A DNA stretch of 37,683 nucleotides, from assembly GCA_043812975.1 (NCBI GenBank), contig JBDRLP010000020.1, positions 1 through 37,683 of the forward strand. Direction: 5' to 3'. Origin of the DNA: Candidatus Iainarchaeum sp. (GTDB lineage Archaea > Iainarchaeota > Iainarchaeia > Iainarchaeales > Iainarchaeaceae). Under the pieces are notes generated by a model. The model had not been told where the DNA came from. It saw only the letters and a program-made list of their open reading frames with translations, and did not search any database. How positions within the stretch are numbered: position 1 is the first letter of the stretch; each line of letters starts with the position of its first letter. The translations under genes were made by a program, and so were the position numbers. Shown here piece after piece: positions 1 to 37,683 of the stretch.

Positions 1-475
1 TTGGTGCAACTTCTTGTTTAAGCAAATCTGCTTTTGTTGGCTCTTTTATCATTGGTTCTTCTTGGTTTTGAGTTTGTATTGCATTGAACGCTTTTATCCC
101 TCCATCAAGGTTCATCACGTTTGTATAACCCAAATCAATTAACTTTTGTGAAGCTTCCAAACTCATGTTTCCGCTTCTGCAGTAAACAACAATCGGCGTG
201 TTTTTGTCTTGGGGCAGTTTGGAAAGATTTGCCTCTATTTCATTGAATGGAATGAAATCATCTGTTCCTGCAATATGTTCCTGTTCAGGAATATGCACAT
301 CAAGCAAAAAGAAATCCTTGTTCTCTAGTTTTTGTTTTAATTCCTGTGCGGAAATGTTGGAAAAGTTAATTGTCTCACCTCCATTGTTTGCTTGAGTTTG
401 ATTGTTTGTGTTGTCAATGCAGCCGCTCACAATAATCAAACCGATTAATATTGCTCCTATTGCTGCTGTTTTCAT
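1..475 (-). CDS. Rhodanese-domain lipoprotein (3' end runs off the window)
   Basis: Not in the ORF track; manual translation from ATG 475 gives MKTAAIGAILIGLIIVSGC (lipobox), then FLLDVHIPE...HIAG...IVVYCRSGNMS...LGYTNVMNLDGGI, a rhodanese signature with active-site Cys. Open to position 1. Confidence 0.88.
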   Translation of the reverse strand, partial: MKTAAIGAILIGLIIVSGCIDNTNNQTQANNGGETINFSNISAQELKQKLENKDFFLLDVHIPEQEHIAGTDDFIPFNEIEANLSKLPQDKNTPIVVYCRSGNMSLEASQKLIDLGYTNVMNLDGGIKAFNAIQTQNQEEPMIKEPTKADLLKQEVAP

Positions 476-494
476 AATTTCACTCTCCCATTTT

Positions 495-938
495 TTATGT
501 TGGTATAGTTGTTCCTGCTACGTTACATTCTTTGCATTGTAGTGTGTTGTAAATAAGATAACCTAATAGTGCTATTGAAACCATTCCTAATATTGGCCTT
601 AGCGGTTCTATAAAAGCCATTATTGTTGCACTCCCAAGGATAGCTACTAATATTGCATTGCATATTGGGCAGCTGAATGCAATGAACCCTGCAACTCCTC
701 CTACAAGTTCTTTTGCCCCTGTCTTTTTTTCAGATTTGAAATATAGTTTCAGGGAAATGAGTGCTGCAAGCATTATTGATGTTGTTGCAAGGAAAAAGTA
801 GTCAAGGGCTGTTGCTTCAATCATTCTTGTATATTGAATAAGCGGGTTTGGCACGAGGGCTGTCGGTGTTCCCATGATTATGAAGAACAGTATCGATAAT
901 CCAATTGCTATTAGCGTGTATTTTGCTTTTTTTTTCAT
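495..938 (-). CDS. Small membrane protein with CPIC motif (putative metal/thiol handling)
   Basis: Likely start MKKKAKY at 938, just after the stop of 941-1087. About four hydrophobic segments, FSCPICN and C-terminal CKEC. Confidence 0.7.
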   Translation of the reverse strand: MKKKAKYTLIAIGLSILFFIIMGTPTALVPNPLIQYTRMIEATALDYFFLATTSIMLAALISLKLYFKSEKKTGAKELVGGVAGFIAFSCPICNAILVAILGSATIMAFIEPLRPILGMVSIALLGYLIYNTLQCKECNVAGTTIPT

Positions 939-940
939 TT

Positions 941-1087
941 TTAACAGAACTCGCAAGTATTGCTGTCGCTGGATAATTCTTTTGTTTTTTCCTTGTATTC
1001 GGAAACGCATTTTCCAGAACAGAATTCCTTTTTGTCCATTGTGATTCCTTTTTCAAATTCCTTCCTGCACCAAAAACATTCAATCAT
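941..1087 (-). CDS. 48-aa TRASH/YHS-like metal-binding protein
   Basis: Manual translation: MIECFWCRKEFEKGITMDKKEFCSGKCVSEYKEKTKELSSDSNTCEFC. CxxC...FCSxxC pattern; GGAGG RBS at 1096-1100; fills the gap in the operon. Confidence 0.8.
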   Translation of the reverse strand: MIECFWCRKEFEKGITMDKKEFCSGKCVSEYKEKTKELSSDSNTCEFC

Positions 1088-1099
1088 TTTTCTAACCTC

Positions 1100-2329
1100 C
1101 TAAAATGAAAAGAACCATAGTATTGCTGCTAATATGAGCATCACTATTCCGGATGCCAGCTTCATATTCTTTTTATTGTTCTTTTCCCAATCATTAAGCT
1201 TATCCGCTACTTTCTCATTGCTGGCAACCAACAAAATAATTATCAACGGTACAACAAACATTGCATTGTAAAGCAACAGCAATCCTAATCCTTCAATGAA
1301 TGTTGTTTGTATTGCCATTAATGAAAGTATTCCAACGTAGATTCCGCCGCTGCAAGGGAATGTGCATAAACCAACAAGGAAACCAAGTATTATGACTCCT
1401 GCTAAGGTCATATCATTCATTCTTTCTTTTATGATAGGTGCTGCGAATGACGGTATTTTAAGTGAGAACCATTTCCCGTAGAAAAAATAATCCTTGATGT
1501 TAACTAAAGCAAGTAATAGCATTAGTACTGCGCTGATTTTTCCGAATAAATGTGGCACTCCTGAAATGAGAATTGCTTGTAGCAAACCCAATCCGATTAG
1601 TAAGTAAGTTAGGAAAATCATGAAAATGAAAACAAATCCTACTTTATAAATTTCCATTTTAGAACGACGCATAGTGTACAAAAACGCGATGAAAAATAAC
1701 AGTACTCCAAAAGCACATGGATTAATGCCGTCAATTAATCCTGTGAAAATAACTAAAGGAAGTAAAGCATCTTTTGACATTATTTTTCCATCAAGCTCAG
1801 AGCATTCTAAAATATCATCCTTAATTTCGCATTCGCGTATTTCGCCTTGTTCATCCATTATTTTATAAGATTCTAAATCTTCAAGTGGCAGCATAAAATC
1901 TTGGTAAATAATCATTTTCGGAAATGGTTTTTCATTGTATTCTTCAAACAAATTTTCAAGTATTGGAATTGGAACGTGTCCTTCAAGTATGAGTGAATTG
2001 TCAATTGTAACTATCATGTGCCCCTGCATTTCTAATGGAACATTTCTTTCATTGTGAAGCAGTGCGACTTCCTGTCTTATTGCAGGATTATTAATCATTA
2101 ATTTTTCTTCAACATTTGCGTAACCATGAAGATAAAGAAAATTCCTGAATTCTTTCAAGTATACATTGCAGTGTCCACAAGCCTCATTTTTGTAAATAAC
2201 CACTTCTCTGTTATTTATTTCTAATGGTTGAATATTGTTATTGGGTGCCATGCCAGTATCTTCGGAGTGGGAGAAAACCATTGCTGAAAAAATTATCATT
2301 GCAATGGCTATTAGAAAAATCTTTTTCAT
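1100..2329 (-). CDS. CcdA/DsbD-like transmembrane electron transporter with N-terminal thioredoxin-like CxxC domain
   Basis: Signal peptide, CGHC and EGHVP in the soluble part; C-terminal TM domain with DGINPCAF and FPCSGGIY (the two PC motifs). Confidence 0.8.
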   Translation of the reverse strand: MKKIFLIAIAMIIFSAMVFSHSEDTGMAPNNNIQPLEINNREVVIYKNEACGHCNVYLKEFRNFLYLHGYANVEEKLMINNPAIRQEVALLHNERNVPLEMQGHMIVTIDNSLILEGHVPIPILENLFEEYNEKPFPKMIIYQDFMLPLEDLESYKIMDEQGEIRECEIKDDILECSELDGKIMSKDALLPLVIFTGLIDGINPCAFGVLLFFIAFLYTMRRSKMEIYKVGFVFIFMIFLTYLLIGLGLLQAILISGVPHLFGKISAVLMLLLALVNIKDYFFYGKWFSLKIPSFAAPIIKERMNDMTLAGVIILGFLVGLCTFPCSGGIYVGILSLMAIQTTFIEGLGLLLLYNAMFVVPLIIILLVASNEKVADKLNDWEKNNKKNMKLASGIVMLILAAILWFFSF

Positions 2330-2359
2330 TTTAAAATCCCCTTACTCCGTTCAAACTTT

Positions 2360-2818
2360 TTATAGTTGATCCTCAATAGGAAACTCATACTTTTCGAAAA
2401 TGATTTGTTTCAAAGTATCTTTATGTTCTTCTCCAACTTTTTCTGCAATCGCCCGTGCAAAATATTCTGCCAGAAGCGGATTGCCATGTCCTTCCAGTAT
2501 TTCTCCAATACATTCTCCACAAGGATGCACTCCGTTCATAAGGTCTGCCAGACAATCACATATTGCGCCTTCTCCATGGCCTGGTGTTTTTTCAATACAG
2601 TAAGTGCATGCTTTTTCCAAGCAGCATCTGTACTTGGTATTTGGCATCAAGTCCCCTTGTATTGATTCTTTTAATTCAATGAATTCTGTTCTTTTTTCAT
2701 CAGTACTCATATTTTCCATATTCATGTCTTGGTGGAAAAATGGACCAAAAAGCCCTCCAATGAAAAAACCAATCAAACCTATTGCTATTATAAAAATCAA
2801 AATGTTTGTTTCTTTCAT
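2360..2818 (-). CDS. Membrane-anchored Cys-rich hypothetical protein
   Basis: N-terminal TM; CCLEKACTYC, CDC and HPCGEC clusters. Confidence 0.75.
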   Translation of the reverse strand: MKETNILIFIIAIGLIGFFIGGLFGPFFHQDMNMENMSTDEKRTEFIELKESIQGDLMPNTKYRCCLEKACTYCIEKTPGHGEGAICDCLADLMNGVHPCGECIGEILEGHGNPLLAEYFARAIAEKVGEEHKDTLKQIIFEKYEFPIEDQL

Positions 2819-2827
2819 TCAACCACC

Positions 2828-3271
2828 TTAAATTTCCATGAAAACTGTTGCGTTTCCATTTTTTAGTGCGTATATAATGAATTTTTCTTGCTTGACTCCT
2901 GGCATTCCAGGACTTCCAGCAGGCATTCTAGGTAAAGCAATTCCGTCAATATCTGGTCTTTCTTCCAGAAGTTTGTTTACTGCTTCTATTGGAACATGCC
3001 CCTCAACAAAGTAACCTTCAATAATCGAGGTGTGACAACTTTGCATATTGCTTGATATATTATATTGTGCTTTTAAGTTGCTAGTATTTTCAGTGTTGAT
3101 TTTTTCAACATTAAAACTACGCCCTGATAGTTCTGCTGCATAACCAGAACAACAACCGCAGCTGGCTGATTTGTATAGCTCAACTTTAGTGTTGTCGGAA
3201 TTATTTTGTTGGGCACAACCTGACAGAATTATTAATCCTATTATGAATACTGGCAACAAAAGTTTCTTCAT
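2828..3271 (-). CDS. DUF411-family metal-binding lipoprotein
   Basis: Lipobox LSGC; CGCC, SCHT, EGHVP and MPAGSPGM motifs characteristic of DUF411. Confidence 0.88.
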   Translation of the reverse strand: MKKLLLPVFIIGLIILSGCAQQNNSDNTKVELYKSASCGCCSGYAAELSGRSFNVEKINTENTSNLKAQYNISSNMQSCHTSIIEGYFVEGHVPIEAVNKLLEERPDIDGIALPRMPAGSPGMPGVKQEKFIIYALKNGNATVFMEI

Positions 3272-3534
3272 TACAAGCACCCTTCATACCTATCAGGATG
3301 ATGGCTCATATGTTCTTTCCATTTTTCTTCAGTATAGCCTTCTGGAACAGCACACTTGTCAGCTAATTCTGCCGAAACAAATTCCTGATAATTTTCTTGG
3401 GTATTTTGTAACCCAACTGAATTATTCTGCTGGATTGTCTGCTGTGGCGTGTTAAGATTTAACACTGCTGAACCAAGCATTACTATGCCTGCTAATACTA
3501 TTAATGCTATTATTGCGTTTGTGTATGACAACAT
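3271..3534 (-). CDS. Membrane-anchored His/Cys-rich hypothetical protein
   Basis: Start MLSYTNA at 3534 after a GAGGAGG RBS; TM then CAVPEGYTEEKWKEHMSHHPDRYEGCL. Confidence 0.7.
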   Translation of the reverse strand: MLSYTNAIIALIVLAGIVMLGSAVLNLNTPQQTIQQNNSVGLQNTQENYQEFVSAELADKCAVPEGYTEEKWKEHMSHHPDRYEGCL

Positions 3535-3950
3535 TCTTTTTCCTCCTCTTTTTTTGATACTTTTTGTTCTGTGTAATTGTATATTGCTACTCCAACCAAA
3601 CCGAATCCCATTATCCACAATCCTATTCTGAAAGGATCTGCTTCAGGGAAAGGTGTTGCAGCGATTATAAGTCCTGTGTTTGCGGCCAGCATGTTTTTCG
3701 AAACACATTTATGTTTTGCATACATGTATCCTGTGAATGCCAGTAGTGCTAAAGCAATCGTCCATAAGGGTATTGCGTATACTTGCAAGAATTCAAGAGG
3801 CATTCCTTCAATGCTGATTCCTATCAGGGCTAGCACTCCAATTAATCCTAAGCATATATTGTGGCATACTTGCCATCCCCCCAAAAAACTGAGAGCGCCG
3901 GATGCTGTTGATGCGCCTCCGGCCATTTTTTCAGTTATGTTATTTTCCAC
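3510..3950 (-). CDS. MerC/MerT-like small metal-transport membrane protein
   Basis: About four TM segments, CHNIC in the first TM region, C-terminal ECCH. Family call by pattern only. Confidence 0.55.
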   Translation of the reverse strand: MENNITEKMAGGASTASGALSFLGGWQVCHNICLGLIGVLALIGISIEGMPLEFLQVYAIPLWTIALALLAFTGYMYAKHKCVSKNMLAANTGLIIAATPFPEADPFRIGLWIMGFGLVGVAIYNYTEQKVSKKEEEKECCHTQTQ

Positions 3951-4217
3951 TTAACAGCCACCAACCATGTCGGGAACATTCTGCAGGCTTTGCGGTATTC
4001 CACTGGAACCACTGCTTGTTGTCTGTATTGCCGCAGATGCAGCAGCCAAATTGGCTGTTCCCTGTAACTGAGTTATTTCTGTGCTTTGAATATTTATTTC
4101 TTGTTTTAATTCAGAAAGCTGTATTGTTTGAAATGCTGCTAACAAAAACATTGCGCCAATAAACAGTGCAATGAGTGTGTTTTTATCCATCGTAACCTTT
4201 TCATCTTTTTCTGTCAT
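3951..4217 (-). CDS. Membrane-anchored protein with flexible tail ending PDMVGGC
   Basis: TM, coiled coil, Ser/Gly linker, terminal VPDMVGGC. Confidence 0.75.
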   Translation of the reverse strand: MTEKDEKVTMDKNTLIALFIGAMFLLAAFQTIQLSELKQEINIQSTEITQLQGTANLAAASAAIQTTSSGSSGIPQSLQNVPDMVGGC

Positions 4218-4219
4218 TT

Positions 4220-4900
4220 TTAACAGCCTCCTACCATGTCAGGTATTTCATCCAAAACAGTTCCTGTAAGGTTTCCACCATCAGCCTGAAGTTGAATTGT
4301 TTTCTGGTACATTTGCTTTGGGAAAAACATTGTTTTCCATAAAGTTAGTTGTTCCAGGATTTGTTCATTTGTATAATCATCGCCGTGATTTATCAAAAGG
4401 TATTTTATCAGGCCTCTCATTGCAGCGCTGTGTGCACAACCGCAAGCGGGTTGTCCATTTGGAGCTACTATATATTCTGCTCCGCAGCAGTATTCGCATG
4501 AGATGCTCATTCCTATTTTGATGTAATTCTGTTGCTGTTCTTGGCTCATATCTGCAAACTTCAACAAACCGGTTTCATATAGGTCTCCGTCCAAAGCTTT
4601 CAGCACATCTAGACTTTCCACGGGTTTGTCAAAACTCACACCCAATTCCGCACCATAAATTGCAGGTACTCCTTTTGGTATGAATTCTTCAAAGGAAATC
4701 ACTGTTTGAGTGTTTTCCTGTACCTTTGCTGTGTTTGTCTGTTGAACTGGTTGAGCGAGGCTCATATATTGTATTTGTATTTTTTGTTCAGCAACCTGTT
4801 GGGATATTTCTCCCTGCAGGAAAATGTTGAACGCCATTGTTCCAAGAACCAGAAATGCCAATGCAAATACTAGTTTCTCAGTGTTCATTGTTTTTTCCAA
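4220..4900 (-). CDS. Membrane-anchored Cys-rich protein ending PDMVGGC
   Basis: TM; CEYCC and PACGCAHS clusters; terminal IPDMVGGC; GAGGTG RBS upstream. Confidence 0.78.
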   Translation of the reverse strand: MEKTMNTEKLVFALAFLVLGTMAFNIFLQGEISQQVAEQKIQIQYMSLAQPVQQTNTAKVQENTQTVISFEEFIPKGVPAIYGAELGVSFDKPVESLDVLKALDGDLYETGLLKFADMSQEQQQNYIKIGMSISCEYCCGAEYIVAPNGQPACGCAHSAAMRGLIKYLLINHGDDYTNEQILEQLTLWKTMFFPKQMYQKTIQLQADGGNLTGTVLDEIPDMVGGC

Positions 4901-5017
4901 AAATTACCACCTCTCAAATGGTTTTTACTGAAGTAACTTGTACTGAAACCATATATAGCGATTCATGAAACCGTGAAAACAGTGTAATTTAAAACATTTC
5001 TGGATTGAGAATTCAGT

Positions 5018-5521
5018 ATGATCCCTTCTACAAACAAAAATGTTGTAATTGGCATAGTGGTTATTGTTTCTTTTTTGGTTCTTGCTTTCAATATTTTTCC
5101 ATTTCTTGGCTTGAGTGGACATACTGAAGAATGTTCGCTTACAGAGGGCTGTCCGCATGAACAAGAGCTTGATTTTTTGCAAACTGCTTTGCCAATAATG
5201 CTTTCACTTGCTTTGCTTGTTGGAGCAGGAACTTATTATTTGATGGCTCAACAGGTTGAATTTAAGGATAAATCATTGAAAAAAAATACAGATGTTATTC
5301 TGAAACTATTAAATCCGGATGAAAAAAAATTAGTGAACTTATTACTTGATAACAACGGAAAAATTTTACAGGCAGAGGTTACAAGACTTCCCGGAATGAC
5401 TAAAGTGAAAAGCCACAGGGTTGTGCAAAAGTTAATTGACCGTGGTGTTCTTGAAAAGGAAAGTGTCGGAAAGACCAATGTTCTGAAGTTTACTGATGAA
5501 GTAAAACAGGGTTTACTCTGA
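5018..5521 (+). CDS. Membrane-anchored wHTH (MarR-like) transcriptional regulator
   Basis: Two TM helices around HTEECSLTEGCPHE; C-terminal LNPDEKKLV...ILQAEV...KVKSHRVVQKLIDRGVLEKESVGKTN wHTH. Divergent from the metal/thiol cluster. Confidence 0.82.
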   Translation: MIPSTNKNVVIGIVVIVSFLVLAFNIFPFLGLSGHTEECSLTEGCPHEQELDFLQTALPIMLSLALLVGAGTYYLMAQQVEFKDKSLKKNTDVILKLLNPDEKKLVNLLLDNNGKILQAEVTRLPGMTKVKSHRVVQKLIDRGVLEKESVGKTNVLKFTDEVKQGLL

Positions 5522-5612
5522 TTTTTTAAATTCGCATAACTCAAACATTGATTTTGAACTGTTTTGAGAATTCAATTATTTATAAAACCGTTTTAGCCTA
5601 CTTATTTTATTC

Positions 5613-6821
5613 ATGAACCGTTTATTTAATAATTTAAATCGCAAAATAATTGCTTTCAAATGGTTTATAATATTCTTCTTTATTTTCCTGTTTTTTCAAT
5701 TACAAATGTTTTCCGGTTTTTCATGGGATCTTATTGTTTACCAGTTGCAGGGCCAGTGGTTCTGTGGAAACGGAATTTATTTTGAATGGTTAAGGCCGCC
5801 TTTGCCTGGTGCAGTAAACTGCTTATTTGGTGCAGGAGAACTTTCAACTTACTTTTCAATTGCACTTGCATCTGTGATTTATTTTATAGCAATTATTTTC
5901 ACTTATTTGAAAGAAAAAAATTTTTCAGATAAATTTTTTGTCGCGGGGTTTTCTTTCCTTTTTCCTATTATATTATTGCAGTCAAATGCAGGAGGGGATT
6001 TGTTTGCACTTTCTTTTTTACTTTTAGCTTTCGCATTTGATTCTCCGTTAAAAAAAGGTTTCTTTTTTGGTTTAGCTAGCCTTGCAAGGTATAATTTTTT
6101 CCTGTATGGGTTAATACTGCTTTACAAGGAAAAACCAAAAAATTTAGCAAAACTTTTTGTGCCTGTTATTTTGCTTTGGCTTCCTTGGTTGTTTTATAAT
6201 TACTCAGAAACAGGAGATCCGTTTTTTAGTGTGAAAGAATCAATTTTCCTGAACATGCAGCAGAAAGGCCTGTTTGGTTCTTTTGATTTATTGTCAATTG
6301 CAGTTATTATTTTCTTTTTGGTTAGTCTTGCATTAAATAAAAGATCTGAAATTTTGAAAAAGTATAATCTGGCGGCGATTTTTGCATCAATCCAGTTTTT
6401 ATTTTCCAGTATTAAAGAATTAAGGTTTCTGAATCTGCTTGTTCCTGCTCAGGCTCTGAACCTTTCAAAAACAACAAATCCAAAAATCAGAAAATTTTTA
6501 TCTGTGCTAATTATTTTATTTTTCATGTTTTCTGCATTTACTTTGTTTTATTATCCTGCTTCGGAACCAGATATTCCGAATAATGATTTCCTGAAAGAAT
6601 GCAGGGTTATGAGTAATCAATGGGTTTATTTTTATCCAAAAGGGATTGTGGCTGAACCTTTGAATCCAGGAAACGATTTGAATTCTTTGCTTGAAAAAGG
6701 AATTGTTCTGGTTGTATTTAATGAAAGTGCTTTTAATCTTCCTGAAAACAAAGCATACACAATTCTGAAGCCGGAAAAGTGTGATTTGCAACCAAAGAAT
6801 TTTGTTTTAATTAATTCTTAA
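5613..6821 (+). CDS. GT-C-type integral membrane glycosyltransferase (PMT/ArnT-like)
   Basis: Many TMs; WD..VY...EWLRPPLP loop, LASLARY, YNY..TGDPF and KELRFL motifs. Confidence 0.65.
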   Translation: MNRLFNNLNRKIIAFKWFIIFFFIFLFFQLQMFSGFSWDLIVYQLQGQWFCGNGIYFEWLRPPLPGAVNCLFGAGELSTYFSIALASVIYFIAIIFTYLKEKNFSDKFFVAGFSFLFPIILLQSNAGGDLFALSFLLLAFAFDSPLKKGFFFGLASLARYNFFLYGLILLYKEKPKNLAKLFVPVILLWLPWLFYNYSETGDPFFSVKESIFLNMQQKGLFGSFDLLSIAVIIFFLVSLALNKRSEILKKYNLAAIFASIQFLFSSIKELRFLNLLVPAQALNLSKTTNPKIRKFLSVLIILFFMFSAFTLFYYPASEPDIPNNDFLKECRVMSNQWVYFYPKGIVAEPLNPGNDLNSLLEKGIVLVVFNESAFNLPENKAYTILKPEKCDLQPKNFVLINS

Positions 6822-9372
6822 ACGCAGAAGCGGTTTCTCCTGCATCCCATGAGAAACGAGGTCTTACTTTTATGAGCCACAATTTTTCTGATTGGTCGTC
6901 TAGGATAAGTGCATATCCTCTTGAACGTGGCATTTGCTGAAAATACTTGTCAAAGTTCTGGTGTAAATAACTAGGCCTTAATTGTGCTACTGCATCAATG
7001 TCAGGTTGGGCGGTCATCCTGTGTGAAATAAAAAGATCGCATTGTGAAATTGCATCAGGATGTAACTTGTTTGGACGTTGGGTTGCCAGTACTAATGAAA
7101 GTCCCGGTTGTCTTCCAACTCGAACCCACTCAAGTAAAACCGAAAGCGCAAAACTGGTTTCATCTTTTGGCATGAACATGTGGGCTTCATCAATCATCAT
7201 CCAGATTATCGGTAAATCACTTTCCCTTGTGAGTCCTTTTGTCAGCCTGATTTCTTCTTCTTTTCTATAAAGCATCCTTTCCTCAAATAATCTTTTTCCA
7301 AGAAGTCCTACAATAACATCTCTTGTTCCTTCCATTCCGACTGCCTGCCGGTATGCTGAAACATCGATTATGGTTATTGCTGCTGGTTTTGCAATTTCCC
7401 TTATTTTAGTTCCTTCTTTTTCAAATAAACCCCATGTTTTTGCAGCACTTAATCTTCCTGCTACTCCGTATCTTGTATTTTTTTCTGATTCCTCATCATT
7501 TTTTGCTGCAGTTATTAATTCATCCAAACCATAAAGTGTGCCTAATTTTTCTTTTACATTTTCGACAATCCTTGATAATAAAATTGCCTCAGGGTCTTTC
7601 CATGTTAGCTTGAATAGACTCATCCATTCTATGGCTTCTAATTCTGAAACCCTTAAAGTGAATGCTCCGTCTATTGGCATTTCTTTTTTCTTGTAAAACT
7701 CAAGTTTTCCTTTAGGAACAAGAACTCTGACATCTGTTTTATCAGGTTTTAAATCCCATTTTTCTAATTCTTTAATGCCTTGTTTTGTCGGCAGTTTTAA
7801 ACTCCAGAAGATTCCAACAGTATCAATTACAATTACGCTTAGTCTTTTTCTAATTTCAATTGGTTGTCTTGCAAATTCTTCTATGAGTACGGCCATTGAA
7901 AAAGAATTATGGACAATAATGTCATTTGCAATAAAGTTGTGGTTTTCATCAACTGTTATATCATAAACAGTGAAGTTTCCTTTCAGTTCTTTTTTGGACA
8001 CTATTTCGTCCCAGTAAATATCAGAGGTTGCCAGTGATTCAATTAATTTGTTATTATCTGCTTTTGCTATTTGTAATAATTTTTGCCTTGAAGGAGCATA
8101 ACGCATGCTTTCTCTTAACGCTTTTGGGTGCTTATATCCAATTTTTCTTCCAACTTCTGCCCAGTTTTCAGGTTTGTATTGCCCCCATATTTCTTTCGGG
8201 ATTGTATCAAGGTTGGTGTTCCTTATTGTTGTTAAAAAGTATTTCATTGCCTGTTTTTGCTTTTCTTCTTTTCCCCCAAAGAAACCTATTTCCTCTACAA
8301 ATGTCTTGATTGGTTCGCCACTTATTACAAGTTCTTTGTTTTTGAAGTATTTTCCATTAGATTTTGTTATTTTATCTCTGATTTTGGAAAGAATACCAAA
8401 CCTCAAAAGCAAGTGGTGTATCTGACTTGCCATTTTTGGCGAGGATGTTGAGTAAGACATTCTCCAGCGGTTGCTTTCAAAGTAAATGCTTCCGTCACAG
8501 CTGAACATTCTGTTTAATAGTAATGCTATTTTGTTTTTTGGAAGGTTAAACACTTTTTCCGGAATTGTTTTTTCAGGTGCTAGTTTACCATATGCTTTTA
8601 ATTCAATTAAAAATTGTCTAAGGCTGTGTTTATTTTTTGGGTATCTTCTTGTTTTTTCATTTCTTACTACTCTAAAACCATAATTTGGTGATTTATTTAC
8701 TTCAAGATTTTTGTCGAATTGTTTCACTGAATTTTTAAAATCCTCTACAATTGCTTTGTCCGAGTTTGTGAACCAGACCACTTTTCCTTTTGTATGGCCT
8801 TCTGCTAGTAAATATGCTAATAATTTGATTTCACATTCTTTCATAAATTCGCTGCCAAAAGAATCTATTTTTCTTGGAGTAGCTATTCTTGCACCTAAAG
8901 ATAATTCTTGAACCGGGGTCCAACCATCAATTGTTAGCAAGGGGTGTTCATGGGTAAGTTTGATTTTTTTCCCGCTTCTAAGCGTAAGCTCAAGCATTTT
9001 AGAAACATTTCTTTTGTAAAATGCACTTTTCTCTGCTCCGTTGATTTTATAAGTATTATCCAAAGACATTATTTGTCTTGCGTCATATTCTAAATCTTTA
9101 ATTTTTTTTATTGTGCCGTCTTTTAGAACTATTTCTGTGTCTCCATCTAGGCACTTTCCCCCGCCTCTTTTTCCGCAAATCAGCATTACGTGCGGTTTTG
9201 CAACATCCAAAAGAATCCTTCTTCCAAGAACCGGTCTTTCACCGGAACTCATAACACTTTTTCCAAAATAAGCAGTGGCCTTGTCACCATATTTTTCAAT
9301 ATCATCAAGACTTCTTCCAACTACTGAGCTTTTTTTCCCAACATCAAATGAGGCCATGTTATCTAATCGCAT
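6811..9372 (-). CDS. HerA/FtsK-superfamily ATPase (DUF87-like) containing an intein
   Basis: Walker A GKRGGGK|S split by an intein; Walker B MMIDEAH; RVGRQPG arginine finger; LATQRP. Confidence 0.88.
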   Translation of the reverse strand: MRLDNMASFDVGKKSSVVGRSLDDIEKYGDKATAYFGKSVMSSGERPVLGRRILLDVAKPHVMLICGKRGGGKCLDGDTEIVLKDGTIKKIKDLEYDARQIMSLDNTYKINGAEKSAFYKRNVSKMLELTLRSGKKIKLTHEHPLLTIDGWTPVQELSLGARIATPRKIDSFGSEFMKECEIKLLAYLLAEGHTKGKVVWFTNSDKAIVEDFKNSVKQFDKNLEVNKSPNYGFRVVRNEKTRRYPKNKHSLRQFLIELKAYGKLAPEKTIPEKVFNLPKNKIALLLNRMFSCDGSIYFESNRWRMSYSTSSPKMASQIHHLLLRFGILSKIRDKITKSNGKYFKNKELVISGEPIKTFVEEIGFFGGKEEKQKQAMKYFLTTIRNTNLDTIPKEIWGQYKPENWAEVGRKIGYKHPKALRESMRYAPSRQKLLQIAKADNNKLIESLATSDIYWDEIVSKKELKGNFTVYDITVDENHNFIANDIIVHNSFSMAVLIEEFARQPIEIRKRLSVIVIDTVGIFWSLKLPTKQGIKELEKWDLKPDKTDVRVLVPKGKLEFYKKKEMPIDGAFTLRVSELEAIEWMSLFKLTWKDPEAILLSRIVENVKEKLGTLYGLDELITAAKNDEESEKNTRYGVAGRLSAAKTWGLFEKEGTKIREIAKPAAITIIDVSAYRQAVGMEGTRDVIVGLLGKRLFEERMLYRKEEEIRLTKGLTRESDLPIIWMMIDEAHMFMPKDETSFALSVLLEWVRVGRQPGLSLVLATQRPNKLHPDAISQCDLFISHRMTAQPDIDAVAQLRPSYLHQNFDKYFQQMPRSRGYALILDDQSEKLWLIKVRPRFSWDAGETASAFKN
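7906..9153 (-). mobile_element. Intein (416 aa) with LAGLIDADG homing endonuclease
   Basis: Starts CLDGDT; block B LTHEHPL; endonuclease motifs LLAYLLAEG and FSCDGS; ends VYDITV..NHNFIANDIIVHN followed by +1 Ser. Confidence 0.93.
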
Positions 9373-9460
9373 TTGAAATATTTAAAGGTTAATAATCAAC
9401 CTTTTTCTTTTCTTAAAAGAAAAGAAACTTCAACGAAAGAGAAATAGTTATTGTGTTTTT

Positions 9461-9540
9461 AAAAAAGTAAAGAGAAGGAAAAGAGCAGCTCTGAGGTGGG
9501 GGTTTCAGAATAAGTGCTACTCCTCTCTCATCTTTTTTTT
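9461..9540 (-). terminator. Stem-loop plus T-tract downstream of the wHTH gene
   Basis: Minus strand GGAGTAGC/GCTGCTCT and TCTGA/TCAGA stems around an AACCCCCACC loop, followed by pyrimidine and T runs. Confidence 0.45.
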
Positions 9541-9544
9541 AGCC

Positions 9545-10027
9545 CTAGCACTTTGCTAAGTATAACACCTTTCTACCTGATTTTACTTTTTTCAGGTAGC
9601 CTTCTTTGTATAGTTTGTTCAGCCTCTGGCATGCTGCATTAAGGCCTTTGTAGCTCAGCATTGTTTTGATGTCTTTAGCTGTGCATTGTCCCTGTTCTTC
9701 CACTATTTTCAGGATCATCTGGTCCTGTTCCGGAAGAACTTCAAACTGGTTATCCGTACTTGATTCCTGCGTATGGGTTTCAAGGGGGTTCTGGGTTTTC
9801 ATTGAAAACATTATCTTATCATATTTTTCGCTAATGTTTTCTAGTAAGCTATTGGTTTTTTCTTTTTCCTGAATCAACCTGAACATTAAAGCAGCTAAAA
9901 CCTTTGGGTTCTCTGCTTGTTCCATGATTTCGTCTAACTCATTCAACTGCTGAAACTTTGGGCTGATTTTGTCCAGCAATTCTTTTTCTTTGAGGACACC
10001 TTTCATGATTGATTCATGATTGTTCAT
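9545..10027 (-). CDS. Coiled-coil plus C-terminal wHTH DNA-binding protein
   Basis: LPEQDQMILKIV...TAKDIK...AACQRLNKLYKEGYLKKVKSGRKVLY wHTH. Confidence 0.8.
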   Translation of the reverse strand: MNNHESIMKGVLKEKELLDKISPKFQQLNELDEIMEQAENPKVLAALMFRLIQEKEKTNSLLENISEKYDKIMFSMKTQNPLETHTQESSTDNQFEVLPEQDQMILKIVEEQGQCTAKDIKTMLSYKGLNAACQRLNKLYKEGYLKKVKSGRKVLYLAKC

Positions 10028-10067
10028 GTACTATCATGATTGATTCATGATATATAAATACTTTTCG
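10003..10067 (-). promoter_or_regulatory. BRE/TATA promoter with five phased TCATG(A) palindromes
   Basis: Minus strand GCGAAAAG-TATTTATATA (10067-10051), about 25 nt above ATG 10027. TCATGA at 10003, 10014, 10034 and 10045, TCATGT at 10024. Confidence 0.7.
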
Positions 10068-10136
10068 CAATTCGGAACAAAAACCATTTTTCCTCTTTGA
10101 ATTAGCTTTTCAAAGTGTGTTCAGGTTCATTGGAAT
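10066..10136 (+). repeat. 71-bp imperfect direct repeat, copy 1
   Basis: Ungapped match to 25918-25988, 59/71 identical by manual count. Confidence 0.85.
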
Positions 10137-10225
10137 TCTATGTTTGTGCTGATTAATCTTTAGTTCTGTGCAGTTCCCAAAACCCGCATGGATAGGCTTA
10201 TATTTTTTGGAAGTGTAATATCCGC

Positions 10226-11068
10226 ATGAAAGGGAAATTATTGTTTATTACAGGGACTGCTGTATTGGTGCTGTTGAGTGGGTGTGCCATGCCTGCAGGA
10301 ATAATAGAGGATATTCTTCCACCTGGGCTAGCACCGCCTTCTGAAGCTGAGTTTACACAGCAGTGTGGTGAGCGGGGTGGAGAGGTATGCAGTGCAGATG
10401 AAGTCTGCAGGGGTTCAGTAACGTGGTCTGTTGGTTCGCCATTAGGCAGTTATTCCTGCTGCAATATGACTTGCGGGGAAATAACAGAAGATGATGAATG
10501 CCGAACCAGGGAAGACTGTGACGACGGGAATTCCTCTACAGGAGACCGGTGTACTGGTAATCCGATGAAGTGCGTCCATTTCCCGCAAAACTGCAGCGGC
10601 GAGGGTTTTACAAAAATTTGTACTGGTGCCCCCCGGGAATATGTGCGCAGCACTGGAGGAGAAGAAGAATTCCGGGAAAATGTTGGACCCCCGGAAGTGG
10701 ATTCTTGTGCAGAAGTTACTTGTCCAGAGAACCAAAGATGTTCTGGCGGGGAATGTATGCCGATTATAGTGGATACTAGAGCTACAATGCCTTGTGGAGA
10801 GCAGGGAGGAAACATATGCAGTATAAATGAAGTTTGCAGGGGTTCAGTAAGCAGGGCTTCTAATTCAGATTACTGTTGTAGTACGGCTTGTGAGGAAATA
10901 ATCGAAGATGAATGTCAAACAATTACAACTAATCCTTATATGACGGAAGAGTGTGACGATGGAGATTCCTCTACAGTAGACTATTGTAGTGGTACTCCAA
11001 AGAGATGCATCCATATCTTAAAAATCTGCAGCGGGGCTTATTGTACTGCTCCTCATCCGCCTATTTAA
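10226..11068 (+). CDS. Cys-rich surface lipoprotein with internal tandem domain duplication
   Basis: Lipobox LSGC; the module CGE.GG..CS..EVCRGSV...CC...C.EI.EDEC...CDDG.SST.D.C.G.P..C.H occurs twice. Confidence 0.8.
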   Translation: MKGKLLFITGTAVLVLLSGCAMPAGIIEDILPPGLAPPSEAEFTQQCGERGGEVCSADEVCRGSVTWSVGSPLGSYSCCNMTCGEITEDDECRTREDCDDGNSSTGDRCTGNPMKCVHFPQNCSGEGFTKICTGAPREYVRSTGGEEEFRENVGPPEVDSCAEVTCPENQRCSGGECMPIIVDTRATMPCGEQGGNICSINEVCRGSVSRASNSDYCCSTACEEIIEDECQTITTNPYMTEECDDGDSSTVDYCSGTPKRCIHILKICSGAYCTAPHPPI

Positions 11069-11099
11069 TTTGGTTCTTAAAATGATTTTTTGCCCTCAG

Positions 11100-11125
11100 T
11101 AGGCGTTAACCTCATCATTGCCTAT
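11100..11125 (+). repeat. attL-like tyrosine-recombinase site (site 1)
   Basis: TAGGCGTTAA-CCTCA-TCATTGCCTA with dyad arms; 11107-11125 is identical to 23329-23347. Confidence 0.85.
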
Positions 11126-11162
11126 TAGACAATATAGAAGATAAATGATTTAAGCATTGGGT

Positions 11163-12290
11163 TTATCTTTTTCTTTCTATTATTAGATGACCTGGTGCCC
11201 AGCCAAAATCAGCCCCACTCCAGCTCACAATTTGAACATCAAACTGTGGGGATTTCCTCAGTTTCGCTATTTCGTTGCACCAGGCCAAATTTTGTCTTGC
11301 TCCAGAGCCATAGCGTTCTATACCTTGCTTTATTTTTGCATCTACTTGGGCATCAGTCAAAGTTTGTTTATCTACTGCTGCACCTTCCTTGATTATCTGC
11401 TTGGCTCCTTGTGAAGGCTTTGCCTTTGAATAACGAGCAAAGAATTCAGTTAGCCTGCTTCGCAGTTCACGTGCCCACACGGTTCTGCCACCGTGCCATT
11501 GAAGATAAGCTTTTCCACCAGGCGCCAAAGATTGGGCAATGTTCTGCAGCGCAATATTGGGAAATAGTGAATATTCCAAGGTCCTGTTTGATACAATCAC
11601 ATCAAATCTTCTACGGAATTCTTTTGGCATGCGTTCAGCTACAAGCATATGATAAGCGTCTACTCTTTGTTTGGGCATATCATCCGGAGAAAGTGCATGG
11701 GTTTCAACCTTGTCTCCCATCTTTGACTTAAGTTCTGCAAGCATTTTGCCTGTCATTGATCCAACATCCAAAACTTGGATTCTGGATCCTTTTCTTTTAT
11801 AAGCTTCTCTTGCGCGCTTTAAGATATCGAAGGAATATTCCTCTAGGCCTCGACAACCATAACCACCCAAGCCTTTCCCGGTTGTTATGCGACCTTCGGT
11901 GTACCTGATTCTGGTTTTATCAAACCTTTTTCCTTCAGAATACAGTTTTCTTATTGTCTGCCTTGTCATTCGCTGGCTTTCGTCTCCAAAACCTACGCTT
12001 CTTCTTGCTTGTCCTGATAGCATCATTGAGGCATATTTAATATGGTCCGCCGTAGTATTCTGAACAGACATTCTAACGTAAGACCTTAGTAAAGAACTCT
12101 CAGCGGCAGTTAATGAGGTTAAAGGAGCAAACCCAAACATTTTTCCAACATTGCGCCTTACTTCTCTTGGCGAAATAGAGAACTTTTTTCTCGCTTGTTT
12201 TCTACCAAGTTCTTTCAGCAACTTCCTTCTTTGCTGGGGCCCTTGAACTGGGGAATATTGTCTTGTCTTTCTTTGAGATTTTCCCGCCAT
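11163..12290 (-). CDS. Class I SAM-dependent methyltransferase with basic N-terminal extension
   Basis: VLDVGSMTG (motif I), RFDVIVS and LAPGGKAYL motifs; Arg/Lys-rich N-terminal third. Confidence 0.8.
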   Translation of the reverse strand: MAGKSQRKTRQYSPVQGPQQRRKLLKELGRKQARKKFSISPREVRRNVGKMFGFAPLTSLTAAESSLLRSYVRMSVQNTTADHIKYASMMLSGQARRSVGFGDESQRMTRQTIRKLYSEGKRFDKTRIRYTEGRITTGKGLGGYGCRGLEEYSFDILKRAREAYKRKGSRIQVLDVGSMTGKMLAELKSKMGDKVETHALSPDDMPKQRVDAYHMLVAERMPKEFRRRFDVIVSNRTLEYSLFPNIALQNIAQSLAPGGKAYLQWHGGRTVWARELRSRLTEFFARYSKAKPSQGAKQIIKEGAAVDKQTLTDAQVDAKIKQGIERYGSGARQNLAWCNEIAKLRKSPQFDVQIVSWSGADFGWAPGHLIIERKR

Positions 12291-12350
12291 ATCAATTAAA
12301 TGGTGCTTTTAATATTTAAATAGCATTCTGCTTGCTTTTATTTCTCTACG

Positions 12351-12494
12351 TTATCTCTTTTTCTTTTCCCAAGAGTCAGCTAAGCGGATTATCACAGAAT
12401 CGTAAGTGTCTCTCATTCCGCTGCTGAGAGAAACTAGTCTGTCACGAGTACTCTTTTTAAGTTCAATAGTTGTGTAACCTTTTCTGCCTGGCAT
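12351..12494 (-). CDS. 47-aa ribbon-helix-helix/antitoxin-like DNA-binding protein
   Basis: Manual translation: MPGRKGYTTIELKKSTRDRLVSLSSGMRDTYDSVIIRLADSWEKKKR. TTI...TR..L...TYD.VI.RL is a common archaeal RHH-like pattern. Confidence 0.7.
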   Translation of the reverse strand: MPGRKGYTTIELKKSTRDRLVSLSSGMRDTYDSVIIRLADSWEKKKR

Positions 12495-12585
12495 TTTTCT
12501 CATCTTCCATAGAAGTTAGTGGAGTTCATAGGAAAACTGTAATAACTATTTATACTATAAAGTATTTATTTGTTTCCTATGCCTT

Positions 12586-13573
12586 GGCGGTGTAGAAATC
12601 CCTAGCAGTATATAAATAACCACAATTTTATTGTTCTGCCAATCTGCTCTAAGTTGTAGGCTATTGCTTTGATTGTTACCTGCTTCTGCTGGTTGTCTGC
12701 TCTGCGAGAGCAGACATAAGAGCCAAGCGTACGTTTGATAGCAGAGTTAACGCTTTCAATCAGGCTTCTGTAGTTGTATTTGTTTTTGTCAAACAGTTTG
12801 GCTGCTTTTTTGCGGTATTTGCTTTTAAGAAACGGCTTTAGGCCAAAGCCTTGCCTATGTTGTTTCCATTCTCTAACCGGAATATGGACTTCGATACCGT
12901 TATCCCAACAGTAACGCCTGTTAGCTTTGCTGTCATAACCTTTGTCTGCAAGAATACAGGACAGACAGTTCTTCAGTTCTCTAACTAGGGGAATAAAGTC
13001 TAGTGTTTCACTCCGATGGTCTGAATGAGTTCTCACGTTCAGAATAAGCTTGGTCTTATTATCGGTCAAAAACACTGTTTTGGTGTAGTTTTTGACTCTT
13101 ACGCCGTCTATTCGTTTGAGGTAGTGGTGTGAGGGGTTAGTGTTTGAGAAGCCTGTTCCGTCAACACTGCCTGTAACATCTTTTAGGTTTAATAGTTTTC
13201 TGCAGGCTCTAACCATCTTCTCAAGCAACGCCTTAGGGGTGCGTTGCACAAACTTTTGAAGGGTAGTGAAGTGAGGGATTCGTTTGATGAACAGCATGCG
13301 TTTGATGTTGTTCTCTTCACAAATCTCAACAAAGCGACGGTATGCTACGTTCAGTTTCTCCCTGTAGCAAATCAAGAACGCCAGCTTGACGTTGCCATAC
13401 ATCTTTTTGGAAAAGTTAGAGTTTGTATTCTTGACTCCAGATAGCTCACAAAGCCTCTCAACTGACTGATAGAAAGTATTAAGTTTAACAGGATACATAT
13501 TCAAATTGATCACCGATAAATAGGAGGCACAACCTCCTATTTATCACTATTTATAAAGGATTTCTACAGAGCC
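12586..13573 (-). mobile_element. IS5-family insertion sequence (IS903-like ends), 988 bp
   Basis: TIRs GGCGGTGTAGAAATCC (12586-12601) and the reverse complement GGCTCTGTAGAAATCC (13558-13573), 14/16 identical; 9-bp TSD CTATGCCTT at 12577-12585 and 13574-13582. Confidence 0.9.
12602..13513 (-). CDS. IS5-family DDE transposase
   Basis: IPHFTTL, VDGTGF, LADKGYDS and YNYRSLIESVNSAIKR (DDE triad and YREK-like signature). Confidence 0.92.
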   Translation of the reverse strand: MINLNMYPVKLNTFYQSVERLCELSGVKNTNSNFSKKMYGNVKLAFLICYREKLNVAYRRFVEICEENNIKRMLFIKRIPHFTTLQKFVQRTPKALLEKMVRACRKLLNLKDVTGSVDGTGFSNTNPSHHYLKRIDGVRVKNYTKTVFLTDNKTKLILNVRTHSDHRSETLDFIPLVRELKNCLSCILADKGYDSKANRRYCWDNGIEVHIPVREWKQHRQGFGLKPFLKSKYRKKAAKLFDKNKYNYRSLIESVNSAIKRTLGSYVCSRRADNQQKQVTIKAIAYNLEQIGRTIKLWLFIYC

Positions 13574-14221
13574 CTATGCCTTTTTTCGTTCTTCCAGCCT
13601 GTTAGCGAGAGCGTGGAGCGTGTATTTGTTCATTCTCAACGGCTTGTTTTTATTGGTCTTTTCATCTTTGGTCTGGAAGATAGAATCAAGTTTGAGCAGG
13701 GCTGCTTCCGGGTGTAAGAATTGGCCTATCATTACCTGCAGGAATGCGTTTTCATCCTCGGTTTTGTTTTTTATGCTCATTAAATAGTGTGCTACTGCGG
13801 ACTGAAAGATTTCGACTATCCCAAACAGGTTGATTTCTTTTAAAAGAAAAGTTTTTCCTCTGAAATAATATTCTGCGAAACCGGGCAGAAATTTCTCAGC
13901 AAAGGGAATAAAGACCCATTTTCCGGATCCTGCGTGTTCCATTTTTCCGTTCCTTATTGTTAGCGAATTGAATTCTATGAAATTAGGTGAATAGATGTAA
14001 GGATTTATGCGGCTTTTTGGCCTATCTGGGTTTTTTGGTTCTCTTGTGATTAGGTTACAATCATTATCCATCAGTTGCATTAAGTAGAGTTGCAGAGTAT
14101 TATATTCTATTTTCAAATGTTTAGCAATGTCGCTTAGCGTCCAATTCCCATTACAGATTGAAAGGAACACGCGCGCCATTCTGTGGCTTTTGTACACTTT
14201 TTTAACTTGCCTTTGAGTCAT
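13574..14221 (-). CDS. wHTH repressor-like protein of the element
   Basis: N-terminal WTLSDIAKHLKIEYNTLQLYLMQL HTH; divergent from an RHH gene. Confidence 0.65.
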   Translation of the reverse strand: MTQRQVKKVYKSHRMARVFLSICNGNWTLSDIAKHLKIEYNTLQLYLMQLMDNDCNLITREPKNPDRPKSRINPYIYSPNFIEFNSLTIRNGKMEHAGSGKWVFIPFAEKFLPGFAEYYFRGKTFLLKEINLFGIVEIFQSAVAHYLMSIKNKTEDENAFLQVMIGQFLHPEAALLKLDSIFQTKDEKTNKNKPLRMNKYTLHALANRLEERKKA

Positions 14222-14291
14222 AGTAAGTCATATCTAACAAAATGCATATAAATAGATAGCATTATTTGAATGTAGTTCTAATTACTTGTAT

Positions 14292-14474
14292 ATGAGCAAT
14301 GCGAAGCAAGTTACAATCACACTGCCAGCCGAGCTAGTGGAAGAATTCAAAGCCTACAAAGCAGCCACCGGCACAAGCTTGTCCGGGCTTTTGCGAGTTT
14401 TATTGAGAGAAAAACTTCGCAGTAGTCAGGGCCAGAGCTTGCTTCAAAAAAATTCAACTACGTCGGAGGGATGA
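14292..14474 (+). CDS. CopG/RHH DNA-binding protein
   Basis: KQVTITLPAELVEEFKAY...SLSGLLRVLLREKL. Confidence 0.8.
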   Translation: MSNAKQVTITLPAELVEEFKAYKAATGTSLSGLLRVLLREKLRSSQGQSLLQKNSTTSEG

Positions 14475-14776
14475 GAATGAAACTACTGAGCAAAAAATTG
14501 TTTCCATTGAAGAACGGCAACCTTTTTGCCATGCTCGAAGTCCAGGGCCGGCAGGGAGACAGAATCAAACTGTCAGAGCAAGGAATTTCAGGACAAGTGA
14601 TTTTCTATAGCGAGGCCCCGAAGAGAAAGTTCAACTGTGTGAATTGCCCAAACGAGGGGGAAATCGAACTGGGCGGCAGCGAGAAGGAAGGCGAGAGAAC
14701 GCTTTATTTGATTGTAGGAAAGAGCGAGGATGGAACGAATGAAGGGGAACGAACTGCGTCATCTGTGCGGAGCTAA
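14471..14776 (+). CDS. Hypothetical protein
   Basis: ATGA coupling to the RHH gene, GGAGG RBS, one CxxC. Confidence 0.55.
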   Translation: MRMKLLSKKLFPLKNGNLFAMLEVQGRQGDRIKLSEQGISGQVIFYSEAPKRKFNCVNCPNEGEIELGGSEKEGERTLYLIVGKSEDGTNEGERTASSVRS

Positions 14777-14945
14777 CTGCACTGTCTGGGTTAATGTCGG
14801 GCGAGAGCAGCCCTTCCACTACACTGGAAGAGTTGTGGACGTTACGGATTCCCTGCTTGTTCTTGTTGACAAAAAGACCGGCCAGAGAATGAATTTCGCC
14901 TTTGCCACCATTGTCAGCATCACGGAGTTGGGTGGTCGGCAGTGA
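14730..14945 (+). CDS. Small Sm/LSm-like beta-barrel protein
   Basis: LRHLCGANCTVWV...YTGRVVDVTDSLLVL...FAFATIVSITE resembles Sm1/Sm2 strand patterns. Confidence 0.55.
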   Translation: MERMKGNELRHLCGANCTVWVNVGREQPFHYTGRVVDVTDSLLVLVDKKTGQRMNFAFATIVSITELGGRQ

Positions 14946-15505
14946 ACTGCGAAAACATTAAGTTTATGAGTAGAAAGACCAAGCTGGCCCAAGTTGATTC
15001 TTTTATGAAGCTAAACAGAGAGGTCTTTGAAAAGAATGATAAGTTGTTGAAAGGCATTAAAACAATGATTAGCGGAGTAGCTCTTACTGATGTAGAAAAG
15101 GAGGCAGACAGGCTCTATGAGCTCATCAAAAAAGAGCGAAAAATTGCATCAATAAAAATACCCGGCCTTTATGACCGAAATTACACGAAGAGACTGTTCA
15201 CAGCGCTTGTTCAAAGGCATTCCGACGTAAAAACAAGGGAAGTGCAAAGAAGAGGAGATAGGAAAAAAATTATTGAGGCATGGCTTGGCGAAGAACCAAA
15301 AGAAAAATTTGCGGACGCAATTGAAGACAGTCTGGAAGCCAAGCTCAAGAAAATCATGGAAGGCTATGTAACAAAACCGCAAATAGCCCAAGCAACGAAC
15401 ATAAGTCTTGAGGAAGCTCAAAAACTAATTAGCAAACTTGTGGCCGAAAAGAAAATAATGCAAAACCCAGAAGGAAACGGCACATTCAAGTGGGTGGAGG
15501 GATAA
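14942..15505 (+). CDS. Helical protein with C-terminal wHTH (possible replication or DNA-binding factor)
   Basis: VTKPQIAQATNISLEEAQKLISKLVAEKKIMQ...GTFKWV; GTGA coupling to the upstream gene. Confidence 0.65.
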   Translation: MNCENIKFMSRKTKLAQVDSFMKLNREVFEKNDKLLKGIKTMISGVALTDVEKEADRLYELIKKERKIASIKIPGLYDRNYTKRLFTALVQRHSDVKTREVQRRGDRKKIIEAWLGEEPKEKFADAIEDSLEAKLKKIMEGYVTKPQIAQATNISLEEAQKLISKLVAEKKIMQNPEGNGTFKWVEG

Positions 15506-15584
15506 AGGATGTCAAGCTATCAAAGACACCTTGACAAGAAGAGCGGGAAAAAAGAGAGCAAAGGAAAGGAAGTATGTGATATCA

Positions 15585-15650
15585 AGGTAGGTTCCCCTAC
15601 CTACCTATACCTACCTTTACAAACTCCTACTATACTACTCCCTAACCTGT
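15585..15650. repeat. CCTAC/TACCTACCT repeat tract (candidate ori or pac region)
   Basis: AGGTAGG-ttcc-CCTACCT palindrome; TACCTACCT at 15598 and 15608; further CTAC copies to about 15640. Confidence 0.55.
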
Positions 15651-15850
15651 CGGGCTATACTGCATACCTTGACAACCACCAACTGAACAGCCAACAGAGA
15701 AAAAGGGCCACTTATCTGCCTGCTGGGAAGCAATTTTTTTCGCAGGAGGGGATTTTTTGAGTAGAGAGGAAAGGATATTGAAAGCCTATGGCTTCCAGTG
15801 GTATTTGGATTTGAAAAGGGAACTTAAGGCAAAAAGAGAGGGGGGATTCG

Positions 15851-16339
15851 ATGGGCAAATGGAAAGGTAGTAAAAAGGATCGACATCAGTTGACGGTTGA
15901 AGACAGGCGAAAGGGCGGCCAGGCTACTACTGAAAGAAAGAAGAAAGCAAATGCGATGAGGTCCTTGAAGACAGGCAAGTATGCGAAGACCTTGGAAGGC
16001 TTTGAGTTCTGCGACAGTTGTCCTTACAAGAATAGCTGCATGGCCTATAAGCCAGGGCGAGCTTGCCCTCTCAGGCACGAGATTTTGAAGCAGATGAACC
16101 TGATTGTGGGGCCAGATGGAGCGCAGGCCTGGCTGAATGTGGTTTTGCGAAGCATGCAGGACCTGTTTATTTTGAGTAAAACAGCTCCAGATCCGAGGCT
16201 TGCCATGGAAAGATACGTAAAGCTGTGGTTGGAATTCGGGAAAATTATGTTCCCGCAAAGGATCAAGATTAGCGGCGAGGATAAGGAAATTAAAGTAATA
16301 TTTGGCGAGGAAGATGAAGATGACAGTAGTGAGGATTAA
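15851..16339 (+). CDS. Putative terminase small subunit
   Basis: Overlaps the TerL start; KGG...NAMRSLKTGKYAK motif, CxxCPxxxxC, helical middle and C-terminal beta strand (KISGEDKEIKVIFG). Confidence 0.6.
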   Translation: MGKWKGSKKDRHQLTVEDRRKGGQATTERKKKANAMRSLKTGKYAKTLEGFEFCDSCPYKNSCMAYKPGRACPLRHEILKQMNLIVGPDGAQAWLNVVLRSMQDLFILSKTAPDPRLAMERYVKLWLEFGKIMFPQRIKISGEDKEIKVIFGEEDEDDSSED

Positions 16340-17543
16340 ATTTCAAGCCCATCCAAAGCAGCAGCAGGTAATCGATTCCCATGCACGGTTCCGATTGCTT
16401 GCAGCTGGCAGAAGGTTTGGAAAAAGTTATCTGGCTTCTGCTGAGGCCATTCGCTTCGCTTTGAAAGAGAAGAGGCAGACGGTTTGGTGCGTTAGCCCAA
16501 TTTATGCGCAGACTCGAAAGCTGTGGAGAATTATCCTGCATCTTTTGCCTTACAAGCTGATTCGGAACGTGAACAGGAGCGAGCTGGCAATAGAGCTAAT
16601 CAACGGCAGTGTTATTTGGTTTAAGTCAGCAGATAATCCTGATAGCCTTAGGGGCGAAGGAATTGATTTTCTGATTTTGGATGAGGCTGCGCTGGTCAAG
16701 AGGGAAAGCTGGGAAGCAGCTCTTAGACCCGCTTTGTCGGACACACAGGGATTGGCATTGTTTATTTCTACTCCTAATTCCTTCAATTGGTTTCACGAGC
16801 TCTACGTCCTGGGCCAGCTGCCAGAGGAAAACGAAATCGAGTCCTGGCAGTTTCCTACAAGCGATTCCCCTTTTATTGATGCTGAGGAAATTAAGAAGGC
16901 TGAGAAGAGCCTGCCACAGATTGTTTTCAGGCAAGAGTATTTGGCTGAGTTCATCGATGAAGCAGGAAGCGTATTCAGGGGAGTTAACGAATGTATTAGT
17001 GGCGAGTTAGAGGGGCCTGATGAAAAAAAGGAGTATGTGATGGGCGCGGATCTGGCCAAGCACCAGGACTTTAGCGTGCTGGTTGTAATGGATGTGGAGA
17101 CAAAGCATGTTGTGGCCTTTCAGAGATTCAATCAGCTGTCCTGGGAGTTTCAGAAATCAAAGATTGTTGCCCTGAGCAAGAAATACCGTAATACAAGAAT
17201 AGTCTTGGATTCAAGCGGAGTGGGCGATCCGATTTATGACGACCTCAGCAGGCAGGATATAGATATTGAATCCTTTAAGTTCACGAACGAATCAAAGGCC
17301 AAACTAATCGAATCGCTTTCGATTGCGATAGAGCAAAAGGAGTTGACATTTCCAAAGATCTCAGAGCTGGTCAATGAGCTGCACGCATTTGGATTTGAGG
17401 TGCTACCTTCAGGCAGAATGCGGTACTGTGCGCCCGGGCACTTGCACGACGACTGTGTTATTGCGCTTGCTCTGGCTTGGAAGGAATGCAAGGACTACCG
17501 CTATGTTGATCCCGAGTACCCAGGGGGCTATCCGATTTACTGA
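16320..17543 (+). CDS. terL: Terminase large subunit
   Basis: HPKQ, Walker A AAGRRFGKS, LRGEGIDFLILDEAA Walker B, ISTP coupling motif, FRQEYLAEF; nuclease GADLAKHQD, LDSSGVG and HDDCVIALALA. Confidence 0.93.
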   Translation: MTVVRIKFQAHPKQQQVIDSHARFRLLAAGRRFGKSYLASAEAIRFALKEKRQTVWCVSPIYAQTRKLWRIILHLLPYKLIRNVNRSELAIELINGSVIWFKSADNPDSLRGEGIDFLILDEAALVKRESWEAALRPALSDTQGLALFISTPNSFNWFHELYVLGQLPEENEIESWQFPTSDSPFIDAEEIKKAEKSLPQIVFRQEYLAEFIDEAGSVFRGVNECISGELEGPDEKKEYVMGADLAKHQDFSVLVVMDVETKHVVAFQRFNQLSWEFQKSKIVALSKKYRNTRIVLDSSGVGDPIYDDLSRQDIDIESFKFTNESKAKLIESLSIAIEQKELTFPKISELVNELHAFGFEVLPSGRMRYCAPGHLHDDCVIALALAWKECKDYRYVDPEYPGGYPIY

Positions 17544-17770
17544 TGAAAAAACAAAGGAGTGAGATAATGGACTGGACTGAAGTGATGCTGCATCTGAGGG
17601 AGCAGGTAAACAAGCGCAAGATAGAGATACCTAACGACAAGCAGTTAATTGACAGCTTGTTGGCTGTGAAGGGCTATCCAGATGGCACAGTGAACACAGC
17701 TACAATAGATGGCCGGGTAAGATCCCTCGCATTGGCAATCTGGGCCACGAGAAAAAGGCAAAAAGAGTAG
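17543..17770 (+). CDS. 75-aa protein resembling the TerL C-terminal segment
   Basis: KRKIEIPNDKQLIDSL...IDGRVRSLALAIW parallels TerL EQKELTFPKISELVNEL...HDDCVIALALAW. Confidence 0.55.
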   Translation: MKKQRSEIMDWTEVMLHLREQVNKRKIEIPNDKQLIDSLLAVKGYPDGTVNTATIDGRVRSLALAIWATRKRQKE

Positions 17771-17793
17771 GTTTTTCAGTGGAAATGTACCAC

Positions 17794-17832
17794 CGAAAAG
17801 TATATTAATAATGGGATACATATTGGGATACA
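17794..17832 (+). promoter_or_regulatory. BRE/TATA promoter with TGGGATACA direct-repeat operator
   Basis: CGAAAAG-TATATTAA followed by TGGGATACA at 17812-17820 and 17824-17832. Confidence 0.6.
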
Positions 17833-17862
17833 GGAGAATGTTTTTTTAGAGGAGTGATTTTT

Positions 17863-18126
17863 ATGCCAAAAAAAACTTACGAACGACACATGAAGGAAGT
17901 CAATGCTCTGCCCAAAGAAGAAAGAGAGCAGGAGCTTCGGATCAGAGTCGACCAAGCAATCATCAACAAACTCAAAGAATTCAAAAAAGAGCTGGACGCG
18001 CCAAGCTATAAAAGCGCGCTGAGGACGTTGCTGGGTGTAAAAGAGAACGAGCCTGTGGTTGAAAAAGCCATCGCAAGGATACAGGAAAATATCGACAAAG
18101 AGAAAAAGCGGAAAGGGGGGAAATAA
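17863..18126 (+). CDS. RHH-like DNA-binding protein
   Basis: ELRIRVDQAIINKLKEFKKELDAPSYKSALRTLL; GGAGTGA RBS before ATG 17863. Confidence 0.6.
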   Translation: MPKKTYERHMKEVNALPKEEREQELRIRVDQAIINKLKEFKKELDAPSYKSALRTLLGVKENEPVVEKAIARIQENIDKEKKRKGGK

Positions 18127-18127
18127 G

Positions 18128-18757
18128 ATGGTCGAGTATAAAGAACTTAACGAAGCACTGCGAGGATCAGATAAGTGGGTTGATGCTCACAAACGAACTG
18201 ATGCCAGCGATGCTAATGTTTACGAGCAAGCAGCCCAAAGAATTAAAGACCTAAACGAGGTTGAAGCGGAGCAAGAACAACGGCTTACCGAGCTAGAGAT
18301 AAAACTTGAAAAGAAAAGCCGGGTTGACAGCAAAGAACAGCTTTTGAGAGAAAAGAAAATGCTAAGAAAATCCATTGCAGGGCACAAAGCAGATCTTGCT
18401 GAACTGGACAAGAAAGAGTACGAGTTGCGGGAAACGCTGGCTGGCGACTCGCGTTCGAGGAAACTCTTTCAGATCGATTCAGCCGATAGCGAGATCGGAA
18501 AGCTCAAGGCCGCTCGCATGAATGTGTACGAACGTGCACACGGTTTGGAAGACAAAGGCCCTATATCTGAGGGGCGGATGAAAGGACATTCTGTTGTAAG
18601 TGACTCTTTGAGAAACTCTGGCAGAAACCGAAGCACAAGAATAAGCGGAAAAATGCTGTGCAATGACGGCCTGGATCCTGAAGTCGATGCGTTGAAACAA
18701 AAGAGGCAGAACATTTACGAAGACGCGCAAAAGAAACGCGCGAACCGATGGAGTTGA
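18128..18757 (+). CDS. Coiled-coil protein (scaffold-like)
   Basis: Long charged heptad-rich helix; sits between terminase and a cement-like gene, where scaffolds usually lie. Confidence 0.5.
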   Translation: MVEYKELNEALRGSDKWVDAHKRTDASDANVYEQAAQRIKDLNEVEAEQEQRLTELEIKLEKKSRVDSKEQLLREKKMLRKSIAGHKADLAELDKKEYELRETLAGDSRSRKLFQIDSADSEIGKLKAARMNVYERAHGLEDKGPISEGRMKGHSVVSDSLRNSGRNRSTRISGKMLCNDGLDPEVDALKQKRQNIYEDAQKKRANRWS

Positions 18758-18763
18758 TGCGTG

Positions 18764-19213
18764 ATGCCCGAAAGTTATGACCTGAATCCTAGTAACGCCG
18801 AGAACGAGAAAGTAGCCGTTCCATCTTTCAAGATGAAGGCTGAGGAAGACATTCCTTTTGGCAAGCTCATTTCAAGAGGAGCGGCTGAAACAGTGAAGCT
18901 AACAAGCAGCAACGAAGACAAGGTTTTGGGAGTCGGGGCCCAATATGCAGCAACCCGAGTAGACAAGCCAACAGGATACAACAAGAGCCAAGAGGTTATA
19001 GTGAAGGCCTTGCTCCCTGGCAAAATCTATCTTTTGTGTGCTGCAATAGCAGTCGGCAACGATGAATATGTATGCTGCACAGCTGATGGCAACATTGAAG
19101 AAATTAAGCCAGATCCAGAGAACAGTTACAAAATAATCGGAGTGAGTTTAGAGTCCATTGAGGCTGGTGCTTGGGGGAAAGGTTCTCATAAAGTAAAGAT
19201 AAGAAAAACTTGA
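18764..19213 (+). CDS. Capsid cement/decoration-like protein (DUF2190-like)
   Basis: KAEEDIPFGKLI...VLGVGA...EVIV...IAVGNDEYV..ADG...IIGVSLE repeated beta pattern typical of head decoration proteins. Confidence 0.55.
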   Translation: MPESYDLNPSNAENEKVAVPSFKMKAEEDIPFGKLISRGAAETVKLTSSNEDKVLGVGAQYAATRVDKPTGYNKSQEVIVKALLPGKIYLLCAAIAVGNDEYVCCTADGNIEEIKPDPENSYKIIGVSLESIEAGAWGKGSHKVKIRKT

Positions 19214-19234
19214 CGTAGGTGGTGGCAACTTGGT

Positions 19235-19573
19235 TCATTCAAAATCTTTTTTTCTTAGTGGAACTCCCCATTGAACAGAAAAATTTGCTCTTTCGAGGAC
19301 TTCTACTTTCGAAAACACTTTTAGTTTAGGGCTTGTCTTTATACTGTGGACGATATATAAAAACCAGTTCGGTTGTTTTTGAAGCGCTTTGATATTGTTT
19401 TCATTTAATAGGACAAACCCGTTTTTACCGCCCAAGCCTTTTACTTCTATTTGTCTATCATCGGACAAGATATCGTAACCACTTCCTTGTTTTAGCTCTT
19501 TTGGTTTTCTTCCTTGTTCCTTCTCATAAGCTAGAACAAATTCAATGGCTTTTCTTTCAACTTCTCTTTTCAT
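19235..19573 (-). CDS. DUF3883 (NOV C-terminal-like) PD-(D/E)xK nuclease domain protein
   Basis: VERKAIEFVLAYE...GYDILS..RQIEVKG...LNENN...WFLYIV. Confidence 0.8.
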   Translation of the reverse strand: MKREVERKAIEFVLAYEKEQGRKPKELKQGSGYDILSDDRQIEVKGLGGKNGFVLLNENNIKALQKQPNWFLYIVHSIKTSPKLKVFSKVEVLERANFSVQWGVPLRKKDFE

Positions 19574-20579
19574 GTTTATCACTTGAAATTTCTTCAGATT
19601 GCTTGTCCAATTTTCTGACAATCTCAAGTTCCTGTTCAATGTTCTTTTCAAGGTCGTTGTAGGTTAGTATTTGAATGTGCGGCCTGAGATGGAAATTAAT
19701 CTCTCTGAGCAGGCGTTGTTCCTCTTCCAGCAGGTTATAGCCAATCACAATGTAGCCGGTTGCTTTCTGGACGCCATAGGTTCCCTCTTCATTGATATTA
19801 CTATAAACGTCAGTTTTCCTTAGGTAAACTATTAGCTCACTCAGGCCATCTGCAAGTTCCGAGGACATTCCGAGCCGCTGGGTTTTTGTCCTTCTCACAA
19901 ATGGTTTGACATGCGGGCTTTTGAATTCGAAGACCCTGTCTTGGTTGTACTTAGTTTTTACGTGCATGTCAACCTGTGCCTGTGCATCAATGTTCAGGTT
20001 CTTTGCTTCAACCGAGCACTCAAGACCAAGTAGCCAAGAACATTGCTTTATTTTTTCCTTTATGTCATCTTCTTTTCCTTTTCCTTCTTTTATGCTTTCT
20101 TCGATCATTGATTTAAAGCTGTCAAAGTCTTTTTTAAAGTCCTCTGCTTTGCCCTTGACTTTCTTTGCTAGCTCAAGCTTTTTCTGGTAATCCTCGCTTT
20201 TCTGCATTTCCTTGTCAAGCTTTTGTTTTGTAACCGCCAGCTCTTCAGTCAAGGAATCAAGCTTTGTTTCCAAGTACTCTATTTTTTCATCTCCTGTGCG
20301 GATTCTCTTCCCAAACAGGTTGAAGTAGAGTTTCTTGACAGTTTTCAAAAACCAGCTAAGCCAAGATGGCAGGTCAAGGTCTTCATCAATCCAGATTGTT
20401 CTACCATAACGCGGGTTCTTCATGTAATCGACTTTTTTCCCCATTCTAAAGGCAATGCCACGCGTGCCATCCTTTCTTTCAAGTATTGTTGCTTCACTGA
20501 CTTTGTTGTCAGATTCCCATACTTCTGATTCTCCTAACGCCTTGAAAACAGGCTGTTTTTTCTCTTTTGGCTTTGTCAT
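19557..20579 (-). CDS. Shedu (SduA/DUF4263)-like nuclease with coiled-coil N-terminal region
   Basis: WLLG...VDM...FEFKSP...ELADGLSEL..Y...GYIVIG...LREIN...IQILTYNDL C-terminal pattern. Confidence 0.7.
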   Translation of the reverse strand: MTKPKEKKQPVFKALGESEVWESDNKVSEATILERKDGTRGIAFRMGKKVDYMKNPRYGRTIWIDEDLDLPSWLSWFLKTVKKLYFNLFGKRIRTGDEKIEYLETKLDSLTEELAVTKQKLDKEMQKSEDYQKKLELAKKVKGKAEDFKKDFDSFKSMIEESIKEGKGKEDDIKEKIKQCSWLLGLECSVEAKNLNIDAQAQVDMHVKTKYNQDRVFEFKSPHVKPFVRRTKTQRLGMSSELADGLSELIVYLRKTDVYSNINEEGTYGVQKATGYIVIGYNLLEEEQRLLREINFHLRPHIQILTYNDLEKNIEQELEIVRKLDKQSEEISSDKHEKRS

Positions 20580-20757
20580 AGGAAACTCCACATTGCTATT
20601 TATTTACCTCATAGAAACTTTTAAAACAACAATCAGGCCGTATTGTTAGTATGATTGAAAGACAGTGCGATTGCGGAAAAACAGTCAAAGCGCATAGCGA
20701 AAATCAGATGCAGACTAATTGGTATATTCACATTACTTGCCACAAAAATCACTTGTG

Positions 20758-21024
20758 ATGAACATGAACGAAAGGCAATGGGAAGTATTGGCAATAGCCC
20801 TTTTTTTACTGGGTTTTATATTTATATTCCAAGACAACACAATGTCCCTCCCTTGTCTCAATAACTTTGAAGAGCAATTAAATGATCAAAATCTGTTCCT
20901 GAACTGTACAATCCTTTCAGAAATCTATGACCCATTCATATGGCTTACTTTCATTCTTGGAATAACCTTTGCAGTCTGCGCATGGTTTGAAAAGCTTGAA
21001 AGAAACAAAAGCAAAATAGCTTGA
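20758..21024 (+). CDS. Small two-TM membrane protein
   Basis: Two hydrophobic helices with a Cys pair in the loop. Confidence 0.55.
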   Translation: MNMNERQWEVLAIALFLLGFIFIFQDNTMSLPCLNNFEEQLNDQNLFLNCTILSEIYDPFIWLTFILGITFAVCAWFEKLERNKSKIA

Positions 21025-21086
21025 AAGGCAAGCCTGCTTAAACAATTCTTTATAAATGTAATCAAATACAATTATTTTGAGAATCT

Positions 21087-21812
21087 ATGACCCTGATTGT
21101 TTGCGCTAAAGGTATTGATGGGATGGTTTTTGCTTCAGATAGCAGAGGAACTTTTGGCGATCCAAGAGGCATAACAGCCAGAAACGACACTATGCGCAAA
21201 ATATTCAAACTGAATAATCAATGTATATTATTAATGTCAGGCTCAGCAGAGCTTGGAGAAACAATATTGGAAGAAATTCAGAGACAGATTTCTACCCAAA
21301 AGTTAAAAAATATAGATAAAGTAGTTGAGTGCGCTGTGAATAAATTCCGAGCGAAATATAATGAATGGTTTCCACAATTTCAGCCGAACCAAAGACCCAT
21401 GTTAGGTATTATTATCGGAGGATATGAAGTCGATAAAAAGAAGAAGCAATCTTGTAAGCCAAAAATTTTTTCAATGATGAGCCCATTAAATTTTGCACCT
21501 GGCTTACACAACTACGGGTTTGCTCTACATGGCGTTCCACAATATGCATTATACTTGTTGAATACGCTTTACTCTGACCGAATGAAAATAAATCAATTAA
21601 AACAACTGCTGGCGTATGTTATAACAGAGACCGCTTCGCAAGATGGAAAAGTAGGGGGCCCAATTCAGATGGCGGTTCTCAAAAAGGATGATTGTACGAT
21701 TCTATCAAGAAAGGAAATCGAAAGAATTATTAAGAGGAATGAGGCTAATAAAGTCAGACTTAGAAAATTATTTTTTGGTGAAAAAAAGCATGGAAAAAAA
21801 GGAAAAAATTAG
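21087..21812 (+). CDS. Proteasome-beta/HslV-like Ntn hydrolase without propeptide
   Basis: M-T1-LIV...ASDSR (Asp17/Arg19)...RKIFKL...MSG...QDGKVGGPIQMAV. Confidence 0.82.
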   Translation: MTLIVCAKGIDGMVFASDSRGTFGDPRGITARNDTMRKIFKLNNQCILLMSGSAELGETILEEIQRQISTQKLKNIDKVVECAVNKFRAKYNEWFPQFQPNQRPMLGIIIGGYEVDKKKKQSCKPKIFSMMSPLNFAPGLHNYGFALHGVPQYALYLLNTLYSDRMKINQLKQLLAYVITETASQDGKVGGPIQMAVLKKDDCTILSRKEIERIIKRNEANKVRLRKLFFGEKKHGKKGKN

Positions 21813-21930
21813 GATAATTAAAGGGCCTCTCCCATACGCAAAAGGAGACCTAAAAAAAGTGTCCAACAAAGAGTATGAAACTTATTACAAATTCTTCGAA
21901 ATAACTACCAGGCTAGATATAGTAGAGTGA
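21790..21930 (+). CDS. 46-aa hypothetical peptide overlapping the Ntn hydrolase stop
   Basis: ATG 21790 preceded by GGTGA; MEKKEKIRIIKGPLPYAKGDL... Confidence 0.4.
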   Translation: MEKKEKIRIIKGPLPYAKGDLKKVSNKEYETYYKFFEITTRLDIVE

Positions 21931-21960
21931 TTATTTTCTAAAATTTAATTACCTTCTTTT

Positions 21961-23259
21961 TTATTTTGCTTTAGCAGCCAATATTTTTGCTATTTCTCCT
22001 AGGTCCACTCCTTTCTTTTCAAGCTCTTGATTTATCATTTCCTGCAACTTGTTCATGTGCTCTGCTTTCTTTTCCATCGCCTTGAGCTGCTCAATATGCA
22101 GGGGCTTGCCGCACTTGTTGCAGTATTCGCTGGATTTGATGTTTTGAGCAGAGCAGAAAGGACAGTTAATGGTCTGGCTTGTCAGGGGCTCGTCCTCTTT
22201 CTTGTCCGGCTTCCAGATTCCCTTTTCGACCAGGATTTCTTTTTTCAGGTTTTGGTTTGCGAAGTGAACATAGATTGATGGCATTGTGCTTTGCTTGCTC
22301 CAACCGTACTTGATGCGGAGCTTTGCTTCGTTGTATCCTTTGACTGTGTCCCTCGTTGCAGCGCTGTGCCTGAAGCCATGAGTCCAAACTCTCTTCTTTA
22401 TATTCGCTCTTTTTGCTATGTATTTCAATCGTATGTTTAGCAGGTCACGGGAAAGAACTTTGTCGCCTATCTTTTTATGTGGTCCTAAACCGCCTCGAAC
22501 GAAAGCAAGCCAGATATAGTCTTGTAGGTTCTTTGGAACTTGCCTTTTTCTTTCCTCCAGTTCGAAGAGCCATGCTTCCAGAAATGGCTTGCTCTCAACA
22601 AGAATAACTTCTCGTTTCCCTGTTTTGCCATCAACTTCGAATTCGAGATAGTTCTCTTTTATTTTAAGATCTGATTTTTTCATGTCAAGCAGTTCGGAAG
22701 CACGCAAGCCGTATTCCCATAGGACGGCAATCAGTGCTTTGTCTCTTGTGGTCTTTGCGCTTTTGAGCATCCTGCTTACTTCTTCTGCTGTAAGGATTTC
22801 CTTTTTGAATTTGTCCCAAGACTTGCCGTTTTTGTTTCCAAGACGTTTTATCCAGCGAACTGATTCTGGTGGAGTATCATCGCTTTCCTTGCCGAACAGC
22901 CATCTGTAGAATGTTTTGACTGCGGCCTTCATCTGCCAGAGAGTATTCTCGCTGTAGGATTCAATAGGGATTTTAATTACTGCCCCGTGCTGTGTTTTCA
23001 GAATCCTATCTTCTGGTTTGAGGTTGTTGAAGAAGGAAACCATTTCGGTTTTGCTGATTGCTTCAAACTTTTTCTTTGGAAAGGCTTCGCCTAAGCGGAC
23101 AAGAATGCGTATAACGTAGGGATAGCTTGTTTTCTTTACTCCTTGGGCTACCTTTTCATCAAAGTATTCTTGAACCTTGCGTTTATTGCACGGCAGCATG
23201 CAAGAATTAGCGAGCTTTTTGAGGGCCGATTCAACGTTATAGTTGTCTTTTGCGTTCAT
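21961..23259 (-). CDS. int: Tyrosine recombinase/integrase with C-terminal zinc ribbon
   Basis: GLRASEL (R), DGKTG (K), HGFRH (HxxR), GW...MPSIYVH (W, Y); CPFC...CNKCG; starts 70 bp from the attR repeat. Confidence 0.93.
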   Translation of the reverse strand: MNAKDNYNVESALKKLANSCMLPCNKRKVQEYFDEKVAQGVKKTSYPYVIRILVRLGEAFPKKKFEAISKTEMVSFFNNLKPEDRILKTQHGAVIKIPIESYSENTLWQMKAAVKTFYRWLFGKESDDTPPESVRWIKRLGNKNGKSWDKFKKEILTAEEVSRMLKSAKTTRDKALIAVLWEYGLRASELLDMKKSDLKIKENYLEFEVDGKTGKREVILVESKPFLEAWLFELEERKRQVPKNLQDYIWLAFVRGGLGPHKKIGDKVLSRDLLNIRLKYIAKRANIKKRVWTHGFRHSAATRDTVKGYNEAKLRIKYGWSKQSTMPSIYVHFANQNLKKEILVEKGIWKPDKKEDEPLTSQTINCPFCSAQNIKSSEYCNKCGKPLHIEQLKAMEKKAEHMNKLQEMINQELEKKGVDLGEIAKILAAKAK

Positions 23260-23321
23260 GCTTAACTATAGTTTGGCATGAAAGTCTTTTTAAATATAAC
23301 TATATCTTCTATGTTGTCCTA

Positions 23322-23347
23322 TAGTTGATAACCTCATCATTGCCTAT
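23322..23347 (+). repeat. attR-like site (site 2)
   Basis: TAGTTGATAA-CCTCA-TCATTGCCTA; 19-bp identity with site 1; 23301-23324 is an inverted copy of 11122-11145. Confidence 0.85.
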
Positions 23348-23392
23348 AGATGTGTAGTTGTACTGTTACTTTAACAAGTTTGTGTGAACTGC

Positions 23393-23848
23393 TTACTCTA
23401 GGCTGAATATGATGCTTATTTCAGTGTACCCAGAATTCTCTTCGCTAGCTGCAATAGTGACAATAGTAGTCCCTCGCCCTGCTTTCTCTGCTGCAATCAT
23501 TCCCATACTGGAACTTATTACTGTCCAACCATTTGTTGGCAACTGTGTCTCGTAAAAAGCTTCAACTGTGTCAGTACTTGCCGAGGTTAGATAGACGACG
23601 ATAATATTTCCCGGAGCTGCTCCTGGTATAGGTCCATGGTGGATTCTGACTGACCCAGAGTATCGTGGTATATCTGAGATGTCTTCCCCTACAACGTCTG
23701 CTGTTGGTATTTGTTGTCCTACCTGCTGCAGAGTAAATGAGGGAGCCCCTCCTAGTCCTTCGCCTTCTGGTTGAGTGCATCCACTGATAAGAATAGTTCC
23801 AATAACTGCTAGTACAAAAATTCCCGGAACTAATATTTTGTTTTTCAT
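23393..23848 (-). CDS. Lipoprotein flanked by att-like sites
   Basis: Lipobox ISGC; DIPRYSGS...VEAFYETQL..NGW pattern. Confidence 0.75.
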   Translation of the reverse strand: MKNKILVPGIFVLAVIGTILISGCTQPEGEGLGGAPSFTLQQVGQQIPTADVVGEDISDIPRYSGSVRIHHGPIPGAAPGNIIVVYLTSASTDTVEAFYETQLPTNGWTVISSSMGMIAAEKAGRGTTIVTIAASEENSGYTEISIIFSLE

Positions 23849-23930
23849 GATAAGTTACATGGTTTTAATCCTTAAAAACATTTTGATTTTAGCTAAGGGT
23901 TGAGTTGTATAACCCTTCCCGAAGGCCATA

Positions 23931-23954
23931 AGGCGTTAACCTCATCATCGCCTA
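23931..23954 (+). repeat. Third att-like site (site 3)
   Basis: AGGCGTTAACCTCATCATCGCCTA, 23/24 identical to 11101-11124. Confidence 0.85.
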
Positions 23955-23972
23955 AGATATGAGGGGGTGTTG

Positions 23973-25076
23973 CTAATCGTTTTCAATAACAATTGTTTCA
24001 GCCGGATAGTCGGGATTTATATCAAATTCTATATCGATGTTTTCCATGCTGTTGTTTCTAAGGATTACTTTTCCTTCTGCCTCTTCATACAGGGAATTTC
24101 CAAGAAAAAGGATTGCAGTTGAAAGTTTTTCAAAAACATTATCTTCAATAGTTGGATATGCGTTTTTATATACAACAATGCCAAGTCTTCCTTTGAAAGG
24201 ATCTGGTTGTATCTCTGGATTTTCCACGTGGAAATAATTTCCTTTGATTATAGCAGAACCGCCTGCATAATCAATCCCTTCATGACCGCAATTGTATATC
24301 TCATTATCTAATATCTGCGGACTGACTTGATTAGAATGGCCAACACAAATACAACAGGTTAAACTATTTCTAATAATATTATTAGATAAAACAACATCAG
24401 AACTATGTTGAATCTGAATATTTCCTTGGGCGTATTCAACAATTGCATATTCTAATCTTCCATGAACGATATCTATTCCTCTCCAATCATGAGTTGTAGG
24501 ATTTTCACTGTCAGAAGTAAATATAATCCTGTTATCAGCAGTCCCAACTGCATTTAATGTACCTCCTATGTAAATAGTAATTTTTTCTTTTTCATAAAAA
24601 GGAGGATCCTTAGGAAAATTATTTGGATCAGTTATTGGCTCATCACTTCCTTTATGTTGATCATCAGTTAAAGCTACTTTAATTACAGTTCCGGGTAATA
24701 TTGTTAAATTTACTCCTTCTATCACATCTATATCTCCTGTAACATGACTTGTCCCGCCCCCTACTTCATCTTTATTTAAAACACCGCTTTTTACACAGTC
24801 ATCTGCACATTCTTCATAAGTTTCTCCAGGTTCGCATATACCATTTCCGCAGCAAGGAGCTATTTGAGAATAAGAACAATTATAATCAATACAATCTTTG
24901 GTAAAACAAGTCTTATCTGGGCAATCTTCTTTAATGTTGCATTCTTTTTCTTCTGTAACTTTACTTATTATTTCAGGGCTGCTTTCTTCCCCGAGTTTCC
25001 CTGTTTCTTTTACACATCCGCTTAACAAAAAAACCGTAGCGAGTAATCCTATTAAAAGAATCTTTTGCATATACAA
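23973..25076 (-). CDS. Lipoprotein with Cys-rich module and parallel beta-helix repeats
   Basis: Lipobox LSGC; CCGNGICEPGETYEECADDC; LTILPGTVI...GTADNRIIFTS...WRGI; NNIIRN/DNEIYN/DNVFE repeats. Confidence 0.8.
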   Translation of the reverse strand: MYMQKILLIGLLATVFLLSGCVKETGKLGEESSPEIISKVTEEKECNIKEDCPDKTCFTKDCIDYNCSYSQIAPCCGNGICEPGETYEECADDCVKSGVLNKDEVGGGTSHVTGDIDVIEGVNLTILPGTVIKVALTDDQHKGSDEPITDPNNFPKDPPFYEKEKITIYIGGTLNAVGTADNRIIFTSDSENPTTHDWRGIDIVHGRLEYAIVEYAQGNIQIQHSSDVVLSNNIIRNSLTCCICVGHSNQVSPQILDNEIYNCGHEGIDYAGGSAIIKGNYFHVENPEIQPDPFKGRLGIVVYKNAYPTIEDNVFEKLSTAILFLGNSLYEEAEGKVILRNNSMENIDIEFDINPDYPAETIVIEND

Positions 25077-25122
25077 TCTACCGCGCTGCTAACAAACAAT
25101 TCTAAAATGCGACTTATTTAAA

Positions 25123-25794
25123 TTACTTGCCCTGCGTGCTCTGCAAACAGTTTTGTTTTTGATCGCTGTTTGTTATGTTGTCGCAGTACGAAGGATCGTT
25201 GAAGCGGCGTGCCATATCCAAATAGCAGTTATCCTTTTGGTTAAGATTTTGCATTTCACCGCAGAGAGTTGCTTCCCCTAGCTGATTAGCTAGATTGTTA
25301 TAGCAATTATCTTTAGTGTTGATATTCTTAATTTTACCGCAGACGGAACCGTCCATTTTATTCTGTGCATACTGCTGATAACATTGGTCTTCTTCGGGTG
25401 CTGCTTCAAAGCATAGATCGGGGTCGCCTTTTACTCCCGCAATTATTCCATAACAGCCAGGGCGACTGTCTCTACTTACTTTTTTACACAAAGAAACGTC
25501 CTCATATTTTCCGGCAATCCCTATTATGCACATATCCTCAAGCGAAGCTTGCTGAATTACTGGCATCCCTATGCAAACTTCCAATTCTTGTTCAAGTGTC
25601 AGTTCCACTGCCTCGACTACTTCAGCAACCTCTGCTACTGGACATAGAGCTTGATCTGTTACGACTGTTCCATTAGAGCATACATACTGAGTTATTGTTA
25701 CTGGTGGTGGTTGTGCACAACCCAATAAAAATACACTTATGCCTAATATCAGAAATATATATAGTTTATTCATGAACACTTCTTTTTTATTCAT
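25123..25794 (-). CDS. Cys-rich repeat lipoprotein
   Basis: Lipobox LLGC; repeated D...C..I.....KD.CY...A units. Confidence 0.78.
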   Translation of the reverse strand: MNKKEVFMNKLYIFLILGISVFLLGCAQPPPVTITQYVCSNGTVVTDQALCPVAEVAEVVEAVELTLEQELEVCIGMPVIQQASLEDMCIIGIAGKYEDVSLCKKVSRDSRPGCYGIIAGVKGDPDLCFEAAPEEDQCYQQYAQNKMDGSVCGKIKNINTKDNCYNNLANQLGEATLCGEMQNLNQKDNCYLDMARRFNDPSYCDNITNSDQKQNCLQSTQGK

Positions 25795-25917
25795 CTAATA
25801 CCCTTTTTGCATTTATTTACTGTAATTAACCTATTATCCTATTTAAACTTTTCTATAGCAATGCAGAGGACGTGCCCAAGCTTTTTCGAACATTTATTCC
25901 TCCTTTTTGTGCAAAGC

Positions 25918-25988
25918 CGCAATTCGAATCAAAAACCATTTTTGTAGTTCTAATTTGCTTTTCAAAGTGTATTCAGGTTTGTTGGAAT
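25918..25988 (+). repeat. 71-bp imperfect direct repeat, copy 2
   Basis: Ungapped match to 10066-10136, 59/71 identical. Confidence 0.85.
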
Positions 25989-26024
25989 AACATTTTTATG
26001 GAGTAAGATCATTATTTTGTTAAT

Positions 26025-26426
26025 ATGCCTGTTCGTCCACATCTTCAAAGATTCAGAGAACGCATTAAAATACCTAGAAAGGGAGGCTTTGCAGTAATCA
26101 ATAATTTTTATAAGCGAGTGAATGCATTTTCTGAAGGGGTTTCTCAAGAATTGAGAGTTCAGCCTCCTGAAATTCATTCTTTAGCTGATTTTGAAAAGGT
26201 TAATCGCCGACTTATTAAAATTAGGAAGAAAGTATATGAATTTGGAACAGAAGGCAGGGAATTATATGATGGTTTTGACCCAATATCTAGAACCCAATCC
26301 AGAGGAAAACTAGAGTTTAATAGAATGGAGGACTGTGAACATAGTTTACATACTTGCATAAGATTGATTGAATCCTGGGCCATAAATATTGAACATCAGA
26401 AACGGCGTTTGAGTAGAAATAAATAA
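26025..26426 (+). CDS. Hypothetical helical protein with Arg-rich termini
   Basis: 133-aa ORF filling the gap; MPVRPHLQRFRERIKIPRK start. Confidence 0.6.
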   Translation: MPVRPHLQRFRERIKIPRKGGFAVINNFYKRVNAFSEGVSQELRVQPPEIHSLADFEKVNRRLIKIRKKVYEFGTEGRELYDGFDPISRTQSRGKLEFNRMEDCEHSLHTCIRLIESWAINIEHQKRRLSRNK

Positions 26427-26428
26427 AC

Positions 26429-26848
26429 TTACCTGAATTCGAGTTTTGCCTTGTTTTGGGTTAAGGTTTCGATTGCTTTCTCTAAGTGTTCTGGTGAAGC
26501 TGATAATTTCTTTGAATCATGGGCGTTTATTATTACTTTTATTTTGACCCCGCTTGGTTCATACACTTCATTAACGCCTAATAACCTTACATTGCCTATT
26601 AGGTCTGCAATCACTTTTTTGGAGTTATTTGAATGCTCAACAACTCTTATTTTGGAGTTAAGTTCTTTGCTTAATTCAGCTACAATAATGCCATTTCTGC
26701 CTATTAACGAGCCTATTTTGCCGTTGCATGATATTATTGTGATTTCAGGCAGTTCTATAGCTTTGTGAAAGTCCACGTCTGAGAATAAGAATTTTTTTCT
26801 TGCTTTTTCAAAAGCCTTCTTTACTTTTTCATCCAGTTCTTTTCCCAT
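26429..26848 (-). CDS. KH-domain protein, archaeal NusA-like
   Basis: IGSLIGRNG (GxxG KH loop)...KIRVVE. Confidence 0.75.
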   Translation of the reverse strand: MGKELDEKVKKAFEKARKKFLFSDVDFHKAIELPEITIISCNGKIGSLIGRNGIIVAELSKELNSKIRVVEHSNNSKKVIADLIGNVRLLGVNEVYEPSGVKIKVIINAHDSKKLSASPEHLEKAIETLTQNKAKLEFR

Positions 26849-26885
26849 GGAAATAATAGGAAAAAACTTGTTATAAACTGTTTTT

Positions 26886-27158
26886 TTACTTTTTCAATAG
26901 GATTTCTATTGATGAAACTTTCAGGTTTGTATCATCGTCTGCTTTGAGTTCTTCTGTGTATATTTTGATATCGTGAGCCTTTATTTCATTCATAAATTTG
27001 TTTTTTACTATTTCAGCAACATCAACTGCTCTTGAAATTGCCTTGCCTCTTGCTTTCAGGGTTACTTCTGTGTTTCCCTTGTTCATCTGCATTATTACTG
27101 CCATTACATAAACCATTGTGCTTTTTTTGCCAATGAAAACAGTGTTGTCGTCTCCCAT
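26886..27158 (-). CDS. albA: DNA/RNA-binding protein Alba
   Basis: VFIGKK..M.YV...LKARGKAISRAVDVAEIV...VSSIEI.L. Confidence 0.96.
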   Translation of the reverse strand: MGDDNTVFIGKKSTMVYVMAVIMQMNKGNTEVTLKARGKAISRAVDVAEIVKNKFMNEIKAHDIKIYTEELKADDDTNLKVSSIEILLKK

Positions 27159-27295
27159 TGCTAAAACCCCCGAATAGAATGATTAATGACTGTTAGAGGT
27201 ATATGCACCAAAGTGTTTAAAAGAAATTAGAACTTTTTGAAAGTGATTTTTTTGAATACAAATTTTAAAATACTTCCTAAGCCTTCCTTTTAGCT

Positions 27296-28021
27296 ATGGA
27301 CAGAGGGGAGAGGATTGACAAGGTGATGTCCATGTTTGATGAGCATGGTATTGACTCTTATTACAGGGGAATACTAGTCCATTCCCTGGAAAGATGCGAA
27401 AGCCTGTACCCTGAAACTATTAATAGGATTAAAAGGGCTTTGGAAATATGCGATGCCGGTGGTTTCGCATTTTCTCTTTATTCTAGGCTGAGAGGAGATA
27501 ATAGTTCAATTCCTGAGGGAGTAAACGGTGATCTTGTGCTGACAACTTTTCTTGGTAAGTTGGAACAGGTTAGATTAGTTGCCGAAGGCATTATGAATAA
27601 GGCCCGGAAAGCAGGCCTGAATGTCAAGTTCGGGAGGCTTTCTTTCTTGGCACACCAGCCTTTCCCGGCTTTGATTGTTGGTGATGCTAAGGGCAAATTA
27701 TTCTGGACCGTTTTGGAACCTGAGGGAAAGTCACTGGAGGTTCGCTATATTCAGGGAATTGAGTGTAGGAAATTAAACAAGGAGCCGGATAATGCCATGC
27801 TTTTTAGGCTTCAAGAGGCTTTGAAAAGCATGGGTTATCCTAAATTGAGAGACGGAGTGTTCAATGATATTTGCGGATTAAGCAGGGGAAGATTTAATCA
27901 AGTGCATTATACGAGCCCCCGCGCTGATCGTAGCTTTCACGCTGATCACGGTCCTTTTCATGCCCTTGTAAGGAGGCTGGGTTTAACGAAAACTCCCAGA
28001 CGGGCGACTAGAGTATTATGA
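27296..28021 (+). CDS. Hypothetical protein
   Basis: 241-aa ORF with no recognised motif; Arg-rich C-terminus. Confidence 0.6.
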   Translation: MDRGERIDKVMSMFDEHGIDSYYRGILVHSLERCESLYPETINRIKRALEICDAGGFAFSLYSRLRGDNSSIPEGVNGDLVLTTFLGKLEQVRLVAEGIMNKARKAGLNVKFGRLSFLAHQPFPALIVGDAKGKLFWTVLEPEGKSLEVRYIQGIECRKLNKEPDNAMLFRLQEALKSMGYPKLRDGVFNDICGLSRGRFNQVHYTSPRADRSFHADHGPFHALVRRLGLTKTPRRATRVL

Positions 28022-28073
28022 CCCCGCGCGGTTCCCCGTGTAAACTGAAAAAAAAGAAAAATAGTTGAATTAC

Positions 28074-28955
28074 CTATCGAAGGTAATCCAAGGTTGATTC
28101 AAATATTCCCCTGGTTTTTCCTGGGTTGTAGTTGAAGTAAATGCTTTTTCCTATTACTAGGTTTTTCTCAACTATTCCGACAAACTCTTTTTTGTCCAAA
28201 CTTGAGCTTTCAATAAAAGCAATTTCTTTTCCGTCCACGCCAACATCGAAAACTTCAAAAGTAGCATTTCTCATCGGATCAGCAGGGAAGATTTCGATTC
28301 CTTCCATGATTGGATGATCTTCATCTTGTCTTAGAAGTTTTCCTTGTACAATAAATCTGTTTGTGCAGGTTGGCTGATCGTTAATAACACGGTCACATTC
28401 AACAGGAACTATATCGCCGAAAGTGTTCTTCCATCCGATAACATCATATGTATCAGGCCTTCGTATTCCTGAGTCTTTTACAAGAATGAATTTTCCGCCG
28501 CTTTTAACGAACTTTTCAATTGCTTCTCCGAGTTTCTTAGAAACTTCTTTGTTTGCTTCCTCACTCTGGTCAAGCATTACAATTTCATAATTCGCTAATA
28601 TTTCCCGCGGGTTTCGTTCAAGCGATTGAGTTGTTTTGAGATCATAATCAATTATGTCTCGGTTATCATTAAGTATGTCAACAACTTCTCTGCTTGTAGC
28701 TCCTATAATAAGCATTTTAGTTGGATGTGATCCTGACTGGAAAACATCAACCACTGTTCCTAGAATTGGTGTTGATGGATCAATAACATCAAACCTTACA
28801 GCTAGGAAAAAAGCTATAATTAAGATTAGTATGAGTGGGATTAATCCCTCTAAATGAGTTCCAAATTTTGATTGAAGTGGTCCTCCAAAATCGTCTGCTG
28901 GTGCTGCTCCGCCATCTCCGTTGTCAGGATACATCTTGTTTTTCACCTTCTCCAA
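28074..28955 (-). CDS. Membrane-anchored protein with GATase-like alpha/beta domain
   Basis: TM then YEIVML...IEKFVKSGGKFIL...HPIMEGI...GKSIYF. Confidence 0.6.
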   Translation of the reverse strand: MEKVKNKMYPDNGDGGAAPADDFGGPLQSKFGTHLEGLIPLILILIIAFFLAVRFDVIDPSTPILGTVVDVFQSGSHPTKMLIIGATSREVVDILNDNRDIIDYDLKTTQSLERNPREILANYEIVMLDQSEEANKEVSKKLGEAIEKFVKSGGKFILVKDSGIRRPDTYDVIGWKNTFGDIVPVECDRVINDQPTCTNRFIVQGKLLRQDEDHPIMEGIEIFPADPMRNATFEVFDVGVDGKEIAFIESSSLDKKEFVGIVEKNLVIGKSIYFNYNPGKTRGIFESTLDYLR

Positions 28956-29074
28956 TTAATGTGTTAATATTATTACTTTTCTTTAAACTATTTAAATATA
29001 TATTGTTTTTGAGATAAATAAGTCATTTTTATATATAAACCTTTTCTTCAAGTAATTCATTAGGAGTAATAAAA

Positions 29075-29239
29075 ATGAAGTTTAATAGTTCACCACAAAG
29101 TTCAGGCCCGAGTTCGGCTATTGGAATAATGCGTTTTTTTGACACAGATACAGGGGGTCCAAAAATGAGCCCTGAATTTGTTGTCGGACTTGCAATTGTT
29201 TTCACAGTTGTTGTAATGGCTTTTCACATAATGGGATAG
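29075..29239 (+). CDS. secG: Preprotein translocase subunit Sec61beta/SecG
   Basis: Manual translation: MKFNSSPQSSGPSSAIGIMRFFDTDTGGPKMSPEFVVGLAIVFTVVVMAFHIMG (G.MRFFD...PK.SPE.V + TM). Confidence 0.9.
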   Translation: MKFNSSPQSSGPSSAIGIMRFFDTDTGGPKMSPEFVVGLAIVFTVVVMAFHIMG

Positions 29240-29270
29240 TAATTTATTCCTCTAATGCTAAATACTTATT

Positions 29271-29567
29271 ATGGATGAAATAGCCAAAAAAATAGTTTCC
29301 AGAATAAAGGAAAAATTATTATCTGATTTTCCAAAATTCCTTGAACTGGAAGGAAAAGAAAAATTCTTTTTAGGTGAAGAAATAGATTCTTATTGCACTA
29401 ATGCTTTGGATGAACTTGAAGGCCATGTGGGATTAAGTGAAGATTTCTCAAAATTCATTAACATTCTTTATGGCTGCAAACAGTTATCTGAGTTTGGCGA
29501 ATCATGGGCGCCCACTGAAGAAAAAATTAAAGAATGGTTAGAGTTTTTGAAAAACTTTAATGTTTAA
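29271..29567 (+). CDS. Hypothetical acidic protein
   Basis: 98-aa ORF directly after secG. Confidence 0.6.
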   Translation: MDEIAKKIVSRIKEKLLSDFPKFLELEGKEKFFLGEEIDSYCTNALDELEGHVGLSEDFSKFINILYGCKQLSEFGESWAPTEEKIKEWLEFLKNFNV

Positions 29568-30090
29568 TTTTTTCAGAAATTATTGTCACTAATTGATAAC
29601 CCAAGTCAAAACTCAATAGTGAAAACCAATAAAGTGACTGCATTAAAATAAATGAAATAATAATTGTAATGAAATGACTGGTTAATCTGAATTCTGCAAT
29701 TGTTCCGAGTAATTTATTCAATCCTTTTCCTTTTATTCTGTCGAAGTAATCATTGAATTTTTCGTCAGCAAAAATCGCAATGAATAAAACAAGTGCAATG
29801 AAAATTTCTGGTTTGAAATTTCCTAAGAAAATTATTGTAAAAATAATCATGAACAAACCAATTAAATGTGAAAATGAATCTAATTTTTTTGTAACAGCAA
29901 CCCCTGTAATTACTCCTAAAAAAACCGTTGCTGCGATTTCATTCACCGACATTGCATATCCAAGCAAGAAACCGTAAATGATTCCAAAAATGATTCCAAG
30001 ATAATTTTCTTTTTCAAAAACATCAGAAAACTCGTCTGCAATTTTTACAGTAACTCCTGCAAGAAAAAGAAGAACAAGCAGTTCAATCAT
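29557..30090 (-). CDS. Conserved archaeal multi-TM membrane protein
   Basis: K.ADE..D, KKLDS..H, ADE..ND and FDLGY motifs among hydrophobic helices; ATGA coupling to dys. Confidence 0.7.
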   Translation of the reverse strand: MIELLVLLFLAGVTVKIADEFSDVFEKENYLGIIFGIIYGFLLGYAMSVNEIAATVFLGVITGVAVTKKLDSFSHLIGLFMIIFTIIFLGNFKPEIFIALVLFIAIFADEKFNDYFDRIKGKGLNKLLGTIAEFRLTSHFITIIISFILMQSLYWFSLLSFDLGYQLVTIISEKIKH

Positions 30091-31001
30091 AACAATCCTT
30101 TCTCTTTTAATGCCTTGTAAATAATCGGAAAAGCAATTGTTGCGTCGCAGTTAACATGAACGCTTTTACTTTCTCCTTTTAATTTTCCCCAGCTCTTAGC
30201 TTCTTTAGGTCTTGCACCGCTAAGCGAACCATCAAACTCTTGAGCAGTGGAGATGTAAGTTGCATAATCAAGCCCCTCTCTGACAATGTTAGAACCGATT
30301 ATGTGGTGTTTGGAAATTCCTCCGCCTAAAATAATTGCTCCTGTTTTTTCTGCATTTAAGGCAGAATCAAGAAGTGGTTTCAAATCAGCTGTAACATCAA
30401 TCACAAAATCAGGGTTTTCTTCTTTGAAAAAATGTAACTGTAATCCAAATGCAGCTCCGTCAGTTATTCCTGGGCAGTAAACAGGAATCTTGTTCTTTGC
30501 AGCCCAGTAAAGGAAAGAGCTTTCATCAAGGGTTTCGCCTAGTTTTTTCAATAATTCTGAAGGGCTCCAGATTTTCTTCTCAGAAAGGCACTTTTTAAGA
30601 AAAGGAGTCATTTTTCCTTCTAATTTAGTAAATCCTTCGGATTTAACCAAAACATTCCCTATTCTGTTGTAGCCTTTTTCAAACAATTCACTGTCATCTT
30701 CATTAAAAGTAGCTATTTCGTACTCCTGAAAGGTTCTGATAATATCGTGGTCAATGCTTCCTGAGGTTGTAACAATGGCATCAACAAATTTCTTTTCACA
30801 AAGCTCTTTTATCAAGCCTCTTAAGCCTGTAGCCACTAGGTTTGCAGTAAACCCGAAGTAAATGTAAGCCTTGTCTTTTTTCATTTTTTCAATAGTCTCT
30901 ATTGCTCTTGCTAATTCAGTTGCCTGAAAACCATTAGCTAAAAACCTTTCGTAAAGTTTTCCTTTTCCAAGTTCTTCCGATTTCAAATCTTTTATGTTCA
31001 T
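30087..31001 (-). CDS. dys: Deoxyhypusine synthase
   Basis: GFQAT, TANLV..GLR, NRIGN, LGGGISKHH, FDGSLSGARPKEAKSWGK (catalytic Lys), DATIAFP. Confidence 0.96.
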   Translation of the reverse strand: MNIKDLKSEELGKGKLYERFLANGFQATELARAIETIEKMKKDKAYIYFGFTANLVATGLRGLIKELCEKKFVDAIVTTSGSIDHDIIRTFQEYEIATFNEDDSELFEKGYNRIGNVLVKSEGFTKLEGKMTPFLKKCLSEKKIWSPSELLKKLGETLDESSFLYWAAKNKIPVYCPGITDGAAFGLQLHFFKEENPDFVIDVTADLKPLLDSALNAEKTGAIILGGGISKHHIIGSNIVREGLDYATYISTAQEFDGSLSGARPKEAKSWGKLKGESKSVHVNCDATIAFPIIYKALKEKGLL

Positions 31002-31016
31002 CTAATCACATTAGTT

Positions 31017-33896
31017 TTATTTTTTAAGCTGAATAAAAAATTCCCTATCTAGCACTTTTTCCATTTTTCCTTCCCCTGCGGGGTCAGCAGAGCCAGCAGA
31101 GCTGGAAACAATTTTTGTATTGGTTGATTCCTCAATTTCTTTTTTGTATTTTTTAACAAAACCATTGTCACTGGAACCAAGAGTCATTTCAATCTTATCT
31201 GTTGGATTTAATTTCAGTTGTTTTCTCATGTCCTGTATTTTTCTTCTTAATTCCATTAATTCCCATTCTTCTTTCAATTCCTTGCTTGCATCTAAACTCA
31301 GAAATATTTTTCCTTCTTCGAATTCCTTTGAAGCAAAATTACCTTTTGGTTCTGTTCCTTCTGAAAACTTTTTCACATTTGTCTGCGAAGCAATTATTTC
31401 AATTGTATTTGAAAATTCCTTTTTCTTTCCCACATAAACAAGCTCTTTTAGAGGCCATCTTAATCTCAATTTGTTTTCTTCCCTCAAACTCAGTGTTTCC
31501 TGTGTTAATTCTTTTGCTTTCTGTACTTCTGCTTCAAGTTTTTTATCAATATACTCTTTGTTTCCATTTGGCAGTTCTGTTAAGTGAACTGATTCAGGCA
31601 TTCCGCTGGTTTTTGCGTGCTGGTAAAAGTATTCTGATAAATGAGGAACTATCGGCGCCAGCAATCTTATTAATTCTGAGAACACGTGGCTGAAAACCAC
31701 TGAAACTTCTTTGTCATCATTCTTGACTCTGTCTCTGACTATTTTGATGTAGGTTCTTGAGAATTCCTCAAGAACAAAATTTTCTATAAGCGAAATTGCT
31801 TTTGAATAATTGTAAGTGTTGTAGTGTGCAAGAACTTCTTTGGAAAGAGAATGCATCTTACTCATAATCCATTTGTCTTCTGTTTTCAGGTTTTTTGCAT
31901 TAACCTTTCCGTGTTTCTTTAAATCCAGATCTAAATAGGTTGCTCCGTAGTTGAAAGAATTCCAGAGTACATTAAAGAAACGATTAATTTCTTTGAAAGT
32001 ATCCCAGCTGAACGCCATGTCTTCTCCTTTGAATTCCTGAGCAATATAAAACCTCAAATAATCCCTGTTGTATTTTTCAATTACTTCCTGCGGAGAAACA
32101 ATGTTTCCTGTACTTTTTGACATCTTGATTTTGCTTACATCAAGAACCATTCCATGCATTGCAATGTCTTTGAAAGGTGCTTTGTCAAAACAGATTGTGC
32201 TGCAGATTAATTGTGAGTTCCACCAGCCCCTTATCTGGTCTTTTCCCTCAACATTAAAATCAGCAGGCCAGTATTTTTCAAATTTTTTCTTATTTTCCGG
32301 ATAACCAATACTTCCCCAAGAAGATACTCCTGAGTCAAACCATACATCCATGACTTCTGAAACTCTTTTTACGTTTCCGCCGCATTTACATTTCCATTCA
32401 ATTTTATCAATCCAAGGTTTATGTAAATCCTTTATTTTGCCTTTGTAATGCTTTTCAAGTTCTTTTTGTGAAGCTATAATTGTTCTTGTTTCACATGAAT
32501 CACAAAGCCAGATTGGTAGAGGAGTTCCCCAATAACGCTGTCTTGAAATAGGCCAGTCTCCCAGACTATCAAGCCAGTTTTTGAAACGGTCTTTTCCCCA
32601 TGAAGGATACCAATTAACTCCTTCATTGAGCTTTAACATTTTTTTTCTGATTTCTGTAACTTTGAAAAACCACTGCGGAGTGCTAATCATTAACAATGGG
32701 CTTTTGCATCTCCAGCAGATTGGATAATCATGAGTATAAGGGTGCCTGTAAACCAAAGCATTATCTGCTTCCAAATCTTTGATTATTTCTTCATCCACAA
32801 CTCTTGCTTTTTTTCCTGCATATTTCCCGCCTTCTTCTGTAAACAAACCATTAGTATTTACAATACTAATAACAGGCAAACCTGCTTTGGTTCCTTCATC
32901 ATAATCTTCTTTTCCGCAGCCAGGTGCTGTATGAACTAATCCGGTTCCTTCTTCCAAGTTTACATATCTTTCACTCATTATTACTCTGTAACCGTTTTTA
33001 ATTTCCTCAAGTTTCAAATGCTTTGCCAATGGGTTTTCGTATTCAGTTCCTTCAAGTTCCTTTCCTTTGAATTCTCTTTTAACAGTGTAACCTGCTTCTG
33101 CTGCATCCATCAATTGTTGTAATTTTTCTTTTGCAATTATCCATGTTTCTCCCATTACTTCTGCTTCAACGTAATCGTATTTCGGATTAACCATTATTCC
33201 TGTGTTTGAAGGCAAGGTCCAGGGAGTTGTTGTCCAGATGATTAAGTATTTGTTTTCTTTTCCCTTGACTTTGAATTTTACATAAACAGAAGTGTCTGTT
33301 TGTTTTGTGTACTCAATTTCGTTGTAAGCAACTGCTGTTTCACAATGAGTGCATGCGTGGACTGGATACTTTCCTAAATAAAGTAAACCTTTTTCATCTG
33401 CTTTTTTGAAAGTCCACCAGATTGCTTCAATGTACTCGTTGTTCAGAGTTAAATATGGGTTTTCCCAGTCCATCCATACCCCGAGATTATCAAATTCTTC
33501 GTTCATTATGTCAATGTATTGTGTTGCGAATGTTCTGCATTTTTCAATAAACTTTCCAATGCCGTATTTTTCAATTTCATCTTTTGTTTTTAATCCAAGT
33601 TCTTTCTCAACCTTGTTTTCAATTGGCAAACCATGTGTGTCATAACCCGGCTGGTCCAAAACAGAATAACCCTGCATTCTTTTGTGTCGCATTGTAATGT
33701 CTTTTACAATTTTGTTCAGAGCAGTTCCCATGTGTATGTGTCCTGAAGCATACGGAGGACCGTCCATCAGATAAAAGCCTTTTCCTTTTTCGTTTTGGTT
33801 TCTGGCTTTATCAGCTATTTTATTTTTTACCCAAAACTTTCGGACTTTTTCCTCGTTTTCCAAATTATACTGTTCCAGTTTTTTCATGGTTTTCAC
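31017..33896 (-). CDS. ileS: Isoleucine-tRNA ligase
   Basis: DGPPYASGHIHMGT, WTTTPWTLP, GTGLVH.APG, DWPISRQRYWGTP, EGKDQIRGW, KMSKS. Confidence 0.97.
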   Translation of the reverse strand: MKTMKKLEQYNLENEEKVRKFWVKNKIADKARNQNEKGKGFYLMDGPPYASGHIHMGTALNKIVKDITMRHKRMQGYSVLDQPGYDTHGLPIENKVEKELGLKTKDEIEKYGIGKFIEKCRTFATQYIDIMNEEFDNLGVWMDWENPYLTLNNEYIEAIWWTFKKADEKGLLYLGKYPVHACTHCETAVAYNEIEYTKQTDTSVYVKFKVKGKENKYLIIWTTTPWTLPSNTGIMVNPKYDYVEAEVMGETWIIAKEKLQQLMDAAEAGYTVKREFKGKELEGTEYENPLAKHLKLEEIKNGYRVIMSERYVNLEEGTGLVHTAPGCGKEDYDEGTKAGLPVISIVNTNGLFTEEGGKYAGKKARVVDEEIIKDLEADNALVYRHPYTHDYPICWRCKSPLLMISTPQWFFKVTEIRKKMLKLNEGVNWYPSWGKDRFKNWLDSLGDWPISRQRYWGTPLPIWLCDSCETRTIIASQKELEKHYKGKIKDLHKPWIDKIEWKCKCGGNVKRVSEVMDVWFDSGVSSWGSIGYPENKKKFEKYWPADFNVEGKDQIRGWWNSQLICSTICFDKAPFKDIAMHGMVLDVSKIKMSKSTGNIVSPQEVIEKYNRDYLRFYIAQEFKGEDMAFSWDTFKEINRFFNVLWNSFNYGATYLDLDLKKHGKVNAKNLKTEDKWIMSKMHSLSKEVLAHYNTYNYSKAISLIENFVLEEFSRTYIKIVRDRVKNDDKEVSVVFSHVFSELIRLLAPIVPHLSEYFYQHAKTSGMPESVHLTELPNGNKEYIDKKLEAEVQKAKELTQETLSLREENKLRLRWPLKELVYVGKKKEFSNTIEIIASQTNVKKFSEGTEPKGNFASKEFEEGKIFLSLDASKELKEEWELMELRRKIQDMRKQLKLNPTDKIEMTLGSSDNGFVKKYKKEIEESTNTKIVSSSAGSADPAGEGKMEKVLDREFFIQLKK

Positions 33897-34017
33897 TCGA
33901 TTATATTATTTCTAAATTATCTAATAATAATTGAATTGCATTAATTTTGAAATAATCATTATTGGTTATATAGCTTTAAAAGGCACATTTTTATTAAACT
34001 TAAACAATTTTCTTATT

Positions 34018-34734
34018 ATGGCTAAAACCGCGGTTATTATTCCTGCTTATAATGAGGAAGAGTATATTTCTGATGTTCTGAATTCTGCTCTTAAGTGGCA
34101 TAAAAAAGATCCAAGAAACAGGAGTGTTATTGTAGTTAATGATGGAAGTAAGGATAGAACTGCTGAAATAGCCCGCAAGTCCGGTGCCACTGTTTTGCGA
34201 TCGGATGGTAAAAAAATTTCCAAAGAAGGGCTTAATGGGCCTAATATGGGAAAAGCAGAAGCAGTTAGACGTGGAGTAATTCATGCGGCTTCACAGGGGT
34301 GTTCTGCTATTGTTATGCTTGATGCAGATCTCTCGCCTTTTGAACCAAGAAAAATTGATGAATTAGTAATGCATTTGAATAAGCCAAATGTTGACATGGT
34401 TGTTGCCAAAATAGATTCTGAGGGATCATATTCAAAGTTTAGTGGGCAAAGAGCAATAAAAGTCAGTGCTTTGAGGGGTTTTATTAATGGCGTGGCTAGT
34501 TGGAAAGAGCTTGCTCAAGGTTATGGACTTGAACATGCATTGAATAGTCTTGTTCAAAAAAAAGTGGATAGTAGTTTGCTTTTTGAACAAAAAAGAAAAG
34601 TTAGAAGAACAGATCAAATGGACCGCGAAATGACTAGAACTTTTGGTCTTGCAATACGAAGAAGGTCATACGCAGAAAAATTAGTGGATTCATTAGTCCG
34701 CAGAGTAAATTCATCAATACGCAGACGAAAATAA
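34018..34734 (+). CDS. GT2-family glycosyltransferase
   Basis: IIPAYNEE, VVNDGSKDRT, GKAEA, MLDADL, SGQRA, GYGLE; ATG at 34018. Confidence 0.88.
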   Translation: MAKTAVIIPAYNEEEYISDVLNSALKWHKKDPRNRSVIVVNDGSKDRTAEIARKSGATVLRSDGKKISKEGLNGPNMGKAEAVRRGVIHAASQGCSAIVMLDADLSPFEPRKIDELVMHLNKPNVDMVVAKIDSEGSYSKFSGQRAIKVSALRGFINGVASWKELAQGYGLEHALNSLVQKKVDSSLLFEQKRKVRRTDQMDREMTRTFGLAIRRRSYAEKLVDSLVRRVNSSIRRRK

Positions 34735-34773
34735 AAGCAATATATGAGTAGTTCTACTTTTTTCACTTTTGTT

Positions 34774-35014
34774 GCAAAGTAAATGAGTCAGGCAAAGAGC
34801 CCTTGTCCCATCCGATGAGCATGCACGAATGGGAGTAAGCGGATTTGAACCGCTGACCCTTGGTGTATAAGACCAATGCTCTGACCAGGCTGAGCTATAC
34901 TCCCACAACCGTTGCGTCGGTTGGGTACGCGTCCACCTCGTCTCGCAGAGACTCGGTAGGACTGAAACGTACTGAGATACTGCTCAGGCTCAGTGCTACT
35001 GACTCTTACTTTGC
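34774..35014 (-). ncRNA. Putative structured RNA enclosing tRNA-Ile(UAU)
   Basis: GC-rich flanks; ends pair (9 bp + 7 bp); three leader hairpins; TATA box at about 35030-35039. Confidence 0.55.
34830..34904 (-). tRNA. tRNA-Ile (anticodon UAU), no intron, CCA not encoded
   Basis: GGGAGTA acceptor/TACTCCC-A; D arm GCTC/GAGC; TTGGT-CT-TAT-AC-ACCAA anticodon arm; AGCGG-TTCAAAT-CCGCT T arm. Confidence 0.93.
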
Positions 35015-35083
35015 TATTTTATTGAATTTATTTATATATTAAAAGCACTAAATTAGGTTTAAAAAGGTAAAGAAAAGCTGATT

Positions 35084-35425
35084 CTAGAATTCCTTTAGAG
35101 AAACGTTGTTTGCCGTGTTTATTTCAAAATCTGCTTCAATTTCCTTTAAAGAACCGTATTTTCCCTTGTTCAGGGTTAAGGAATTCAGGTAAAGATTTGT
35201 ATATGCTTCTGTGATTTTGTAATGTTTTCCTTCCTGTACTTCTTCAATATCTTCATCCCAGAGAGAAAGATGTATGCATCCAGATTCATCTCCCACAAGA
35301 ACATCACACACTTTGTGAAACATTGAATCCAGTTTAGTTGTTACTTCTCTCGGTTCTGTTTTTTCCTCAACTTTAAAAATCAGTTCTAATTTTTTTTGAT
35401 CTGGAATTAAACTGGAGATTTTCAT
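35084..35425 (-). CDS. Single OB-fold ssDNA-binding protein (SSB/RPA-like)
   Basis: MKISSL...KV.EK.EPREV...VGDESG.I.LSLW...I.EAYT....L.LN.GKYG. Confidence 0.85.
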   Translation of the reverse strand: MKISSLIPDQKKLELIFKVEEKTEPREVTTKLDSMFHKVCDVLVGDESGCIHLSLWDEDIEEVQEGKHYKITEAYTNLYLNSLTLNKGKYGSLKEIEADFEINTANNVSLKEF

Positions 35426-35430
35426 TTATT

Positions 35431-35955
35431 TCACACCAAATTTAATGCGGTTTCTATTTCTGAGTAAAGGTTTTCTATTTCTGAAAAATTATTAATCTGA
35501 AAATCAGCTGAATCCAGAACTTTCTGAAAACCTTTATTGCGTTTGTCATTTTCATCTCTTTTGTAAAATTCTTCTTCTGTTTGAGGGTCTTCTCCTGAAC
35601 GTCTTTCAAATCTTTCGTCTTTTCCTGTTGTGACTTTAATTACTTTCAGTTCAGGAAACTTTTGTTTAAAAAAATCAATTTCTTCTATTGACCTTGGACC
35701 CACTAAAACAAGTTTGTCTTTTTTGTTTATTTTTTTGTCAAGCATTCTTGCTATTGCATCCATACCCATTTCGTTCCTTAGCATATCTCCTAATTCATTC
35801 ATCCTTTTCTTTGTAGGCTCTAATTGTTTTTCCTCAAGAGTTTCTCTTAGAATATCACTAAAAGTATATTTTGAAAACCCGTGTTTTTCAACTAGATAAT
35901 CGGCAGCTGTATCCTTTCCCGAACGAGCCAAACCAACAAGAATTATTACTGGCAT
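35431..35955 (-). CDS. P-loop nucleotide kinase (dephospho-CoA kinase/UPF0200-like)
   Basis: GLARSGKDT Walker A, FSDILRE, GPRS..E, RFERR, AD..INN. Confidence 0.8.
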   Translation of the reverse strand: MPVIILVGLARSGKDTAADYLVEKHGFSKYTFSDILRETLEEKQLEPTKKRMNELGDMLRNEMGMDAIARMLDKKINKKDKLVLVGPRSIEEIDFFKQKFPELKVIKVTTGKDERFERRSGEDPQTEEEFYKRDENDKRNKGFQKVLDSADFQINNFSEIENLYSEIETALNLV

Positions 35956-36075
35956 GATAAAATTAGTATGTAAACATATTATAATTTTCCTATTATCTAA
36001 AAAAAGAAAAAGAATAGGAGCAGTCCTGCCGAATGTAATGAGACGGATGCTCCCTCCTGATGAGCAAATCGGGTT

Positions 36076-37683
36076 TTACATCATTCCGCCCATGCCCCCC
36101 ATTCCCGGTGGCATTTCTTGTGACCTACTTTTTCCTGTTCCTGCAATTATATCATCAATTCTCAATAGCATTTCTGCTACTTCTGAACCTGAGATAATTG
36201 CCTGGGTTTTAACCTTTAAAGGTTCTATTACTTTGTTCTTTTTCATATCGTCAAGCTTTGCATCGTAGACATTAACTCCGATTGTTACTCCATCCTTTCC
36301 GGAGTGCTTGCTCCTTAAAGCAACCAGAGTATCTATTGTGTCCATTCCTGCGGTTTCTGCAAGGGTTCTTGGGATTATTTCTAGTGTTTCAGCGAATGCT
36401 TCTATTGCTAGTTGTTCTCTTCCGCCAACAGTTTTTGCGTAGCTTCTCAATTTCATTGCTACTTCAACTTCACAGCTTCCGCCGCCGTAAAGAACTTTTC
36501 CGTCATTGATTGCTGAGGATACAGAACCAAGTGCATCTTGCACTGCTCTTTCTGCTTCATCAACAACGTGTTCGCTTCCACCTCTTACAAGCATTGAAAC
36601 GCTTTTAGGGTTTTTGCATCCTTCAACGAAAACCATGTTGTCTCCTGAAATTTTTTTCTGGCTAATAAGTTTCGCATTTCCAAGATCACTTGCGCTTAAA
36701 TCATTGATTCTTGAAACGGTTATTGCACCAGTTGCTTTTGCAAGTCCTTCCATGTCAGATTTTTTGACTCTTCTTACTGCAAGGATTCCTTCCTTAGCTA
36801 AGTAGTGTTGTGCTATATCATCAATTCCTTTTTGACAAATAACAACATTAGCGCCTGCTTCTTTTACTGAGGTAACCATTTTTCTCAGGATTTTTTCTTC
36901 TTGATCCAAGAAAGCTTGTAATTGGTCTGGATCTGAAATCTGAACTTTAGTGTCGGTTTCAGGGCTTTTGATTTCCATTGCTGCATCAATCAATGCGATT
37001 TTTGCATTTTCTATTCTGGTTGGCATTCCTGAGTGAACAACTTCTTTGTCAATAACAATTCCCTGTATTAATTCAGATTCTCCGATTGAACCTCCGACTT
37101 TTTTCTCTACTTTAATATCATCAAGTTCAATTACTGTTGTGTTTCCTTCTTCAACAGCAACTTGAGTTATTGCCCCAACAACTAAGTCAGCAAGTTCTTC
37201 TGCTGATTCAGCGTTTTTACCTGTCATCGAGGTTAAAGCAATCTGTCTCAAAACTTGTTTGTCTTTAATGCTGATGTCTTCTGCAATTGCTAAGTAAAGT
37301 GATCTTGCTTTTATTGCGGCTAATCTATACCCTTTGATTATTAGTGAAGGGTGAATTTCATCATCTAAAAGTTTTTCAGCTTTTTCAAGCAAACCTCCGG
37401 CGATTATTACTGCGGTTGTTGTTCCGTCTCCAACTTCATCATCCTGAGTTTTAGCTACTTCAACCATCATTTTTCCGGCTGGGTGTTCTATGCTCATTTC
37501 ACTAAGAATAGTTGCTCCGTCATTAGTTATGATTACGTCTCCCAAATCATCCACAATCATTTTGTCCATTCCTTTTGGACCTAATGTACTTTTGACTGCG
37601 TTTGCAACTGCTCTTGCAATTAAAATATTTATTCTCTGGGCATCTCTGCCCCTTGTTCTTTTTGCTCCTTCTGGCAGGAACAT
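36076..37683 (-). CDS. ths: Thermosome (group II chaperonin) subunit; true start may lie just beyond the window
   Basis: [32 protein letters not shown]-terminal GMGGMGGMM. Confidence 0.97.

Follow-up and report, generated by a model that had tools for sequence, protein, structure and literature searches.

The best-characterized parallels to the locus described here are satellites that redirect the capsids of a helper virus. In P4, Sid acts as a helical size-determining scaffold and Psu as a capsid-decorating, stabilizing protein, while CpmB of SaPI1 is a scaffold-like protein with a C-terminal capsid-binding motif common to the scaffold of its helper. To our knowledge, classical PICIs encode TerS only or no terminase subunit, never TerL. 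Published accounts further describe defence cargo hotspots in P4-like satellites (PMC9122126); capsid-forming PICIs (cf-PICIs) that carry TerS and TerL, as the present element does with its TerS-like gene (10.1101/2025.02.11.637232); and, in archaea, the satellites pSSVx and pSSVi of fuselloviruses, the SRCEs of halo- and nanohaloarchaeal spindle viruses and the putative Asgard NMV2S (10.1101/2025.02.15.638363; 10.64898/2026.08.12.739948).

We analyzed a 37,683-nt stretch of DNA (the window) from a DPANN (Iainarchaeia-type) archaeon with a tiny genome and found in it a capsid-less packaging island of ~12 kb (Table 1), which we lean toward reading as a helper-dependent satellite of head-tailed archaeal viruses with Shedu-like cargo. 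The integrated unit measures 12.2 kb between 19-nt exact repeats at 11107 and 23329, or ~11.25 kb without its insertion sequence (IS). It lies within a strain-specific stretch of 16.4 kb (10.07–26.4 kb), larger than the unit delimited in the first-pass annotation of this DNA, that is missing from two congeners (G109 and G108), whose empty sites leave 289 nt and 203 nt, respectively, between the flanks. The site falls between a wHTH gene and KH/Alba genes, and the GC content of the module is 0.43–0.47 versus 0.33–0.37 in the flanks. The integrase reading frame is intact, as had been claimed, and ~70 nt separate its start from the right att-like core. The att sites proposed earlier stand insofar as the 19-nt repeats far exceed chance (three matches versus none in 100 shuffles); with a third core copy present, the element ends are ambiguous between the inner 19-nt and the outer 83-nt repeats. 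The left flank of the 11107 core resembles unoccupied core copies at 23937 and on contig C68, and the outer left repeat begins exactly at the end of homology to G109.

Table 1. Features of the island and its borders (positions in the window)
Feature	Position	Strand	Details
Outer direct repeat, left copy	10066..10148	.	83 nt, 80% identity with 25918–26000
Inner att-like core, left copy	11107..11125	+	19 nt, exact match to 23329–23347
SAM-dependent methyltransferase-domain protein, 375 aa (cargo)	11163..12290	-	Methyltransf_23 E 9.2e-12
Insertion sequence, 988 bp	12586..13573	-	16-nt terminal inverted repeats; DDE_Tnp_1 E 4e-19
Winged-helix (wHTH) regulator, 215 aa	13574..14221	-	TrmB E 0.0017, weak
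Ribbon-helix-helix (RHH, CopG-type) protein, 62 aa	14286..14474	+	RHH_1 E 1.3e-6; heads rightward operon
101-aa ORF	14471..14776	+	no Pfam/PHROGs match
Conserved small protein, 71 aa	14730..14945	+	45% identity to ORF of G079 element
187-aa protein	14942..15505	+	C-terminal winged-helix-like part; no ATPase
83-aa ORF	15509..15760	+	
TerS-like protein, 162 aa	15851..16339	+	conserved upstream of TerL; no family match
TerL large terminase, 413 aa	16302..17543	+	Terminase_6N, Terminase_6C, phrog_2
75-aa ORF	17543..17770	+	start overlaps TerL stop; 79% identical in G063
90-aa ORF	17854..18126	+	89% identical in G063; module's most conserved gene
Scaffold-like coiled-coil protein, 209 aa	18128..18757	+	start as in homologs; all-alpha model; shared C-terminal helix
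Phage_cement-like protein, 150 aa	18761..19213	+	PF22758
NOV_C (DUF3883-type) nuclease-domain protein (cargo)	19235..19651	-	NOV_C E 1.7e-13; TmtA C-terminus E 8.4e-13
Shedu SduA_C-domain protein, 344 aa (defence-type cargo)	19557..20591	-	SduA_C
Proteasome-beta/HslV-like Ntn peptidase, 241 aa (cargo)	21087..21812	+	Proteasome E 4.6e-12
Tyrosine integrase, 432 aa	21961..23259	-	intact; C-terminal zinc ribbon
Inner att-like core, right copy	23329..23347	+	19 nt
Third core copy, 1 mismatch	23937..23954	+	590 bp outside unit
Outer direct repeat, right copy	25918..26000	.	

The TerL protein matches Terminase_6N (E 4.9e-18) and Terminase_6C (E 5.2e-12) in Pfam and phrog_2 (E 6.4e-53) in PHROGs, and it matches solved ATPase and nuclease domains of Thermus-phage TerL at E about 1e-23. 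It retains 35 of the 35 columns invariant across seven aligned TerLs, complete viruses included; among these columns are those that we take to be the Walker A, Walker B and S-T-P motifs and the nuclease Asp/His residues. Thus, with both terminase domains, the match to solved structures and every invariant column kept, the enzyme looks functional. The upstream gene, which overlaps the TerL start and had likewise been called an intact terminase gene, is real and conserved; it is a putative TerS by its position and conservation, its product having no Pfam match, 0 PDB matches, a best PHROGs match at E 0.039 only (phrog_16015) and an AlphaFold2 model with a pLDDT of 52.7. That product is basic at its N-terminus, contains four invariant Cys and combines a helical core with two strands at the C-terminus. 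Its family comprises seven proteins among 5.8 billion, besides one metagenome contig, with no member in IMG/VR.

The scaffold-like coiled-coil and cement-like genes reported earlier are both present, and their identities follow from a complete provirus (G065:C9) of the same order, in which a protease gene is followed by a 186-aa coiled coil, a Phage_cement protein (E 1.3e-8) and the major capsid protein (MCP), placing the scaffold–cement pair ahead of the MCP. The window's cement-like protein reaches E 1.7e-5 and 25.4 bits against PF22758, 1.6 bits below the 27-bit cut-off; four of its four database homologs carry a precomputed assignment to this family, and it shares 36% identity over 142 aa (E 9e-25) with the cement protein of that provirus. 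The coiled-coil ORF is open from 18059 (18059–18757), with the homologs and the database gene call beginning at 18128. Its all-alpha model features a single helix over residues 2–106, and the last 28 residues, which fall within the modeled C-terminal helix 184–208, match the provirus coiled coil (54%, E 5e-5). Homologs of module proteins are also seen on contigs of 11,465 nt and 7,657 nt.

The same gene set devoid of an MCP recurs in an archaeon of another GTDB family (G063), where TerS-like, TerL, 68-aa, about 90-aa, coiled-coil and cement genes form an element with no portal or MCP. Identities to the window proteins are 64% for the TerS-like protein, 82% for TerL, 56% for the coiled coil and 74% for cement, those of the two small ORFs being given in Table 1. 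A further genome, G079, and the metagenome contig L094 also code for the TerS-like–TerL pair (TerL 72% and 72.5% identical, respectively; TerS-like protein of G079 49%). G079 keeps this pair without the scaffold and cement genes and shows no portal or MCP on its 12.8-kb contig, while L094 runs out about 390 nt downstream of TerL, with nothing to be seen further on. Only at ≤52% TerL identity do complete viruses turn up, their portal and MCP genes occupying the matching places; in those at 44–52% the portal directly follows TerL and the MCP directly follows the cement-like gene. Hence, the suspicion that the closest relatives are complete proviruses fails against G063 and G079. In a quick tree, the three capsid-less TerLs are monophyletic (SH-aLRT 100) and nested in a clade (97) holding complete-virus TerLs. 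The G063 copy sits between ScpA-like and ThiI-like genes, at a site empty in G061 and G076. Given the different loci, integrases that are only 29% identical and empty sites in G109/G108 and G061/G076, the two copies were acquired independently, and thus the capsid-less form is itself mobile. Between them, pN/pS is 0.221/0.544 for the TerS-like gene, 0.133/0.755 for terL (for which this check had been envisaged), 0.130/0.515 and 0.061/0.446 for the 75-aa and 90-aa ORFs, 0.277/0.814 for the coiled coil and 0.140/0.705 for cement, with synonymous sites near saturation; on these values, purifying selection acts on each of the six genes.

Among the 23 ORFs between 9.5 and 25 kb, no Pfam, PHROGs or NCBIfam match points to an MCP, portal, capsid protease, tail or primase/helicase, which bears out the first-pass annotation. 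The host assembly (94.5% complete) codes for one TerL and has no match to PF25209, PF05065 or PF04860; likewise, 120 local HMMs (portals, MCPs and tail tube included) found no portal, MCP or tail in the 11,543 six-frame ORFs of the host genome. A hidden HK97 or portal fold, earlier raised as a danger to the proposal, was not found in the two ORFs folded, namely the TerS-like protein and the 209-aa coiled coil, the largest unknown of the module, whose model is all-helical; the remaining unknowns measure 62–187 aa. It is conceivable that the element is instead a self-sufficient virus or plasmid of a new kind, whose shell and portal come from unrecognized small ORFs or, in GTA-like fashion, from elsewhere in the genome, or an integrative plasmid with a non-packaging TerL. 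Five ORFs (62–187 aa) without annotation, a genome in which genes could be missing at its level of completeness, and the resemblance of a 433-aa G079 protein to the plasmid/virus protein family PF27228 (a lead only) would fit this. Nevertheless, we consider it very improbable, as all unknown ORFs measure ≤215 aa, the largest in the module is purely helical, capsid and portal families go unmatched genome-wide along with the local portal, MCP and tail HMMs, and the module's partners are virion-assembly proteins.

On the left side, the wHTH and RHH genes are divergent, and a 219-aa wHTH gene occupies the same place in G063; the pair is a candidate switch. The slot of the window's 187-aa gene is filled by ATPase-like genes of 372 aa in G063 and 433 aa in G079, and, unlike these two, the window copy has no recognizable replication gene. 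The 88 nt after the 83-aa ORF (15748–15834) are 76% conserved with G063. The IS, with a DDE transposase at 12602–13513, lies inside the unit adjoining the wHTH stop codon, and contig C3 holds a second, diverged copy. The earlier statement that decay was not evident overlooks this insertion and the missing ATPase-like gene; together with the want of a recognizable replication gene, the insertion means that the window copy may now be inert. These same traits, the rarity of the family and the gene order of the complete viruses with TerLs 44–52% identical might all be explained if the island were a degraded provirus from which the portal, protease, MCP and tail genes had been deleted, leaving decaying, functionless cargo. 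However, this would take two precise losses, of the portal between TerL and scaffold and of the MCP with everything past cement. It would also have to account for G063 having the reduced set with six of six ORFs intact, at a different locus and together with an unrelated integrase, for pN far below pS in every gene at near-saturated synonymous sites, and for a host with no MCP or portal fragments in the island or the rest of its genome. We therefore regard it as unlikely.

The defence cargo noted earlier is confirmed by the NOV_C match and by an SduA_C match at E 1e-9 and 39.2 bits, over the 27-bit cut-off (SduA E 3.4e-5); defence-type nuclease cargo is found in two of the three elements. The 375-aa methyltransferase-domain protein has no counterpart in the related elements, and the proteasome-beta-like peptidase gene had previously been overlooked. 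With the module adjoining such cargo, one might picture a domesticated interference island that never travels in capsids, its terminase, scaffold- and cement-like proteins serving as decoys that poison virus assembly or packaging beside the Shedu-like nuclease. Purifying selection is compatible with any function, the element is known from sequence rather than particles, and a C-terminal helix common to a bona fide virus scaffold would suit an MCP-binding competitor. Yet spread across archaeal families with different integrases requires a transfer route, a TerL with all ATPase and nuclease columns kept plus an upstream partner gene goes beyond the needs of a decoy, and G079 retains the TerS-like–TerL pair without scaffold and cement; hence, this too appears improbable.

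Thus, we return to the satellite, which is made probable by the same gene set in a second archaeon. The original proposal is partly borne out: the recurrence of the capsid-less module in G063 speaks for it, while the lifestyle is one we infer, TerS is named by position and conservation, the IS had escaped notice and the ends are ambiguous. Upon infection by a compatible virus, the element would excise via its integrase; the TerS-like/TerL pair would recognize and cut its DNA and pump it into procapsids of helper MCP and portal. The coiled-coil protein would serve as an alternative scaffold by docking on the helper MCP with its conserved C-terminal helix, the cement protein would stabilize the shell, and the two may steer assembly to capsids fitting about 11–12 kb. 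Capsids are redirected in this way by Sid/Psu of P4 or CpmB of SaPI1. The cargo nucleases, in turn, could shield the host lineage against other viruses. Weighing against a satellite, no helper virus was identified, and no circular junctions were present in a single sequencing run, which yielded nothing but short contigs from a relative; its rarity might also count against it, a successful satellite being expected in viromes. Portal compatibility with a G065-type virus is doubtful, since the TerL of that provirus is only 20% identical to the window's despite similar cement and scaffold.

Complete head-tailed proviruses of Iainarchaeia (G065:C9) and Bathyarchaeia (e.g., L080) share with the element a homologous TerL (20–52%), cement (36% to G065) and the scaffold C-terminus, and their gene order matches apart from the missing genes; they encode a portal, protease, MCP, neck, tube and tape measure, which the element does not. 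By its pairing of a coiled-coil scaffold-like protein with cement, the closest functional parallel is, by analogy, P4. Like the element, the P4-like satellites of P2-type phages in Enterobacterales are integrated, about 11 kb long, endowed with an integrase and without shell, portal or tail genes, although Pfam and PHROGs reveal no sequence relation. P4 relies on the terminase and cos site of P2 instead of coding for a terminase itself, whereas the element has TerS-like and TerL genes; P4 bears a primase-helicase, which the window copy lacks, and the window host is an archaeon. PICIs/SaPIs resemble it in size class, integrase, divergent regulator pair, packaging-specificity genes, defence cargo and no virion genes, and the match of the last 28 coiled-coil residues to the provirus scaffold-like protein parallels CpmB of SaPI1. 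They differ in having no gene homology with it, in the window copy's lack of a primase or rep gene and in its archaeal host. The cf-PICIs borrow only tails and supply MCP, portal, protease and connectors from their own genes, whereas the element is without MCP and portal. As far as the sources cited above describe them, known archaeal satellites share with it archaeal hosts (DPANN too for SRCEs), incomplete morphogenetic modules and helper dependence; they are plasmid-derived, none with a terminase, and pSSVx, pSSVi and the SRCEs are tied to spindle-shaped viruses. The element, in contrast, is integrase-borne and comes from the packaging and assembly module of a head-tailed (HK97-type) virus.

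We found that the module at 13574-19213, which the first-pass annotation described as a packaging unit lacking capsid, portal, capsid protease, tail and primase/helicase genes, is indeed of this type: no such family is matched in its island in the Pfam, PHROGs and NCBIfam scans of the 23 ORFs between 9.5 and 25 kb on which our gene calls rest. The description is amended in three respects: an insertion sequence (IS) lies in the unit, the coiled-coil gene, itself upheld, most likely has a different start, and the TerS gene is so named by position and conservation. The RHH gene is followed by four small or unannotated ORFs, including a 71-aa protein kept in a relative and a 187-aa protein with a winged-helix-like C-terminus.

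Features of the packaging module and its cargo in window coordinates
Feature	Position	Strand	Evidence and remarks
Methyltransferase gene	left end of element		
IS, 988 bp	12586-13573		16-nt inverted ends
wHTH regulator	13574-14221	-	divergent from RHH gene
RHH gene	14286-14474	+	Pfam/PHROGs/NCBIfam scans
TerS-like gene, 162 aa	overlapping TerL start		conserved
TerL, 413 aa			Terminase_6N E 4.9e-18; Terminase_6C E 5.2e-12; phrog_2 E 6.4e-53
75-aa ORF	17543-17770		with the 90-aa ORF, the only ORFs between TerL and the coiled-coil gene
90-aa ORF	between TerL and coiled-coil gene		
Coiled-coil (scaffold-like) gene, 209 aa	start most likely 18128		
Cement-like protein, 150 aa			Phage_cement PF22758 E 1.7e-5, 25.4 bits, 1.6 bits below the 27-bit cut-off
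NOV_C nuclease-domain gene	between cement and integrase		E 1.7e-13
Shedu SduA_C (PF14082) gene	between cement and integrase		E 1e-9, 39.2 bits vs 27-bit cut-off; PADLOC SduA E 3.4e-5
Proteasome-beta-like peptidase gene	between cement and integrase		

The large terminase (TerL) is as intact as it had appeared: both terminase domains are matched, the protein aligns with the solved ATPase and nuclease domains of a Thermus-phage TerL at ~1e-23, and it keeps 35/35 columns that are invariant among seven TerLs, complete viruses included. The gene preceding it, earlier named as a small terminase (TerS), is a genuinely conserved gene that holds its position and is co-conserved with TerL in 4/4 loci; we retain the label, as TerS-like, on position and conservation only. 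A TerS would be recognized by a family match or by a fold combining an N-terminal DNA-binding part, a helical oligomerization core and a C-terminal beta-barrel. The protein has no Pfam or NCBIfam match and reaches phrog_16015 at E 0.039 only, and its profile finds nothing in the PDB or IMG/VR and a single metagenome contig of 2.6 kb. Its low-confidence AlphaFold2 model (pLDDT 52.7), with helices at 73-133 and two C-terminal strands, gave no Foldseek match against BFVD at E up to 0.001. Directly upstream of this gene, an 88-nt stretch (15748-15834) is 76% conserved with G063, a genome bearing a related element; it could code for a short conserved peptide or contain a promoter or packaging signal. 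The 75-aa ORF shows two unreliable similarities: a weak NCBIfam match to Avs1c (E 8.9e-5, 22.6 bits vs a 70-bit cut-off) and a weak alignment to the C-terminal end of the longer TerL of another genome, G065 (E 0.008).

No capsid family is matched by the 23 island ORFs, and the largest unannotated ORF of the module is all-helical in the subset of ORFs that were folded. PF25209 (Phage_capsid_4) and PF05065 (Phage_capsid) have no matches in the whole host genome. Likewise, no portal family is matched in the island, PF04860 (Phage_portal) has no matches in the genome, and the local portal HMMs C4, C12 and C35 yield none. Run on the 11,543 six-frame ORFs of the host assembly, which has a single TerL, 120 local HMMs recovered no portal, major capsid protein (MCP) or tail protein. 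Thus, within the 94.5% completeness of this genome, the structural genes do not lie elsewhere in it. The element in the window also has no primase, helicase or ATPase detectable with Pfam, PHROGs and NCBIfam, and hence no replication module of the PICI type; in the corresponding slot, G063 and a second relative with a related element, G079, carry unrelated ATPase-like genes. Against this gene content, we consider it very improbable that the element is a self-sufficient virus or plasmid of a new type. The 187-aa and an 83-aa ORF, considered as remnants of the ATPase-like genes of the relatives, were rejected as such for want of any similarity.

The window is the entire contig C20 (37,683 bp) of an assembly of 1.24 Mb in 68 contigs, and the flanks of the element bear ordinary archaeal genes (thermosome, class I aminoacyl-tRNA synthetase, deoxyhypusine synthase, Alba and a KH protein). 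GC is 0.43-0.47 over 14-19 kb vs 0.33-0.37 in the flanks. Elsewhere in the contig are an 853-aa HerA/DUF87-type ATPase (6811-9372, minus strand) split by an intein with a LAGLIDADG homing-endonuclease domain, a tRNA-Ile with anticodon UAU (34829-34905, minus strand), and a 241-aa ORF without a family match in a stretch (27233-28061) missing from the congener G109, where 27232 is joined to 28062.

Two congeners with an empty site, G109 and G108, join ~10071-10091 to ~26431-26568 with just 289 and 203 nt between, marking 16.4 kb as strain-specific. The left break coincides with the start of an 83-nt direct repeat (80% identical), whose second copy is at 25918. Two exact copies of a 19-nt repeat occupy 11107 and 23329, the latter ~70 nt away from where the integrase gene starts; 23937 holds a third with one mismatch and contig C68 a fourth with two (three window matches vs none in 100 shuffles). 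On its left side, the 11107 copy is flanked by sequence similar to the flanks at 23937 and on C68, and the 23329 copy is not, a sequence pattern such as attL and attR would be expected to display. The integrase-borne unit would span 11107-23347 (12.2 kb, ~11.25 kb without the IS), placed within a variable region of secreted-protein genes. The 19-nt repeat was also considered as a terminator and rejected, for it offers just a 5-bp stem and the flank pattern, without being proof, fits attL/attR better. Rfam finds no RNA gene at the att-like cores, the tRNA-Ile being distant. The secreted-protein genes flanking the unit (10226-11068 and 23393-25794) code for strain-specific Cys-rich repeat and beta-helix proteins that are missing in the congeners too, and the first of them has an internal duplication of ~430 nt. 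The single public run with a share of the sequence (0.07), aligned to 9500-27000, provided 19 short contigs of a relative, mostly <95% alike, and neither joints nor a bridging piece. The genome has four more integrase genes belonging to the same cluster as that of the element, a pair on C26 (E 1e-86 and 1e-81) and single ones on C27 and C42, which suggests that it harbors more integrated elements.

A TerL search of 196 genomes of the order returned matches in 15. Close matches come from G063 (82%) and G079 (72%) alone, members of another GTDB family, with every other genome at <=31%. An element with the same gene order and neither portal nor MCP does exist in G063, which has a TerS-like gene (64%), TerL (82%), a 68-aa ORF (79%), a ~90-aa ORF (89%), a coiled coil (56%) and a cement gene (74%). 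These six genes are preceded by an integrase (29% identical to that of the window), a wHTH gene and a 372-aa ATPase-like gene, and followed by unrelated cargo. The ~12.9-kb G063 island sits between ScpA-like and ThiI-like genes that adjoin each other in the empty-site genomes G061 and G076, and it is therefore an independent insertion; no repeat >10 nt is shared between its two ends. Between the window and G063, pN is 0.06-0.28 and pS 0.45-0.81, with synonymous sites near saturation, in 6/6 genes. G079 and the 2.6-kb metagenome contig have the TerS-like gene and TerL; G079 additionally codes for the 71-aa protein, a 433-aa plasmid/virus-type protein, an integrase and a pPIWI-associated-type nuclease, and is without scaffold, cement, portal and MCP genes. 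Its contig has no terminal overlap indicative of circularity. At the start of this contig (C76), ~90 nt before the integrase, positions 63-98 (L016) resemble by eye the 3' half of a tRNA (T-arm and acceptor), with weak tRNA-like Rfam matches (E ~0.1) and no tRNA call by ARAGORN. Homologs of module genes also occur on Logan contigs of 11,465 and 7,657 nt.

In a quick maximum-likelihood tree, from which rows <330 aa and duplicate loci were left out, the TerLs of the three capsid-less elements group together (SH-aLRT 100), nested in a larger clade (97) to which complete viruses contribute TerLs as well. The recurrence of the same six genes at another locus in G063, the pN far below pS and this capsid-less TerL clade together show that the reduced set is maintained under selection and is no one-off deletion, the case that the first-pass annotation had named as refuting its reading. 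We consequently regard a decaying provirus remnant, in which the surviving genes would be mere leftovers, as an unlikely explanation for the element.

TerLs at 44-52% identity are found in IMG/VR contigs and Bathyarchaeia proviruses. Complete viruses of this kind have the gene order ParB, ATPase, GNAT, TerL, a small ORF, portal (phrog_9232, E 6e-20), 106-aa and 357-aa genes, a 145-aa gene, MCP (Phage_capsid_4, E 4.7e-12) and further genes, with the tail tube last. Eight other Bathyarchaeia loci (L078, L081-L084 and L086-L088) have ParB, ATPase, GNAT, a ~135-aa gene and TerL, followed by no portal/MCP cluster; in the quick TerL tree the eight branch basal to ten sister loci, which are complete head-tailed proviruses. 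These eight may represent a second type of capsid-less terminase island in archaea. Within the host's own order, the contig G065:C9 (L121, L123; 1-39772) from an Iainarchaeia genome is a complete siphovirus-like provirus of ~40 kb, coding for a ParB-like protein, TerL, a portal-like protein, a DUF2213 protease, a 186-aa coiled coil, Phage_cement, MCP (Linocin_M18, E 2e-13), neck, tube and tape measure. Set against these complete viruses, the element keeps the TerS-like, TerL, scaffold and cement genes, and is without portal, protease, MCP and all tail genes.

Among complete viruses, G065:C9 has the scaffold and cement proteins nearest to those of the element, which makes this provirus a candidate helper type. 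The last 28 residues of its coiled coil and that of the window are common to both (54%, E 5e-5), and fall within helix 184-208 of the 209-aa AlphaFold2 model (pLDDT 73.7), in which a helix of 105 residues and a short one are joined by a disordered linker to a C-terminal helix. As modeled, this protein is of scaffold-like architecture and has neither an HK97 nor a portal fold; thus, the hidden capsid or portal fold against which the original description had cautioned did not surface among the part of the ORFs that was folded. Foldseek of this model against BFVD gave no match at E up to 0.001, and we give no weight to a few prohead scaffold proteins among the weaker ones. No counterpart of the C-terminal motif was found in the Bathyarchaeia virus proteins encoded upstream of their cement gene. 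The cement protein of G065, whose gene directly precedes that of the MCP, matches that of the window at 36% identity across 142 aa (E 9e-25) and scores 35.5 bits (E 1.3e-8) with PF22758, the Phage_cement family that includes E217 gp24/Pam3 gp6; 4/4 close homologs of the window's protein have a precomputed PF22758 assignment. A local HMM of the Bathyarchaeia-type 145-aa gene also finds this protein (E 6e-6, in a small database), and a PDB profile search with it gave noise only.

Taken together, the gene content, conservation and boundaries lead us to favor, by a modest degree, the reading that the element is a helper-dependent satellite of head-tailed archaeal viruses. Such a satellite would excise, have its DNA packaged by its own TerS-like/TerL pair and redirect the helper's capsids through the scaffold-like and cement-like proteins. 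The cargo includes a gene whose SduA_C/DUF4263 nuclease domain scores above the cut-off that defines Shedu, and the unit bears the marks of mobility: its own integrase, flanking repeats and empty sites in G109 and G108. A domesticated interference island, retained by the host, strikes us as an improbable account of this combination.

It is conceivable, at somewhat short of an even chance, that this satellite and its relatives form a family that is the first of its kind in Archaea, one of integrase-borne satellites of head-tailed viruses, residing in DPANN (Iainarchaeia) symbionts and bearing their own complete terminase along with a scaffold/cement pair that remodels the helper's HK97-type capsid, with no shell or portal. 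If so, nested parasitism would extend to a fourth layer, from the host archaeon through its DPANN symbiont and the virus of the latter to the satellite of that virus. Capsid piracy of HK97-type viruses would then be present in Archaea and in ultra-small symbionts, in a P4/SaPI style that arose independently of the bacterial cases, and the element would move defense genes between DPANN lineages. The C-terminus of its scaffold and the provirus-type MCP offer a testable pair.

In the available parts of the literature, archaeal virus satellites are plasmid-derived and without terminases. Zhou et al. name pSSVi and pSSVx as the sole ones previously described and add plasmid-derived SRCEs of spindle viruses (10.1101/2025.02.15.638363), the putative Asgard satellite described by Meltzer et al. 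is plasmid-like and has no terminase (10.64898/2026.08.12.739948), and a review cites only fusellovirus satellites for archaea. Outside Wu et al. 2024 (Nat Microbiol, on DPANN viruses and mobile elements), which could bear on this, the full-text literature searched describes no terminase-carrying capsid-less integrative element in archaea. The element shares the large terminase with complete Caudoviricetes proviruses, but lacks their HK97-fold MCP and portal. Unlike the PICIs (SaPI-type and Gram-negative type), it has no Stl/AlpA, Pri-Rep, Cpm, Ppi/Rpp or homology to PICI TerS in Pfam and PHROGs, the sole SaPI-named match, SAPIS-gp6, being noise in the transposase (E 0.083). Unlike P4-like satellites, it has no homologs of Sid, Psu, delta, epsilon or alpha (primase-helicase) in Pfam/PHROGs at E up to 0.1. 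The cf-PICIs have their own MCP, portal, protease and connectors with TerS and TerL; the element is without MCP, portal and capsid protease but has TerL and a TerS-like gene. If the satellite reading is true, its combination of TerS-like, TerL, scaffold and cement genes without MCP or portal sets it apart from every described satellite family.

Follow-up and report, generated by a model that had tools for sequence, protein, structure and literature searches.

A box C/D sRNA gene as a candidate docking site for stacked gene modules in Iainarchaeales

The stretch of Candidatus Iainarchaeum DNA analysed here (37,683 nucleotides, referred to as the window) holds a single lipoprotein gene enclosed by two copies of a short att-like site, directly next to a virus-like element that ends at a third copy. 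A first-pass annotation had seen in this layout a possible integron- or pdif-like system for shuffling surface-protein cassettes, which raises the questions of what the repeated site is, and how a one-gene unit came to lie between two copies of it.

Three directly repeated sites in a strain-specific island

Searching the window with AGGCGTTAACCTCATCATYGCCTA returned three matches, all on the plus strand, at 11101-11124 (site 1; 0 mismatches), 23323-23346 (site 2; 3 mismatches) and 23931-23954 (site 3; 0 mismatches), while any match was found in 0 of 100 dinucleotide shuffles (chance expectation of 0). As the first-pass annotation had reported, the three copies are directly oriented and sites 1 and 3 are 23/24 identical (a single T/C difference); a block of 19 bp, TAACCTCATCATTGCCTAT, is identical in sites 1 and 2. 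The right flanks of sites 2 and 3 do resemble each other, as it had also noted, but only weakly. Allowing at most one mismatch, the 18-bp core of the site was confined to the window copies in the 1.24-Mb assembly, and at two mismatches a fourth copy was revealed on contig C68, inside a canonical sRNA gene.

Exactly between sites 1 and 2 lies an integrase-bearing virus-like element of 12.2 kb (11125-23322), encoding a methyltransferase, an IS (DDE transposase), a terminase large subunit, a virion/cement protein, a Shedu SduA-like protein, a proteasome/HslV-like protein and an integrase. The element is probably defective; neither a portal nor a major capsid protein was recognised in it. The tyrosine integrase (21961-23259, minus strand; 432 aa with a C-terminal zinc ribbon; PF00589 at 6.3e-18 and a PHROG integrase) is encoded directly downstream of site 2, reading in the direction of the sRNA described below, and a 70% identical homologue takes the same position beside a core in a relative (G047, L039:7223-8515). 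The element has the arrangement by which integrative elements are recognised, with an integrase at one end and, on either side, direct repeats matching a portion of the target gene; site 1 would act as its attL and site 2 as its attR. Its ends form inverted arms that are 19/22 complementary, with CTATTAGACAATATAGAAGATA at 11121-11142 (plus strand) beside site 1 and the inverted partner TATCTTCTATGTTGTCCTATAG at 23301-23322 (plus strand) beside site 2. The arm at site 1 includes a TATA-like box from which the recombinant sRNA copy would be transcribed, and arms of this type also occur beside cores in G038, G007, G113, G074 and G069.

The 608 bp bounded by sites 2 and 3 contain one lipoprotein gene. 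The sole non-nested ORF of at least 50 aa in 23347-23930 spans 23393-23848 (minus strand) and encodes a 151-aa protein with an N-terminal signal peptide and a lipobox-like motif (LISGC). Where the first-pass annotation had these sites flank one gene plus its upstream region, the single ORF was borne out, but the region upstream of the gene turned out to be a degenerate sRNA copy. With one non-recombinase gene between two cores (candidate att sites) and abutting an integrase element, 23347-23930 has a CIME-like layout. We rejected the lipoprotein gene as a recurring cassette, given its scarce homologues (3 among 5.8 billion clusters) and the absence of real homologues from the 195 other genomes of the order, where one match covers the signal peptide only. 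In blastn searches, the 584-bp cassette had no second copy in the own genome or in the retrieved loci. Three metagenomic loci with a common gene order place relatives of the lipoprotein next to lspA and lgt (from Pfam on one locus), and no core was found within flanks of up to 3 kb around such relatives in 10 metagenomic loci. With no core near its relatives, and with the gene absent from the other genomes searched, this module has therefore not been seen to move. Among public sequencing runs, none contained more than 0.18 of the sampled words. Runs X1, X2, X6 and X9 yielded short contig fragments, some of which match the cassette exactly (23482-23648 from X1 and 23644-23794 from X6) or with 1 difference (23776-23926 from X9). 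None of the contigs linked sites 1 to 3, and they are silent on excision.

The array is located within a strain-specific island of 16.4 kb (10072-26430), as revealed by comparison with congeners. The island is replaced by approximately 0.2-0.4 kb in G003, G004 and G002 and by 2.4 kb in G005; in G003, the sequences corresponding to 9700-10071 and 26431-26899 are contiguous bar 290 unrelated bases. These four congeners therefore lack the whole 16-kb island and not merely the 12.2-kb element. Unoccupied sRNA genes are found in G004, in G005 and on the own contig C68. The island borders carry a 71-bp direct repeat, different from the 24-bp att-like site, whose copies at 10066-10136 and 25918-25988 (both plus strand) are 83% identical, the right one lying approximately 440 bp inside the right border; no other copy of it was found in the genome.

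The repeated site and a conserved box C/D sRNA

Read on the minus strand, the 24-bp site corresponds to the beginning of a predicted box C/D sRNA gene, comprising the terminal stem, the C box and the first 12-nt guide, and this sRNA is conserved across the Iainarchaeales (DPANN). Alignment of the sRNAs of 26 relatives yielded the consensus AGGC-AAUGAUGA-GGUUAACACCUN-CUGA-(short hairpin)-AUGAUGA-UUUAACUCAACN-CUGA-GCC, with the C box in 26/26, a D box that is CUGA or a one-base variant, and a GGC/GCC terminal stem. The D′ and C′ boxes, and 12-nt guides upstream of D′ and D, are present in this consensus as well as in the C68 copy. A covariance model of the sRNA built without the sequences of this genome (referred to as R1) matched the own genome in four places, the next matches having E values of at least 0.09. 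The C68 gene (C68:3297-3386; 53.3 bits) has canonical boxes and is insertion-free, its core ending in GTCC instead of GCCTA. The copy containing site 3 (23891-23953, minus strand; 49.9 bits) was matched over its full length (model positions 1-63), the match at site 1 (11035-11123; 38.9 bits) aligned with the 5′ half alone, and that at site 2 (23275-23345; 27.4 bits) with the 5′ part alone.

The three copies in the window are decayed to different degrees. At the downstream end of the array, the truncated sRNA copy of site 1 (11090-11124, minus strand) holds the C box, guide 1 and the D′ box CUGA, after which it gives way to unrelated sequence, and site 2 is reduced to the C box and the beginning of the guide. 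At the upstream end, the core of site 3 lies within a degenerate copy in which the C box AUGAUGA is intact and the guides read GGUUAACGCCUU (guide 1) and UACAACUCAACC (guide 2), with AUGG as D′, a degenerate C′ and CUUA as D box, and thus outside the canonical D/D′ definition. The inverted repeat AAGGGTT/AACCCTT that had been noticed next to site 3 is indeed present at 23895-23917 and falls inside this sRNA copy. The flank of site 2 (23347-23392, minus strand) is a putative promoter with a TATA-like TTAAAG approximately 25 nt upstream of the core, and this flank type is also found beside many cores of relatives. The upstream flank of site 3 (23955-23990, minus strand; AGATATGAGGGGGTGTTGCTA...) is of the type that accompanies full sRNA genes, and it hardly differs from the sRNA flank of G049, a member of another family.

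Allowing G-U pairs, guide 1 is complementary to the own 23S rRNA at C12:4280-4290 and guide 2 at C12:4309-4318. The N+5 nucleotides are the equivalents of U2552 (in the A-loop) and G2581 in an alignment with the E. coli 23S rRNA, with a 4-nt numbering offset inferred from the length of the copy. The sRNA is hence predicted to guide 2′-O-methylation at these two positions of the 23S peptidyl-transferase region, a predicted role that would explain its conservation across the order. Fibrillarin (272 bits) and Nop5 (205 bits) genes are encoded on contig C2. As an Rfam scan of the window at E ≤ 1 yielded tRNA-Ile only and left the sRNA unmatched, the conserved sRNA identified here, with its predicted guidance of A-loop methylation, falls outside the curated families.

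Integration into stable RNA genes is textbook knowledge for tRNA and tmRNA, and genomic islands stack at tRNA genes in bacteria. A tRNA gene was rejected as integration target in the window, where ARAGORN finds no tRNA at the sites. Since the repeated site corresponds to the 5′ part of an sRNA gene, it would be a second copy of part of the integration target, a situation familiar from tRNA-linked islands. The window copies carry G for A at the N+5 pair of guide 1, which gives a G-U pair at the predicted methylation position. Because the stub at site 1 does not extend beyond D′, and site 3 lies in a copy with both CUUA and this G-U pair, the array seems to be built on decoy or pseudo copies rather than on a working sRNA gene, inside the 16-kb island. 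For annotation, repeated partial copies of this sRNA are better taken as att scars than as sRNA genes.

Arrays and shared modules in related genomes

The first-pass annotation had allowed that the copies in the window might be the only ones, which proved not to be the case: besides the C68 copy at 2 mismatches, the core (with at most 2 mismatches) occurs in 90 of the 196 genomes of the order, with approximately 240 matches versus 17 for a reversed control pattern. Scanning the own and related genomes, as it had suggested, showed that in relatives, too, copies of this site divide small gene modules from one another. These arrays often consist of 2-6 direct sites, 0.4-9 kb apart, with the full sRNA remainder at the downstream end, and the cores cluster beside full sRNA genes instead of being scattered over the genomes. 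At 20 array loci, 42 adjacent core pairs were in the same orientation and 1 was not, with spacings ranging from 365 bp to 12.2 kb. Many of the inter-core units contain one intact gene, and 27 of 42 are no longer than 2.3 kb. The ORFs of the 42 units show a moderate orientation bias (84 co-oriented versus 44 opposite, or 78 versus 31 without the provirus), and a TATA-like box precedes every core.

Cargo modules between cores are mostly devoid of an integrase. A Pfam scan of the array loci of relatives revealed an integrase in only 1 of 10, and in the complete genome G038 the sole integrase-like match is a 290-aa Xer-like protein encoded 0.9 Mb from the arrays. The cargo of relatives consists of toxin-antitoxin, Fic, ATPase, transporter and metal-resistance genes, so that the surface-protein theme that had been proposed from the lipoprotein gene does not hold in general.

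Modules common to different families provide a view of the sites as junctions, as their homology ends exactly at the cores. This is the case for a Fic module (G040/G069; 82.6% over 1056 bp), an ABC module (G047/G074; 89.1%), an HNH module (G040/G113; 84.6%) and an ArsR-ArsP module (G042/G047; 81.4%), and a He_PIG module (G007/G128; 91.9% over 2173 bp) has cores on both sides in both genomes. These breakpoints uphold the earlier claim in so far as the sites behave like recombination junctions. Modules starting with the full sRNA remainder, as in the window, recur in G128 (L148, cores at 4255 and 5925) and G049 (L032, core at 11318). Some integrase-less units have retained the integrase-proximal arm or both arms (L040 core 4009 versus L039 core 7142), and G038 carries an 868-bp integrase-less mini-element with both arms as in the element of the window; judged by these arms, such units look like deletion derivatives of integrase-bearing elements. 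An IMG/VR scan for the core, as a mark of free circles or an attP form, gave a single match in an AT-rich coding-like stretch without sRNA features, which we treated as chance, and no free attP form was therefore found. All genomes are metagenome bins and may thus contain mis-assemblies at repeats.

Serial integration, its alternatives and known systems

Taken together, we consider it likely that the array arose by accretion, in serial rounds of site-specific integration at an att site derived from the sRNA gene, leaving a 608-bp CIME-like module beside the 12.2-kb integrase-bearing defective provirus. A family of tyrosine-integrase elements would use the 5′ stretch of the sRNA gene as attB, with an attP consisting of a promoter and a copy of the sRNA 5′ part, so that integration would rebuild the sRNA behind an element-borne promoter, and the displaced promoter and core would end up in front of the inserted genes. 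Further rounds of integration, with integrase genes lost afterwards, would then yield gene modules set apart by directly repeated cores. In the direction of the sRNA, the window would start with a native-type promoter and site 3, followed by the 608-bp integrase-less module (degenerate sRNA remainder and lipoprotein gene), a promoter and site 2, the defective provirus, a promoter and site 1, and finally the truncated sRNA stub. On this reading of the array, the 608-bp unit would thus be a CIME-like module whose movement depends on an integrase provided in cis or in trans, possibly by the neighbouring element via recombination of site 1 or site 2 with site 3. The site layout agrees with the first-pass annotation in that recombination between sites 1 and 3 would carry the lipoprotein gene along. 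Docking of mobile elements at a guide-RNA gene would therefore account for a virus-like element and a one-gene lipoprotein module stacked side by side.

A more far-reaching version, which we put forward only tentatively and doubt as a whole, is that across the Iainarchaeales the gene of the predicted A-loop methylation guide anchors integron-like gene capture without a resident integrase, with the lipoprotein unit of the window as a live cassette. Integrases of passing proviruses or plasmids would insert, excise and exchange small modules between families, some of them taken from chromosomes along with an sRNA copy, and the displaced sRNA promoter (with a C-box leader) would pass to the newly captured genes.

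A true integron-like cassette system, in which circles of 1-3 genes with sRNA-like sites are moved by integrases acting in trans and expressed from displaced sRNA promoters, would make the lipoprotein unit a cassette and the provirus an intruder. The small one-gene units, their recurrence in several families and different neighbourhoods with breakpoints at cores, the co-orientation bias with a TATA-like box before every core, and the persistence of arrays in genomes without a nearby integrase are all as such a system would have them. We nevertheless find it unlikely, as the arrays lack a fixed neighbouring integrase, the site represents part of the target gene and not a structured site of the attC type, some integrase-less units resemble deletion derivatives (with retained arms, as in the G038 mini-element), free circles were not found in the IMG/VR scan with its one chance-like match, and the lipoprotein relatives in 10 metagenomic loci are not cassette-borne. 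The dedicated integron- or pdif-type system of the first-pass annotation fails on similar grounds: the site is apparently the 5′ part of an sRNA, a platform integrase is lacking, and the repeats are direct instead of alternating.

The perfect core of site 3 (0 mismatches to the consensus), in a copy of the sRNA that has otherwise decayed, bears on another possibility, namely that the 608 bp are the decayed remnant of a larger tandem element or a foreign piece of chromosome (sRNA and lipoprotein gene) and that site 3 is inert. Element decay is seen in relatives, the sRNA copy at site 3 is degenerate within a region that is foreign as a whole, its flank is nearly identical to that of the G049 sRNA, and the lipoprotein family normally resides in a chromosomal lspA-lgt neighbourhood. 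However, together with the intact core, the intact lipoprotein gene and the recurrence of the remainder-first layout in G128 and G049 make this explanation rather improbable. Hardly any credence is left for the idea that the repeats are a promoter or leader motif (such as an L7Ae-binding C-box leader) in front of unrelated genes: cores do lie upstream of and co-oriented with many ORFs, each preceded by a TATA-like box, but they cluster beside full sRNA genes instead of spreading over the genomes, bracket an integrase-bearing provirus with inverted arms, and coincide with breaks in homology between genomes. Moreover, to our knowledge a C box alone cannot form a kink-turn.

Accretion at the sRNA gene, as favoured here, would matter in several respects. 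Routes of gene exchange in DPANN archaea are poorly known, and the 18-bp core together with R1 provides a concrete, searchable marker for their flexible genome. A single locus gathers transporter, toxin-antitoxin, Fic and defence genes in genomes of 1 Mb, and because targeting of the 5′ end swaps promoters, a testable route for the expression of captured genes presents itself. The outcome resembles that of an integron, but the system appears to be neither an integron nor a pdif system. Integrons carry intI with attI and a Pc promoter at the head of the array, and their attC sites are imperfect palindromes with a common fold and differing sequence; pdif modules have 28-bp XerC/XerD sites in alternating (inverted) orientation around each module. 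Both share with the present arrays small, mostly co-oriented modules separated by a short conserved tyrosine-recombinase site. Unlike integrons, however, the arrays have no intI/attI/Pc platform, each module having its own promoter-like flank, and their sites share an 18-bp sequence core (the sRNA 5′ part) without an attC-like palindromic fold. Unlike pdif sites, they are direct (all three in the window, and 42/43 adjacent pairs at 20 loci).

Closer in layout are CIMEs of the streptococcal ICESt1/ICESt3 type, which are att-flanked modules without recombination genes beside an integrase-bearing element with a common att site. As in those, recombination between the outer sites would move the module and the neighbouring element together; the present case differs in its archaeal host, its virus-like instead of conjugative element and its sRNA-derived att site.

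The pTN3-like tyrosine integrases of Thermococcales, as covered in the accessible text of a 2021 review of archaeal tyrosine recombinases (PMC8371274), likewise use the 5′ half of a small stable RNA gene as attB, and the replacement 5′ part brought by the element yields a recombinant RNA gene expressed from the integrase-side promoter. The 5′ RNA-gene attB, the element-borne promoter and the direct repeats of a target piece around the element are common to both (PMC8371274), but the target is a box C/D sRNA gene here and a tRNA gene there (PMC8371274). The integrase of the window is only 23-30% identical to its best annotated relatives from archaeal viruses and plasmids, and no Thermococcales record was found among its listed top matches. 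In the accessible text of the same review, the terms sRNA, snoRNA and DPANN have 0 occurrences, and recurrent, order-wide docking at a box C/D guide RNA gene is absent from it (PMC8371274). Full-text literature searches likewise found no published report of a box C/D sRNA gene as docking site.

The tycheposon islands of Prochlorococcus offer the nearest picture of accretion as such. According to the available text of that report (10.1101/2020.12.28.424599), older elements are displaced inward as new ones integrate in succession at one RNA gene, the targets are seven tRNA genes, integrase-less remnants occur, and the cargo comprises nutrient and metal uptake and defence genes. Tycheposons differ from the present arrays in their tRNA targets and in their integrase family, and an exchange of 5′ promoters is not described in that text (10.1101/2020.12.28.424599). 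Shared by both are the streamlined genomes, the type of cargo, the integrase-less remnants and the separation of modules by partial copies of the target gene (10.1101/2020.12.28.424599).

Identity of the repeated att-like site

The att-like pattern described in the first-pass annotation occurred three times in the window, each time on the + strand (site 1, 11101–11124; site 2, 23323–23346, with 3 mismatches; site 3, 23931–23954), and never in 100 shuffled sequences. Sites 1 and 3 indeed differed by a single base, and sites 1 and 2 shared an identical block of 19 bp. Of 61 related genomes, 23 contained the 18-bp core of the site (TAACCTCATCATYGCCTA) (≤1 mismatch; 0 matches for the reversed control pattern), as did 90 of the 196 genomes of the order (≤2 mismatches; ~240 matches versus 17 for the reversed control), all compared genomes being metagenome bins. 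A contig-database search gave 80 listed matches, 36 of which were counted as carrying archaeal titles; the remaining titles look like chance bacterial matches or mis-binned contigs. The core was also seen on contigs binned as Falkowbacteria or Chloroflexi (L061, L073, L106, L109, L116, L128 and L129), and since L073, L106 and L116 carried a full Iainarchaeal sRNA, these three are probably mis-binned archaeal contigs.

In many loci, conservation extended to the left of the core and, when read on the minus strand, core and left flank together match the layout of a textbook box C/D sRNA. Across 26 aligned sequences, the 5′ half of this predicted RNA consisted of GGC, a C box (AUGAUGA), a 12-nt guide (GGUUAACACCUN) and a D′ box (CUGA), and the 3′ half of a short hairpin, a UGAUGA-like C′ box, a 12-nt guide with AACUCAAC, a D box (CUGA) and GCC. 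A covariance model built from these 26 sequences of relatives was run on the genome itself and marked four places, the next match having an E-value of 0.09: a canonical copy on another contig (C68:3297–3386; 53.3 bits), a full-length copy in the window (23891–23953, minus strand; 49.9 bits), and partial copies at sites 1 and 2 (38.9 and 27.4 bits, respectively). An Rfam scan of the window yielded no family for this sRNA.

Both guides were complementary to the genome's own 23S rRNA (contig C12, 4280–4290 and 4309–4318) apart from G-U pairs only. Box C/D guides follow the established N+5 rule, and alignment to an E. coli 23S copy placed the predicted target at the fifth pair from D′ at the equivalent of A-loop U2552 and that at the fifth pair from D at the equivalent of G2581, with a 4-nt offset to standard numbering derived from the length of the E. 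coli copy. Genes for fibrillarin and Nop5 were present in the genome. The "att site" would thus be a segment (terminal stem, C box, first guide) of a guide RNA aimed at the peptidyl-transferase centre, which would explain why the core is conserved across families.

None of the sRNA copies in the window itself is the functional gene. At site 3, the copy kept its C box and both guides, had AUGG as D′ and CUUA as D box, and had lost C′, while the copy at site 1 ended after D′ (CUGA); both had a G, not an A, at the guide position meant to face the methylated U. The inverted repeat pointed out in the first-pass annotation was found at 23895–23917, where it is simply part of the decayed sRNA copy at site 3. 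The canonical gene on C68 was uninterrupted, and its core ended in GTCC, not GCCTA. A second sRNA-like copy lay directly after it (both within C68:3297–3520, locus L140); it shared the second guide and the D box (…AACUCAACCCUGAGUCC), had a different, degenerate 5′ half, and resembles a relic in tandem with the true gene.

Arrays of modules between cores

Scanning this and related genomes for the site, as the first-pass annotation had proposed, uncovered arrays with gene modules between the copies (20 loci in 14 genomes, the window included). Of 43 pairs of adjacent cores, 42 were directly oriented, and the spacing ranged from 365 bp to 12.2 kb, with 27 of the 42 units measuring ≤2.3 kb and the 608-bp unit between sites 2 and 3 ranking third smallest. 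A TATA-like box, as a putative promoter element, was located ~22–30 nt upstream of each core, and the full sRNA remainder, where present, closed the array when read in the sRNA direction. Of the ORFs between cores, 84 ran in the sRNA direction and 44 against it (78 versus 31 without the provirus).

A Pfam census of 86 ORFs from 10 loci of relatives revealed cargo typical for the flexible genome: a YoeB-type toxin pair, Fic/DOC, AAA_14-DUF4143 ATPases, HNH, methyltransferase, Ham1, U32 peptidase, ArsR-ArsP, ZnuABC-NikR, ABC transporters, a P-type ATPase and a Na/H exchanger. An integrase was encoded in just one of these 10 loci (G047, L039:7223–8515); it was 70% identical to that of the window and held the same position beside a core. 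The complete genome G038 carried two arrays, and its sole integrase match was a 290-aa protein 0.9 Mb off. In genome G113, the sRNA gene was present in full once on each of three contigs (L141–L143), every copy standing at the head of a separate array (14 cores in total); elements there seem to multiply the guide RNA gene itself.

Comparison of modules suggests that the cores act as recombination junctions, as related modules occurred in genomes of different families and their homology ended at the cores. A Fic module shared by G040 and G069 (82.6% over 1056 bp) remained alike through promoter and core and then stopped, and a He_PIG module shared by G007 and G128 (91.9% over 2173 bp) had cores on both sides in both genomes, with differing neighbours. 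Further pairs were an ABC fragment (G047/G074, 89.1%), an HNH module (G040/G113, 84.6%) and an ArsR-ArsP module (G042/G047, 81.4%). Cores in G038, G007, G113, G074 and G069 were also adjoined by arms of the type seen in the window's element (the arm being the element end beside the core); in G038, a mini-element of 868 bp bore both arms, with a methyltransferase as sole gene, and one G113 site had a single core with both arms around it, as expected for a tandem-element junction. Because some integrase-less units retained the integrase-proximal arm (L040, core at 4009, versus L039, core at 7142), at least some modules would be deletion derivatives of integrase-bearing elements.

The window array and the 608-bp module

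Read in the sRNA direction, the window follows the standard array layout. First stand a promoter-like flank of the native type, almost the same as that of the sRNA in G049, and site 3; then come a degenerate sRNA remainder with the lipoprotein gene, a promoter-like flank and site 2; and finally the integrase with the rest of the provirus, the element's promoter arm, site 1 and a truncated sRNA stub. Public sequencing runs, which matched only as short contig fragments, yielded no recombination junction between the sites.

The 12.2-kb element bracketed by sites 1 and 2 encoded a tyrosine integrase directly beside site 2 (21961–23259; PF00589, 6.3e-18), only 23–30% identical to the best annotated virus or plasmid integrases, together with a terminase large subunit, a virion/cement protein and a methyltransferase. 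Inverted arms adjoined its cores (11121–11142 versus 23301–23322, 19/22 complementary). As neither a portal nor a capsid protein could be recognised in this element, it is probably a defective provirus, and an IS insertion probably helped to disable it: an IS-type DDE transposase gene (12602–13513, minus strand) lay within it and had a 55% identical paralogue on contig C3. The element also carried a Shedu SduA-like gene (19557–20591, minus strand; SduA C-terminal domain PF14082, 1e-9), a defence function on a mobile element of a DPANN archaeon.

Between sites 2 and 3 there was one gene, in agreement with the first-pass annotation (23393–23848, minus strand), encoding a 151-aa protein with a signal peptide and a lipobox-like motif (LISGC). 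This 608-bp module may have arrived as a small circle acted on in trans or as a captured piece of chromosome, or it may be the remnant of a larger element. Modules beginning with the whole sRNA remainder were also found in G128 and G049, and a possible source of such modules would be an excision that captured the sRNA remainder plus its downstream chromosomal neighbour. The lipoprotein had no homologue in the 195 other genomes of the order and 3 among 5.8 billion protein clusters. Its family fits a chromosomal origin, in that relatives followed lspA/lgt-sized genes in one gene order in three metagenomic loci, with lspA and lgt identified by Pfam in the one locus scanned (L163), and the core was absent from the flanks (up to 3 kb) in 10 of 10 metagenomic loci with such relatives. 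These three loci (L163:1659–3351, L164 and L166) were low-GC contigs of common gene order, in which the relatives lay directly 3′ of Peptidase_A8 and LGT genes (Pfam on L163). Such a pairing of bacterial-type maturation genes (signal peptidase II and prolipoprotein diacylglyceryl transferase) with a likely substrate would be notable if the contigs are archaeal.

In three congeners (G003, G004 and G002), window position ~10071 was joined to ~26430–26880 with 0.2–0.4 kb between, and a fourth (G005) had 2.4 kb at this position; all 16.4 kb thus constitute an island specific to this strain. It contained the array, a 223-aa ORF and three genes with lipobox-type signal peptides, for a Cys-rich 280-aa protein (10226–11068), the 151-aa protein and a 367-aa beta-helix protein (23973–25076), so that predicted surface lipoproteins are overrepresented there. 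Two copies of a direct repeat of 71 bp, 83% identical to each other, lay at the left border (10066–10136) and 440 bp inside the right border (25918–25988). This repeat was unrelated to the sRNA core, had no further copy in the genome and may be a relic of another, separate insertion mechanism.

Comparison with known integration systems

The first-pass annotation had likened the sites to integrons or pdif modules. The system is not an integron, as there is no intI/attI/Pc platform and no attC, and it is not a pdif system, given the direct orientation of the sites. The available text of a 2021 review (PMC8371274) made no mention of sRNA integration targets, and a full-text literature search found no published report of an sRNA gene as docking site. 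The points of interest are the identity of the target as an A-loop guide RNA, the order-wide core count, the homology breakpoints at cores and the "remainder-first" module type. CIMEs, att-flanked modules that lack recombination genes and are mobilisable in cis, and their accretion form a known pattern of stacked integrase-less modules, which the stacking seen here resembles. Mechanistically, the nearest counterpart is insertion into the 5′ half of an RNA gene with replacement of its promoter; among archaea, the only case described in the 2021 review is that of pTN3-like integrases and tRNA genes (PMC8371274). A further likeness to the stacking of integrase-less modules lies in tycheposon-built islands, where partial tRNA copies separate successive integrations (bioRxiv 10.1101/2020.12.28.424599).

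Follow-up and report, generated by a model that had tools for sequence, protein, structure and literature searches.

A dispersed pseudoknot–hairpin element directly precedes tRNA-Ile(UAU) in a DPANN-type archaeon

The 5′ leader of the tRNA-Ile(UAU) gene in a Candidatus Iainarchaeum genome contains one copy of a dispersed pseudoknot–hairpin insertion element (34963–34905, minus strand; all such coordinates refer to the window, the whole 37,683-nt stretch of DNA analyzed), which we interpret, with a probability of roughly 0.7, as a passenger insertion that is removed together with the leader by ordinary RNase P. The original prediction had nested this tRNA within one larger, elaborately paired RNA. 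A real and conserved helix does join leader to trailer around the tRNA, and the middle of the supposed RNA is the dispersed repeat, so the 241-nt block (35014–34774) is probably a composite precursor region and not a single dedicated RNA.

Results

The genome (hereafter G000) comprises 1.24 Mb in 68 contigs, is 94.5% complete and belongs to a DPANN-type archaeon. Genes for thermosome, IleRS and deoxyhypusine synthase are recognizable in the window's list of open reading frames (ORFs). ARAGORN and the Rfam tRNA model (72.7 bits) place tRNA-Ile with anticodon UAU at 34904–34830 on the minus strand, among 31 tRNA genes that the Rfam model detects in G000, and all 75 positions are identical in the related genome G003. 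The 241-nt block around the tRNA folds at −101 kcal/mol, compared with −73.1 ± 4.6 for shuffled sequences (z = −6.05; 0/200 shuffles as low). When 34600–35200 was searched against Rfam up to E = 10, tRNA was the sole family matched, which upholds the earlier report of neither RNase P, SRP, HDV nor hammerhead consensus. Covariance models of the hammerhead, HDV-like, twister, pistol, hatchet and hairpin ribozymes likewise gave no match in this interval at E ≤ 10, and those of RNase P RNA, SRP RNA and GOLLD none at the locus. The leader thus holds, as had been proposed, an RNA-like structured fold outside the described families. Elsewhere in G000, an RNase P RNA gene (C12:5796–6107, 97.1 bits) offers an ordinary route for leader removal.

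The element is a structured, non-coding unit of about 55–65 nt (up to 97 nt). It begins with a hairpin that has tandem GA on both strands of its stem and a variable distal hairpin as its cap. After 3–4 bases and a short linker comes a 6-bp hairpin, and the loop of this second hairpin is complementary to the 3–4 bases. In the window copy, which scores 72.8 and 71.9 bits with the two covariance models described below (R1 and R2), domain 1 (34962–34931, minus strand; helices 1–3) is a hairpin containing an internal loop of tandem GA and ending in the variable distal hairpin. It is followed by GCGU at 34930–34927, the 5′ strand of the pseudoknot (helix 4), and by domain 2 (34923–34906; helices 5 and 6), a 6-bp hairpin whose loop carries the 3′ pseudoknot strand ACGC (34917–34914). 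One linker base, 34905, separates this hairpin from position +1 of the tRNA.

This architecture is sustained by extensive covariation. In a MAFFT alignment of 24 copies, 89.4% of 490 cells pair and both sides have changed in 19 of 23 pairs; in an alignment of 64 copies, made with a covariance model from which the pseudoknot helix had been left out, the figures are 89.8% of 1249 cells and 22 of 23 pairs. Within the latter, helices 1–3 are paired in 76–99% of cells (both-side changes in 12/13 pairs), helix 4 in 84.5% (4/4) and helices 5 and 6 in 95–99% (6/6), and more than ten different complementary pairs of pseudoknot strands can be read. None of 500 shuffles reached its covariation score, and moving the 3′ partners by 1–3 columns reduced pairing to only 32–44%. 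Two of the three leader hairpins originally called, 34962–34931 and 34923–34906, are accordingly real and covarying; the third, 34996–34969, is specific to this genome and gapped in the relatives G001 and G003. The supported pseudoknot joins 34930–34927 to 34917–34914, in place of the one first proposed between TGAGCA and TGCTCA.

A covarying pseudoknot with so many alternative strand pairs would fit a cis-acting RNA module, such as a self-cleaving ribozyme that makes the tRNA 5′ end or a knotted, cap-like 5′ shield or mark. We nevertheless consider such a module unlikely: no ribozyme family matched, unpaired positions of the element are poorly conserved, and G000 carries an RNase P RNA gene. 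The GA loop, which is the best-conserved unpaired motif, and the distal hairpin are both missing from several copies, which speaks against a catalytic core. Attempts to map hammerhead, HDV-like and pistol topologies onto the element by hand gave no fit. In the element alignments the tandem GA is accompanied by a bulge of 0 or 1 nt, too short for a kink-turn. A ribozyme or switch role for the leader is unsupported, if conceivable.

The element recurs throughout this genome and in many related ones. With the 241-nt block as query against 61 related genomes, positions 45–116 matched 11 further places in G000 and many in other genomes, and positions 1–44 and 186–241 had no other match in G000. Model R1, built from 15 G000 copies and applied at E ≤ 0.01, gave 41 matches in G000; the broader model R2, built from 24 copies, also gave 41 there and found matches in 35/61 related genomes. 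Among genomes of the same family 19/22 were positive with R2, and positive genomes carried 1 to 41 matches each. Full-text literature searches retrieved no description of this element. Two of the three leader hairpins belong to a repeat with 41 model matches in the genome, and the notion of a non-coding RNA dedicated to tRNA-Ile(UAU) is not supported.

Flanks were analyzed for 45 G000 copies (the 41 R1 matches and four further ones from R2). Forty of these do not adjoin a tRNA, and many sit at protein-gene borders between the two copies of a duplicated target. Relative to neighboring ORFs, as judged by crude ORF calls, 25 copies lie in the same orientation, 9 in the opposite one and 11 are mixed. 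This lean toward the sense strand would suit a role at the RNA level and in that respect favors a cis-acting module; against such a module, nine of the 45 copies are antisense to both neighbors, and copies occur inside or between protein genes with duplicated targets.

Duplications flanking the element reveal an insertion signature with distinct sides. Sixteen of the 45 copies have flank duplications that outscore 99% of 1980 mismatched flank pairs. The duplicated targets are of variable length (14–47 nt), match at 40/40 and 36/37 positions in two copies, and comprise the ends and starts of genes, coupled stop/start junctions and, in one case, the 3′ portion of tRNA-Arg: copy C23:18009 lies after this tRNA, and a diverged 27-nt repeat of the tRNA's 3′ portion comes next. 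In 15 of the 16 duplication-bearing copies the downstream repeat begins 1–3 nt after the model match, which itself runs 1–3 nt beyond the last hairpin of the element, whereas the upstream repeat ends anywhere from 1 to 34 nt before the match, giving a sharp 3′ junction and a ragged 5′ side. At the window copy (34963–34905) the flank duplication score is 13, compared with a control 99th percentile of 25, so that no duplication is detectable and it is the element family that points to insertion at this site. The five G000 copies that abut tRNAs all lack a detectable flank duplication. Two other origins for the flanks of the tRNA were considered and rejected: a leader derived by decay from the 5′ part of the tRNA was suspected by eye, but 298/2000 shuffles reached the score of the gapped comparison, and the similarity of the trailer to a direct or inverted tRNA copy was not significant.

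Candidate enzymes were sought in G000 (94.5% complete). A reverse transcriptase (RVT_1) had no match, and neither a Y1/HUH transposase nor Cas1 was found. The mobility-type genes present are one TnpB-like ORF, four tyrosine recombinases and two DDE_Tnp_1 genes, none of which could be connected with the element. Considered as a possible parent transposon of the MITE kind, the two DDE_Tnp_1 genes are just 79% similar across 91 nt and do not represent one insertion sequence, so that no ends could be defined for them.

The copies that precede tRNA genes do so with unusual precision. At 5 of the 31 tRNA genes of G000 (Ile-UAU, Glu-UUC, Ser-GCU, Leu-GAG and Trp-CCA) the element ends 0–1 nt before +1, and in G015 and G021 it abuts tRNA-Lys-UUU. 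A spacing of 0–1 nt in all five G000 tRNAs differs from what random insertion would produce, and reading the element as a passenger leaves this abutment unexplained. The fixed junction, at these five tRNAs and at tRNA-Ile across genera, is a further point in favor of a cis-acting module.

Comparison of the tRNA-Ile(UAU) site among relatives separates the element from its surroundings. The 241-nt search fetched 30 loci, 25 of which have a UAU-anticodon tRNA at the center. The element, as detected by R2, abuts this tRNA in 12/25 loci spread over several genera and two families; a few loci bear a different structured insert, and 7/25 have a short AT-rich leader with no structured insert. Between G000 and G003, identity is 30/34 in the 5′ leader and 44/50 (plus 6 gaps) in the trailer, but only 32/56 (plus 5 gaps) in the element; the G003 copy, whose knot sequence and second hairpin both differ, nonetheless reaches 57 bits. 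Public sequencing runs were also examined. None of those listed for this DNA was an RNA run; among contigs from four DNA runs most covered the tRNA alone, and one, a marine metagenome contig, keeps both flanks with 75 other letters in place of 74 at the element. In G005 an apparent decayed copy, recognized by eye, occupies the site.

That the fold is retained at one site in 12/25 loci could reflect selection for function rather than turnover, and its persistence across genera would speak for a cis-acting module. Retention on this scale fits either selection or repeated replacement, and the comparison of the G000 and G003 sequences appears to favor replacement, at least within the genus.

Outside the element, leader and trailer are joined by a long-range closing helix. 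Its 5′ strand is the unique leader segment 35014–34981 (minus strand), which includes TGAGCA at 34986–34981, and its 3′ strand is drawn from the trailer (34821–34774) as TGCTCA at 34821–34816 followed by 34801–34797, 34794–34785 and 34782–34774. The outer stem first described, 35014–34999 with 34791–34774, is present in the fold, and the score of the leader against the reverse-complemented trailer (32) was reached by 1 of 2000 shuffles. The leader segment has no other copy in G000, and 30/34 of its positions are identical in both G001 and G003. A closing helix is predicted in G001, G003 and G005 as well as G000, four genomes of the genus: three substitutions in G003 keep or add pairs, G005 forms the helix from different sequence, and G000 has an extra 7-bp block that is present on both strands. 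A 17-nt trailer word gave 114 matches among metagenome contigs. Of the 80 loci fetched, one was a true relative, identical to G001 over the stretch compared, and the closing helix accordingly still rests on four genomes.

The first leader hairpin (34996–34969, minus strand) requires 11 nt that align to a gap in G001 (10 nt in G003), and its 3′ half falls within this gapped part; as read from the sequence, its pairs and those of the closing helix are mutually exclusive. TGAGCA and TGCTCA are complementary, as had been noted, and continue the outer helix across a 14-nt bulge. They are therefore nested unless the first hairpin forms, and a pseudoknot between them is undemonstrated. Both motifs are unchanged in G000, G001 and G003.

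Further downstream, a predicted trailer hairpin (34834–34806, minus strand) pairs the 3′ acceptor strand and discriminator base of the tRNA with the trailer; it is also predicted in G003 and in G005, where its sequence differs. Competition between this hairpin and the acceptor stem resembles the alternative pairing of a switch and, together with a fold far stronger than that of shuffles, favors the original prediction that all 241 nt make up a single, undescribed ribozyme, maturation switch or other non-coding RNA controlling a potentially miscoding tRNA-Ile(UAU). We regard this as extremely unlikely, given that the middle third of the block is a dispersed repeat, the first hairpin is absent in the nearest relatives, 7/25 loci have no structured insert, and the element also precedes five other kinds of tRNA.

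The gene that follows the tRNA provides a different context for the closing helix. In 21/24 loci ileS lies downstream on the same strand; in G001, G003 and G005 it starts 54–86 nt past the tRNA with no T-run between. These arrangements raise the possibility that the leader–trailer helix itself is the functional core, a processing or stability stem for co-transcription of tRNA-Ile(UAU) and ileS. Once the tRNA had been excised, the leader, with its 5′ triphosphate, would remain base-paired to the newly formed start of the ileS message, which it would thereby protect or regulate. The recurrence of the helix in four genomes, in G005 by different sequence, and the pair-keeping or pair-adding substitutions of G003 are consistent with such a role. 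In G000, however, ileS is 933 nt away behind an opposite-strand ORF, yet the helix is kept and is 7 bp longer. The helix occurs in only four related genomes, and in other genera T-rich trailers follow tRNA-Ile(UAU).

Nor did we find a reader for the helix. The archaeal bulge-helix-bulge (3-nt bulges, 4 bp apart) was not seen by eye in the predicted folds: the bulges of the closing helix are 2 nt long and 7 bp apart in G000, and G001 and G003 have a single 5–6-nt bulge on one strand. A site for the splicing endonuclease, whose gene is present in G000, was rejected on this ground, and RNase III was rejected as a reader because its gene was not found in G000 (94% complete). On balance, a helix-centered function is possible but doubtful. 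A suspected duplicate of the ileS start beside an inserted glycosyltransferase ORF was not significant (score 22; shuffle mean 21).

A conserved promoter-like box was found farther upstream than the TATA box originally called at 35030–35039, from which a leader of about 105 nt had been derived. It consists of a T-rich/A-rich stretch followed by AACCTAAT (35065–35052, minus strand; box proper 35059–35052), and AACCTAAT is present upstream of tRNA-Ile(UAU) in 18/25 loci. In the four of these loci that lack an insert, the box is 41–66 nt from +1; in the other 14, which have one, the distance is 102–177 nt. From this conservation we infer that AACCTAAT probably acts as the promoter instead. By the usual archaeal promoter-to-start spacing, transcription would start near 35036 and the predicted leader, about 130 nt long, would include the outer stem; the AT-rich run at 35030–35039 would then probably fall at the start site. 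An insert located downstream of the likely promoter should be transcribed.

Discussion

Taken as a passenger insertion within a composite precursor region, the locus can be accommodated by ordinary tRNA maturation. Transcription from the conserved box, starting near 35036, would yield a leader of about 130 nt; ordinary RNase P would cut at +1 and discard this leader with the element inside it, and the usual 3′ enzymes would trim the trailer. The closing helix, seen in four genomes, would join the two flanks and may shield tRNA folding from a long foreign leader. In relatives whose ileS begins 54–86 nt on with no T-run, the helix may also keep the leader attached to the ileS message at its 5′ end. 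As for the element, it would have arrived by the insertion process that leaves target duplications of 14–47 nt elsewhere.

As a fold, the element resembles small H-type pseudoknot RNAs, which include the preQ1-I and SAM-II riboswitches and viral frameshift knots, in its stem 1 of 3–4 bp, stem 2 of 6 bp and 2-nt A-rich loop 3. Unlike them it has no Rfam match and precedes unrelated genes and tRNAs in both orientations, and both its many copies and its target duplications identify it as mobile. The closing helix finds its parallel in the processing stems that flank archaeal rRNA operons and in the leader–trailer pairing of pre-tRNAs. Here too a long helix arises by pairing of the sequences on either side of a stable RNA; unlike the rRNA stems, however, it has no motif of two 3-nt bulges separated by 4 bp, encloses one tRNA and is confined to four genomes.

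As a mobile unit, the element can be compared with several known systems. Integrative elements that target archaeal tRNA genes, of the SSV and pNOB8 types, duplicate the end of their target, much as copy C23:18009 is followed by a diverged repeat of the tRNA-Arg 3′ part. In contrast to these, the element has no integrase, is an insert of about 55 nt, and has no fixed attachment site, since the duplicated target differs from copy to copy. Eukaryotic SINEs, which are non-autonomous retroposons, share with it variable target duplications, a sharp 3′ junction with a ragged 5′ side, the lack of inverted ends, a strand-specific RNA-like structure and an association with tRNA genes; unlike SINEs, the element has no A-rich tail and is not tRNA-derived, and no reverse transcriptase was found in G000. 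Were tRNA leaders the home of the element, RNase P cleavage at +1 would make its 3′ end and the released leader would seed copies by an RNA route, amounting to a SINE-like archaeal system with an as yet unrecognized enzyme. This conjecture would account at once for the 0–1-nt abutment, for a 3′ junction that is sharp and a 5′ side that is ragged, and for long duplications of variable length; we hold it to be very unlikely.

Small non-autonomous repeats are familiar in prokaryotes, among them MITEs, Sulfolobus SM elements, Correia, REP/BIME, RUP and Rickettsia palindromic elements. The present element is likewise short, non-coding, hairpin-forming, dispersed in many copies and tolerated at gene borders, and it differs from MITE-type repeats in its covarying pseudoknot and its exact abutment to tRNA +1. 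As read from the copy alignments, it has no terminal inverted repeats such as MITEs have, and its duplications are long and variable (14–47 nt) where those of MITEs are short and fixed.

Insertion with long, variable target duplication has been described by Furuta, Abe and Kobayashi (2010, PMC2853133) for kilobase restriction-modification units in bacteria; no archaeal case is reported to have survived their screen. The likeness lies in the direct duplication of unique target sequence, tens of bases long, around an insert that shows no further recognizable mobile element, and the difference in the insert itself: the archaeal element is 55–97 nt long, non-coding, structured and present in dozens of copies. 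For the Diapherotrites, PMC5905446 describes a transposon whose transposase copy was assembled as a 1.5-kb contig.

These findings indicate that a mobile insert can imitate a dedicated leader RNA, and they remove a tempting ribozyme or tRNA-switch lead at this locus. They bring to light a widespread knotted unit that reaches dozens of copies in genomes of about 1 Mb, lies one base from tRNA starts and is swappable at one site between close relatives. It also leaves target duplications, long and variable, for which none of the known transposase families accounts. The tRNA-Ile(UAU) locus contributes exact coordinates for the knot, an instance of same-site swapping and a connection with a conserved promoter-like box, and its conserved gene pairing with ileS suggests, at the level of gene order, a possible link between an unusual tRNA and its synthetase. 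The element lengthens tRNA leaders two- to four-fold, so that RNase P must cope with a stable knot beside its cleavage site, and it may bear on how archaeal tRNA genes gain extra sequence.

Element variants and mobile-element genes

Several copies of the dispersed hairpin-pseudoknot element in G000, the genome that holds the window, are longer variants carrying additional hairpins, which are placed either between the 5' strand of the knot and the second hairpin or within the loop of the second hairpin. These variants lie at C1:49720-49813, C21:18198-18294, C14:21546-21624, C23:10224-10296 and C60:306-368 (C-numbers denote G000 contigs). The longest element copies (94-97 nt) are the two with near-perfect target duplications of 37-40 nt.

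Homology identified a DDE_Tnp_1 transposase homologue (12650-13177) and a tyrosine-recombinase homologue (22255-22797) in the window, both on the minus strand. The only relative of the DDE gene in G000 is at C3:23821-24324, with 79% similarity across 91 nt. The genome contains a single TnpB-like ORF (C9:1277-1474, minus strand; open frame of 408 aa), and an element copy (C9:3848-3907) is located 2.4 kb from it.

RNA genes in G000

Archaeal RNase P RNA has a second match in the genome, a partial one close to a contig end (C22:7438-7569, plus strand); it covers model positions 36-191 with a score of 42.7 bits, which is under the cut-off. ARAGORN, with the options as used, reported 20 tRNA genes, versus 31 by the Rfam tRNA model; several of the genes missed by ARAGORN were recovered using short stretches and a lower threshold.

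Architecture of the tRNA-Ile(UAU) locus

A different, GC-rich insert of two hairpins was observed upstream of tRNA-Ile(UAU) in the related genomes G002 and G010 (loci L004 and L006). It occupies the same place, in the stretch of about 60 nt upstream of the tRNA gene, and stops 1-2 nt short of it. Built from 24 copies, the broader covariance model of the element had no match to this insert in L004, the one of the two loci that the search covered.

Downstream, a trailer hairpin is predicted at 34806-34834 (minus strand), in which the tRNA 3' acceptor strand and discriminator pair with trailer bases; by taking up the acceptor strand, it would compete with the acceptor stem. The hairpin is predicted in G000 and its same-genus relatives G003 and G005, with a differing sequence in G005. 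Alignment of the leader-tRNA-trailer block (window 34774-35014 with related loci L002, L003 and L017) disclosed two compensated versions of the T-arm, one common to G000 and G003 and the other to G001, also of this genus, and G005. Flanks in this alignment group differently from the T-arm, giving the appearance of recombination within the locus.

Among the related loci (L002-L028), 21 of 24 carry an isoleucyl-tRNA synthetase gene downstream of tRNA-Ile(UAU) on the same strand, separated by 3-383 nt. In G000 the two genes together span 31017-34904 of the window (minus strand); the gap between them is 933 nt, and a glycosyltransferase-like ORF (33931-34734) lies there on the opposite strand. Placement of tRNA-Ile(UAU) directly 5' of its own synthetase gene across an archaeal order suggests that the two may be co-transcribed or co-inherited.
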